Shown: positions 1-51,741 of the stretch, one piece after another
How positions within the stretch are numbered: position 1 is the first letter of the stretch
Layout of the letters: the number at the start of each line of letters is the position of its first letter
DNA from: Conidiobolus incongruus B7586
Lineage: Eukaryota
Assembly: GCA_000697335.1 (NCBI GenBank)
Contig: JNEM01009149.1
Span: 1-51,741 of the forward strand
Length of the DNA: 51,741 nt
Direction: 5' to 3'
Position numbers and translations under genes: made by a program
The notes under the pieces: model-generated
Told to the model about the DNA's origin: nothing
What the model saw: only the letters and a program-made list of their open reading frames with translations
Database searches by the model: none

Positions 1-1
1 A

Positions 2-238
2 TATCGTAAACCACCTTCCCAAAGTAATCAACAAGATCATCCTTTCATCGTCGATAAAATCCTCGGCCATAGACGCTATTATAACCAAGATCTATACCTC
101 GTCCAATGGAAAGGATACCCTCAAAATGAAGCTACTTGGGAACGCTATAATAGCGTTAAAAAGACCAATGCCTATCATGCCTACGCTGAGAAGCATTCAA
201 AGATTAGAGCGTCTCCTAATAAGGACACCTCAATCTGA
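2..238 (+). CDS. 3' end of Ty3/gypsy (chromovirus) pol ORF: integrase C-terminal chromodomain, truncated by window start
   Basis: Open frame from nt 2 to TGA 236-238 reads YRKPPSQSNQQDHPFIVDKILGHRRYYNQDLYLVQWKGYPQNEATWERYNS...; VDKIL-x-HR...YLVxWKGY...TWE is the chromodomain signature; immediately followed by PPT and LTR. Confidence 0.88.
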   Translation, partial: YRKPPSQSNQQDHPFIVDKILGHRRYYNQDLYLVQWKGYPQNEATWERYNSVKKTNAYHAYAEKHSKIRASPNKDTSI

Positions 239-472
239 GGGGAGTGTCATAGATCAGATCACTTTGTCATCATCGTGACACTGTCAATCATATCTGCTTA
301 CCTTATCTTATCTCTTTTATCTACTTGATCTTATCTTGTCTAATTTTACCTCTGAACCCTCACCAACTTTTACATATAAAAATGGGAACCATTGCCAAAT
401 AAACAAGGACTTTTTCCCACACTGTTCACATTGAAACAACTTGTATACATTGCCCTGTTATAAATGGTTACA
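237..472 (+). mobile_element. Polypurine tract and 3' LTR of the chromovirus
   Basis: PPT GAGGGGAG 237-244 abuts TGTCATA at 245; TATA-like TATAAAA ~375-381, AATAAA 398-403; end at TGTTATA 462 or GGTTACA 472 (uncertain), after which the sequence becomes very AT-rich. Confidence 0.75.
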
Positions 473-3400
473 AATTTTGAATTTTTTCTGAAATGATAAA
501 TATATTAAGACAAGTAATTTAACTTTGTAATACAAAAGACATTAATATGTAGTGATAATTATTTTCCAAAAGCATGATCTAACTTAGTTACCAGTAATAG
601 CGATAACCAGTCTTAAAATTTATATATATTTATCTATTTTATTTAAATTCAATGCATATTGAAAATTGAAAAAAAAATCATAATTATTTATTATAAACCT
701 AATACTATATCCATTATTAAATATAATATGCTTCATATTTATCAATTTGATAGATATTATACCTTCTCATCTCGTTCTATAATAACAAATATATTAATCT
801 AAGATCTTAATTTTATTTATCAATATATTGAAGGTGTTTTTCATTTATTTAAATCTGGTTAATATAATTTGGGAATCAAATAAAATTTAATATTACATAT
901 TGAATAAATCGATATTAAATGCAAGAGTAATAATTTAATATCATTTTAACCGAGGATATTGTATAACTTTGATAAACCATGATATTATACCAATTAGTAT
1001 TAATATGTGAATTCATTATAACACGATTAAATTTAAGAAAAGCTTTCTCACTAACAAAATGTTCAATTACATTCAATTAAATATATTAAAATTAAAAATC
1101 AAAAAATGAATTATAGTTTAAAATAACTATATACTATAGATAAATATGTATTTTTAATGGTAGATCAAAATATAATGACTTTCATAGATACATACTTTAA
1201 AAACAAAACAAACAAATTAAATTAAATATATATGATCATTCGGTCCTGTTAAAAGATAATTAATTTCATAAAATCATTCAAATTAATTGTGACCAATCAC
1301 AAATAAAAGATTTCAATATTAAATAAGATTTATATACGTTTAAGTTGTTTTAATAGTATTATCAACGAAAATGAATTACTATTTGAATTTGAATATAAAA
1401 ATATTTACCTTGTTAATGATAAAATTTTAATAATTAAAATTATATAAAATGAAATAAAATTTAAATTATCTAAATAAATTATTTTATACAAAATTATTCC
1501 CATAAATTTAAATTATAAACATTTATGTAGAACTTGATTAAAATAATAATTATAATATATACATTTTTAATTTTTAAATTAGAAATTCATAAGCTGTTAT
1601 TAAAATCTAATTATTGATTAATATGACTGTTATTTTAAAGATTTTCAAATCTTAACCTTTATTAAGGAAAATAGATACTATTAATTATTTTTGATTATCA
1701 TGTGAAATCAAAATCATTTGACAAGAATCATAGTAGAATCAAAATACTTTAAACATGAGATGAAATGATGAATCAGTATATTAGAAGAATTATATTCACC
1801 ATATATGAGGAATATGAATGAAATATTGGAGCTTTATCGTCTAAGTCACACACAATACAGTTTTATGTATAAAAATTGTAATTATAATTTAAAATCCAAA
1901 GTAATTCGAATTAAATTCGAAAATTTAATGTTATCAAAGTAATTATTCAATTTCATAGTATTATATTAATTATAATATTAATTATTCTAATATTTATGCA
2001 AAATCAAGTGGGCATTAAAACATGAAAGAGAGTAAAATACTATTTAATATTATCTAATTTATTCCATTCAAGTTATTATCCAGTTAGTTATTTTTTGACC
2101 TTGTTATTTTATAGTTCATTTTGATATAAAACTATTATTAAAAATTTTCAATTTTAGTTATACTCAATCATTAACAAAAAGTTTAATATACTTTTAAAAT
2201 TCATGGCTTTAAATAATATAAATTTTTAAAAATAGACTCTAATTTATTCAGATATTATGCCATAATCACTATAAAGAAATATTCGTAAGCATATTAAAAA
2301 GCATTTTTATCCCTAAATGGGAAAATAATCAAATTACTAATATGTGAATAATATTAAGTCAATCAGTTGATTTTTTAATTTCAAATCAGACCCAATTAGA
2401 GAATATTGAAATATTAGTGTTTATTTAGCCCATTAATTTAATAAAAATATTAAAATTGATAGTAATATATAGTAAAATGTGATTAAGTACTTTATATTCT
2501 TTAATATTGTTATATTAAAATTGTGAATAATATGCCCAATTATGTTTAAATTTAATAAACTAATTTATAATCACAAAAATACCTTTTAAATCTATTTAAC
2601 TAATACTTATATTTAAAATATAGTAAAATAATAAATATATTTTTAAAAATTGAAATCATTTTGTTTTTAAAATTAATAACATCTAATTCTAGAATCAGTG
2701 TAATTATTACCTATTTATGATATTATATTGAAAATAAATAGTACTGATTTAGTTCATTTAAATCAATTACAATTAAGTTTCGAATATCAAATTTCTAAAG
2801 AATATTCAAGAGTGGTACTGGGTTACATCATTAATATTCACTACTAAATATTTTAGTAAAAAAGTTAATAAATTACCAATTAAAATTACATAATCCGAAA
2901 TATTACTTAAAATTAATAATTAATTCATATATTAAAATTAAAATAATAAATTTTAATAAAATTTTTTATAAATTTATTTTAATTTAAAATATTTGAAAAA
3001 ATTATTTATGGATAATTCTAGAAATTGAGAAAATTTCGGGGAAATTGTTGTAATTGGTTTACCCTTACTGAGTTATATAACTTCCGAATTGTTTGCTTGC
3101 AAGGTATCCATCGGAACTTCATTGGAGTTTAGGGTAAGATAGGGAGCAAGTGGAGATTTAGTAACAAAAATACTTTGCACAAAATTGAAAGTTATCTTGA
3201 TTGTATGGAATTCTTTAGAAAAAGTATATTTTTTAAATTTTTCTTCAAATTCTCACTTTAGAATTTTCATTTAAATTTTTTTAAATAAAATTGTTTTAAA
3301 TAATTAATATATAATTTACAATATCTCAATTAATAAATAATATATTCTATTATAAAAATGTATTCCTGATTAGCTAATAAATAGATTTTTTAGGCTTTTA

Positions 3401-3574
3401 ATAAAATAAATATAACTTTATTTGCCAATAAATTAAATGGATGTTTCAAAAATAGAGAAATTTAAATAGTAAAATAAGATTATTTATTATAATTATAATT
3501 AAATTGATTAGTTAATATGGTCATAGTAATGATGTGTCAGTAATATTATAAGTGAATGAGTTAATAGGATGATA

Positions 3575-5215
3575 CTATTCTGAAAATCCTGTTTCTTCAT
3601 CGCATTCTAGTCCGTATTGATAAGCTGCCAACTTTCTTTCGTCTAAAATTTGGCTAAGGTAATATATTTTGCTCTTGCCAATAGTCGATTTATCCAAAGA
3701 ATATTTGATAATTTTTTGCCAATCTTGTGTAGATAATTTGCGATGATTATCAAATTGCTTGACGATTTGGAACAATATTTCTTCAGGGAAAACTGGTTCA
3801 GAATTGGATGATTTGGTCAAAAAGAAAATTCTCATATAGTATAACACAGTTAATACTGCTCTGATTGTGAAATGATCTTGGGTAAAGTTCTTGGTGAACT
3901 GTTTACAGATCGCAGAATAAACTTGTTCCCATTGATTAAAGTTATAGTCTAGCGCAAGAGATTTCAAGCTTGTATTTTGTTCAATTACTTCTACCAGAAT
4001 ATCTTGATTTGAGGGAGACAACGGGTGAGTTAGTGATTTAATATTTAGACTTTGTAGAATTGGATGATTTCTGACTCCATTAATTAGTCGAGTAAAGCCC
4101 TCATTACCTATCATATTCTCTTCGACATTCAATGTGAATAAAGAGACGTTCTTGGATAATCCGATCGCAAGAGACCAAATACCTTCACTTTGGAGTCTGT
4201 TTTTAGAGACATCTAGACCACGAATTGTCCTGTTTACTCTCAGCATTGCGCCCAGTGATCTTCCTGATTCAATACCTAATCCACAATGATGTAGTTTGAC
4301 GTATTTGATATGGCGGTTCATTTTCAACATGGCGCAAATAGAGTCCAGTCCTTCATTTCTAATAACATTATAAGATAAATCAAGATGAGTTACCCCATTG
4401 TTGTGTTCTAGGCAGCTAGCTAAACGTAAACATGCTTGTTCATTCAGACTATTTTGAACAAGATTAAGATGTGTCAAGGTTTGGTTAAATATTAAACTAG
4501 TACTAAGTCTATCGATTCCCGTTCCACCCATTCGATTGATACTGATATCAAGCTGAGTCAAATATCTATTAGAATTTAAATATTTCTGAAGTTGATCGCC
4601 TAATTCTCTACCCAGTTGATTTCCTGTTAAATTCAAACTAGTAATTTTTCTGGAGTTAAGAACCTTGAATAGATATAGGAGACCCTTGGTTGTAAATTGG
4701 TTATATGATAGATCGAGAGACTTGAGGTTAGAAAATTTATAAAGTGATTGGGATAATTGGACAAGTTGAGTATCATTAATATTTGTTCGAGAAAATCTGA
4801 TACTTGTGATTTTATGAGATTGGGATAGGTTATTGAATATCAACTTGATTGAGTCCTTTGAAAATGTGCATCGATTAAGATCCAACTTCTCAATACCAAA
4901 GATGGTTTCTGAAATCAAGTAGTTGAGCATTTTGGCAATCTTAGAGTTGATATAACCCTTGTATGAGATAACTTTGACAGGGGCAAAGGTTTTAAGTTGT
5001 CTAAGATGGGATGATAAGTTAGAGAGATCTTCAATAGTAATAGCATCAAGATCTCCAGATTTTAAAAGGTCGAATATTGTGTAGTTTCTGAGATAAATGG
5101 CCATTACTTTTTCTCCAGTTGGAGGAGGAGGTATCATAGTCATAGTAGCCTTAGGATCAAGGAAACTTAATGCATTTATTTGGAATTCAGATAAAACAGA
5201 TTTGGTTGCAACCAT
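3575..5215 (-). CDS. Intronless RNI-like leucine-rich-repeat protein (546 aa)
   Basis: About ten ~28-residue repeats of the LxxLxLxxNxIxxxGxxxLxxxL type (e.g. LTQLDISINRMGGTGIDRLSTSL, VTHLDLSYNVIRNEGLDSICAML); long uninterrupted ORF. Confidence 0.9.
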   Translation of the reverse strand: MVATKSVLSEFQINALSFLDPKATMTMIPPPPTGEKVMAIYLRNYTIFDLLKSGDLDAITIEDLSNLSSHLRQLKTFAPVKVISYKGYINSKIAKMLNYLISETIFGIEKLDLNRCTFSKDSIKLIFNNLSQSHKITSIRFSRTNINDTQLVQLSQSLYKFSNLKSLDLSYNQFTTKGLLYLFKVLNSRKITSLNLTGNQLGRELGDQLQKYLNSNRYLTQLDISINRMGGTGIDRLSTSLIFNQTLTHLNLVQNSLNEQACLRLASCLEHNNGVTHLDLSYNVIRNEGLDSICAMLKMNRHIKYVKLHHCGLGIESGRSLGAMLRVNRTIRGLDVSKNRLQSEGIWSLAIGLSKNVSLFTLNVEENMIGNEGFTRLINGVRNHPILQSLNIKSLTHPLSPSNQDILVEVIEQNTSLKSLALDYNFNQWEQVYSAICKQFTKNFTQDHFTIRAVLTVLYYMRIFFLTKSSNSEPVFPEEILFQIVKQFDNHRKLSTQDWQKIIKYSLDKSTIGKSKIYYLSQILDERKLAAYQYGLECDEETGFSE

Positions 5216-5360
5216 GATTTGATGTGAGCAATATGGAATTAAGGAGCGAATAGAGAATACTAATAATCAAAGTTGAGAACACAATTAAAATAATCCACAC
5301 TAAAGGGTAATTTAGTTTAATCGAAATTCTTCAATTCAAATTGTTCAGGGAATTAGGGGG

Positions 5361-5368
5361 TATTTATA
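5361..5368 (-). promoter_or_regulatory. Candidate TATA box of LRR gene
   Basis: TATAAATA on minus strand ~146 nt upstream of the ATG, followed by CCCC; weak in such an AT-rich background. Confidence 0.3.
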
Positions 5369-8300
5369 CTTAAGATGGACAAACTTGCATAATGCCAGTA
5401 ATCCACTTTGAATAATCAAGTGATTTCATCATTTTCCCTTCCTAAAATTCTAATTTAATGTATATATGAGAGACGAATAGGAATTAGTGTAATCAACAGG
5501 TTTCAAATATCTATTAATTATTCTTGTTCTTGCATTTAGCCTATTTGGGCAACTCTAAAGAATGTAAAGTTGGTTGATTCGTAGAAATAGTCAATTTATT
5601 GTCTTTTATAGTCTATTCTTCGCATTGACTATATGCTAAGATTTGAAAATGATCGAATATGATGTCACCAGATCATTATTGTAAATTGAATTAGTAAGAA
5701 ACTATATTAAAATATATAAAAAACATACTTGGTTTTTGTTAAAATTTTAATATAAAAATTAACTAAATTCGCCCTATTCATTAAACTGCGTAAATATTTA
5801 TAAAAGTTTTATAAGATGAAAGAATTACTAAATGGTTAAATAAAATCCCCACAAGTCTAATCGAACCAACTAATTTTAATGCAAGAATTTTCATTTTATT
5901 GAAATTTAATCAATGGAAATGTTGTACTAAAAATCATAATCTTTTATGGTATAACTTTGAAGTATATTTTATAACTAAGGCTACGCTAAATGTTTGTTAA
6001 TATATCCTATTATAGAATTTTACTGTAGCTAGTAATAATAGTATCTCAATCACCAAATATATGATATTTCCATTTGAGCAAAATTTTGTAATAATTTTGA
6101 TCAATTAAAACAATTAGTAATCAAATACTCCCTCTGATTAGTAGTAATACATGATTGATCTTATGCTAAAAAGGATTGTCAGAAGCAATAGATTGATATT
6201 TATATCCACAGCACATGTTAAAGTTAATAAACATATATAAAAGTATTAGTAAGTAAATCTTTAGAAATATAGAAATTGGCACGATTTATTGAATCCCCTA
6301 GATAGAGCCTAAATTGGATTAGATATGTTCATTATTGAATTCTTATTACTTTAACTCAACATATTTCAATATTGAAACAGTTGAAGATTTCATAGAAAAT
6401 GCAATATTAGAGTCAAAGATATTTTTATCATTATATGTTCTCTGTATTATGTAATATTTCATTTAGAACCTTTCAATTCTTATTAGAAACATATGAATGT
6501 TAAAAAGTTAACAAATAATTTTGTCAAACCTCGAATTATAAATTTCGGAAACAAAATTAAATTAAAATTTTTAATCAAATACTCATTAAAAAGGGATATA
6601 AAAAAGAACAATTGATCAAAATTTAACATACTCATTTTAATCAATGTTATAATTTAAAGGAGCATTCACAACAAACTAAATAACCATTAACAATTACTCT
6701 GATATCTAATAGGTCATAAAAAGCTCAACGTTTATGGGTAAATTTTCGGATTTAGTAAAATATCGATTTAAATTCTAAATTTAGAAATTTTTTTCATGTA
6801 ATCATTCATCCTAAAATTGTATAACTCTCGATTATAACGTAAGATTTAATCCACAAAGTAGAGGTATTTGTTAATATTATATTGAATTAATAGTTCCGTT
6901 GTTATATTAGGTAATAGGCGTAAAATAGTCAAATAATCATAATTATGTATATTTAACTATATTAAAGGTTAGCATTTACACTATTTCTTTAATTTTAATA
7001 ACTTGATCGTTAATGATAAGGAAAATAATATCATACTTAAATCCTTAATAAAAAGGATGGGAATATTTGCTACGTTATAATTCATTACGAATTTAATTTA
7101 TATTAGTGATATTTTGAACTATTCTTAAAGAATATTTTACTTAGCGTATAATTTATTAATTATTTCATATTTATTTAATAGTTTGTAATTATACCTCAAA
7201 AACATTGATATAATTTTATATCAGTGAATAACACTGTTTATATTGCTATTTGATCATTATAATATAATATTATAATATGAAAAGTTAAACTATATTTGTT
7301 GTGATGTATATTTGAAAGAATATTTATATCATATCATATTCTTAAATCTGATCAGAATTATTATTCTTTATCTGATTATTTTGTGGTTAATAATAAAATT
7401 TTGATCAATGAAAATGGGAGAATATCAAATATATCACACACCTTCGGTATATAGTTCATTAGTGTGTGATAATATAGATGATACTCCCTTGTAATTGATA
7501 TATCAGCCATATAACCCACTCAAAATATGATATTTTTTGTGCTTTAAATCATTTCTATTTTCCACATATTTCATAACCATAAGGTACCCAATAACTAAAC
7601 AATTATCCTTGCTCTATCCAAATTCTTGGAAATGTGACAATTGTTAAAATGGGATCATCTTCTCATGATAATTGGATTTTATTGGTTAAAATTTTCAACA
7701 AAATTCTTTTTAAACTATTAAATCCAAATCTTTGGTTATTCTCTATTATATACTTTAAATTTTTATGTTTTTTCATTTTCAGTTTGAATAATCAATATGA
7801 ATTTAAACGTCTAGTTATATATTATTAATTGTTGCATATTTTACTAATAGAATAATTTAACTATATTTTTATCTTATATTTATATAATATCTATATCATT
7901 TTTCAACATTTTTCATTTTTAATAAATTACAAATGAAATAAACAATAAAGTATTTGATAAAAAATAATACTAAAATAAAACGGTAGATTTAGATTCAAAT
8001 ATTTATCCAAATTTTTAAATTTTTTCCCATTTATTTTCCGCTTTAGGAACCATTACTTATTAATAAGTTTGTTAAAAATTTCAATTATCCAGTTATCAGG
8101 GTAAAACGTTTTAATAAAAAATTATTTTAAAGGTTTAAATGAATAATTTTTAACTCAACATTCTCAAAAATTGAATAAAAATATAATTATTTAGAGATAA
8201 TTAATTCAAATTATATTGGTCCCAAAATTTGATTTATCAGATTGCTTACATTAAGAAATGATATATAATGTTCAATATGAAACTTAATTTTTTAAATTAA

Positions 8301-8606
8301 TTATGAATAATTATCAATATATTAAATATTGCATATTATATTAATTTAATCTTAAAATTATTATAAGAAATTTAAGAATACAAGATTTAAATAATAAAAA
8401 AACTATAATTTATTACTTTATTTAATAGCAAGTATTAGGTTTCAGCTTGAGTGAAATATATGATAAATATGACTATAGATATATATGTATATATTACAAA
8501 GTCACCATTCTGATATAATGATGAATTTATAGTTAATTTTATTCAATATTCCAATACCCACAGTAATATATTATTTCAATCATAAGGACTTTGGGATAAA
8601 TGTAAA

Positions 8607-8610
<4 letters not shown>

Positions 8611-8640
<30 letters not shown>
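8611..8640. repeat. (ATA)10 microsatellite
   Basis: Direct read. Confidence 0.95.
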
Positions 8641-10119
8641 TATCATAACATTAAAAATATAAATTTCATTTATTTAATGTAATATATAATATTGAGTTAA
8701 TATCAAATGACAATTCATTGTAAAAGTTAAAAGAATATTATATATTAATTATATTAACATATATTAATTATTTTATTAATTTTATATTAGTTTAATTATT
8801 TTAATTGGGTAAGTGATATTTTGTGGAAAGTAATTTGAAATTAATAACAATCTTATTGTTTTGATAAACAATATTAATAATAATGATATTCAGGAGTGTA
8901 TATAGAATATTGATTAATATAATTTAATAAGTGATTTTCATTTTTTAACGTCAAAGGATCTTTTAATTCAAACATAGTTGTTTCTAAAATAGAATCAAAA
9001 ACCTTCCAATTTTATAACATAATGTATCATTACTAATATGTAACTAAAAAAAATGATAAATCATTTTATAATATTGAATTAGGAATTTATACTATTATAT
9101 TATAATTCTCTATGATACAAAATGACTAAGTTATAGATTGATATTAAATTATTTTAATATCATAAATGAACACCCAAAAATCTGTAAAAAACTTTATTTT
9201 GTGACTGAATATATACAAAATAAAAATAATAATTTCATTTCCTTTATAATTTTTAATGATAAATAATCATTTTATATGTATATTAAAATTTATAATCACT
9301 TGCAAATAATTTTTAAATACTGTTAGAAACAAAACAAACTGGAATTATTTGCCGTTATAATTCGTTATCGAATCGATTGTTTTTTATATTTGAATAAGAA
9401 TAGACATTTATAATAATATATTTTTTATTAAAGCTGATTATTACATTCGATAATATAAAAATGGTCATTTTAATAATGTCAATAAATTCATTGTAAATCA
9501 TTGTTAAATATTTAATAAGATTTGTTTAGTAAAAAAGTGTTTTCTGCTTTCATTGTCTTAAATATTTTCAAATAACTCATATTTTATATCAGTTTGATTT
9601 GAGATATCATTTTCAAACACTGGTATCTTCTCTCGAATTAAACTGTATTTTGAAAAATACAATAGATTAATCCATAAAAAATTTGAAATACTATTATTCA
9701 GATAATAGCATATATACAAGTAAATTACTAGATAATGATATGTTTGATTTATAAATTCAAAATGATGATGAAATTAACGCATAGGTGTTTTATGTTTGAT
9801 ATTTTGGAATATCAATAATCATGTAAAATTTCATTTGATTGATTTTGACCTAAAACTATATTATCAATTATTCTAGAAATAATTATTTTACATGTTACGT
9901 CACAAACATATACATAAAAATTGATAAGTTTGAATAATAAATAGTGATTAATAAATTCAGTATTTTTATATTAATATAGAATGGTTGTATAATAATATGA
10001 AAATATCAATTAATATTCAAACCATAATAAAAACTAATAATAAGGTAAAATGTTAGAATGTCTATTAAAATAAATATAAAATAACTGTAAGTATACAAAT
10101 TTAAATTATCCTGAACTGA

Positions 10120-11409
<1,290 letters not shown>

Positions 11410-12093
11410 ATTAGTTATAAATTTTCAGTTTATAAATTGTAATAAAAATTAGAAATCGTGTTGAAATTGTTGGTTAAAATAAATTATTAATAAAAAATAT
11501 TGGTCATTTAATTTAATAATTCAGTTGATATAAAAATTTTAACAGTTAAATTTCAATATCATTCAGCGATATTTATAGTTATCATACTTATCAAAAATTA
11601 TGGGATTTAATTCTTTCATTTTATCTGTTAACCTGACGAATTTAAGAGACGAGTTTGATAAATATGTTATTAATTACTAAAAAATGATAATACTCTTTTC
11701 AATATCGAAATTAGAAGTATTCTTCTTCAATATCTGACTTGATATATTTATATATTATTTTTATCACTTGTTATTATCAATTAAATGATTTAATTTTATT
11801 GTCATTTAAAAAAAATTTTAAATTGCTCATCAAAAAGTTATCGTATTAATTATATGCAATAATTATTATTTTCAATATATTATCACAATATCTTATCTTT
11901 TTTGGTTGATCTCTTATAATTAAATGTTATTTTGATAAAATGATTATATTAAATTGCAACAAAATAAAAATTTCCCTAATCAACTCTCCAATTATAAAAA
12001 AATCCCATATAAATTCAATTAACAAGTCATAATCATAAAAACTATCCATTCAACTCAATTATATTCACCACAATAATAATATGAATAAAAACA

Positions 12094-14535
12094 ATGGAAC
12101 ATATATTAGACGATGATAAATTTTCAACAGTTGAATTTATTAATCAATTATTACCTAATCCAAGTTCACTTTCTAATTCTAATGGTCAAATTATTCAGAA
12201 GATTTTAGCCAATTTAAAATATCAGATTGATAATGTAGATTTAGAACTTCAAGCTTTAGTTAGAAACCAAATCCAGATGAATGTCCCACGTTACGATGTG
12301 AGTAATTTAGCTCCAAATTTAGCAGATTTGGTTGATAGGGTGGGTCAAGTACAGAAGCAAGCTATTCAAAGTGAATCTACGGTTGGTGAGATTTCGAAAG
12401 ATATAAGAGCATTGGACTACGCTAAAAGGAATTTGACTACATGTATCACATTTTCAAGACGACTTCAAATGGTGACGACTGCTGTGGAACAGCTGAAACA
12501 CCACGCCGCTAACAAACAGTACCGCGAGGCGGGCCAGATGATGCAGGCTGTCGAGCAGTTATTCAGTCATTTTGCTGCTTTTAATAAGCTTAAAGTTATT
12601 AAAGAGTTGGAGAAAACTATTAAAACTCTCAAGGAGTCACTTATCAAAGAGATTATATCTCAATTTCAATCAAGTTTTAATGGACTGGGCAAGTTAGCAT
12701 ACCCTTCAGAACCTTTGACAGAGGCCAATTCTATTTTGGATCTTATTGATACTAACGCTCGACGCAATTTAATTGTGTGGTACACTGATCTCCAATTACA
12801 AGATTACTTGAGCGTATTCAGAGGTGATGACGAAGTAGGCGCTTTAGATAATACATCCAGGAGATTTGCTTGGCTTAAGCGCTGGTTGCAGATGTTCGAT
12901 GCTGAGCATCAGTCCATATTCCCTGAGGAATGGCATGTGGATTACGCGCTCGCGAAAAAGTTTTGCGAAATTACACATCAAGACTTGACTACAGTTTTGG
13001 AAAAGACAGCGAGTCAGAATGTTAATATGGTAATTCAATCAATGCAGTTGACTGTTGCTTTCGAACACCAGTTGGATAAGAGATATTCCCACTTGCTTCA
13101 GAGTAAGAGCGACAGTTTTGTCAATACGATTTCACACTGTTTTATACCATACTTAAAACTATATTTGAAGAAAGAAGATGGTACATTAAAGGAGATGATC
13201 GATCAATACAAAACACAACCATTGGTCGCTGATCAAGAGTCATCCATTCCAGTATTAGGATCTAGTACTCAATTATTTTTATTCTATTCCGAAACTCTTA
13301 CAACCTTGTCCAAAGCTACGACACACCAACCACTTCTGGAATTGGCACAGTTGCTTGCTAAATGGTTGCAGATCTATTGCGACTCCATCCTGCTTAACAA
13401 ATTACCTAATGTTGAAGCTAATAACTACAACTTGACTAATATGGATTCTGATATCAAGTCAATCTGCCTCATACTGAACACGAGTCAATACTGTCTAGAG
13501 ACTTTAAAATCATTCCTTCAGCGCTTGGACCAGTTAATCCACCCCAGTCTGAAAGGCCAACTCGAATTCAAACAACAAGAAAATTCGTTCGAACGCGTCA
13601 CACAACAAGCCATCATCAAATTAATGAAGCTCACGGACAAGTCCGTCGAACCTATCTTCGCCACTATACTCCAGCAGAATTGGGACAAACCTCAAACTGA
13701 CATTCCTATCATTCAAGATTTGAAATTAGAATTAATTAAAACTGTAGAGATTGTCAAACAATCCATCTATCGCGACAAATATTTGCACCAATATCTCACT
13801 GATTACCCTGAGTAAGTTTTCAAGTATAATACATTTAATTTTAATCTAAAATTGCATTTTTAGATATTTATTCAACAGATATTTGGAGACATGCTTCAAA
13901 ATTAAAAGAATTATCACAGTAAATGTCCCTATTTTTAAGAAATTTGGTGAAGATTTGAAGCAGCATTATTTGGACTTTATCGAGGAGATGAATATCTTTA
14001 AAGATATTGAATTGTAATTCTATGTTAAAATACATTCTTTTTAATACTAATATATATGAATTTTAGATTCCGATATAAAGTAGAAGATCACTATACCAAA
14101 GAATGGGAATCATTCTACAAACTATTAGAAATTGACATCCCAGAAAATCTCAATCCTGATTCCGAAGAAACTTCCCAACTGGTCCAAGAGTGGCTCGACA
14201 CCTTCCTCCTATGGACGCCGGACGGATCCATTAGCAAATTAATCAAATTCATGCAGATCAAAGGCATAGCCAAATCGGATCAAGCTCCATTCCGTGAACA
14301 GTTGGCCCATCGAGTCCCTTCCAAATCCAGCAGTCTGTCCATTGCTATCGCTGCACCGACTGGTGACTCCAACAGGGACTTGAACGGCACTGGACCTCCA
14401 AAATTAATATCACCACTCTCGGGAACTTCTTTATCTCAATCCAAACTCAACCAAAATTTTTCCAATTTTTTCAAAGGAATGAACTTACTCAGGGATCATT
14501 CTAGTCAAACCTCTAACCAAAGTGATAAAAGTTAA
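12094..14535 (+). CDS. VPS53: GARP complex subunit Vps53, 3 exons: 12094-13811, 13864-14013, 14067-14535 (778 aa)
   Basis: Vps53_N motifs: FINQLLPNPSSL, VGEISKDIRALDYAKRNLT, GALDNTSRRFAWLKRWL, IFPEEWHV, ILNTSQYC; GT-AG introns of 52 and 53 nt (second has TACTAAT branch site) join the 573-aa and 159-aa ORFs in frame. Confidence 0.93.
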
Positions 14536-14898
14536 TGATTTTGGTAAACTATAGCTTTTACAAAGATTCAAATTAGTTATTTTATAATAATATATTCATA
14601 ATATCTAATATTGCATTTATCATATTTTTAATTTAATGGTCAGTTTTTTTTAAAATTTAAACCGAAAATTTTGAAAACTATTACTTACATTTATAAATTT
14701 AACCTTGTTTAATAAATCATAATTAAGCTATGTTAAAAATTTATAATTATTTTGATCTTACATTATTTTGAGGTTGAATTCAGTAATATTAAATAATATA
14801 TACTTTCTATTGATTTTTATCAAGAATTTTAGAATGATAAAATGAATCACAATGAATTATCAATTTTATAAATAATATATTCATTTATTATATTTAAT

Positions 14899-17405
14899 GG
14901 GCTTATTCAAATCTGTCTTGATTCTTGATTTTTCTGATTTTTCTGAAAAATGTTAAAAATGTACTTAATTATAACCTAAAAAAATTCAGTGAACTTTTTT
15001 GATAATTAACTCTAAGTTTTCCTCTTCTCAAACTAAAAAATATATAATATTCATCAAAATCACCTCATAAGTTTTATTTTTTCTTATGCTTAACACAAAA
15101 AAATAATAGAGTAGTTCATTACTTTTACTATAATAAACTTTAATAAGAACTCAGATAATCTAGCAATTTTAAGATTATTATATAAACTAAAAACCTTAGG
15201 ATACATAACTCCACACTTATTATACATACTACACTTGCTATAATAGTCTATATATAAACTTCCTTCTAAAGAAAATGATTTTAAAAGATAGATAAAGATG
15301 TTAAAGGTTAAGTTTTTCTAACTTGCTAATATTTTACAATCATATAAAAATTTCATTTCTTCTTATTAAAGAAAATAAACACCTTTAGAAACTCAATTAG
15401 TAATTACACTTTATTAACTAAGTTACAAAAAAGTATGTTTAAAAGATATAGCAGGAAAGTTATAAATAAGTGAAAGAATTGTTATTTTATATACTAAAAG
15501 ATTAATATACTTTATTAGAGAGAAATTAGATAATTAAATAGTTTAGTTAGAATATCATCATAATATAAAAAAACTTATTTAAAACAACTCTCTTTTAATA
15601 ACTATACTAATTATTTAAATGATAATTATATTTTATTTAGAAATTAGTTTATATTTTAAATTTAATTATATAATAGTAGAAAAAATACATATAATCTTTA
15701 ATATATAGTTATTATATCATTTTCAAATAAATTTATATATTTTGAGTTTAAGAAACCAAAATTATATTATAACTCTAATATTTTAAAAGCATTTAAATTA
15801 TTCAATGAGTTAAATGAATATTATAAACAAAAAGAATATATCTTTATAAATAATAGTAAATAATATAGATATTTCATATTTAAGTTAATTTAATATTAAT
15901 AACAAATAAATATCTTTATTTAATTTTTGTATTTTATAAGTTATATTAATAGTAAGTTTATAGTTACTTTATTTTAAAGAATTTAAATTGAAGTTATCTT
16001 TCTCTTTATAAAGAAAAAAATAGAGGAATTTAATATTATATATAATAAAGAGTAATTTATAATAAAAAAACTTTTGATATTTAATAAACTATTTTTTTGT
16101 TTAAGATTATTGTTTTATTATATACAAAATGTAAAAGCTTATTAATTTATTACTATAGTTATATATGTAACTACTTTCCTTTATAACTTTATTTCTTTTA
16201 ATGAATAAAACTATAATTTTAAAAAAAAGCTAAAAAAAAACTAGTGAAAATATTAATATTAATAATAATAAGCAAAATATAATCAATATATATAATGATT
16301 TTATTAAATTAAATAAATTATAAATAGTAATATTATCATAAATTAACACTTGGTTAATTATTTTAAATGTATTCTTTTGATTATATTTTGTTTTATAATA
16401 AAAATCATATAAATTAACTATTCTTTTTAAAATTCTTTTGCATTAATTATAAGAGTTTTTATTAAAAATTATTGTTGTTCTAATATTTATAAATAATATT
16501 CTTCTTATAATTACTACAGTTTAATTTATTATCTTAAGATTTTATTTTACTCTTGTATGTTTTCTTTAATAACCTTAAAAAAATTAAGTATTTTTTCTTT
16601 TTCTAATATTATCTCTTATATTTTTAAAGCTTTTAATTAAAGAAAACAATAAAAGATAAGAGTTGCTATTACTTTATTCTTTATCATTTAAGTAATTTAA
16701 TTCCTCATAATAAAACTAGTTATATAATGGAGAAGCTATAAGAGTTATATTAAAGGCTTTAAAACCTAAATTATCTTATATTAAAATATATTAACTATTT
16801 TAAATAAAAAGTTATTTCTACTATAGTATTTATTTATTAGAACTTATTCAGCAGTTTTAAATTTGAGAATAAGAGTTTTTACATGAATAAATATTTTATC
16901 AAGTTTTTTTCTCAACTTTATATAATCTACTCCTTTTAAAACAAGGATAAACTTATATATTTGAAAAAAAAGTATTTAAATTGTTAAAACACTAAGATTC
17001 ATAGTTTTCCTCTTGCCTCAACCAACTAAGTATAACTTTTATCAAATGTAGTTCAAGGGAGTCTCTATTATTATTATTAGTATTAATAGTAGATGACATA
17101 AGAGAAAAAACAAGATAAAGCTTAAAAGTAATGTTTTTGCTAATAAATTTATATGGTATTTAGCATAAAAGTTGTTTGATTAATATAGAATAAAGTCATA
17201 CTGTTGTGAATTGCAATGATAAATCTTTAGCTTTATTTTCATATTTTATAAGAGAAAATTAGTGGGTTTTATGAATTGAAAATATTGGTAAGCTATTTTT
17301 TTAACTATTTTTTTTTGATTTTTTTGGTTAAGTAACTGATTTTGGTTTTGGAAAAAATCAGTCAAATTGAAAATCAGAAAAAGTGGGACAGATTTGAGTA
17401 AGCTT
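14899..17405 (+). mobile_element. PIF/Harbinger-superfamily DNA transposon, heavily hypermutated (2507 bp)
   Basis: TIRs GGGCTTATTCAAATCTGTC (14899-14917) / GACAGATTTGAGTAAGCTT (17387-17405), mismatches are transitions only; AAT on both flanks (14896-98, 17406-08); internal relic DDE transposase motifs. Confidence 0.85.
15421..15860 (+). pseudogene. Relic Harbinger DDE transposase core (limits approximate)
   Basis: Observed ISERIVILYTKR..IV*L, FNNYTNYLNDNYILF (15594-15638), YNSRKNTYNL, PKLYYNS (15756-15776) revert by A>G/T>C only to ISEGTVILYTKR..IVWP, FDGCTGYLDGSHIPF, YNSRKxTYSL, PGSCHDS, which are DDE_Tnp_4 motifs; one frameshift near 15570. Confidence 0.8.
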
Positions 17406-18777
17406 AATATATTAAATTTTTGTTTGGAAATACTTATTTATGTGAATTTTTTAATAATTATGATATAAATCAAATCACTGTAATATTTTAAAATATTATA
17501 AAATCAGGTTCTTAAACAAAATTGAAGTTATAATTTTCTAGAAATTAATTAATAGAAAGGCATGAAACTAATAGCATATAATTGAAATATATCTTAAATT
17601 ATTATGAAAATTTATTAAATATCATTATTGATTATTGGTGAATTAGATGAGAGAAAATATAATTAAAATTAAAATATATCAATTATCAAATAATTCAAAA
17701 ATTATGAATATTATTATAAATATTAGTTAATTAGTAGTATAGCCTCAGAGTGTCTATCATCCGTTAATGCTTAAGTTACGTATAATATTCCTTCTATTCA
17801 TAACATTCAATCAAATGGCAACTTGTGAATATTGATGAGGATTAGAATTTGTACCATTAAAATGGTATTGAAAATATTATAGAAAAAATTTAATTCTGAT
17901 TAAAATAAATTATTAATCAATCATATTATTCACTATTATTATGGATCAAATAAATTAATCTATATGATTTTAAAAATAATTTTTTGTAAAGAATTGAAAA
18001 TGTTGATAAAAGGGCAATTATACTAGGTAAGGTAAAGCGAATATAAACTAATATTTTTCTAATATAAAATAAAAAATACAAAATCACTGAACCTAAAACA
18101 TTATTTATTATGATCAGGGCATTCATTCTCAATAATACTATTAATAGTACAGATTAAATAGAATTCTAATGATTAACCCTACCTTCCCGAAAGCAAGCTT
18201 AATGTAATGTAATATTTGTTATATATCAAATTTTGTCAAAATTCTCTAATCAATTATAAAATATTAATCAAAACAACTAAATTTTTCAAATTTTATAGTA
18301 AATATTTAATACTGGTATTTTAATCATTAAATAAAAGATTCCAGGTAATTGACTTAATTGTATATTTATTGGTATGTTCTTTATCCTTTAAATCTAATAG
18401 TAAAATTAAAATTAAAATTAAGTATAACAATCAGTTATTTCGAAAAATCACCCATAATTTTATGTTATTTTTTCACCTTTAATTAATGAATAGATTGTTT
18501 ATCAATTTCTGATATAAATTAGATAAGAGGATTGAATGAGGTGGTATATAGCAAATTGATAATATCTATCAGTCATGCCTTCACCGTAATGCCCAATAAG
18601 GAAATATTATGACACCAAATCCAAACAAACCCCATTTGATAAAATGGCACAAAAGTTTTGAGGTGACCTAGTTGTTTATTATTACCTAATTATTTTTTCT
18701 TATTACAAAAAATTATTATTAGCGATTACTTTTCTTAGTCTTAAGATATTTTTTATTTTTTAAGAAGTGATCTACAC

Positions 18778-20483
18778 ATGAATAATAATGAGAGTTCTGT
18801 GTCGTGTGATATCTGGAGAATTCGAAAGAAGAGATGTGATAGGGAGTTGCCGAAATGTCAAAGCTGTATTAAAAGGGGCGTCGAGTGTAATTATCCCAAT
18901 ATTTCACGTAAAAGAAACATCAATTATACCGTATTTGCTTCTTCTCAAATTAGGCTAAATTTTAAAACTAATAGCAAGGAGCAGCAAGTAGAAAATAGCA
19001 GTAAAAGAGCATTGAGAGGACGTCCTGGAAATTTCATACATAAATATGGGGTACAAATCATGCTTTTTCAACCACTTCCAAATCCAAATTCAGCTCTAAT
19101 TGATAATTTAGCACAAAACTTTATTATTCCAATTGTCTCACAACAGACTCAAAAATTCGAAACACATCTTTTACTCATGCTAACAACGCAGATTGTCCAG
19201 TATGATAAGTTTATTATACCACAAATAGATTCTTTTGTGCAACAATTACAAGTTGGAACTTTTGGCGGATTATTGAAGACAACCTTCTGCATAAATCAAG
19301 AATGGATCAATGGATTGCTTCAACCTGATTTCCAATCTCAACTAATTCTTAACTATTTCACAAGTTTGCACATCATTTATCCTTACTTGTCAAAATATCG
19401 GTTTTTTACAAATATTGATTTTATGTCTCCAAATTTGACAAGTGTAATGTTGTATGTTAGCTACACAACATATCTCAAGCAACATCAGGAATTGCGTAAA
19501 TATCTCAAGCATTCTGCTCTGATCCAACTCAAGAAAAATATGTTTAATGTGATCCTTCAAGTTTGTCGAGCGCTATGTATTTTCAGCTATTTTATGCTAT
19601 TAGAGGGCTTGAGCAAGCAATCATTAGCCTATTTCAATCAAGCTTGTCTCATGGCAACTTCTTTGGGAATCTATAGAGGAATGCCTAATATAAGTTCAGA
19701 AATTCGACATGAAAGACACTGCCTTCAAACCTAGTTAAAAACTCAAGATTGTCATTTGTCAGCTAAAATAAGTTCATAACTATATTTCCTATTTATGGCA
19801 CCCTGCACTAAATCTTTGGATCCAATATATCAAATGGATCCACATCAAACACTACGCGCCGAGTTAGCTTGTACTATGCGCGATTGCTTTAATCTCTATT
19901 GGGCTCCGGGAGCTAGTCTAATGGTCGCATACTCTTTGATGGTATCTACCAAATCAAAATAGTTTCACTGCCAGGACTTTAAGGAAAAGTGCCAGTTTTT
20001 TGGCGAATCATGGACCTATTTCTTTCGAAATTGCTTGATCCGATTTTTAATAATATCAGACCGATACAAGGGTAAAGAAGAGATGCAAATGATCAACAGA
20101 TTGGTGTGGACGCATTGTGGAATTTATTGCCATCTCAGTCTAGTGACATACTCACAACTCCCACCCGCTGTTGATCCAGAAACAAGTGAACTGAATCCTA
20201 GCATCATGAAAGCAATCCAAGCAGCAACCGCCACCTACAGCATCTCTGACCAAAATGCTGAAAATTTTGTGCAAATGTTCTATCACTATCTATCTCAAAT
20301 ATCCTTCTTCTATATCGATATCGCAATGCATTTTGAATCTCACTATCCCACTCAATCCGATGTAATTTCTAAACTGCAACAAGCATAAACTATAATATTT
20401 TTCAAAAAAAGTATCATCAGAAAAATGATACTGTGGGAGTATTGGTATCTATGGTGAACTATTTTAAAATTTAATTGAAATAA
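18778..20483 (+). pseudogene. Zn2Cys6 TF paralog 1, pseudogene
   Basis: Second zinc-ligand Cys is Trp (TGG 18814-16); in-frame stops at 19732, 19777, 19960, 20386 and a frameshift near 20400; homology continues to KKYH..DT..V..SM.NYFKI*LK* ending 20483. Confidence 0.88.
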
Positions 20484-22751
20484 ATATTATGATACAGGCC
20501 ATTATTTTGATAAAAGTTTTTATTTTCATTAATTTATATAGTTGATTTATTTGATATTTATTAATTATATCAAAAATATGATAGTCAATAAGAATACTTA
20601 GAACCGTTATTTTGATCACTATCAAATATTCAATTTTTGACTAGTACCTAAATTGTGATTTTATGTGCTTTTAAATAGTGGTAGTCTATATTATGAGTGT
20701 TTACATTAAGAACATTTAGTATTTTTAATGATATACACACCGAATTCATATAAGAATTATAAAATACTATGTAAAATCAATAAATCTTTGAATAAATAAA
20801 TTATACTAGTGTCACAAAAATTGTATTTTATTAAACTGACTAGAGGATATTCTTAATCATCGTTTTAGGTAAGTAATTAATGATATAAAGCTAAATTTAT
20901 TTATAAAAAATTGAGTATGTTTAATAAAGTAGCATTATAATAGAATATCATGTATAATTGCAAAATATAATATATTATAATGAATATTTCAACATATGAA
21001 CAATTAATTTTATTCAAAATAAGGCTATTTATCATATTCAAAATACATATTAAATGAAATATTTGAAATTGAAGAAAATTATTCTAGTATCCATTCAAAT
21101 AATTATATTTGAAAATGTATCTAATAGAAAAATATAAGTCAGTATTTGATTTCAAACAATTCAGAGTTATCGTTTGGTTAATTTATTCTTATACCACTTA
21201 ACATTCTATAGATATTAGGTTCAAATCATTATTGGTATTCAACAAAGAAAGGTATATTAATCAGAATATATTACATTTTAGATACTAATTGAACATTTAA
21301 TCGATTATTAAAATTAGAATGTAATCAACTTTTAAACATAATTTTAGTATATATCTTTCTAATTGATTGTATTTAAAAAAGCGGTATACAATAATTGATA
21401 TTGAATAATATTATCAAGATAAGGATATATACAGTTTGTCATTAATAATATAATATCAGTAATTAATTACAAAATAACTACAAAATATATCTTAAGGATG
21501 ATTATTCAGATTTTATATGTTTAACGAAAAATAATAACTATCAATAAAGTATGATTTGATTTATTGAATTCATATATTGATACATTCTTTTCATCCTTTC
21601 AAGGGATTAGTTTTGCACTTTAAACATATGTTTTATTATTCCGCAATGAAAATTTTATAATATTCATTTTATAAAGAAATAAATATTTAGATTAATAAAA
21701 ACAACTTATATAATTTATATATATTACTATAGCAAAATATTCACAAGCAAGAGCTAATTTTCTTTAATCATAATTTAAACCCAATTTTATTATACTCAAA
21801 TTTGAGGTACCATTACTACTTTATAGACTGAAATATATTAATTATCCATTCAACAGATATCACAGTGTAATGAGTAAGAAAAAAATGAAATAATTATTAT
21901 TTGCATATATTTTTTGGAAATAAATAATATATCAAATAATATTACAATTTTTTTAAAGATTATGGTATGAATTTTTGATACTTAATGAAAATATACTCAA
22001 ATACACTGTAATTAGTATCAAAGATAATAGTTATTTATCAATACCTTTAGTAAGCAATAAATTATATCCATAGATAAATATTATTGTATAAATTGAAAAA
22101 TTTGCTTGAAATTTATTTGAAATGAAATATCTGATATTTTCAAACTTATATAAATTTTATCAAAATCTGATGTAAATTAGATATCAATATGTTTTAATAA
22201 GTAGAGATTGAATCTTCCAAATGCATGATTAAAAATTAAATTTTACAGGTTAGATATTTCTAGAACTAATTTTAATTATAATAATTGATATGAAACACAT
22301 TTATGGATTTCAAAAATGTCACTTTGAAAGAAACATAAACATTGGGTAGAGTGAAAATATTAGTTCAATATTCAAGATATATAAATGTTATAATATTAAA
22401 AAATTACTTAAATTTATATATTATTGAAAATATCGAAATTTATAAAATTCAGAATTAGAGAAATCTAATAATAATGGATTATAGTTTGTTTGCTTCATTT
22501 ATTTCATTAATGAAATTCTAAATTTTTATAATTCACTTAAAAAATTATTAATAACAACATATCAAATATTAGTAATCATTTAAAAAATGGAAATTCTAAA
22601 TAATTCAATTTATCAAAGCGTTATATTTATTCGATGAAAATATTTATTTTGCTTAAGCATTAAAGGACATTTTTTTATTTAAGGATGATCAATCGCTTAT
22701 AGATGGAAATTGTAACCGGTTAATATAAAATTATGAAAGTAATAACGCAAG

Positions 22752-24461
22752 ATGGTACACGTGACTGAGAGCTTGGTTTCTTGTGATTCATGTCGAAAAA
22801 GGAGGATAAGATGTGGAAGAGAGTTACCAAGGTGTAGGGGCTGTATTAAAAAATGTATAATCTGCAATTATCCAAGCCAACCTCACAAAAGAAGCACAGG
22901 AGAGACAGTTTTTTCATCCTGCGAAAATAAATTAAAATTGAACAAGTTAGAATTAAATAATACCAATCAATCCACATTGCTATTGCATTCAGTGAGCTCT
23001 AATTATAAATTTAAAATTAAACTTTATCAGCCAATGACTGGACTTAGTCCCATATCTACCGACTCGATTGCACATAATTCAGTATCTATGATACAACTGA
23101 AGCAACCTCATAAATTTGAAACTCACCTTTTACTCTTATTGACAACACAAATTGTCAATTATGACAAACAAGTGATTCCCGAAATCGATGCTTTTGTAAA
23201 TAAATTACAATTAGGAATTTTCGGTGGAGTGACCAAAGTGAACTTCCACATGAATCAGGAATGGATCCAAGAGCTATTTCATCCAGACTTTCAAATCAAT
23301 CAAATTAATAACTATTTCGCAACCTTTCACTTGGGCATACCATATCTTTCAAAATATCATTTCTTTACTAACTTGGAAAAAGTTTCATCTTTGCTCAAAA
23401 GTGTAATCATATATATTGGATATGCTAGCTCTCGTAAGCAACATCCAGAATTATTGAAATATTTGAAGCATTGTGCTCTAATCCAGTTAAAGAAAAATAT
23501 GTTCACCATTAATCTTGATATATGTCAAGCTTTATATATTTTCAGTTACTTTATGTTCCTTCAAGGTTTGGTCAAACAATCTTTAACGTATTTCCATCAA
23601 GCTTATCTAATGTCCAGTGCTTTGGGGATCTTTTTAAAAATGCCCAACTTGAGCACAGATCAACGAAGTCAAAGATATTTTCTTGGAACTACTTCCTATT
23701 CTCACGATTCACACTTGGCAGCTACTTTGCGTATGCAACCTTACTTTTTATTTTTAAATCCGACATGGCTAACTTTGGATCCAGTGTATCAGATCAGTCC
23801 ATATTCCGAAGATTCTTGCGAAATGATACATGCAGAGTGCATATGCATCAATAGGATGTGCTTTGTACTCTTTTGGACACCTTCAACCAATCTAATGATA
23901 ATATACTCGCTCATTGCTGCCAAACAACCCACTACTCTTGATCTTAATACCACAGTTCATAGAATTCGAATTCTTGAATATCTATTCGATTTATGCCTAA
24001 TTAAATCTTTAGAAGTCTACTTGGAATTATCAAAAAAATACAAACAAGAAAATGAGCTCAATATTATCAAAAAATCAGTATGGATAATTTGTGGCCTATA
24101 TTATCATTTGAAAATTCTGTTATACTCTCAAGTTTCCCCGACTGTGGATCCAAATACTGGAAATCTCAATTCAGACACACTAAAAGCAATGAAAGCAGCT
24201 ACAGCTATATATAATATTACAATGTGCGATCCAGAGTGTTGTATTCCGATGTTTTATCATCATCTATCACAGATTTCGATGCTTTATATCAAAACAATTC
24301 TAGTATTAGACAATTATCCTCGCATAAAACTCCAACTCACTCAAAAATTAAGAGATATTTATAAATTATTTATATATTTTAAAAAAAAGTATCATTTTTC
24401 AGAAGATACTTTGGAAGTGATCGAATCAATGGCAAATTATTTCAAAATACATATCAAATAA
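22752..24461 (+). CDS. Zn(II)2Cys6 transcription factor with fungal middle-homology region, paralog 2 (569 aa, intronless)
   Basis: CDSCRKRRIRCGRELPRCRGCIKKCIICNYP = Cx2Cx6Cx6Cx2Cx6C; YFxxFHxxxPYLSK...AYLMSSALGI MHR-like segment. Confidence 0.93.
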   Translation: MVHVTESLVSCDSCRKRRIRCGRELPRCRGCIKKCIICNYPSQPHKRSTGETVFSSCENKLKLNKLELNNTNQSTLLLHSVSSNYKFKIKLYQPMTGLSPISTDSIAHNSVSMIQLKQPHKFETHLLLLLTTQIVNYDKQVIPEIDAFVNKLQLGIFGGVTKVNFHMNQEWIQELFHPDFQINQINNYFATFHLGIPYLSKYHFFTNLEKVSSLLKSVIIYIGYASSRKQHPELLKYLKHCALIQLKKNMFTINLDICQALYIFSYFMFLQGLVKQSLTYFHQAYLMSSALGIFLKMPNLSTDQRSQRYFLGTTSYSHDSHLAATLRMQPYFLFLNPTWLTLDPVYQISPYSEDSCEMIHAECICINRMCFVLFWTPSTNLMIIYSLIAAKQPTTLDLNTTVHRIRILEYLFDLCLIKSLEVYLELSKKYKQENELNIIKKSVWIICGLYYHLKILLYSQVSPTVDPNTGNLNSDTLKAMKAATAIYNITMCDPECCIPMFYHHLSQISMLYIKTILVLDNYPRIKLQLTQKLRDIYKLFIYFKKKYHFSEDTLEVIESMANYFKIHIK

Positions 24462-25044
24462 ATATTATTATATATTGCTATTAGTATTTTTTAACTCTCT
24501 AGCTTTGATTTGCATTCTATAATTTTAATATCCTGTATTTAATATTAGATATTGGTTTAATAATGATTGAAGCAAATAACAACTCAGATCCAAACTCTTC
24601 TATAATTTTATATAAACCACAAAATAATAAATTTTGAATTCAACTGAAATTAAATTTAATTACATAATAAATGAAATAAAATTATTTGTTTATGATCGAT
24701 AGAATTGCAAGTAAAGTATAAAATATTTTGATAAATTTAAAGAAAATCTATTACTAATATATTAATTATTCAGTTATGGAATTATAAAATATATTACACT
24801 TGTCAAGATAGTATAATAGTTCATTTTATTTTTACATATTATTGAAATTATTTTTCAATTTTAATTAAATAATTATTTTAAAAACATCTAGTTGATAAAA
24901 TGTAACCAAGGATGAAAAATTGTAAAATATATATTAAACACGTCATATTTATTTTGAGTTTAAATTTAAAGTATCAACTTAATGATATTTGTATAGTTTT
25001 ATCAAATTTAGAAAAGACTAAATATAATAATGTATATAACATTG

Positions 25045-25398
25045 TGTTGTATTTATAAGTTTTATAATTAAAGGTCATTGTTGCAAAAGTACTTGTAATA
25101 TGATTTAGTAAATTATTTATTAATCCTGCTCTTTAATGTATTGGGACTGTATGTCTAAAAACTTACTGTTGAGACATTGTAGTAGAATATCCAGAAAAAC
25201 TTTCTTTCTATCTTTATCACTTTTAGGGTATAAATAGTTGATTCAATGAAGGATATGGGGTTTGGTTAAAGTTTAACAGAGTGGACAAAGAGAACAAAAA
25301 GTATCGTTTAATTATAGGCTGACAAAGCCAGCTTAAAATAAAAATAGTATTGGTTTGGCTATCAAACTGGGATAGGAGGTTAATTTTGAAATACAACA
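25045..25398 (-). mobile_element. Solo LTR, family A copy 1 (354 bp)
   Basis: Perfect 10-bp terminal inverted repeat TGTTGTATTT / AAATACAACA; aligns end to end with the reverse complement of 30345-30706 (GTATTGGGACTGTATGTC vs GACATACAGTCCCGATAC); flanks ATTG/ATAG. Confidence 0.8.
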
Positions 25399-25585
25399 AT
25401 AGTAAATAAATTTATAAAATCTATGAAGATACTAGGAATTCATGTAATTAAAAATAACAAGGATTTTGCCAAGTTATTTGTTTAATATTTTATATTTTTA
25501 TATTCAATAGTTGGAATAAGATAAATATATATTACTTTACAAAAAAGAATATATCAAAAGAATTATATTTATCTAAACATATTAT

Positions 25586-27313
25586 CTATTTAATAGGTTT
25601 TAATTGAATTTTGAAATGACTAGCCATTGTTTCGATTACATCCAAAGTGTCTTCAGAGAAGTGGTATTTGGCTTTAAATTGAATAAATAAAATATAGATA
25701 TCTTGTAACTTTTTGATAAGCCCTAATTGAATATGAGGATATTGCTTGATTTCCAGTATTATTTTGATATAAAATAATGATATTTGGAATAGGTAATGAT
25801 AAAACATTGTAACACAACTCTCTGGATTACTTGATGTGATATTATAAATTCCTGTAGCAGCTTTAATTGCTTTCAATGTGGGCCAATTTAGTTGTTGTGT
25901 TGTTGGATTGATAGTTGAATGCAGCTGAGAGGATAAAATTAAATTCAAAGTATAATACATTCCACAATGTGACCACACTGATGCCTTGATAATATCTTTC
26001 TCGGGTTTTTTAATATAAACTTGTGATAGATTCAAATATCGTTTGAGTGTATTGATAAAAGAATAATTAAATAGCTGATTGAGATATTGGATTTTCTCAA
26101 TGAACAACTCCTTATCCAACTCAGTTGATTTTTTTGATAACATTAGTGAATAAATCACCATCAAATTGGTTGAAGGAGTCCAATATCGGTTAAAACAGTC
26201 TCGAGTTATGCATGTACATTCGGCCAATAATTTTTCGTTAGAATCTGAAGAGTAAGGATTAATTTGATAATTTGGGTCTAATGATTTAAGATGGGGTCCT
26301 GTATATTGAAAATAAGGCTGGATTCTTAATGTGGCAGCCAAATGAGAATCTTGAGAATACGAAGAAACTCGGAGAGACTGCCGGTCTTGTTGAATTTCTG
26401 GATGGATATTAGGGATATCTGTGTGAATTCCCAAAGCAGAGGACATGAGGCATGCTTGATTGAAATAAGATAGCGATTGTTTTGCTAGACCTTGAAATAA
26501 CATTGAGTAGCTAAAAATATACAAAGCTTGGCATGTACTAACACTAACTGTGAACATATTTTTCTTGACCTGGATAAGGGCGCAATGTTTTAAATACTTC
26601 AACAGTTCAGGATACTGCTTAGGGTGATTAGTGTAACCTACATATAATATTACGCTCATTAAAACAGGTGAAATTTTTTCAATATTAGAGAAAAAACGGT
26701 ATTTTGAAAAATATGGATGTACTAAGTGAAATCTACTGAAAAAGCTATTGATTAACATATTTTGAAAATCATGACGAAACAATTCTTTGATCCATTCTTG
26801 ATCCATGTGAAAGATAAGTTTAGCTTGTCCTCCGAAAATTCCCGCTTGTAATTTAGAGATAAACGGTTCAATTTTGGGGATGATATCCTGATCTATTTCA
26901 ATAATTTGAGTCGTTAGTTTAAGAATAAGATGTGTTTCAAATCTTTTATATTCATTTCGAGGAGTCAGAATACAAAATTGTGGATATATATCCTGGCTCA
27001 AAGTTGACTTGTATGATGAAATAGGTTGGTATAAAATAAGATTTCCTTCATTTTTGAGCGATTGCCTTTGGTATCTGTTTTTCAATAAGTTATTTTTTCC
27101 AACCTGTAAACGTTTACCACCAATTCGAAAATATAATTTGTGTAGAGTAGAGGAAAAAACAGTATTCTTGATGTGACGTTTATGAGATGTATTCGGGTAA
27201 ATGCAATTTACATTCTTTTTAATGCATCCTAAGCATTTGGGTAACTCTCTCCCACATCTTTTTTTGCTAATCCTACAAGAATCGCAAGAAACTGAGTTAT
27301 TTTGTATTTCCAT
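25586..27313 (-). CDS. Zn(II)2Cys6 transcription factor, paralog 3 (575 aa, intronless; only paralog on minus strand)
   Basis: CDSCRISKKRCGRELPKCLGCIKKNVNCIYP; colinear similarity to paralogs 2 and 5; TATATAAA-like box at 27391-27398 upstream. Confidence 0.93.
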   Translation of the reverse strand: MEIQNNSVSCDSCRISKKRCGRELPKCLGCIKKNVNCIYPNTSHKRHIKNTVFSSTLHKLYFRIGGKRLQVGKNNLLKNRYQRQSLKNEGNLILYQPISSYKSTLSQDIYPQFCILTPRNEYKRFETHLILKLTTQIIEIDQDIIPKIEPFISKLQAGIFGGQAKLIFHMDQEWIKELFRHDFQNMLINSFFSRFHLVHPYFSKYRFFSNIEKISPVLMSVILYVGYTNHPKQYPELLKYLKHCALIQVKKNMFTVSVSTCQALYIFSYSMLFQGLAKQSLSYFNQACLMSSALGIHTDIPNIHPEIQQDRQSLRVSSYSQDSHLAATLRIQPYFQYTGPHLKSLDPNYQINPYSSDSNEKLLAECTCITRDCFNRYWTPSTNLMVIYSLMLSKKSTELDKELFIEKIQYLNQLFNYSFINTLKRYLNLSQVYIKKPEKDIIKASVWSHCGMYYTLNLILSSQLHSTINPTTQQLNWPTLKAIKAATGIYNITSSNPESCVTMFYHYLFQISLFYIKIILEIKQYPHIQLGLIKKLQDIYILFIQFKAKYHFSEDTLDVIETMASHFKIQLKPIK

Positions 27314-29442
27314 TATAGCAAATGCAATAAATTGGATTCATCTCATGTAAAAATTATCAAAAAATGTTATCGTTCAACTCCAATATTGGGTTTATATATA
27401 CAAATCAAATTGAATTTCATTTATCAATATTCACCTCAAAGCTATTTTAGAAAATCAAAGGTATTAGGCTTTTTATATTGAATGTTATCTAGTTCAATAA
27501 GGTAGGTTTATTTTGTGAATTATAATTTTCATTTCAGTTTTAAAAATTAAACCAAATAAGTATTAATAAAGTTTGTAGAAAACAAAATATACAATTCATA
27601 TTAAAAATAAATTCAACATATAATTAATACTCTTTAAAAACTGGAGATATAATGGGGTTCCTTTTTAAAATAAGTACATAAAACTTATCAATTGCATTAT
27701 CTATTTAAATATGCATTCAATTGATCTATAGATATTGCTTGATTTAGGTATTTGAACGAAGCTTTTACCTCAATAAAATATAAATCGTTAATGAACAAGA
27801 GTAAACTAATTAATTTATTTGGAAATAAAATCTCCTGCCTTTAATAAGTATTCAATCAAAAATACTCAATATTATTTACAGTTCAGGAGAGGATATTTAA
27901 ATTTAATAGGATAGCTCATAGTGAATAATTTTTATTAGTTAATCAAGTCAAATTAAACTATATTGATATAATATAAATAACGAGTATATAAGAGTAAAAA
28001 GGTCTTAAAATAGATTCTTGGTCAAATACACAACAATTGCAATATTGGTTTCATTTAACTAAATATTATATGAAATCTTCTAAATTATGATGAATATAAT
28101 ATGTAATAATTAGGTAGCCAAGTTCTCGTTTTGGTTTATATATCAATTCTCATCTGTTATTCGACATTTGCAGGGCCCTATTGTATTTTACTGGCTTCAG
28201 CAAACCAAGGTGTATTTATATTAATCAAATCTGTGGAAAATGTTAATTTTTTAATATTAAACATCCTCCTTTTCTACAACCCCGACTTCATAATAACACT
28301 TTCAAATCGATTGTTGCCTGATGATTATGCATTAGCAACAATACGAACTTTGTCAGCTAATATCTTTTGATATAATGGTTAATTGTATTTTCATTAGAAT
28401 ATATTCCAAAATTAATTTCATTACACATATTGTTATATGTAACAAAATTATAAAAATTTTTCATAATTTTATATTCTTCATTTTCATTCAATTCAATTTT
28501 TTGATTGATTATATTAATCATAATCTATATGTTTTTAAAACACCATTATTTATTAAAAATCATATACATATCAAATTAAATAAGACAGTAAGAATTAATT
28601 TCTAAATTTTGATTTTATTATAACACAATTCTTCAAAATGAAAATATAAAAAACATTTATTATAATTTGGACAATAATGCAATATAATAATTATTTCTCA
28701 TTAAGTTATAAAAGTTACAATTTAATCAAAATGAATGTCAGTATTGTAATAAAATTCATTCCAATTAATTGATTTCCAATATAAATTAAAAATATTAATA
28801 AAAAGGAATAAACTAAACAATTTCTTAAATAAGTATATCCGATATATTATGATTAATATTTTGAATTTTTCATTGTGATTAAAAATGAGTGTATTATATC
28901 AAATAATTTCTCCATCTATTTTTAATTTAATATATAATATCAATCGAATAAATTTTCAATATTAATATATGGCCATTTTCCAAAATATCTTAGATAATTT
29001 TATAAATTTATTTTCTGCATTATTTAATTTGTCAATATAGATAAATTTAATAATTATATAACCATATTTATAGATAAATAATATAAGTTATTCGGTCCAA
29101 ATATTAAATTTATGTTTGTGTAATCATTAGCATATATCTCATTTTCTATTAAAATCCATTTTAATTATCAAATTAGAATAAACGATAGATATTACTTTGT
29201 ATCTTAAATTTTTATTGCACATAATCAAATTCATATATTATTATAAAAAATGGACCTAATTATATTATAAAAATGATCAAGTATTCATTCTATGTTTAAC
29301 CAAAATTATTCCAAGTCTATCAATAACATTAGGATTATAGAATGCTTATCAGATTTAATCAAGTGATATATGCAATGTCTGATATATATTTGGCTTTGAT
29401 TTTTAATTACGTTAATTTGATTTAAATTAGGGATTATGAAAA

Positions 29443-29770
29443 TATAATATTATAATTACTAAGGCAATAATCCTCGCGACCAACTTCATCTCGCAAACTA
29501 TTATCTTATGAAGACACACCTCAGGAATAGCCATAACACAGCTTCAAGGACTCATTTTCTGATAATCTAATACACTTCTTTACATCACCTAGAGCCAACG
29601 GATGGTTTATATAAGGTTCATCGTCAAAATGTATTTTCATCATTACCTCTGGCCTTCTGTGAAGTTCATGAAACACTAATAAAATACCTTAACCCAAAGT
29701 ACCAAATCACAAAAAAGCCGTTTCCTTCCCTATTATCAATGTCTTGCTAGCGATGAGTAGGACCGCAATA
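29443..29770 (+). mobile_element. Probable solo LTR (degenerate)
   Basis: ~330-bp GC-richer island with TATATAA ~29608 and AATAAA ~29678, ending CGCAATA (CA>TA); TGAAA near both ends; left boundary uncertain. Confidence 0.45.
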
Positions 29771-30344
29771 TGAAATAAAAAAATTCCATCAATTTAATAA
29801 TCAATTTGTGATTATTAAACACAAAATAATTTTGGTATAATACTTGAATATTTAAAAATCTCACATTCACCTAGAGATCAAAAATTATATTAGTTGTTAT
29901 ATTAAATAAATAATTGTCCAATAATTTAACAAGTTCATTTTCTCACTTAATTGGAGTAAATTTATATGAATGATTATACTTTAAACTGAATGGTATGATA
30001 TTTATATTAACACCCATGCCAATTAATTGCATACTATATCAAGTTTGATGAATTCAATTATTTAGTAGAGAGATATAGTGATGATTAATTTAAAGCAAAA
30101 TGGACAGTTATATGGGTTATAGAATTAATTTAGGACTGATATGAATTTGTTATGACAAGATTTTAACACATTAATAAACAGTATATATTATTCATTGGAA
30201 GCTAACTATATTTTTTATTAAAAATAATATTATATAACAATCCCAGCATATCCCTTACTAAAGCTTAGAATAAATAATATGAAAAATTGGTCATAATATT
30301 TTACAAATTTGATAGTTGTGAATAATGAATATTGCATGATATGA

Positions 30345-30706
30345 TGTTCTATTTTGAAAATACCCATCTGTCTCGATTTGATAGTTAAATCCATATTACC
30401 CCTCATTTATAGTGGCTATTTCAGTCCATAATTAAAGAATATTCTTTGTTCTATTTGTTCTCTTAGTTAGATTTTAATCAAATCCTATATCATTCACTGA
30501 ATCGACTATTTAAACTCATTAGTGGTAAAGAGAGGAAAAGAGGTTTTTGTGAATATTCTGCTACAATATCTCAACAGTAAATCAGATTCAAGACATACAG
30601 TCCCGATACTTTAAAGAGCAAGCTTAATAAATAATTTACTAAATGATATTATGAGTTTTTTCCTAACAATGATCCTTATTTACTAAACTTATTAAAAAAC
30701 ACAACA
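30345..30706 (+). mobile_element. Solo LTR, family A copy 2 (362 bp), inverted relative to copy 1
   Basis: TGTTCTATTT...AAACACAACA termini; colinear with reverse complement of 25045-25398; AATAAA ~30626; flanks ATGA/ATTA. Confidence 0.8.
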
Positions 30707-32095
30707 ATTATAAATATTATTTAAATATTAATTAGCAACGTTGTTTTATTAATTCCTTTATATATGAAATGATAAACTATAAATTGAAATATTACACTTT
30801 AAAATATGAAGTAATTAGTGATTAAATTTTTCTTTGTTATTTCAACTTAGTTTATAAATATTATTTTGATGTTCTATTTTTAATGTATAGCAATGATCAT
30901 GGTTATTTTAATTTATTAAATATATCTCATATTATGGATAAGGGTTAAAACAAATCTTATTATATATAAAAAAATTAAAGTGTAAGTCTCTTTCAATTAA
31001 TATATTTCGAATTAACAACTTTATTGAGCTTATGCTGAAATTTCACTGATTTAAGCTCTCAACGTCAATATTGAACAACTCATTAATTGCATATTATATT
31101 TTATAGAATTTAATAAGTATCTTTGATCAAAAATATTAGAGTTATTATCCTCAATCTATATATTATGATGAATAAAAATCCTTATCCTTCTCAATATATT
31201 GATGAAACCTTCACTCAGATCAAATCATATGAGCTTAATGTAGAAACGCTAATTTTGACAGGTTCAAAAATTTCATTTTATCAATTTTTCTAATTAATAT
31301 TCATTTCAACTCATTCGATATAAATTTGTATTTTTCAAATAATAATTTACAAATTGTGTAGTTTTTTCATGATAACAGAATATTAACTAAACTATATTAA
31401 TCGAGAGGGTTCTAAATTACATTTAGCAATTTATTTATATAATTTAAAGAAAAAAAGATTAGTATTTGTGCTCTGAAGCAATATTTTTCATTCATAAACT
31501 TTAATTAGATTGAATTGAATATTAAATAAATTATTATTGATTATTTATAATTGGAATTAAATTAGAAATATTATGTGTAAAAGTAACGAATATATTTATT
31601 TACACCAATGTTATAATATTTATAATTTGATTCAATATTAAAGTAAATAGTATACTAACTATTTAATATAGTTTAAGTTGTAATATAGAAAGGGTTTTAA
31701 ATTGGTGATCAATGAAAGACAAAAATTTGGCTTAAATTATTGTTATTGGATCATTATAAATATTTGCAAATGCTTTATAATACCAATTATATACTAATTA
31801 GTAAGAATAGATTTAAATTATATGAGCTACATAGTGGTCAATAACAATAATTAATTAAATAGTCAAATATTAGGGAGCAAAAGTGGAATCAAGTTGATTA
31901 ATCATAAGAGAAAAATTCTTAAAAATTAATCTGATTAATTATATATAAATGGATATAAAAAATTAAGTGAAAAATATAACAATAAATTTTTCAAAGGAAC
32001 TCGTATATCTCTTTTATATTTATATTCATACTAAATAATCTAAACATTGGATGGCATATCATAACTTACTTGCATTCAAAATCTGATAAAATATG

Positions 32096-32482
32096 TGTTA
32101 ACAGACTAGTTCTCCAAATCCGTATATATAACTCCATGTTTATATTAGCTTTTATTTTCCTAAGTGATTCATGGTTTAAAAGTAAATTTAATCACTTAAA
32201 TAGCATTAATTTAGCTAATAAACATTGTTCCTCTTCTTCCTCTCAATATCTTACTATACCTCTCTGATTATTGTTTATCACTATTATTTTCTAATATTTG
32301 AGACTATCCCTATCAGTATTGAAACATATATTAGTACTATCTACCATATCATCTAATATAAATATATTAACTAATATACCTCGAATCTTAAATAAACCCA
32401 CTGATATATTAAATTGATTACATTATTCGTAATTTAAGTCTTCCTCTTCACAATACTGGGTTTAAACCTAGCTACTCTTATA
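32096..32482 (+). mobile_element. Probable solo LTR (387 bp) with 5-bp TSD
   Basis: Starts TGTTAAC, ends CTTATA (CA>TA); ATATG on both sides (32091-95, 32483-87); internal TATAAATA ~32357 and AATAAA ~32391. Confidence 0.6.
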
Positions 32483-34205
32483 ATATGAGAGAGAAATTTT
32501 CAAATCTCATTGATTAATCATAAAATTTTTGAATCATTACTTAGATTAATTCTTGCAAATTTTTATTAGAATTAATAGTATGCTATATAGAGGCTAAAAT
32601 CAAATCCTTTAAAGAGATATATATGCAAAAAATGTGATAACTTAAAGTTTACAAAATTTAAATATATTAACAAAGAGTCACATAAATAATCTCTTTTGTT
32701 AGGCTAAATTTCAAGATATTAATTTTACTTATTATAAGCTAAAATCTATTATTTCAAAAACTTGTGGCAAAAACTAATTGCAATTCCGTAAGAAAGTTAT
32801 CAATCATGTATATTATTTATCATTTCAAACAAATTAACCAAATATTTTGAAATATATTATATATATATAATTAAAGTTATGATTTGTATAATCATTAAAT
32901 CATAAATAATAAACTCTTTATTCTATTTCACAATATAAATTGTAACTACTTTCTTTCTATGATATAATATTAAAACAGAATTTGAAAAATTAATAATATG
33001 TGTATAATGTATAATCTCTTATTACTGTTAATCATATAATATCTAATTAAATCCTAAAATTTTCTATTTTCCTCTTTTAATCAGAATCAAAAATGATTAA
33101 ATCATTTCACAAAATATAATTTTATAAAAACTATATATAATACAGATTTCGAATTATATAAAATTAAATTCAAATCCCAAATAGATATCGAATATTATAT
33201 AACAATATTATTTATTTTATAAAGTGTACAAAAATATTTTCCATTTGTGAAATTGAAGCTAGGAATTAAAAATTTTATTACACTTGTGGTGAATCTGTAT
33301 TAAGCGTAATAATATTGATATTTTAAGTTTTCCGAAATGATTTGATATAAAATTTATTATTTTATTGAAAAAAAAACTTTGAAATGAAGTTGATAATAAA
33401 AATTATAAATTTCAATATTTTTTATACAAATACATAATTTGTAAATATTAAACAATTAAATGCTATCTACCATTTATTAGAACATTTTTTAAGAAACAAG
33501 TCAAAACTATGAATTTGATAAATTTGTAAAATATTTTAGTTAAATATTGACATTTTTTCAGACTGCAGTTTTTAATTATTATTCTGCTAAGCACAGGAAT
33601 AATTCAACTTAATTTGAATGTATTATATCTAAACGATAGCTTATTAAATATTCAAATTTGATTTATATTTCTTTATGCCCAGTTAATTTTAATTGCATTT
33701 AAGTTATAATTAAAATTTTTTCACATTCACTAAATATAATTACTCGATGGTTTACTCTTTTATTAAAGGTTATCTTCCCAGAATAAATGCATTGCTAAAT
33801 CAAATTAACCTCTATGCAACTGTATATTTCTTAAAGATAATAGGAAATTATAAAGATATCTAGAAAAGTATAAATATAAATTAATGTGTATACAATATAA
33901 TAATGATCAAGGATGAAAATATTATAAAAATGATATTAAACCAAAATGTCAGTAAATTTTAGAAAATATTAAATAAAAAACTTATTTTTGAAGTATTGAT
34001 GCAAGTATAAAATGAGTTTAAAAAGTTTTAATATTAATTTATTTTAACAACCAATCAAAATAAACTGAATATAAATTAAATTATTTTTTCAAATGCTTTA
34101 ATTAAGATTAAATAAAAACGAGTGATTATAATAATTTACTGGGTATAATATAATCTTTTTAATGATTAGTTTTTACTTCATATATTTTTTATTTAGTCTG
34201 GAAAA

Positions 34206-35895
34206 ATGGAAGCACAAAAGAAATTACAATAAAACGGACTTGAGTGTCCTATATCTTACAATTCATTTAGTTAAAGAAAGTGTAGGTGATAGCTACTGTA
34301 ATGTGATATTTGTTCTAAAAAGCACGTGATATTATGCAAATTATTAGATAATCATTACTATTATTAAGCACTCAAAGCTAAAGAATACATTCAGAGATAC
34401 GAATAAGGCGAATTTACAACTAAAAAATATAAATAACAAGTTTTTGAAGACTCATAAGTGAATTTGATAATTAAAAATGATATCATACCTTACACATCAC
34501 CATCCTGAACTCAAACCTCAATTCTGATAGTGATCCCTACAAAAATATTTCTACACCATTATACTTGAAGCAATCTAGAAAATTCAAAACACACTTACTC
34601 TTTATGCTAATAAAGCAGATTATTGAATATGACGTATTTATAATCATTAAAATCGATTCTTTTTTAAACAACGTATATGGCGATATTTGGTGGTGTAAAT
34701 AATATCTTCCTTTAACAAAAAATATCTTCAAAGTTATTTCAATCCAATTTACAAACTATTTATTATTAATTATTTCTTAAAGTTTTACAATAGATTCTTT
34801 TTTCAAATTAGCCCTTCTTTAGTAATCGAGATAAATCTTCTCCGGCTCTGATGAGTGTGACCTTATACGTTGACTACTTAAACTACCCAAAGAATCAGCC
34901 TGGACTTGTCAAATACTTAAAGCACTATTTTTTCTAATTTAATATCAGTATGTTTAAATTTAATGTCAGTATATTTCAAGCATTTTTTTCAGTTAAGCCA
35001 TGTTTTCTCAAGCTTTAAGAGAATAAGTTCTACCGTATTTAACTGTGAGTGTCTCATTTTCCCCGCACTGGATATATATATATATATAGTGATAAGAAGT
35101 GTAAGTCCTGAAAAGTAACAAAAAATATACTGTTTCCAGGGGTGTTGAACAGCTCAAGGCTCAAACATATGTCTGACATTGAGTATACAACCTAATTTCA
35201 TTTATATTCTCCTATACTCAGCATTTGATCCCAAATATCAAATTTACCTTCATTCCGAAAGTCCTTTTAGAACATAACTTGCTGAATGTATATCTATCAA
35301 TATCAACTATAGAGAACATTATTCAATGCCCACATCTTTTCTCAACCAGTTTTACTCACTTTTATCTCAAAAGATTACTACCATTAATATAAATTACAAA
35401 TTTAATTTCAAGACCTCCAAATTTAATGTAAATACATCATTGAAATAATCTAGATATTTTACATCTAACTAATATTAATGTAACGATGAGATAAATATTG
35501 TGAAAACACTCATTTTGGCTCATTGTGGTGTCTATTATAAGGTGTGCATCATCTTGTGCTCTCAATTCTCTCCAACCATCGATGTTGAGATAACAGACCG
35601 ACTGGAATATAATGAAATCCATAAATATTGCAATAGTCGAATAAAATTTCAACTGAAGTGAATACGACATTTTTACGTTCATGATTCATCGCTACCTATT
35701 TCAATTATACTTGTTTTACCTTCAATTAATTCTTGCATTAAGAGGCTATCCCTATAGTAAAGTTGAATCATCTAGAAAATTATGACATATACATGAATTT
35801 TTTATTTGATTAAGAAAACAATATGATGTCTAGGATAAAGCTATCAAATTGGTTGGACCTATGTTATATAAATTTAGAATTCTATTCAAGTATAA
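34206..35895 (+). pseudogene. Zn2Cys6 TF paralog 4, heavily decayed pseudogene (not in ORF track)
   Basis: ATG 34206, then SYNSFS*RKCR**LL*CDICSKKH (relic zinc cluster), KFKTHLL/MLIKQIIEYD ~34580, IFGGV ~34685, SPALMSVTLYVDYLNYPKNQPGLVKYLKH ~34840-34925, FDPKYQI ~35225; many stops and frameshifts; end approximate. Confidence 0.85.
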
Positions 35896-38341
35896 AAAAT
35901 ATGTCTTAAATGACAATACATCTTTCAACTATCATCTAATAAGTATTTACACTGATTGAAATATAAGTACATGAATAATTTCTCATATTACTATTAATCC
36001 TTGTATCTAAATATTACTGAGTAGTTGATAAAAGATTGAAAGTAATTAATTTTCTGGGATTAAGGTAATAATAATATGAATTATTTAAAACTTCATCAAT
36101 TTTAGATAGCTATTATACAAACTCAAGAAATAGATATAATAGAACAATATTATAATATTTAGGGTTATATACATAAATTTTAAATATTAGAATTATATAT
36201 TATAAAATAATAACCAATTTTTGAACTATTGAGTTAAATGAAAAATCAATATTTGATATTTTAAATATTGAAATTATATTAACAAATTAATTACTTGACA
36301 AATTTTAATGATTGATATAATAAAAATTAATATTTAATAATGGTCTATATCGTTTATTTTTAGTAGATAAATTAGTATATAGTTATGCCAAAAGCTTTAT
36401 GTCGATTGATAATATAATCAAATATTAATTGGTAATTTTTTTACTATATATAATATTAATTTGGTCAACTCTTTATATTGATATATTTTTACTAAGAGAT
36501 TTTATATAATGAACCTTTGACTATTTGGATCAGATCTTTTGAAAATATTTTAATTATGAATATTTTCAAAATTTTCAACCTGTTTTGATTAAATTGTTTA
36601 TTGGCTTTCATACATATTGGGCTTCAATTAAACAGTATCTTGAAGAGATTACTTTGCTTACTGTTCTTTGTCTTTAAGTAATATATAGAGTATAAAGTAC
36701 AATAATTTCATTGAATTATATGATGATTGTAGAAATTAAGAATATAATCATTATAAGTAAAATATTATATATTTTTTATCATCTATATTAATATTTTCAT
36801 TCAAAAAAGTAAATTATTTTCGCAAATTATGAAATAATGCTCAATAATAGTCTAAAATGAAGTACTTTTTTAATATATAAATCACAATCAAAATCATGAT
36901 AAAATTTTCAATTGTAAAAATAAATTTACAACATGGAAACAATAATTAATAAAAAAATTATATGACTTTTAAATTCTAAGTATTATAATCTATTAGCAAA
37001 GTTATATTTTTATCACTGAATTACATGGAATTTAGGAAATTATAATTAATTCAATTACAAGGTCACAAATAGTTTATGAGGAATATAAATTCTATATTGA
37101 GACTTCACATAAAATCTTTCTTTTATAGATTCAATTTTAAGTTTGACATAAATCTTCGGTAAAATCAAATATAATAGATTTATTGTCTTAATCATTCGTT
37201 CACTTAAATCAATATATTATGATTACAATCAATATAAAAGTTTCTATAAAAATTTTAAGTCATTGATTAATAAATTATATAATATTATCAGTTTTTCAAA
37301 TATGTTCAAATGGATAATTTTTATACTTATATATGGAATTTAATAGACATAAAATCAACCTAATTAAAGTTCAAGCATGATAAATAAGAGATAATATATG
37401 ATCTTTTTCACACCATTACAGAATATTTATAATGATGAGATATAATTCTAATATAGATTGGATTATTAAATTTGAGGAAATTATCCAAATTGTTTATATA
37501 TCTTAAAATTTAATTAAAAGGGAAGTTGATTAATATTGTAGTCATATATCTAAATATTAAAAATTTTGGCTGTTGATATTGGGGTGTTTGATTAAAAATA
37601 AACCCAGATCTAGCTCATATAAATTAATATAATTGAAATATTTTATTTTCGCTAATAATGATAACATTTTGATAAATTTGGTGATTTGAAATTATTTGTT
37701 TAAAATGTGATTGATTTTATATATTATTTAACTTTAGAATAGGGCGAAGATTATATTAATATCTGTTATAATATGGTTTTTTATTAATTTAATTTCTTTA
37801 TATAATGTTTTAGAAATATATTATCAAATATCAAAATAAACTTGATTTTATAAATAATAAATATTGGCTTATTTTTTTCAAAATTATTTTATATGATCAC
37901 AGATGATATGATTTTTATATTATGTTAATTTTATATTATTGAACTTCTATAAAAATTTCATTAGAAGCCAATATAGATGAAAATTATAAAATTTCTAATT
38001 TGAGCAGATTAGAACGAAAGATATTTTCAATATATTATATTAAATATAAATATTTTTAAAGCAAATTTTCAAAAAATCTTTGAATAAAAATAAATGACAA
38101 AAAAAGCTTTTAAATATATTATTATTCAATCAGTTCTATTTAACTTAAAGCTGGAAAATCATTTATATAAAACTTACCTTATTTTGAAATTTGAATAATT
38201 AAATATTTTAAATAGATATTAGAAATATTTTATATATTAATGATGTAATGTATATACCTTAAAATTAATATTTTTATAAGTTTATTATTGAATAATTTGA
38301 AAGTAATTCAAAATTAAAAGTGAAAGTATAAAAGAGCAGGA

Positions 38342-38638
38342 TGTTGTCAGTATTTAATTGATAGGCAAAGGAAGCTAGAACTGACTAGGTGTCAGATTCT
38401 TATTTAATAACTTCGTATACCTTTACCTTTTATCTAAACTCTCCAATAATTTATTCTTTATTCAATCTTATTTATATTATCTAAAATCTTACCTTAATAA
38501 ACAGCTTTCATAACCTGAATAACGAAAGCTTCCTGAAATAAGTAACTACCCTAGTTTCCAGCACTAGGATAGTATACTAGGATTGATTAAATTTACTTTA
38601 AATACACATTTTAAGCAACTATATTAACTTTTATAACA
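38342..38638 (+). mobile_element. Possible solo LTR
   Basis: TGTTGT...ATAACA termini, internal AATAAA ~38496, GC-richer than flanks; no TSD found. Confidence 0.3.
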
Positions 38639-39894
38639 ATCAAATAGATATATTAATAGTTATATTAAAACTGATCACCAGTTTATTAAACTTAACATAG
38701 GATATTCATACGAATCTAAAGATAATAGCATAAAAATATATTATTAATAGTGTAATTATTAAATGAATGGATGCATTAAATCAAGAATTCAAGAATTAAT
38801 CAAGTTTGAATTAAATTTAATTGAATTAGATAAATAAGGTATAAAAAAATAAATATTAAATGTGTCTCAATTGATATTTAGAGAAAGTAACTTAAATTTT
38901 GATTTAAACCGAATAAGTTGATAAGTAAGTGAATATAAATGTTTTTAATATTATAATCTTTATCTTGATTGATTAAAAAATACTATGATAAATAAATCAA
39001 GGATGCTACTAAATTTATTTTACTAAAAAATGATAAAAGTATTTAGCTTAAAGATCAAAAACCATGATTACAGAATCCAGTACAAAATTATATAAAAAAG
39101 AATATATAATATTAGATGATATAGATACTAATAGCATATTATTATTTCCAACCACTTCAAAAAAATAAATAATGATAGTATATAAATTAGATATTTAAAT
39201 ACAAATATTATTGTTTTATGTAAGAGGAATAATATAAAAACGTTTATTTAATAAAATAATATTTAAATACAAACAGCTAAAATTATCAAAACTTAATTTA
39301 TTTAAAATAACTGAACTTTAATACCATATTTACCAGCTATAAATCCCTGTTGATATTATTGTTTTGATGATTTATAGAATTTGAACCAAGGAAAGAGATT
39401 TAATGATACTTCTCTATGTAAAAAATAGGGGTGCAATTTTGAAGATATATTCTAAAAAATTATGTGAACGTGTTAATTAATAATATTATAGAATTCTGTT
39501 ATTTGAAAGTGAGGAAGTTATTAATGATCAAAATGAAATAATTTTTTTCTAGCTATTATTTTGTTAAATTAAATTTCAAAATTGGTGTACTTTTATAATT
39601 ACGTTTTATTATGAATAGATGTATTGTCTCTATATAAAGATACATATAATAACCCATATATACCATAGTATTGGGTAAAATCTATCATTATATTGTATTA
39701 AGAAGCATAGTAAAATTATCCGATATCGCATTATCATTAGTGAAACTTAAAAAATTTGAAGCCCATGTTAGCATAATCGTTGAGGCGGTTCGTTTAAAAC
39801 CATAATTAAAGTTTTATAACTTTTAAATACATGGAGTTCATCATCAATTTTTGGTCTTGTAAAAATTATTCCTATCTGCTGGATTGATAACAAT

Positions 39895-41598
39895 ATGGAA
39901 GAGAGGAAAGAAAGTTCCGTTTCTTGTGATACTTGCAGATTGAGAAAAATTAGATGTGGTAGGGAGTTTCCAAAATGTAAATATTGTACCAAAAAATCTG
40001 TCTTTTGTAATTATCCTAATCATTCTCATAAGAGGTCGAGTCAAGTTACGGAGTTTTCGTCGTCGCAAAATGTTTTGAATTTCAAAAGGAGTGTTGAGAA
40101 ATTAACGAAGAAAAATAATATAGTATTGAGGAGATCTAGAAGGCCACATTCTTATTATGATATTCAGATAATTTTTTACCAACCCAGCCCCAATCCAAGT
40201 AAAACTTCACCCTCCGATAATTCACACGATCTGATAAGCGCTCTAAGTAAAAGAAAGTTCCAACAATTCGAAACCCATCTGATATATATGTTAACGACGC
40301 AAATCATCCAAAACAACGTTGAAATAATACCCGAAATTGAAGCATTCGTAAGCAAATTACAGTTAGGGATATTCGGAGGGGCAATTAAGCTGCATATTCA
40401 TTTGAGCCAGGAATGGATCCGAGAGCTTTTTCATCCCGATTTTCAAATGAAACTCATCCAATGCTACTTTGAAAATTTTCACGCGGTTTATCCTTATTTT
40501 TCAAAATATAAATTTTACACCAATTGTGAAAAGATTTCTCCAGTGTTGAAGAGTGTAATAATGTACGTAGGATATACGAGTTATTCTAGGCAGCATCCCG
40601 AACTCTTGAAGTATTTGAAGCATTGTGCCATGATTCAGCTTAAGAAAAATATGTTTAATGTTAGTATTGATGTATGTCAATCTCTGTTTATTTTTAGTTA
40701 TCATATGCTATTTCAGGGATTGGCCAAACAATCGCTGGTTTATTTCAATCAAGCATGTTTGATGTCTTCCGCTTTGGGAATCCATATGACAATACCCAAT
40801 ATTAGCCCAGAGTTTGAAAACGAAAGACATTCACTTCGCGTCACATCACATGCTCAAGATACACACATAGCCGCAAATTTGGGCATTCAACCCTATTTCA
40901 TATTTCTAGATCCCCATCCTAAGCGTTTAGATCCAAAGTACCAAATTAATCCATATTCCAAAGATTCATACGAGCAAATCCGCGCAGAATGCACATGTCT
41001 AACACGAGATTGCTTCAATCAATATTGGACTCCTTCAACTAGCCTAATGATGGTATACTCACTAACAACATCTAAACAATCTGAAAATTTCAATCAAAAA
41101 ATCAAAATCCTCAACCAACTGTGCAACTATTCATTTATCAACACCCTCCGAAAGTACTTGCAACTCAGCACTCGACTAAAAACCCCTGAAGAGATAGACA
41201 TAGCAAAAAAATTTGTTTGGGCTCATTGCGGTATGTACTATACACTGACACTCATTTTATTCTCCCAACTCCCTCCCACAATTGACCCCTGCACACAACA
41301 ATTGGATATGGGCACTTTGAAAGCGATTCAGGCTGCTACCGCATTGTATAACATCACATATAGCGATCCTGAAAGTTGTGTAGTAATGTTCTATCATTAC
41401 GTATCACAAATTTCTCTATTCTATATTAAAACTATACTTCATCTCGAACAATATCCTGAGATTCAAAAGGAGTTAAAAAAGAAGCTGAAGGATGTTTATC
41501 AATTATTTATTAGATTGCAGAAGAAGTACCATTTATCAGATGATACTTTGGAAGTGGTTGAAAGTTTAGCTAAATATTTTAAAATTGGATTAAAATAA
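39895..41598 (+). CDS. Zn(II)2Cys6 transcription factor, paralog 5 (567 aa, intronless)
   Basis: CDTCRLRKIRCGREFPKCKYCTKKSVFCNYP; colinear similarity to paralogs 2 and 3. Confidence 0.93.
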   Translation: MEERKESSVSCDTCRLRKIRCGREFPKCKYCTKKSVFCNYPNHSHKRSSQVTEFSSSQNVLNFKRSVEKLTKKNNIVLRRSRRPHSYYDIQIIFYQPSPNPSKTSPSDNSHDLISALSKRKFQQFETHLIYMLTTQIIQNNVEIIPEIEAFVSKLQLGIFGGAIKLHIHLSQEWIRELFHPDFQMKLIQCYFENFHAVYPYFSKYKFYTNCEKISPVLKSVIMYVGYTSYSRQHPELLKYLKHCAMIQLKKNMFNVSIDVCQSLFIFSYHMLFQGLAKQSLVYFNQACLMSSALGIHMTIPNISPEFENERHSLRVTSHAQDTHIAANLGIQPYFIFLDPHPKRLDPKYQINPYSKDSYEQIRAECTCLTRDCFNQYWTPSTSLMMVYSLTTSKQSENFNQKIKILNQLCNYSFINTLRKYLQLSTRLKTPEEIDIAKKFVWAHCGMYYTLTLILFSQLPPTIDPCTQQLDMGTLKAIQAATALYNITYSDPESCVVMFYHYVSQISLFYIKTILHLEQYPEIQKELKKKLKDVYQLFIRLQKKYHLSDDTLEVVESLAKYFKIGLK

Positions 41599-43009
41599 TT
41601 CATTAAATATAATTATCACAATTTTATTGTTGATAATTTTAAAAGAAGTATATTTATCCCTGTTAATTACGATTTGTAGATATAATCAGTTATTAATTAT
41701 TAATATTACAAGTTTAACTACTTATATGTGATCCCTTACAAAATATATGAGGAATGTCTTTTTCTCTGATGTGATTATCTCATGATCAAAAGTACTCAAT
41801 TGATTAGTTTAATAAGTAATATGACCTGGGTATTTATATAAGATAAATTTTAATCCAATAAAATCTATCTTGAACAGGATGATGTACCATAATATTTTGT
41901 TGTAATGTCGTTACTAATAAAAATATATTCTCAAAGCACATTAAAAACTAAATACTTGAAACAATCTTATTAATATTAAATACTGATTACTAAAGGAAAA
42001 TATGAGTAGAATATTATTTTGATGATTAATTTTAGATTCAATTTTTCAATTTCTAATTATACTGTATTCGCAATATTATATTCTATTAATTATGTTTTTT
42101 CACTTTGTAATTGGTTTGGATAATTTAAATATTTTCAATATTGTTCTTCGAAAAAGATTATTTAAATTTAGATAAAAAAACATTTCAATCATCTAATTGC
42201 TTATAATTTAAATAAAATTTTAATGTTAGAAAATTTATCATATTATTTTCTGATTAGTAATTTATGTTAAATCTAACACCAATTTGTTATAATCTAAAAT
42301 ATAGAATTTAACTAAATATATAGAACGATTAATAGGAACTTTGACGTCCAAATATTTATCTAATGATAAATATACCTGATATTATTTGTGAACTTAATTT
42401 CATTAACATTATTAACTAACTTTAAAAACACTCTTTATAACTCAATCTGTGCTTTAATTAGTTTTAGGCAAAGGTTTTTGTTGAAAGATTTTACTATTAT
42501 TATTGGTTATAAGTTATTATCTCAGGTATATTGATTAAATAAAAAATTAATTTTTTGCAAATTCGCAACAATTTCTAATAAAATAAGTTTTTATTTATTG
42601 TTTTATTGGCATGTTCAATAAATATGATATTTCAAACCCTTAAATTAATTGTGGGAATTCAAGGTAATAATTCAATCTTATAATATTTAATTGAAATTAA
42701 ATTCAAAAATTGTATAAAGCTTATTAAAATTTGAATTAATAAATATATTCAAATTAAGGCTGGTTATTTAATCAATCTTAATATATAATTGAAAATGATT
42801 TTGATTGACTAATAACTAGGTAAATATAACTATAATGATTCTTAATCAAATATATCGTAGTAAAAATTGTGAACCATATTTACAGATTTTATAATAAAAA
42901 TTACAGACTAGTATTATTATTCAACCTGTGTATTATCAGCAATTTAACCAGCTTTGGAATGACTTCTTGTACTCATCCTTCTATGACCGCTAAGTCCCGC
43001 GAAAGAAAC

Positions 43010-46000
43010 TTATTTCGACAAATTGCGAATCATAGCGTTCAGGTCTAGATTTAAGAGCCTACGAACCTCATTAATAGACTGCATCGATTCGTCGCCATGA
43101 TTTTTGTCAGGATGCTTCAATGTTCGGTTTTGGATAGGGTCTTCAGAGGTTGGAAAGTTGAGTGTTTTGAATTGCAACGGTGGTGTTTCGGTGGGTTGGG
43201 GAGGTGGTGGGAATTGAGGCATGAGTTTGTCGCGACGGAATTGGGGATCAAAATTGTTCTGAGTTGACTTGAGGATTAAGTTAAGTTTTTTGAACATTAG
43301 ATCGTGATAATGTGATTGATTCACTTCCTTTCTTACGACCGGGACTTCGGTAGCGATATTTTGATTATTAATCACTTCTGAAGGCTTTGGTGCTTGACAT
43401 GATTTTTTAGCTTCTTCAATGAAATCTAATACATTTCCAACATGGATTCGAGGGTCGAAGTCCGTGGGAAACCTCGTACAATCTAACCTAGATTTATACT
43501 TATAGCACTAAACAAACCATTGGTAAAATTCAAAAAAAAGAAAAATTATACAAATTACCCAATCAATCCAATAACAGCTCACCAACTCAGTACCTGGGAA
43601 CTCCTTCACAATTTTTCTGGAGGTAAACTCTGGCTTGCAACTAGATCGAAGATTTTGGACGATATGGGTAGTTTTTTCGAAGGGTTTGAAGCATAGTTCA
43701 CCACCCATCTCCGAAATCTTCTGCTTGAAATCTCGTAAGGTGGCGTCATCGAGATTATCTAAGTAGATTACGTATCCTTGCATAATGTGGGTGATATCAG
43801 TGCGATGGAATGGTTGATCCGCGATTGAAGCTGAAAAAACTGGCTGCGATTTGGGTATTGTATCTGCCTTTGTAACTGGAATTGGGGTAGATTCAGCAAT
43901 TTGAGGTGGCTTCGGAGTTAGAAAGTGAGTAGTGGGCCGTATATCAGATGACTTCATTTGAAGCTCAACATTTGTCAAACTCAAATGATTCTTACCGGTT
44001 CTGATAATTTTATAAATTTCGTCCACATCGATGATTGGAATTCCCTTACGTTCGGCTCTCATGGTCTTTTTGCTTTTAAGTTTGGCATTGGCATTAACTA
44101 GATGCGTACATTTAGAATGAAACACTTCTGAAGTGTGTGCACCTAATCTCTTTAGCACTTTCATGAGGTGACTTCTTTCGAAGAAATGTACATTGGTAAA
44201 GACAAATACAAACATGTCAAATCCTAATTGAAAATATATTAGAATGATAATAAAGTTATATATTCGACTTACCTGGGATAGGCTGACAAATATCCAAAGG
44301 TTGGAATAATATATTGTCAGAAGTATTATAAAACATTTGGTCCTAAAAATCAGTCAATATTTGATAAATATAATTGTCAATTGTTATTACATTGATGCAT
44401 CTTTCAATCCAAAATTCCGTAGCGTAGAAATTACTCTTCTTGGGATTTACAGCAACACTTCCGTCGTATGGCAAGATACACATCGTTGGAGCTTTGGGTA
44501 TTGGTTCTGATATTACCACACCGCCACAATATTGGATCGATTCCTCAATTCTTCTGCTCTAAAATCAAATGATTAGATTTCAATCTTTTGGCCACTTATA
44601 ATCATTACATCTTCCTCAGAAAAACCATAAATCAAAAATTTAAAATATTTGAAAATGCCTAAACTCTCAGGAGTTGAAGTTTCCTGCTCGCTAGAATGGA
44701 TTTCCGTTACAGCTGTGGAGGTGCTGGATGTAAATATCATCTTTGACTCATATTTGACCATTGGTGTATTTTGATTCTGTGTCCAAGCACCAGTTTCTGA
44801 ATCTACCAAATATTTGGTTTCGTCAATCAACTTTTGATGATAGTGACAGTCTTCTATCCAGTTGGATTGCACGCATTTCACCTGGGATTGATCAATACTT
44901 GAGAGTAGTTTGAGATCTTCAGGAGTGAAGCCAGACCTCAACACGATGAAATGGGTAATATGTCGAATGGAGTCTTTGTCATGAATGTATCCGTGTCCTG
45001 TTTCGATCATGTGTTTGATATGTTTTTGAAGATATAATATATCTTCGGGTAAATAGATATGACAACCTGAGAAATATTTGGTAGGATCACCTATACAACA
45101 TGGATTAATTTTGATTTTTCAAATTTGGAATAGGTATATTACCTTGACCGTCATAAGAATTAGGAGCACCGTATGGAAATTTGGTCAAAGACTGAAACAC
45201 TAGTCATGAGCAAAGTAAGCATATAATAAATGGTGCAATTATTAGCATTTACCCAAAGATTTTTCACACTCCAAAATCCAATTCAAATTGACAACTCTAA
45301 ACTTGTCATTTTTCATAACCGATATTGAATCAAATGAAAACACATATCTATTGTAAAAATTGGAATTAAGGAATAATAACAAATCATAAACTTATAAATG
45401 ATATAGAGTGTTATATATGAAAAAGGATATAGTTAAAGCAATAATATTCGTTTCGGGATTGATTTTTGCATCTAATTTACCACCTAAATTTTTTATAATT
45501 TGTTTAAATTTTAAAAATTCTAATCAAATAGTTAGATGAAATATGTTGTATAATTTAATGTATTTTAATATATATTTACCAGTATCTTTATGCGAATCAA
45601 ATCCCAATATGATGAAATTTAAATTGTGAAATGGTAAGAGCTTAAAATTTGATAAAAGCTAAAATGTTATTAATTATTCAATAATAATAATTATAAAATT
45701 TGATATATATACTTGTTCCAAATTCACATTATTGGTGTTGCTATCTTCCAGCTTAGTCAGAAAATTAGGATGTAATATAGTGATATTTTTATCGACAGCT
45801 TTCTAAGCTCTTATCGTTAAATATTATTTAAATAATTTGGGGATAGATGTTTACCCTATAACTTGCAGTATTCACCGCCTTGCAAATATAATAATTCACC
45901 TTATTATCATCGATTTGATCCGTTTCTTGGCCTCCAAATCTTATTATTTTTTGTTTTAATGAAATCTATTAATAAAAAATTAATATAAAACCCTTTTATA

Positions 46001-46135
46001 AAAAAAAGAAAATACATAGTGTTGAATGTCTTTGAAATCATCTCTAATTATTAAAAATTTGAGACCTTGTAAAGGTGCTCTCCGCCCTAATTCAGCTCGC
46101 TGAACTTGGGTTGAAAAAAATCTTCCAGATTGCAT
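43010..46135 (-). CDS. TOPBP1: Six-BRCT checkpoint/replication scaffold, TOPBP1/Dpb11/Rad4(Cut5)-like; 12 exons: 46135-46016, 45965-45855, 45802-45713, 45658-45580, 45519-45431, 45352-45253, 45199-45143, 45090-44609, 44558-44391, 44342-44273, 44223-43559, 43507-43010 (842 aa)
   Basis: Manual splicing gives one open frame with BRCT hallmarks: IIRFGG, IKNLGG..VVNLNWILEC, FSGCHIYL..ITHFIV..VQSNWIEDC, QYCGG..ATEFWIERC, LKRLGA..CTHLV, ISEMGG..TTHIV..VSCYWIDWC..RL..FP; ten GT-AG introns plus one AT-AC intron. Orthology (vs Rtt107/Brc1) inferred from domain spacing. Confidence 0.8.
45353..45430 (-). other. U12-type (minor spliceosome) AT-AC intron, 78 nt, phase 0
   Basis: 5' site ATATCCTTTT (45430-45421), branch TTCCTTAAT (45373-45365), 3' end TTTTTAC (ends 45353); removal joins ..IIALT|NRYVFSF.. 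in frame and removes in-frame TAA 45394-45392. Confidence 0.92.
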
Positions 46136-46436
46136 TATTCTGTAAGTTATATTTAATTAGTAATTCAATTTTTTAGTTTCAGAGTTCTGGACTGAGATAT
46201 TTGTGATATTTAATATTTTAATGAGTTGCAAGTTAATATTATAGGATAATGATTATTGATGATATGAGTATGATCAAATTGTGAATTGAAAATAATATTA
46301 ATAAATATTGATGATAAGTTGTGACTCAGTATCAAGAATTGGGTAAAAAGTTGGATGTTATTCCTGCTAGATATACAAAAAGGTAGGAATATTTAAATTA
46401 TAAATTGGACTGCTTATAAATGACAAATATCTACAA

Positions 46437-46723
46437 TGTCACTAACCAGAGATTATAAAGATTTAATATTATTTTAGTCCTTGACTTAATTATTAAATGG
46501 TAAATGATAAGTTAAAGATTTAAGTAATAGATAGATTTGTGTTGGAAAAAGGTATCTTTATTGTAGTGTTCTCAACTAAAGTTATATATCCAAGGTAATT
46601 TATAGATTATGACTCATCTTTTAAGGAGTTAAAGTTCATCAGTATTGAGATAAGAATTATAGATGGCTAATGAGGCTTTGCAATACATAAGTGAATTTAA
46701 AATGATGACAACATCTAATGACA
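46437..46723 (-). mobile_element. Possible solo LTR upstream of TOPBP1-like gene
   Basis: TGTCACTA...TAATGACA termini; TATA-like and AATAAA motifs on minus strand; no convincing TSD. Confidence 0.25.
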
Positions 46724-48007
46724 TTATGGAAGTGGCTTTACTATTTAGATACTTGCCTGTAATATTAATTCTTATCCTTAATTAAAAATTATTAAATTTG
46801 TTATTTAAATTAAGAATCAACTATTCTATATTGGTTATTCTATCTTTATTCTCAATTACAAATTATACATATATTTTTATAAAAATTATATTTCAATTTA
46901 ATATAGAACAGCATCAAAATATTTATATCAGCATTAACTATGCAAATTAGACATTTAACTTTGCATTAAGGAAAAAATTCTAGTATTATGATGATTTTTA
47001 TTACTTATTAGATATATGAGTCATAAAATTAGTCATGTTCTTATTATTAGATGATGCTTAGATAATGATAACTAATATTTTTAGTTACCAGTCTCATGAT
47101 ATTAAACAGAAAATTGTTGATGTAATAAACTCTCTTACACTCTCTTTGAGTTCATACATATTCTTTAGTGTTATTGTTGGTCAATCTTTATATTTTTTAT
47201 TTATTTGCAAAAATGATTTCCAACAATATAAATTCCAATATATATCTTAGCCATTCCTAAAGCTATAGAACTGAAAGCCAAGGAGTATTTTAGCATTACT
47301 TATAAATAAAATAGATTGATGTCAATATATTAAAATAATTATATTAAAATTTAAAAAATTAAAATAGGTTTAAAATTCTAAATTGAAACCTGAAAAAATA
47401 ATGTAAATTGAAATAGAAATAGATTCATTGAATATCATCTGTTGTATCTATAAGATTATATTGCTTCCATAATAATCTCATCGAACAGGCTATTTTTATA
47501 TTAGAACTAGAATAATTTTGGAATGGTACCTAACTAATAAAAAACAAGGGAAAATTCAATTTAAACTTTATCAAAGAATGTATAAATCAATGATATAAAA
47601 CAAATAATTATATTTATAATACTGACCAACTTGTATAAAGTTTGCTCAATATTTCATAACAATCTAACATATGATATATACTAACCAAAAGACATTATAT
47701 CGCACACTTACCAGGATAAAAGGGTATTATTGATTAATTATATAGATCGGTCACTATTACATCTTTAATCTCCCAAATCAGTTAATTTAAATATTATTAA
47801 TGTTGTCATTAATTAATTTTTCTAAAAAAATTAAGTGGAGATAATTATTAGAAAATTCTTTTTATTTAGTTTAAGAATTGAATTAATATTTTTTTCAAAA
47901 TTCATGATAATATTACAAAATAAATTTAATAAATACATTAAATCATCTACTTTACACAAACTAAAATTTTATCACAATACGTCATCAACTTCTACACAAG
48001 CTAAAAT

Positions 48008-49637
48008 GTATTTATCAAAGTCTAAATTATGTAACCAAAAGAAGATAAGATGTTCTCGACATTTACTAAAATATCAAAATTGTACTTAACGCGAATTGCA
48101 GTGTATTTATCCCAAGTTGCCGCATAGAAAACACTGTAAACATAAAGTGTGTTTGAGATACCATGCGAAAATGAAGGCCTAAAATACTAGAACTGAAATT
48201 AATATTAGTGATAGTAAAATTTGCATCAATCTTTTAAAAAATCTGTTTATGATGAATAACCATACTCTTTTATTTTGTGTAAGATTATTAAACCTATTGA
48301 TATTACAATTAAGGAGAATATTGATACCGTGATGGTGAAAGCGGATGAAAATGTAAACTCCTAGATATTTCAATATAATTTATTATTTTATTATTCTTCA
48401 AGAGAACCATGTTATCAATAAAAATCCGGAACTTCTGAGGCAAGTTGATGGGCTTAAAGATAAGGTGAAGTTTGAGATCTTCGATGAATGTTCCAAATCC
48501 AGGTTCCAGCTGAAAAATGAGTGGGCTCACAACTTCTAAGACTCAATTTTAAATAATCTTTAATAGATATCTACTATATTAACATCCTTTTTGACTTTAA
48601 TTATCTGCTGAAATACCACTCTTATAAGAATATTAAAATTATTCCTGAATTGCTGCAGAGTGGAATCAAATAATTTTAGTACAACACCCATCCAAAGCAA
48701 AATTTGGGGTTCGAAAATATCTAAAACATTATGTACTCATCAAACTGAATAAATATGTTTGTGAATATCACAGTGTGTGAAGCACTGTCCATTTTTAGTC
48801 ATATGATATTATCTGCGGGCTTAGGGAAACAATCATTACCCTGTTATTGTCAAGCATGTAGAATAGCTTTCATTGTAGGTATTGCACGAGATATACCGAA
48901 TTTTTTGAGTATGTAGCAGCATCGTAGATATTATATTAGATCAACGGCCATCCCTCCCAATGCTCGCGTTCAACAAATTTTACTATTCAATCCTATTTCA
49001 TCTATCATGCTCCAGTACTTACAAACTACGATCCCAAGTATCAAACACATTCTGACTCCAATTATTGTGATGAGTATTTAAATGTTGAATGTATATCGGT
49101 ATTTCAAAATGCTTCAGATGGATACTAGAGACGAATTATCAGTCATTTAGATATATCAACAGAGCGAACACAGCTACAACACCTTCAATTAAACACCAAA
49201 AATGGCATACTCATGCTCAATTCTTCCAAAAATACTTCACCGATGCTATATCAGAACCCTTGAACTTTTTCTAACACTGAGAGAGAGGTATTAGCACGTT
49301 ACCAAAGCAATTTCAATTGTTAGTTGATTTGTATCGGTGTTCCCACTCCTTTGCTACCAAATAATTCCACTAATCCAATTTCAGTACATAGCAACGTAGG
49401 GCACTGACGCCAACACGATTGACCCACCCTCTCGTCGAGTTGCAAGCAGTGGAACTCATGTACAAAGTTATTCTAACCAACATAGAAAACTGCATCTACC
49501 CCTTCTATCAACTCCACACCACCATGAGCCTCTTCTTCATCAAACTCATGCTCAACTACAACACTCACACTACACTTCAACTAAATATCCAAACTGAATT
49601 GATAAACATCAGTATAAAAATTTTAAATTTAATGTAA
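48008..49637 (+). pseudogene. Zn2Cys6 TF paralog 6, divergent pseudogene
   Basis: LCNQKKIRCSRHLLKYQNCT*RELQCIYP (relic zinc cluster), VKFEIFDECSKSRFQLKNEW (cf. LQLGIFGGVTKVNFHMNQEW), KYLKHYVLIKL, VCEALSIFSHMILSAGLGKQSLPCYCQAC..VGI..DIPN, YDPKYQ; stops and frameshifts; limits approximate. Confidence 0.85.
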
Positions 49638-50589
49638 ATTCTAACATAATAGTATTGAAGTTAAAAATATTGGAATTTTATAAAATTCAAAAACATTGCT
49701 AAATGAAATATAATTTTTTTTATTTAATAATATATAAAATCATTAAAGACTGTCAAATAGCTCAACCCAAAAATATGTATTTATGATACTTGCGATTTTA
49801 TATATATATATATATATTTATTATTATTCAACATTAATCTCAAAGAACCAGAATTTTCCTTAATATTTGGTGGATATTAATATTACTTTTTTTTATTTGT
49901 TGTTTGTATTTAATTTTATATCCATTAAAGTTTATTAATATGAATTTCAGCATTTAAAGTTTCATAAATTTATGAATTTTCAATATTCTATATTATGTTA
50001 TTTAAAAAGGCTACAAAAAGATTTCTAAAATTTTATAGACTCTATAATAAAGTTATATTTGTATATAATTAATAATGCTTTTGATTATAAAGCCAAATTG
50101 AAGTAACTAAAATTCATTAAATATTTTCACTATGATAATAATTTCTTAATTTTTATAAACCATATATTTTGAAAATTGAATAGTTTGCCAATAAATTATC
50201 TTAATCATTTGAAAATATGCTTGAATATTATATTCATACTTTGTATTCTATTGATATAGAGATTTAATTTATTAATTTTTCAATTAGAATATGAATCAAA
50301 TTACAATTTTAAATAAATCCAAAAACTTGAAGCATAATAATTTTGTAATACTAATAATAATGATAGTAGATATTAAGTTCAAACTATTGAAGATTCAATA
50401 ACAGAATCTATTAAAAATTAGAAATTCATTAATATATATATATCAATCTCTTTGCTTAATTTCAGCAAATTGATATTTAAATTTTATTTTGAAGTATTAC
50501 TTTGTAATTTAAATAATGGAATTTTTTCTGATTGAAAAAAAATATATATTTTAATATATAAAAAGTAACAATAAATATATAATATAAAA

Positions 50590-51610
50590 TTTTTAATTTC
50601 CTCTATTTCTAATAACTTTTTGCTATACTTTTAACAAAGATATAATACTTAAAAATAATTCTTTTTATTAAAAACTAAAATTTAATATTTTACAAACCAA
50701 TTAAATTTTTTTGTAAAGTTTTTTTTTCTTATAAATTAGTTTTTTAATTGCCTAAAACAATTATAATTACATAAGATATAATCTAAATAATATACTAGAT
50801 GTGGTAGTTTTTTCCAGTTATTTTCAATTAGAAAATTTTTTATAAATTTAAATTTATGTATTTTATAATTATTATGTAAAATAATAAGTTTTCTCAAATT
50901 ATATTAAAAATACTAATTCAAAATAAATTTATTTAAAAAAAATATAAAGTTTATTATTAATTAATTTTCTTTTAAGAATTAAATGAAAATAATATATATT
51001 ATTATAATCTATTAAAATAATTTATTTTCACTTATTAAAAAAGTGTTTATTTAAAGGAATTTATAAAAAGGGTTGATTTAACTTAATCTAAAACTTTAAT
51101 TTATTTTTTAATAAAAGATTATATAAATAAACTTAAGATTTATAAAATTATAATAATTTATTATAAAATTTTAACTTCTAGCTATATATTAGTAAGTCTT
51201 GTTTGATAATAATTACCCTAGTTTTTTTTAAGCTTTAGTTAAATAATAAAGTATTTATTTTATATTTTTATTAATTAATTTTAATATAAACTTTAATATA
51301 TATAAAACACTTATATAACTAATATTAAAATGTTTTAATAATTCTTTAACTAAAATAAAAAGATACTTTTTAATATATTTTTCTATTTTATTAATAATTA
51401 TAAATATAATAATTGAAATTAATCTTTAAGATTTTAATAAGTTTTAGGTAGTTTTATTCTTAATTTTAAAATAATTTACCTAGTGATAAATTGTTGAATT
51501 AGATAATACTTTATCATTAAAAATAGCTTGTAAATTTTAAATGATTTTAAAGGATTTATGGTTTAGTTTTATTAATACTAAAATAAAAAACTTTTAATAT
51601 TTATTATTTA
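50590..51610 (-). mobile_element. Mariner (DD34D) transposase relic, hypermutated; element probably extends past window end
   Basis: Minus strand: *ILYYL (51257-51240, from WVPHYL), KS*VYLYN (from ESWVYLYN), IILHNN (50873-71, from HDN), WKKLPHLVYYLDYILCNY (from WEELPHPAYxPDxAPCDY), SLLKV*QKVIRNRG (from LPxxWQKVI); exactly 34 codons between 2nd and 3rd catalytic positions; start approximate. Confidence 0.88.
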
Positions 51611-51741
51611 TTTCAAATATAATTAAATTTAAAAACTAATTTTAAAATATTTTTTTAATCAAAAAAACTATATACATTAACCTACAAAAATAAGTTATAA
51701 AATCAAAAATATATATATTTTAATTAATAACTAAAACAATT

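Follow-up and report, generated by a model that had tools for sequence, protein, structure and literature searches.

The process of repeat-induced point mutation, or RIP, is pairing-dependent, premeiotic and driven by RID. Reports of RID come almost exclusively from Pezizomycotina (PMC5751038, PMC4352252). In Zymoseptoria tritici Dim2 drives mitotic CA>TA mutation in repeats (PMC8016269). Phycomyces transposons carry CG and CHH methylation, and the same work describes little 5mC for most Mucoromycota and Zoopagomycota (PMC11258239). For the Entomophthorales a RIP-index signal has been reported, with Zoophthora radicans at 24.2%; table 1b of the same paper seems to give no RIP entry for N. thromboides or C. 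coronatus (PMC11105155). RIP outside Dikarya is already proposed in print (PMC11105155). Whether a mutational repeat defence exists beyond Dikarya is disputed, with PMC11105155 arguing from indices in Entomophthorales and a kingdom-wide screen (PMC12543289) detecting recent signal in ascomycetes only. Our literature search, confined largely to open-access papers, returned no report on DIM-2 and cytosine methylation in Entomophthorales and none on RIP with CpA hypermutation of transposons in Mucoromycota.

The window considered here (the whole stretch of DNA analysed, 51 741 nucleotides) carries at 14899-17405 a dead, multi-copy transposon of the Harbinger superfamily, 2507 bp long, with the following parts.

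14896..14898, plus strand: left target-site duplication, AAT, of the ANT type, identical to the AAT at 17406-17408 (a single insertion was examined)
14899..14919, plus strand: left terminal inverted repeat (TIR), 21 bp, starting with GG and sharing 16 of 21 positions with the right TIR
15256..15555, plus strand: N-terminal part of the transposase, in the frame of 14899, with eight stops and a match to protein P0020
15570..16200, plus strand: DDE part of the transposase, in the frame of 14901, with the motif chain, in which the first D falls at 15618, PGSxHDS spans 15756-15776 and the second D is at 15849 or 15852
16200..17099 (end approximate), minus strand: likely second ORF, tail to tail with the transposase
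17385..17405, minus strand: right TIR; contig depth drops about tenfold past 17407
17406..17408, plus strand: right target-site duplication, matching the left AAT

The initial annotation had described a Harbinger element bounded by TIRs, and the boundaries proved correct. All five mismatched positions between the TIRs are transitions; at two positions of the left TIR, 14906 and 14918, C makes up ∼88% of the depth contributed by other copies, and summed contig depth goes up at the left TIR end. Short subterminal repeats of the TTTTCTGA type lie inside both TIRs (14920-14950 and 17355-17385) and are possible candidates for transposase-binding sites. A scan of metagenomes for the TIR gave nine loci, every one unrelated outside the TIR word; 16 loci matched in prokaryotes.

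The N-terminal piece of the transposase, translated with X at stops, had a sole match among 1.84 billion representative proteins, to P0020 (E-value 6.2e-4; 24 of 80 residues identical over 15280-15519; 47.9 bits, against a maximum of 24.4 in 108 control frames). The modelled fold of P0020 has neighbours in the DDE_Tnp_4, Plant_tran and HARBI1 clusters, with scores below the bar for naming a family; P0020 used as a query found no match in viral contigs, plasmids or PDB. The reading frame shifts near 15556-15570, and downstream of the shift TTAAATGAT at 15615 and CCAAAATTATATTATAACTCT at 15756 become LDG and PGSxHDS, in a common frame, by A>G and T>C changes only, as the initial annotation had read them. 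By itself PGSxHDS is weak, being reached in 103 of 2000 shuffles. Under transitions one of six frames contained the ordered chain of four blocks (LDG, YxNRK type, PGSxHDS, ADS type); under A>C/T>G no frame did. Shuffling of codons produced the chain once in 2000 trials, and all 114 control frames lacked it; in its choice of motifs the chain test is partly post hoc. The region of the E residue (∼16050-16090) reads by eye as frameshifted. Pfam assigned no transposase family to the mutated transposase frames, and word-indexed homologue searches with the two transposase pieces gave 0 of 208 and 0 of 8 candidates, with no eukaryotic DDE homologue. A profile built from seven bacterial DDE_Tnp_4 proteins proved too distant, scoring the element at 17.5 bits and controls at up to 22.8.

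Together with TIRs, a 3-bp duplication and dispersed copies, a transposase of the DDE_Tnp_4 type (P0020 match, fold neighbours and motif chain) places the element in the PHIS/Harbinger superfamily. That part of the initial classification holds. Canonical PIF/Harbinger elements make a TWA duplication, and ANT defines Pangu (PMC4482050). We observed AAT on both sides, and shifting the ends outward by one base gives TAA and ATA, which are still unmatched. As AAT fits ANT and not TWA, the element is better filed as Pangu/Harbinger2-like. With Pangu it shares the ANT duplication and a TIR within 11-40 bp that starts with GG (or AG) (PMC4482050), as well as two ORFs, of which ORF2 has no known domain (PMC4482050, PMC12730594). 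On the other hand, autonomous Pangu elements average ∼3.5 kb, against 2507 bp here, and the fungal hosts given there are ascomycetes and basidiomycetes (PMC4482050). Of the three minus-strand frames, two have 37 and 54 stops, whereas the one starting at 17099 has 24 in 333 codons. It is the likely second ORF and may resemble ORF2 of fungal Harbinger elements; in its mutated form it gave no Pfam family, Myb/SANT included.

C-to-T changes on both strands have stripped the element of all its CpG and, by our estimate, of between a third and a half of the C/G it once had. The GC content of 0.17 proves nothing on its own, since intergenic DNA of the window is itself at 0.19. The evidence lies in sequence context, and the segment that carries it, together with one other segment of the window, is as follows.

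15068..17151, strand not applicable: hypermutated core, with CpG and CpA lost and TpA gained; the maximal-scoring segment under a model trained on 15301-17000 of the element
50535..51741, strand not applicable: second tract with the signature of the element, cut by the window end, GC 0.11

There is no CpG in the 2507 bp (15.3 expected, P 2e-7), which bears out a count made by eye in the initial annotation, and all four NCG contexts are at zero. Within the core, of 855 pyrimidines followed by A, 97 are C (0.11, against 0.22 in intergenic DNA; p 1.5e-14), and of 97 followed by G none is. Both strands are hit equally, and 212 of the 332 surviving C/G lie within CT/AG, compared with ∼35% in intergenic DNA; the initial annotation had noted damage to both strands and the CT/AG context. 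The contexts rank CpG > CpA > CpC > CpT in order of loss, with YCA (CCA, TCA) most depleted and ACT nearly spared (0.28, against 0.29 in CDS). GC falls to 9-16% in a trough in the middle of the element, compared with 19-29% near the ends, and in the terminal 169 and 254 bp CpG is lost while CpA is retained (0.35 and 0.36).

In 1-kb windows the ranges of the element and of the rest of the stretch are disjoint for CpA observed/expected (0.64-0.82 against 0.83-1.38), for CpT observed/expected (1.40-1.58 against 0.58-1.21) and for TpA/ApT (1.10-1.19 against 0.60-1.05). The composite RIP index is 0.22-0.57 in windows of the element. Elsewhere it peaks at 0.03, whether all 452 overlapping windows are considered or just the 144 of them with GC ≤ 0.21. 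For the whole element the composite, product and substrate indices are 0.32, 1.14 and 0.82, which pass thresholds of >0, >1.1 and <0.9. The index check proposed in the initial annotation set the element apart from the rest of the window. The two outcomes that would have spoken against its reading, changes confined to CpG and a context matching neutral intergenic DNA, were not what we saw, given the halving of CpA in the core and the disjoint ranges.

The direction of change was assessed with the 75 codons aligned to P0020. The log likelihood was −221.9 for C>T/G>A loss on both strands at p 0.5, compared with −252.8 for no loss, −232.6 for C>A/G>T, and −235.3 and −236.8 for single strands. Of the 51 mismatches, 15 were rescued by A>G/T>C (6.1 expected by permutation, P 2e-4) and 7 by A>C/T>G. 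In local search the no-loss and G>A-only versions scored 53.3 and 54.7 bits, against 47.9 for the both-strand version; since these scores are equal or better, local search demonstrates homology and not direction.

Other copies of the family were studied as contigs from four runs of one sample, aligned at ≥80% likeness. Per run, 763-846 contigs align to the element and depth steps at both TIRs; in run X1 summed depth is 18-56 in bins wholly outside the element and 88-527 inside. The element is plainly multi-copy, though depth does not equal copy number. Depth in X1 is highest at the ends (∼400-530) in comparison with much of the middle (90-240). The same run gave 825 places with transitions and 330 with transversions; A<>T changes among copies account for 207 places. 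At G/C sites the hazard of C>T across copies is 10-14 times that of C>A. The 40 best-supported differences, each with the other letter in 5-34 contigs, include 15 transversions. Among the longest contigs of other copies divergence amounts to 12-18% of sites, and 290-500 aligned bases contain 0-17 gaps. The family is old. The initial claim of few indels holds for some long contigs, which have no gaps at all, and fails for others with up to 17 and for the frame change at 15556-15570. Raw Ts/Tv among copies is 2.4-2.6. For a non-coding segment present twice in the window it is 1.3-1.6 (56:44, or 52:33 by BLAST count); the copies lie only modestly higher (Fisher p 0.002 against 56:44).

At some 0.7-0.8 of the G/C sites at least one contig has A/T, and G/C occurs at 471 of the A/T sites; this would bring the family GC to ∼0.36, like that of host genes (0.34). 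On the lineage of the 14899-17405 copy 160-264 C/G were lost after subtracting plausible back-mutation; this is a 2.5- to 29-fold excess over neutral expectation, a range that comes from the assumed copy number (5-25) and back-mutation rate. In every one of the four runs a single contig connects 14823 with 17428 and leaves out the element. The ends of this joint are imprecise, and we rejected it as a precise empty site; either a deletion allele or an AT-rich match by chance could explain it. Other contigs skip internal stretches close to the two ends (14962-15155 and 16910-17364), which suggests that the family has deletion derivatives.

We simulated the loss with host CDS as a stand-in ancestor, on which the context estimates also depend. 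Decay limited to CpG leaves GC at 0.32 and CpA observed/expected at 1.34 (observed 0.17 and 0.79), and ‘CpG plus uniform’ loss gives a composite index of −0.24; thus, both CpG-only decay and context-blind drift fail in simulation. A Neurospora-like preference for CpA, with assumed rates, produces CpG at 2.6 and CpA at 0.13 (observed/expected), compared with 0 and 0.79 in the element. The best fit on the grid, with CpG fixed high, was CpA 1.0, CpC 0.6 and CpT 0.4 (score 17.3, against 56.6 for equal rates).

The damage comes in two tiers, both visible in a single window: CpG-only loss at the element ends and in the segments 46100-47481 and 49795-50534, and combined CpG and CpA loss in the cores. 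The tract at 50535-51741 scores 69 bits under the element-trained model and is the sole other such segment in the window; its CpG loss is total and C before A stands at 0.08 (p 1e-16). It gave no transition-blind diagonal with the element above shuffle and is unrelated to it in sequence. Low-complexity BLAST matches between the element and 50.5-51.7 kb, and the inverted repeat I7 linking them, reflect composition and do not indicate a second copy. The adjoining 49795-50534 forms a CpG-only halo (CpG 0 against 4.6 expected, CpA normal). In 46100-47481 CpG is likewise absent (8.6 expected) with CpA normal and GC 0.23; CpG-only decay fits better here, and the segment is a possible example of it beside the heavier kind. 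Pfam found no family in this segment; what is presumably a hAT-like C-terminal motif was seen by eye near 47190-47300.

The initial annotation had proposed a RIP-like or methylation-driven defence. C>T change on both strands, confined to the repeat and exceeding CpG decay or AT drift, is what we found; between the two options the context points to methylation, as CpG is the most depleted dinucleotide, CpG-only halos exist and the copies carry transversions and indels. The scar is likely one of methyltransferase-driven transposon defence rather than of classical RIP. We give a probability of roughly one half to the reading that host DNA methyltransferases acting on silenced repeats drove C>T over many cell generations. 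In a first tier, CpG methylation of the DNMT1/DNMT5 type over repeats and their edges would strip CpG; in a second, non-CG activity of the DIM-2 type in repeat interiors would drive CpA>TpA over time, as Dim2 does during mitosis in Zymoseptoria.

The excess of CA>TA in a transposon expected of Dim2-type mutagenesis is indeed present. Both here and in Zymoseptoria repeats undergo C>T change in which CpA falls and TpA rises, in Zymoseptoria over time and without sex; there, however, CG is unmutated (PMC8016269), while here CpG is wholly gone, and the host here probably lies outside Ascomycota. As Dim2 in Zymoseptoria mutated CA and not CG, a second process is required for the CpG loss (PMC8016269). 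Loss or methylation centred on CpG is known from the TpCpG hypermutation of transposons in Pucciniomycotina (PMC3318451) and from Phycomyces (PMC11258239). In our element, though, all NCG contexts and not just TpCpG are emptied, and CpA, CpC and CpT are hit as well (PMC3318451). The 5mC of Phycomyces is highest at the ends of transposons (PMC11258239), the part that CpA loss spares in our element. The Entomophthorales study has in common with ours a RIP-like dinucleotide signal outside Dikarya, measured there by genome-wide indices and here resolved for one family by codons and copies (PMC11105155). For a fungus with a U12 intron, the family supplies evidence, from codons as well as from copies, that C>T targeting with a defined context extends beyond CpG. 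If the scar is methylation decay, RIP indices would misfile such genomes.

The strongest alternative, which we regard as unlikely, is true RIP or an independent equivalent: duplications would be sensed by pairing and hit by RID-like bursts of C>T at the sexual stage, with CpG methylation adding the CpG loss. The heavy loss on both strands (p ∼ 0.5) in repeated DNA, a positive composite index, the preference for CpA among non-CpG sites and the untouched adjoining genes are all shared with RIP of Neurospora crassa and other Pezizomycotina, and loss confined inside the TIRs with a trough in the middle speaks for it too. In Neurospora, however, CpA is the top target with no special loss of CpG, and the corresponding simulation leaves CpG enriched; here CpG is the top target, the CpA bias is milder (substrate index 0.62-0.93) and ordinary decay is substantial. 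Retention of CpA at the element ends, where contigs are deepest, speaks against it, although RIP likewise fades at repeat ends, and 15 transversions among the 40 best-supported differences do not fit it. In its favour, paralogues of Zn2Cys6 transcription factors in the window keep their CpG and share only 66-74% DNA identity, a divergence too high to probe a duplication trigger; their Ts/Tv is near 1. Besides its index, Z. radicans has enzymes with a RID-like domain layout, but the authors state that these candidates cannot count as RID homologues (PMC11105155). Also, of 1239 genomes screened, those with recent mutation directed at repeats all belonged to four ascomycete classes (PMC12543289). 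If the change was pairing-triggered, RIP would be extended by a deep branch.

It is more doubtful still that an early-diverging fungus has a homology-sensing mutator of its own, with RIP having arisen without RID or predating Dikarya and with a distinct target, CpG > CpA > CpC > CpT with a 5′ pyrimidine favoured. If true, mutational genome defence would have originated as far back as the base of the terrestrial fungi.

Ordinary ageing, i.e. CpG deamination together with AT-biased mutation of the host acting on an old, unselected transposon, is improbable. The GC of the element is close to the intergenic value, long contigs diverge by 12-18% with indels, A<>T changes are numerous, and with the least favourable assumptions the loss exceeds neutral expectation only 2.5-fold. 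Yet decay of 5mC at CpG should confine changes to CpG and raise CpA/TpG, opposite to what the element exhibits, and under drift the dinucleotides should come to resemble those of intergenic DNA, from which CpA, CpT and TpA/ApT are disjoint; the negative index of ‘CpG plus uniform’ loss also disagrees, and the core has gone below intergenic GC while the TIRs, the flanking duplication and long frames persist.

Editing of repeat DNA without methylation by an AID/APOBEC-like cytidine deaminase, host- or element-encoded, is the least credible account: a 5′ pyrimidine does seem to favour loss, and a 5′-base preference is typical of such enzymes, but loss depends most strongly on the 3′ base (G, then A), as it does with methyltransferases, the two strands are affected to the same degree, and a DNA transposon is not known to have a long single-stranded stage.

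The preferred reading, in which methyltransferases act on silenced repeats, concerns a host probably outside Dikarya. An early-diverging host with U12 introns had been suspected in the initial annotation, and one such intron was found.

45353..45430, minus strand: U12-type AT-AC intron, 78 nt, within the multi-BRCT gene 43010-45520

The intron starts with ATATCCTT, has a branch-like site TTCCTTAAT and ends in AC; the frame opens on splicing and contains a stop if unspliced. The exon upstream of it matches BRCT positions 24-46 of 78 (E-value 0.037), so that the intron splits the BRCT domain. The intron points to a minor spliceosome in the host. Minor introns are reported to be absent from Dikarya (PMC10639083), which suggests a host outside this group. 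The Zn2Cys6 factors and Vps53 mark the host as fungal. For Vps53 the best named match is Basidiobolus (36%), and in the tree the window sequence sits on a long branch with support of 0.76. Five proteins of the window gave no exact match in a protein collection. One intron and one gene point to a host that is likely early-diverging.

Two further duplications were observed in the window. The Zn2Cys6 paralogues are clustered at 18745-20388, 22746-24461, 25586-27337 and 39820-41598, with a further copy likely near 35200; the first of them looks split. A non-coding segment is duplicated in inverted orientation at 25026-25398 and 30345-30721; its two copies are 75% identical and CpG-poor, with 1 and 3 CpG.

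What the first reader, a model, noticed from the sequence alone, without database searches (positions are those of the whole stretch)
45353..45430. U12-type AT-AC minor intron gating a DNA-damage checkpoint gene
Seen: perfect minor-class 5' site ATATCCTT, branch TTCCTTAAT with the branch A ~13-14 nt from a terminal AC, inside BRCT2. Retention hits TAA at 45394-92. Nearby GT donors (in GGT GGT AAA) joined to the nearby AG give the wrong phase and a stop, so AT-AC splicing is the only solution I found. Known: such introns need U11/U12/U4atac/U6atac, which are absent from Dikarya model fungi but kept in some early-diverging fungi, and minor introns can be rate-limiting. Inference: this fungus has a working minor spliceosome that may throttle TOPBP1-like expression. 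GT-AG-only annotation will mis-model this gene.
Basis: partly seen in the sequence, partly recalled or inferred. Interest (0 to 1): 0.85.

Follow-up and report, generated by a model that had tools for sequence, protein, structure and literature searches.

The report
AT-AC minor intron in fungal Rad4/TopBP1
A 78-base stretch carrying the textbook signals of the rare "minor" class of introns interrupts a Rad4/Dpb11/TopBP1-type gene of a Conidiobolus-like fungus; it is likely a real minor intron, ordinary for early-diverging fungi, and nothing shows that it regulates the gene.

Summary
On the minus strand, 45430..45353 is a 78-nt, phase-0 stretch. It starts ATATCCTT, has TTCCTTAAT 13-14 nt before a terminal AC, and carries an in-frame TAA.

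It lies in a 12-exon, 842-codon gene model whose other 10 introns are GT-AG, 48-60 nt long, and all end in TAG. Removing exactly these 78 nt gives a peptide that aligns without a gap to two Conidiobolus coronatus-type orthologs. It also aligns with no large gap or insertion at the junction to seven distant relatives; the two of them checked against solved structures are TopBP1-like.

They score much worse against the orthologs, 97 or less versus 161.

The motifs alone are weak evidence, about 0.12 chance matches expected per window. The case rests on frame and homology.

No RNA run was listed, no genome is held, and no snRNA lies in the window, so actual splicing and the minor spliceosome remain inferred. 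"Gating" of a checkpoint gene is speculation.

The closest named relative is C. coronatus. Minor introns are already documented in Zoopagomycota and other non-Dikarya fungi, and this scan has found the same kind in other fungi. Verdict: a new member of a known kind.

The parts
45353..45430 (-). Predicted U12-type AT-AC intron, 78 nt, phase 0 (intron 5 of 11)
   Evidence: Its removal gives the best match to the orthologs and an alignment without a gap.
45423..45430 (-). 5' splice site ATATCCTT (continues TT)
45365..45373 (-). Branch-site box TTCCTTAAT; candidate branch A at 45366 or 45367, 13 or 14 nt from the 3' end
45353..45354 (-). Terminal AC (3' splice site)
45392..45394 (-). In-frame TAA that ends the frame if the intron is retained
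   Evidence: retained translation; for coordinates.
45431..45519 (-). Exon 5 (89 nt), middle of BRCT2 including the GG motif; ends ...NIIALT
   Evidence: Translated alone, it matches Pfam BRCT profile positions 24-46 at a weak E of 0.043.
45253..45352 (-). Exon 6 (100 nt), end of BRCT2; begins NRYVFSF...
43010..46135 (-). Whole predicted gene, 842 codons plus a TAA stop. Twelve exons: 46135-46016, 45965-45855, 45802-45713, 45658-45580, 45519-45431, 45352-45253, 45199-45143, 45090-44609, 44558-44391, 44342-44273, 44223-43559, 43507-43010. Rad4/Dpb11/TopBP1-like multi-BRCT protein.
   Evidence: Hand-built model from the three-frame view, checked (single open frame). It aligns end to end with the 844-aa ortholog P0001. 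BRCT domains by Pfam; PDB matches to Rad4 and TopBP1.
45391..45480 (-). Rival 90-nt GT-AG intron (GTAAAT...ATAAG), in frame and open, but it removes the conserved BRCT segment

Best explanation
The 78 nt at 45430..45353 (minus strand) carry the full U12-type AT-AC signal set and are most likely a genuine minor-class intron, predicted to be removed exactly at AT...AC by a minor spliceosome that this Conidiobolus-like fungus would have kept.

Shown:
- The signals are present.
- The stretch sits between codons and contains an in-frame stop.
- Precise removal yields the BRCT2 sequence that the orthologs have.

Inferred:
- U11 and U6atac would read the ATATCCTT donor and U12 the TTCCTTAAT branch box, 13-14 nt from the AC, as in other eukaryotes.
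- The intron is a constitutive, probably neutral relic with no special regulatory role.
For: 1. Signals. The donor is ATATCCTT, the branch box is TTCCTTAAT, the A-to-end distance is 13-14 nt, and the stretch ends in AC. My recalled U12 consensus is RTATCCTT, TCCTTAAY and 10-15 nt. A loose scan of both strands found this as the only such combination in the window.

2. Gene context. A 12-exon model gives one open 842-codon frame. The other 10 introns are all GT-AG, 48-60 nt, and all 10 end in TAG. This one is 78 nt and lacks GT and AG.

3. Retention gives a stop after 12 codons.

4. Homology across the junction.
- P0001 (844 aa, unnamed JGI record) and P0122 (C. coronatus NRRL 28638 CONCODRAFT_72533, 865 aa) align across the junction with no gap.
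- Seven distant relatives also align there with the usual BRCT pattern, with only 2- or 3-column gaps beside the junction. Two of them were checked against the PDB and are clear TopBP1 relatives.

5. Scoring of ten hand-picked splice alternatives (chosen from the 60) against the P0001 segment: AT-AC 45430/45353 scores 161, the highest. The best GT-AG scores 97. The next best are other AT-started variants at 147, 144 and 137.

6. Lineage. The window's KRR1 exon is 86% identical to the C. coronatus cluster and 62% to Neoconidiobolus thromboides. Zoopagomycota are documented to have minor introns: Basidiobolus meristosporus has 249 (PMC10639083, passages).
Against: - There is no RNA evidence: no RNA run was listed for this DNA.
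- No genome is held, so the four minor snRNAs and the minor-specific proteins could not be sought. None lies in the window.
- The motif combination alone is expected 0.12 times per window by chance.
- Phase 0 is the least common phase for minor introns, about 22% on average (PMC10639083, passage).
- The two close orthologs are 91% identical to each other, so they count as one witness. Their gene models are predictions whose intron structure I could not see.
- Two scans of metagenome contigs for an orthologous locus found nothing, so conservation of the intron itself is untested.
- TOPBP1 does not appear in the 8 held supplementary files of a human/mouse minor-intron catalogue (PMC6717393), so there is no sign that this is an ancient conserved minor-intron position.
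Confidence: 0.85

Rival explanations
1. The productive mRNA is made by the major spliceosome using a GT-AG pair, 45480 (GTAAAT) or 45483 (GTGGTA) joined to the AG at 45392-45391. The ATATCCTT and TTCCTTAAT matches are then chance.
For: Both pairs are in frame and free of stops. GTAAAT is also the donor of introns 4 and 6 of this gene. The motif combination has a chance expectation of 0.12 per window.
Against: These pairs delete the segment from just after the GG motif to ...NIIALT, and they add 13 residues that no ortholog has. Scores are 97 and 90 against 161 for AT-AC versus P0001, and 104 and 97 against 166 versus P0122. The introns would be 90-93 nt and end in AAG, whereas all 10 GT-AG introns of the gene are 48-60 nt and end in TAG. 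Exon 5 translated alone matches the BRCT profile, weakly (E 0.043).
Confidence: 0.04
2. The intron is removed at AT...AC, but by the major spliceosome (a U2-type AT-AC intron), or the lineage has lost the minor spliceosome and the signals are a fossil.
For: Minor-spliceosome components could not be sought. U2-type AT-AC introns exist in other eukaryotes (recalled; 'Other AT-AC introns' are tabulated in PMC2846911).
Against: Both the donor and the branch box match the U12 consensus over 8 and 9 bases, with the right spacing. That degree of preservation is not expected without selection by U11/U12/U6atac pairing. This is an inference.
Confidence: 0.06
3. One reading: slow minor splicing or retention of this intron is used to throttle the amount of Rad4/TopBP1-like protein, for example under genotoxic stress.
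For: Retention gives a premature stop. In mammals, minor introns have been proposed as switches set by unstable U6atac (PMC3728624; abstract only, from the listing).
Against: Nothing in the sequence bears on rate or regulation. In Rhizophagus, minor-intron retention differed only modestly between cell types, in the direction opposite to the authors' hypothesis, and they favour neutral persistence (PMC10639083, passages). TOPBP1 is absent from the held supplements of a human/mouse minor-intron gene list.
Confidence: 0.07
4. The stretch is not spliced: the gene is a pseudogene or makes a truncated protein.
For: There is an in-frame TAA, and there is no RNA evidence.
Against: All other exons are open, and the model matches the ortholog from the first Met to near the C-terminus. 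BRCT domains downstream are intact by Pfam.
Confidence: 0.02

Closest known systems
U12-type (minor-class) AT-AC introns of non-Dikarya fungi: Basidiobolus meristosporus (249), Rhizophagus irregularis (205), Phycomyces and Rhizopus (PMC10639083 and PMC2846911, passages read)
   Same: Same donor and branch-box consensus, the same short branch-to-3' distance, and a single minor intron among many GT-AG introns in a housekeeping gene. The host phylum (Zoopagomycota) is the same as Basidiobolus, by nearest named relatives.
   Different: The host is a Conidiobolus-like species. I found no text on minor introns for that genus. C. coronatus appears only in a species list in the supplement of PMC10639083, and its result sits in a figure I could not read. 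The intron is in phase 0, the rarer phase. Splicing and the machinery were not shown here.
Rad4/Cut5 (S. pombe), Dpb11 (S. cerevisiae), TopBP1 (animals): BRCT-repeat scaffolds of replication initiation and the checkpoint
   Same: There are tandem BRCT pairs. The ortholog P0001 matches Rad4 BRCT3,4 (4bmd, E 2.7e-07) and TopBP1. Its N-terminal BRCT pair aligns with relatives, two of which were checked and match TopBP1 BRCT0-2 and Rad4 BRCT1,2.
   Different: There appear to be six BRCT-like units, against four in Rad4/Dpb11 (recalled) and nine in TopBP1 (recalled). The protein is very divergent: only 1 protein, the query itself, at E<=1e-30 among 1.84 billion representatives. Its function is untested.
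Earlier reports of this scan on other fungal DNA (Basidiobolus, Jimgerdemannia, Dimargaris, Rozella)
   Same: The same kind of finding: an AT-AC intron with textbook minor signals that public or GT-AG-only models tend to miss.
   Different: A different genome and gene. Some of those cases had transcript support; this one has none.

Membership tests
U12-type (minor-class) spliceosomal intron | 5' splice site matching RTATCCTT directly at the exon boundary (consensus recalled) | tested here: met
   ATATCCTT at 45430-45423, directly after the last codon of exon 5.
U12-type (minor-class) spliceosomal intron | Branch-site box TCCTTAAY (consensus recalled) | tested here: met
   TTCCTTAAT at 45373-45365.
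U12-type (minor-class) spliceosomal intron | Short branch-to-3'-splice-site distance, about 10-15 nt (recalled) | tested here: met
   13 or 14 nt from A 45366 or 45367 to C 45353.
U12-type (minor-class) spliceosomal intron | Exact removal restores the reading frame and the conserved protein | tested here: met
   Phase 0 and 78 nt. No gap against P0001 and P0122. Best score among the ten alternatives compared. Seven distant relatives agree.
U12-type (minor-class) spliceosomal intron | The junction is seen in RNA | not testable with these tools
U12-type (minor-class) spliceosomal intron | The genome encodes U11, U12, U4atac, U6atac and the minor-specific proteins | not testable with these tools
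   No genome is held for the window. No Rfam family reached gathering score in the window itself, which says nothing about the rest of the genome.
Rad4/Dpb11/TopBP1 family | N-terminal tandem BRCT pair homologous to Rad4 BRCT1,2 / TopBP1 BRCT1,2 | tested here: met
   Residues of P0001 from about 43-50 to about 171-229 match relatives. Two of those, P0244 and P0132, hit TopBP1 BRCT0-2 (E 1e-35 to 1e-42) and Rad4 4bmc. The window model aligns with them.
Rad4/Dpb11/TopBP1 family | Second tandem BRCT pair homologous to Rad4 BRCT3,4 | tested here: met
   P0001 residues 393-566 against 4bmd, E 2.7e-07. Window exon 11 hits the BRCT and PTCB-BRCT Pfam families.
Rad4/Dpb11/TopBP1 family | A role in replication initiation or checkpoint signalling | not tested
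   Inferred from family membership only.

The most novel reading that the evidence does not exclude
The Conidiobolus lineage keeps a working minor spliceosome, and this fast-evolving Rad4/TopBP1 scaffold gene is held under its control: regulated retention of intron 5, which brings in a premature stop, would set the dose of a replication/checkpoint hub in a fungus.
Probability: 0.06. Interest if true: 0.55.

Novelty: new member of a known kind. Interest (0 to 1): 0.25.

Why it matters
If confirmed, the intron adds a Conidiobolus-like species to the fungi that retain minor splicing. It also flags a gene that GT-AG-only pipelines would mis-model, because an in-frame GT-AG decoy lies 50 nt upstream.

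It does not open a new question. Minor introns in Zoopagomycota, Mucoromycota, Glomeromycotina and chytrids are already catalogued, and this scan has met the same thing in several other fungi.

The regulatory idea would matter only with expression data, and none exist here.

Tried and rejected
- Whole-genome access: none is held. No search for snRNAs or minor-specific proteins was therefore possible.
- RNA runs: none was listed. This is no evidence either way.
- Rfam on the window: no family reached its gathering score.
- Orthologous DNA: two metagenome-contig scans, with P0001 and with an exon-8 alignment, gave no relative. Conservation of the intron in relatives is untested.
- ATATCCTT as a marker: it fails on its own, 5 found against 6.07 expected.
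  - I read two of the other four sites. The one at 10902-10895 (-) lies inside an ordinary GT-AG intron of KRR1, within GTAAGATATCCTT. The one at 25256-25249 (-) has no branch box downstream.
  - None of the four passed the combined pattern.
- The 'only solution' claim is rejected.
- Earlier notes on this genome: none exist.
- Literature on Conidiobolus or Entomophthorales plus U12 or minor spliceosome: searches returned no relevant paper. The supplement of PMC10639083 names C. coronatus only in a species list. PMC11347168 does not include the genus in its held supplement.
- Human/mouse TOPBP1 as a minor-intron gene: it is not in the 8 held supplementary files of PMC6717393. Files may be cut, so this is weak.
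- Pseudogene reading: rejected because the frame is intact and the model matches the ortholog from the first Met to near the C-terminus.

Full report
**What is there.** On the minus strand the sequence reads ...GCT TTA ACT | ATATCCTTTT ... TTATTCCTTAATTCCAATTTTTAC | AAT AGA TAT ....
- The stretch 45430..45353 is 78 nt.
- It starts with ATATCCTT.
- It has TTCCTTAAT at 45373-45365, with its A residues 14 and 13 nt from the last base.
- It ends in AC.
- Read through, the frame continues for 12 codons and stops at TAA 45394-45392.

**Gene model.** I built the model on the minus strand from a three-frame view and checked it by script.
- It has twelve exons from ATG 46135 to TAA 43012-43010 and gives one open frame of 842 codons.
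- The other ten introns are all GT-AG, 48-60 nt long, and all ten end in TAG.
- The candidate is the only intron without GT and AG, and at 78 nt it is the longest.
- It lies in phase 0 between exon 5 (45519-45431) and exon 6 (45352-45253).

**What the gene is.**
- Pfam finds BRCT-family domains in exons 8 and 11, and weakly in exons 5 and 9.
- The only near relative found with exon 8 as query is P0001, an unnamed 844-aa JGI protein. It has the same length class and aligns from the first Met onward.
- P0001 is 91% identical to C. coronatus NRRL 28638 CONCODRAFT_72533 (P0122, 865 aa).
- P0001 matches S. pombe Rad4 BRCT3,4 (4bmd, E 2.7e-07) and TopBP1 structures.
- A library-wide phmmer search with P0001 found 398 proteins at E<=0.001, but only 1, the query itself, at E<=1e-30. 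The protein is therefore fast-evolving.
- I took the seven of the 150 listed hits whose best matched stretch lies in the N-terminal BRCT pair. Two of the seven were checked against the PDB and are unmistakable TopBP1 relatives: BRCT0-2 at E 1e-35 to 1e-42, and Rad4 BRCT1,2 4bmc.
- The junction aligns inside the second BRCT of that pair. Pfam BRCT_2 covers residues 133-195 of P0001 across the equivalent point.

'TopBP1-like' and 'inside BRCT2' therefore hold by homology. A checkpoint function is inferred from the family only.

**Is the AT-AC junction right?**
- Both C. coronatus-type orthologs align across it without any gap, and residues are conserved on both sides.
- The seven distant relatives show the usual BRCT pattern there: GG, then a T-x-hydrophobic strand, then a K-Y/F helix start. 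There is no large insertion or deletion at the junction.
- enumerated every AT/GT/GC donor and AC/AG acceptor pair between 45519 and 45253 that keeps the frame open. There were 60 pairs, and eight of them are GT-AG or GC-AG.
- These two alternatives cut out the conserved segment after the GG motif and add 13 residues that have no counterpart in the orthologs.
- I scored ten of the 60 pairs (seven of the eight GT/GC-AG pairs plus three AT-started ones) by global BLOSUM62 against the P0001 segment. AT-AC 45430/45353 scores 161, the best GT-AG pair 97, and the nearest competitors are other AT-started variants at 147, 144 and 137. The pattern is the same against P0122 (166 versus 104).
- The GT-AG decoys would also be 90-93 nt and end in AAG, unlike all ten real GT-AG introns of the gene.

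**Chance.**
- ATATCCTT alone is not enriched: 5 sites against 6.07 expected.
- I read two of the other four sites. One lies inside a normal GTAAGA...TTTTAG intron of the KRR1 gene, and one has no branch box downstream.
- The strict combined pattern (donor, branch box, 6-14 nt, AC or AG) is expected 0.12 times per window in 500 first-order Markov simulations. The simulation is mine and is not dinucleotide-exact.
- The window has exactly one such match.

The motifs alone would be weak evidence. What makes the case is that the single match coincides, to the base, with the one junction that restores frame and homology.

**Organism.**
- Four paralogous genes with a fungal Zn2Cys6 domain mark the window as fungal.
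- The KRR1 exon is 86% identical to a cluster that contains C. coronatus KXN65883.1, and 62% identical to Neoconidiobolus thromboides.
- GC content is 17-36% in 2-kb bins.

The source is a Conidiobolus-like member of Entomophthoromycotina. It is not C. coronatus itself: the BRCT protein shares 354 identical residues with P0001 over a 900-column alignment.

**What could not be shown.**
- No genome is held.
- No RNA run was listed.
- The window holds no Rfam family at gathering score.
- Two metagenome scans for an orthologous locus found nothing.

Actual splicing, the presence of U11/U12/U4atac/U6atac, and conservation of the intron in relatives therefore remain inferred.

**Mechanism.** The likely mechanism is inferred from established knowledge of minor splicing. 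U11 and then U6atac would pair with the ATATCCTT donor. U12 would pair with the branch box. The 3' end would be chosen by its short distance from the branch.

**Comparison with the literature.**
- Passages of PMC10639083 report 249 minor introns in Basidiobolus meristosporus (Zoopagomycota) and 205 in Rhizophagus irregularis. They also report minor introns and snRNAs in chytrids and Neocallimastigomycetes, and none in Ascomycota or Basidiomycota.
- PMC2846911 (passages) reports minor introns in Rhizopus and Phycomyces.
- C. coronatus was in the survey's species list (supplement). Its result is in a figure I could not read, so supplements or figures that I did not see may already cover this genus.
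- Searches for Conidiobolus or Entomophthor* together with U12 or minor spliceosome returned nothing relevant.
- This scan has already reported the same kind of intron in Basidiobolus, Jimgerdemannia, Dimargaris and Rozella.

**The 'gating' idea.** Nothing here speaks for it. In Rhizophagus, minor-intron retention differed only modestly between cell types, in the direction opposite to the authors' hypothesis, and they favour neutral persistence. TOPBP1 is not in the held supplements of a human/mouse minor-intron gene catalogue.

**Verdict.** This is a real-looking U12-type AT-AC intron (confidence 0.85) and a new member of a known kind. Its practical value is for annotation; interest is low to moderate.

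Noticed in passing
window 10855-10905 (-): An intron of the KRR1 gene starts GTAAGATATCCTT, so it contains the minor-type octamer by chance. It is otherwise an ordinary GT-AG intron with TACTAAT and TTTTAG. It is a useful warning that the octamer alone is not diagnostic in this AT-rich genome.
   Followed up: yes
window 18745-19734 (+), 22746-24461 (+), 25586-27337 (-), 39820-41598 (+): There are four paralogous long ORFs, each with a fungal Zn(2)Cys(6) cluster domain at the N-terminus and similar sequence throughout. This is a local family of transcription-factor genes.
   Followed up: partly
window 43010-46135 (-): All ten GT-AG introns of the gene are 48-60 nt long and end in TAG. This is a very uniform short-intron style.
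   Followed up: partly
window 43010-46135 (-): The protein seems to carry about six BRCT-like units (two N-terminal, one in exon 8, one across exons 8-10, two in exon 11) rather than the four I recall for Rad4/Dpb11. It is very divergent: 354 identical residues over a 900-column alignment with the C. coronatus-type ortholog, while KRR1 in the same window is 86% identical.
   Followed up: partly
window 45348-45349 (-): An AG lies 5 nt past the terminal AC (…AC AATAG). If it were used as the acceptor, the intron would be 83 nt and the frame would shift. It is a possible non-productive alternative 3' site.
   Followed up: no
window 12085-13815 (+) and 3575-5266 (-): There is a Vps53 N-terminal domain ORF (E 1.8e-89) and a 563-codon leucine-rich-repeat (LRR_6) ORF.
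   Followed up: no

What the first reader, a model, noticed from the sequence alone, without database searches (positions are those of the whole stretch)
50590..51610. True DD34D mariner hidden in AT-rich sequence: possible animal-to-fungus transfer
Seen: relic WVPHxL, ESWVY, HDN, LPHPxYxPDxxPCDY and WQKVI motifs in the right order, with exactly 34 codons between D2 (50873-71) and D3 (50768-66). Known: WVPHEL/YSPDLAPSD with DD34D defines mariner proper, mostly from animals and prone to horizontal transfer; fungal Tc1/mariner elements are usually Fot1/pogo-like or DD34E. Inference: acquisition from an arthropod or other animal host is plausible if this fungus is an invertebrate pathogen.
Basis: partly seen in the sequence, partly recalled or inferred. 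Interest (0 to 1): 0.7.

Follow-up and report, generated by a model that had tools for sequence, protein, structure and literature searches.

The report
Decayed deep-branching mariner family in fungus
This is a dead copy of a 'mariner' jumping gene, a kind known mostly from animals, that is highly repeated in this fungus and has lost most of its C and G letters, likely to a repeat-targeted defence; it has no close relative among the animal mariners compared, so a transfer from an animal is possible but not shown.

Summary
A DD34D mariner transposase relic lies on the minus strand (51599-50596, three frameshifts). D2 and D3 are 34 codons apart; both codons read AAT, as G>A decay of Asp codons gives. 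PDB and library searches return only mariners. About 10,700 contigs of one sequencing run lie on it, with a sharp end at 50495, so it is one copy of a large family. An estimated 70% of its C/G became T/A, against about 2% per other change; CpG is gone. The animal-donor reading is not shown. With decay modelled, the element falls on a deep branch beside an unnamed-host clade; nearest full-length relative about 40% identical, named insects and rotifer about 34-36%, while simulated decay of a true donor was easily recovered. The host is a fungus, probably early-diverging; its lifestyle was not tested. An old transfer from an unsampled non-fungal host is likeliest; long fungal residence is a close rival. 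This scan already noted mariners and similar decay in other early-diverging fungi.

The parts
50497..51693 (-). Whole mariner element, about 1.2 kb, dead; 50497-51600 is 11.8% G+C with no CpG
   Evidence: 3' end fixed by reads; 5' end only a candidate; composition
50495..50496 (.). TA dinucleotide at the 3' junction, probable target-site duplication
   Evidence: Summed contig depth jumps from under 160 to over 13,000 here; 12 loose ends and several joints end at 50495; a unique contig bridges the junction with no difference
50497..50540 (-). 3' terminal inverted repeat (candidate; length not fixed)
   Evidence: Lies at the read-defined end; matches the 5' candidate
51651..51693 (-). 5' terminal inverted repeat (candidate, decayed; no TA seen beside it)
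   Evidence: 44-nt probe scores 20.5; 0 of 410 AT-rich control stretches reach it (max 20.0); with a 30-nt probe 7.8% do. Suggestive only
50596..51599 (-). Transposase relic: 332 codons aligned to the mariner profile, many stops, three frameshifts (near 51160-51220, 50915-50940, 50650-50705, by aligner)
51240..51257 (-). WVPHEL-type linker motif, relic WIPHxL
   Evidence: other copies read C at the second base of the Pro codon (51250) in 91% of depth
51127..51144 (-). D1 region and ESWVY relic; D1 codon itself reads TAT and is not confirmed
   Evidence: alone it gives no PDB hit
50871..50873 (-). D2 codon (AAT, inferred from GAT) in HDN
50766..50807 (-). LPHPxYSPDxNPCD motif ending in D3 (AAT, 50768-50766)
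   Evidence: other copies supply Ser (50788, 95% of depth), Asn (50776, 99.6%) and the first base of Pro (50774, 84%)
50611..50625 (-). WQKVI relic near the C-terminus

Best explanation
This is a dead, heavily C>T/G>A-mutated copy of a highly repeated DD34D mariner DNA transposon in a fungus, from a deep branch with no close relative among the mariners compared; it likely entered the lineage long ago from an unsampled non-fungal host and was likely silenced by repeat-targeted cytosine methylation and mutation. Steps: (1) Shown: mariner transposase relic with DD34D spacing, a read-defined end at a TA, and thousands of related contigs in the same sample. (2) From established knowledge of Mos1: an intact ancestor would have bound its two short inverted ends, cut itself out and inserted at TA; copy number rose through gap repair and replication. 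(3) Shown: decay is almost all C>T/G>A, on both strands, far beyond the host's non-repeat DNA. (4) Inferred: the cause is a DNA methyltransferase acting on repeats (CpG first, also CpA and CpC, CpT least), closer to Dim2-type decay than to CpA-specific RIP. (5) Inferred, weakest: arrival by old horizontal transfer; animals are the largest known reservoir, but no donor is identified. Odds on origin: old transfer from a non-fungal eukaryote 0.5, long residence or spread among early-diverging fungi 0.45, recent transfer from a sampled insect subfamily 0.05.
For: Identity. Family: 10,694 of 482,767 contigs of run X1 laid on 1.8 kb (X2 13,875 of 1,490,999; X3 10,750 of 489,761; all one sample, probably the window's source, so not independent); summed depth 7-160 in the flank, 575-187,536 inside. 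Decay: 276 of 380 variable places in X1 are transitions; at C/G places 108 of 116; fitted loss 0.71 of ancestral C/G against 0.025 per other change, log-likelihood -889 against -1117 for a coarse grid without the excess; 11.8% G+C against a median of 20.4% in 64 intergenic windows, matched only by a second decayed tract; composite RIP index +0.51 against -0.50 for the rest. Context: 0 CpG (3.8 expected); 8 of the 10 listed sites where most other copies keep C/G are followed by T (P 0.047). Deep position: best edge is the stem between clade Q (P0024, P0025, P0028, P0030, P0033, P0034) and the other 63 references, weight 0.975, resampling support 0.89 for Q plus stem; 4 of 7 diagnostic columns favour Q, 1 opposes, 2 neutral. 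No close donor: log-likelihood ratio 100 at distance 1.2 for the best full-length reference, against 407-447 at distance 0.02 in 3 of 3 simulated donors. Fungi are not among the mariner hosts listed in PMC7325037.
Against: No host is known for any clade Q protein, and 0 of 81 fetched loci fall in it, so the origin is open. The tie to clade Q rests on the C-terminal third, which was also the search query; the upstream part alone does not single it out (support 0.20; four other references score above P0025). The panel is small (69 rows) and drawn by similarity to clade Q. The context fit puts CpT loss as high as CpA (0.75 and 0.76), against the model-free sign that CpT resists; the two disagree. 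No methylome and no methyltransferase gene could be looked at (no genome held). Contig depth is no copy number. Earlier unchecked notes of this scan place mariners in two other early-diverging fungi, which fits fungal residence as well as repeated transfer.
Confidence: 0.55

Rival explanations
1. The element belongs to an overlooked DD34D clade long resident in early-diverging fungi, passed down vertically or between fungi; no animal donor is needed.
For: Deep branch outside all named animal groups; strong decay would hide such elements from Pfam-based surveys (one search finds nothing); Tc1/mariner makes up 12-13.9% of two Entomophthorales genomes, subfamily not given (PMC11105155); Tc1/mariner moves often between fungi (10.1101/2025.06.16.659975); unchecked notes e1-7322823 and e1-9511815.
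Against: No named fungal protein among the 120 listed hits or the clusters read; PMC7325037 lists no fungal mariner; microsporidian elements fell in Tc1, pogo or a group of their own, not in mariner (PMC4202319); the Basidiobolus note describes a Mos1-type element, which this is not.
Confidence: 0.4
2. Recent transfer from an insect or other arthropod host, from one of the known mariner subfamilies.
For: DD34D with WVPH-type and YSPD-type motifs; 3 of the 9 first hits are named arthropod proteins.
Against: Named ant, scale-insect and rotifer references lie at implied identity 33-36%; a true donor would have been recovered through this much decay (simulation); copies differ from each other by 15-20% in the longer pieces laid, so the burst is old.
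Confidence: 0.05
3. The decay is classical, RID-dependent repeat-induced point mutation at CpA, acting outside Dikarya.
For: Positive composite RIP index confined to the element and one other tract; CpA observed/expected 0.68; both strands hit; index hints and RID-like domain architectures were reported for Entomophthorales, with caveats (PMC10515909).
Against: CpG is hit hardest (0 left; fitted at least 0.9) and CpA is not singled out; a kingdom-wide screen found RIP-like signatures only in ascomycetes, with CpA preference (PMC12543289).
Confidence: 0.2
4. The low G+C is plain neutral drift in an AT-rich genome; no targeted process.
For: Intergenic DNA here has a median of only 20% G+C and is itself CpG-poor (202 seen, 337 expected).
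Against: C>T/G>A loss about 0.7 against about 0.025 per other change; element below all intergenic windows except the second decayed tract.
Confidence: 0.1
5. Animal contamination or assembly chimera.
For: The element sits at the end of the window.
Against: A unique 766-nt contig bridges flank and element with no difference in X1 and X3, and X2 has a like piece; thousands of related contigs share the decay; the neighbours are fungal genes.
Confidence: 0.02

Closest known systems
[quoted passage not shown]
   Same: Only PDB hits; gap-free D2-D3 alignment, 34 residues; same motif order; about 1.2 kb; TA at the end
   Different: Dead and hypermutated; fungal host; no WWD in this copy; NPCDYNCF-type rather than APSDYHLF-type motif; far outside the Mos1-like ant clade in the tree
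Unnamed-host clade Q (P0025 352 aa, P0034 354 aa, fragments P0024, P0028, P0030, P0033)
   Same: Best matches over the whole length and at the catalytic end; shared xMD for WWD, Trp before D2, NC/NV after D3
   Different: Still only about 40% (full length) to 50-54% (C-terminal third) implied identity; the upstream part does not single out this clade; hosts unknown
Dim2-dependent C>T mutation of methylated transposons in Zymoseptoria tritici (PMC8016269, abstract seen)
   Same: Repeat-confined C>T excess that includes non-CpG sites
   Different: There CpA-specific and shown by experiment in an ascomycete; here CpG is hit most and no enzyme is identified
Repeat-induced point mutation of Neurospora crassa and other ascomycetes (PMC12543289, abstract and section 9 seen)
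   Same: Dense C>T/G>A on both strands of a repeat, positive composite index
   Different: No clear CpA preference; host outside the ascomycete branch of the VPS53 tree; RID and meiotic timing not tested

Membership tests
mariner (DD34D) | 34 residues between second and third catalytic residue | tested here: met
   34 codons, one frame; gap-free against Mos1
mariner (DD34D) | Third catalytic residue Asp, not Glu | tested here: met
   Codon AAT is reached from GAT by G>A, not from a Glu codon; the DD34E control L081 scores lowest among the references printed
mariner (DD34D) | First catalytic Asp | tested here: inconclusive
   Codon 51144 reads TAT; the next residues E-x-W fit; other copies' letters here were not among the 40 of 424 rows shown
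mariner (DD34D) | WVPHEL-type and YSPD-type motifs | tested here: met
   Relics at 51257-51240 and 50807-50766; other copies supply Pro and Ser codon letters
mariner (DD34D) | Length about 1200-1300 bp with 20-30 bp terminal inverted repeats (PMC7325037) | tested here: inconclusive
   3' end sharp; 5' arm only a candidate giving about 1,197 bp
mariner (DD34D) | TA target-site duplication (recalled) | tested here: inconclusive
   TA at 50495-50496 on the 3' side; none seen beside the 5' candidate
Mos1-like insect mariner subfamilies | Placement inside the WWD crown clade with named insect members | tested here: not met
   Best edge is far outside it; named ant proteins at implied identity 33-34%
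pogo/Fot1 or Tc1 (DD34E), the usual fungal kinds | Best matches are pogo or Tc1 transposases | tested here: not met
   6 of 6 PDB hits and 9 of 9 library hits are DD34D mariners
Horizontally transferred element (animal to fungus) | Identity to a donor higher than host genes allow | tested here: not met
   No reference above about 40% over full length; panel limited
Horizontally transferred element (animal to fungus) | Nested within an animal clade; patchy in fungi | not testable with these tools
   Nearest clade has no host names; no eukaryote genome collection can be searched
Classical RIP | C>T/G>A excess confined to repeats | tested here: met
Classical RIP | CpA preference | tested here: not met
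   CpG at least 0.9, CpA 0.76, CpT 0.75, CpC 0.48 in the fit; model-free data suggest CpT resists
Classical RIP | RID methyltransferase, premeiotic timing | not testable with these tools
   No genome held

The most novel reading that the evidence does not exclude
An undescribed deep branch of DD34D mariner is at home in early-diverging fungi, where it rose to hundreds or thousands of copies and was then wiped out by a RIP-like C>T hypermutation that reaches beyond CpG, outside the Dikarya; such families are invisible to Pfam-based surveys, so the 'animal' host range of mariner is partly a detection artefact.
Probability: 0.3. Interest if true: 0.65.

Novelty: new member of a known kind. Interest (0 to 1): 0.42.

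Why it matters
DD34D mariners are not listed for fungi in the survey read (PMC7325037), and my searches of the paper library found no report of one (subscription journals and Repbase are not covered). A large fungal family either marks a cross-kingdom invasion or widens the native range of mariner. Its many copies also give a ready data set for measuring repeat-targeted C>T mutation in a fungus outside the groups where RIP is accepted. It is a dead element, and neither the donor nor the enzyme is identified, which caps the interest.

Tried and rejected
No whole genome is held, so no consensus of copies, no search for an intact copy and no methyltransferase search. Pfam on six frames of the relic: nothing. 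Word-based protein search with the relic: 249 candidates, none at E<=10. PDB with the ESWVY segment alone: nothing. The ESM Atlas gave no result for the relic, so look-alikes there are unknown. Viral contigs: no relative by protein pattern or by a degenerate motif. Metagenome scan: 80 best of 465 loci kept, none in clade Q; prokaryote genomes: one DD34E locus, used as outgroup. No RNA holder listed. Run X5, same species label, holds next to none of the window's words and laid nothing, so it is another organism and says nothing on presence. A plain tree with the raw relic put it with clade Q, but on a branch of 5.4 with odd letter make-up; not relied on. No second mariner copy in the window: 66 AT-rich control stretches score at most 49 against 236.5. 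Look-ups of earlier findings by place or sequence: nothing. The one supplementary file held for PMC5751038 has no per-family count for Transposase_1; its other tables, and Additional files 2-4 of PMC7325037 (not opened), may list fungal DD34D elements.

Full report
1. Observation. D2 and D3 are 34 codons apart in one stop-free frame, and both read AAT. Pfam sees nothing, but phmmer of 50592-50939 against the PDB gives 6 hits, all Mos1 or SETMAR, and against 1.84 billion representatives 9 hits, all DD34D mariner cores. A frameshift-aware profile alignment that allows for C>T/G>A loss covers 332 codons, 51599 to 50596, at 185 bits; 15 shuffles reach 20.5 at most. Of 33 columns conserved in at least 85% of the panel, 14 are identical, 13 are reached by C>T/G>A alone and 6 are not; D1 is among the 6.

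2. A large family. Contigs of three runs of one sample (probably the window's own source) were laid on 49800-51600 at 80% likeness. In X1, 10,694 of 482,767 records lie on it. Summed depth is 7-160 in the flank and 575-187,536 from 50495 on. Twelve loose ends and several joints stop at 50495, where a TA stands, and a unique contig bridges the junction with no difference, so the insertion is real. Depth is no copy number; as a rough floor, the top single-place depth (221,819) over a single-contig depth near 30 and a 31-fold overlap gives some 200 copies (inference). Only 40 of 424 variant rows were shown. A decayed 5' inverted repeat may lie at 51693-51651 (0 of 410 control stretches score as high with a 44-nt probe, 7.8% with a 30-nt probe), which would give about 1.2 kb.

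3. Decay. 50497-51600 is 11.8% G+C with no CpG (3.8 expected); the median of 64 intergenic windows is 20.4%. The composite RIP index is +0.51 for the element and -0.50 for the rest of the window. Of 380 variable places in X1, 276 are transitions; at C/G places 108 of 116. A codon model with ancestral residues drawn from the tree fits a loss of 0.71 of C/G against 0.025 per other change; by 3' neighbour CpG at least 0.9, CpA 0.76, CpT 0.75, CpC 0.48 (p 8e-7 against one rate). The model-free sign differs on CpT: 8 of the 10 listed sites where most other copies keep C/G are followed by T (baseline 0.49, P 0.047), and CT is the commonest C dinucleotide left. So the decay is targeted and not limited to CpG, but it is not the CpA-specific pattern of RIP. 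RIP is accepted only in Dikarya, with index-level hints in Entomophthorales (PMC10515909, passages), and a kingdom-wide screen found it only in ascomycetes (PMC12543289, abstract, passages and section 9).

4. Host. Neighbouring genes carry Zn2Cys6 and fungal transcription-factor domains, KRR1, VPS53 and BRCT. VPS53 groups with fungi (97/97), on a long branch with one unnamed protein at 73%, outside the ascomycete branch; the best named hit is Basidiobolus ranarum at 36% (19 homologs only). An early-diverging fungus is likely; order and lifestyle are not resolved.

5. Where it sits among mariners. Against 129 proteins the best decay-aware score is P0025 (236.5); the top five plain scores all belong to one clade, Q. 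Q lacks the WWD motif and has NPCDFN-type motifs. For placement, 152 proteins were cut to 69 by dropping rows 60% or more identical to a kept row, and one chimeric-looking row (P0056). With decay in the tip likelihood, the best edge is the deep stem between Q and the other 63 rows (weight 0.975; resampling 0.89 for Q plus stem). The catalytic end alone gives 0.93; the upstream part, which was not the search query, only 0.20, and there four other references outscore P0025. Four of 7 diagnostic columns favour Q, one opposes, two are neutral. Pairwise, the nearest full-length protein lies at distance 1.2 (about 40% identity), the named ant, scale-insect, rotifer and Synstelium proteins at 33-36% implied identity. 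Three simulated donors decayed at the fitted rate were each recovered at distance 0.02, so a close donor in the panel would not have been missed. No clade Q protein carries a host name, and none of 81 fetched loci belongs to it.

6. Mechanism and verdict. An intact ancestor would have moved by cut-and-paste into TA sites, as Mos1 does (established knowledge); it multiplied, and its copies were then killed by repeat-targeted cytosine loss (shown), likely through methylation (inferred). Its arrival by an old transfer from a non-fungal host is a little more likely than long fungal residence: PMC7325037 (passages and section 6) lists arthropods, excavates, flatworms, gastropods, nematodes and rotifers but no fungi as mariner hosts; PMC5751038 (passages, one supplement) pools all Tc1/mariner; PMC11105155 (passages) gives 12-13.9% Tc1/mariner in two Entomophthorales without subfamily; PMC4202319 (passages) puts microsporidian elements outside mariner; 10.1101/2025.06.16.659975 (passages) shows frequent transfer between fungi. 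A recent transfer from a known insect subfamily is disfavoured. New member of a known kind; interest 0.42.

Noticed in passing
window 15001-17100: A second tract with the same decay: 15.5% G+C, 0 CpG in 2 kb (11.9 expected), positive composite RIP index in four 500-bp windows. Likely another dead repeat; not a mariner; Pfam on six frames and PDB on two frames name nothing.
   Followed up: partly
window 18745-20500, 22746-24461, 25586-27337, 39820-41598: At least four paralogous Zn2Cys6 / fungal transcription-factor genes, long single frames, about 62-72% alike in DNA; a fifth decayed piece may lie near 35200. They keep CpG and show no RIP-index rise, so diverged gene duplicates escape the decay.
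   Followed up: partly
window 25026-25300 and 30450-30721: Inverted non-coding repeat of about 250 bp, 77-85% alike, without one-sided C>T loss by eye; possibly a duplicated regulatory or gene-end stretch.
   Followed up: partly
window 49832-50533: The unique contig in the flank has depth about 14 where contigs at joints have 25-42 (X1); could be a heterozygous insertion allele or AT bias.
   Followed up: no
P0026: A DD34D mariner fragment is on record from Synstelium polycarpum, an amoebozoan by my recall; a further non-animal host if not contamination.
   Followed up: no
window 48000-49600: G+C rises to 29-38% with no frame of 90 codons: probably an intron-rich gene next to the element; not identified.
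   Followed up: no
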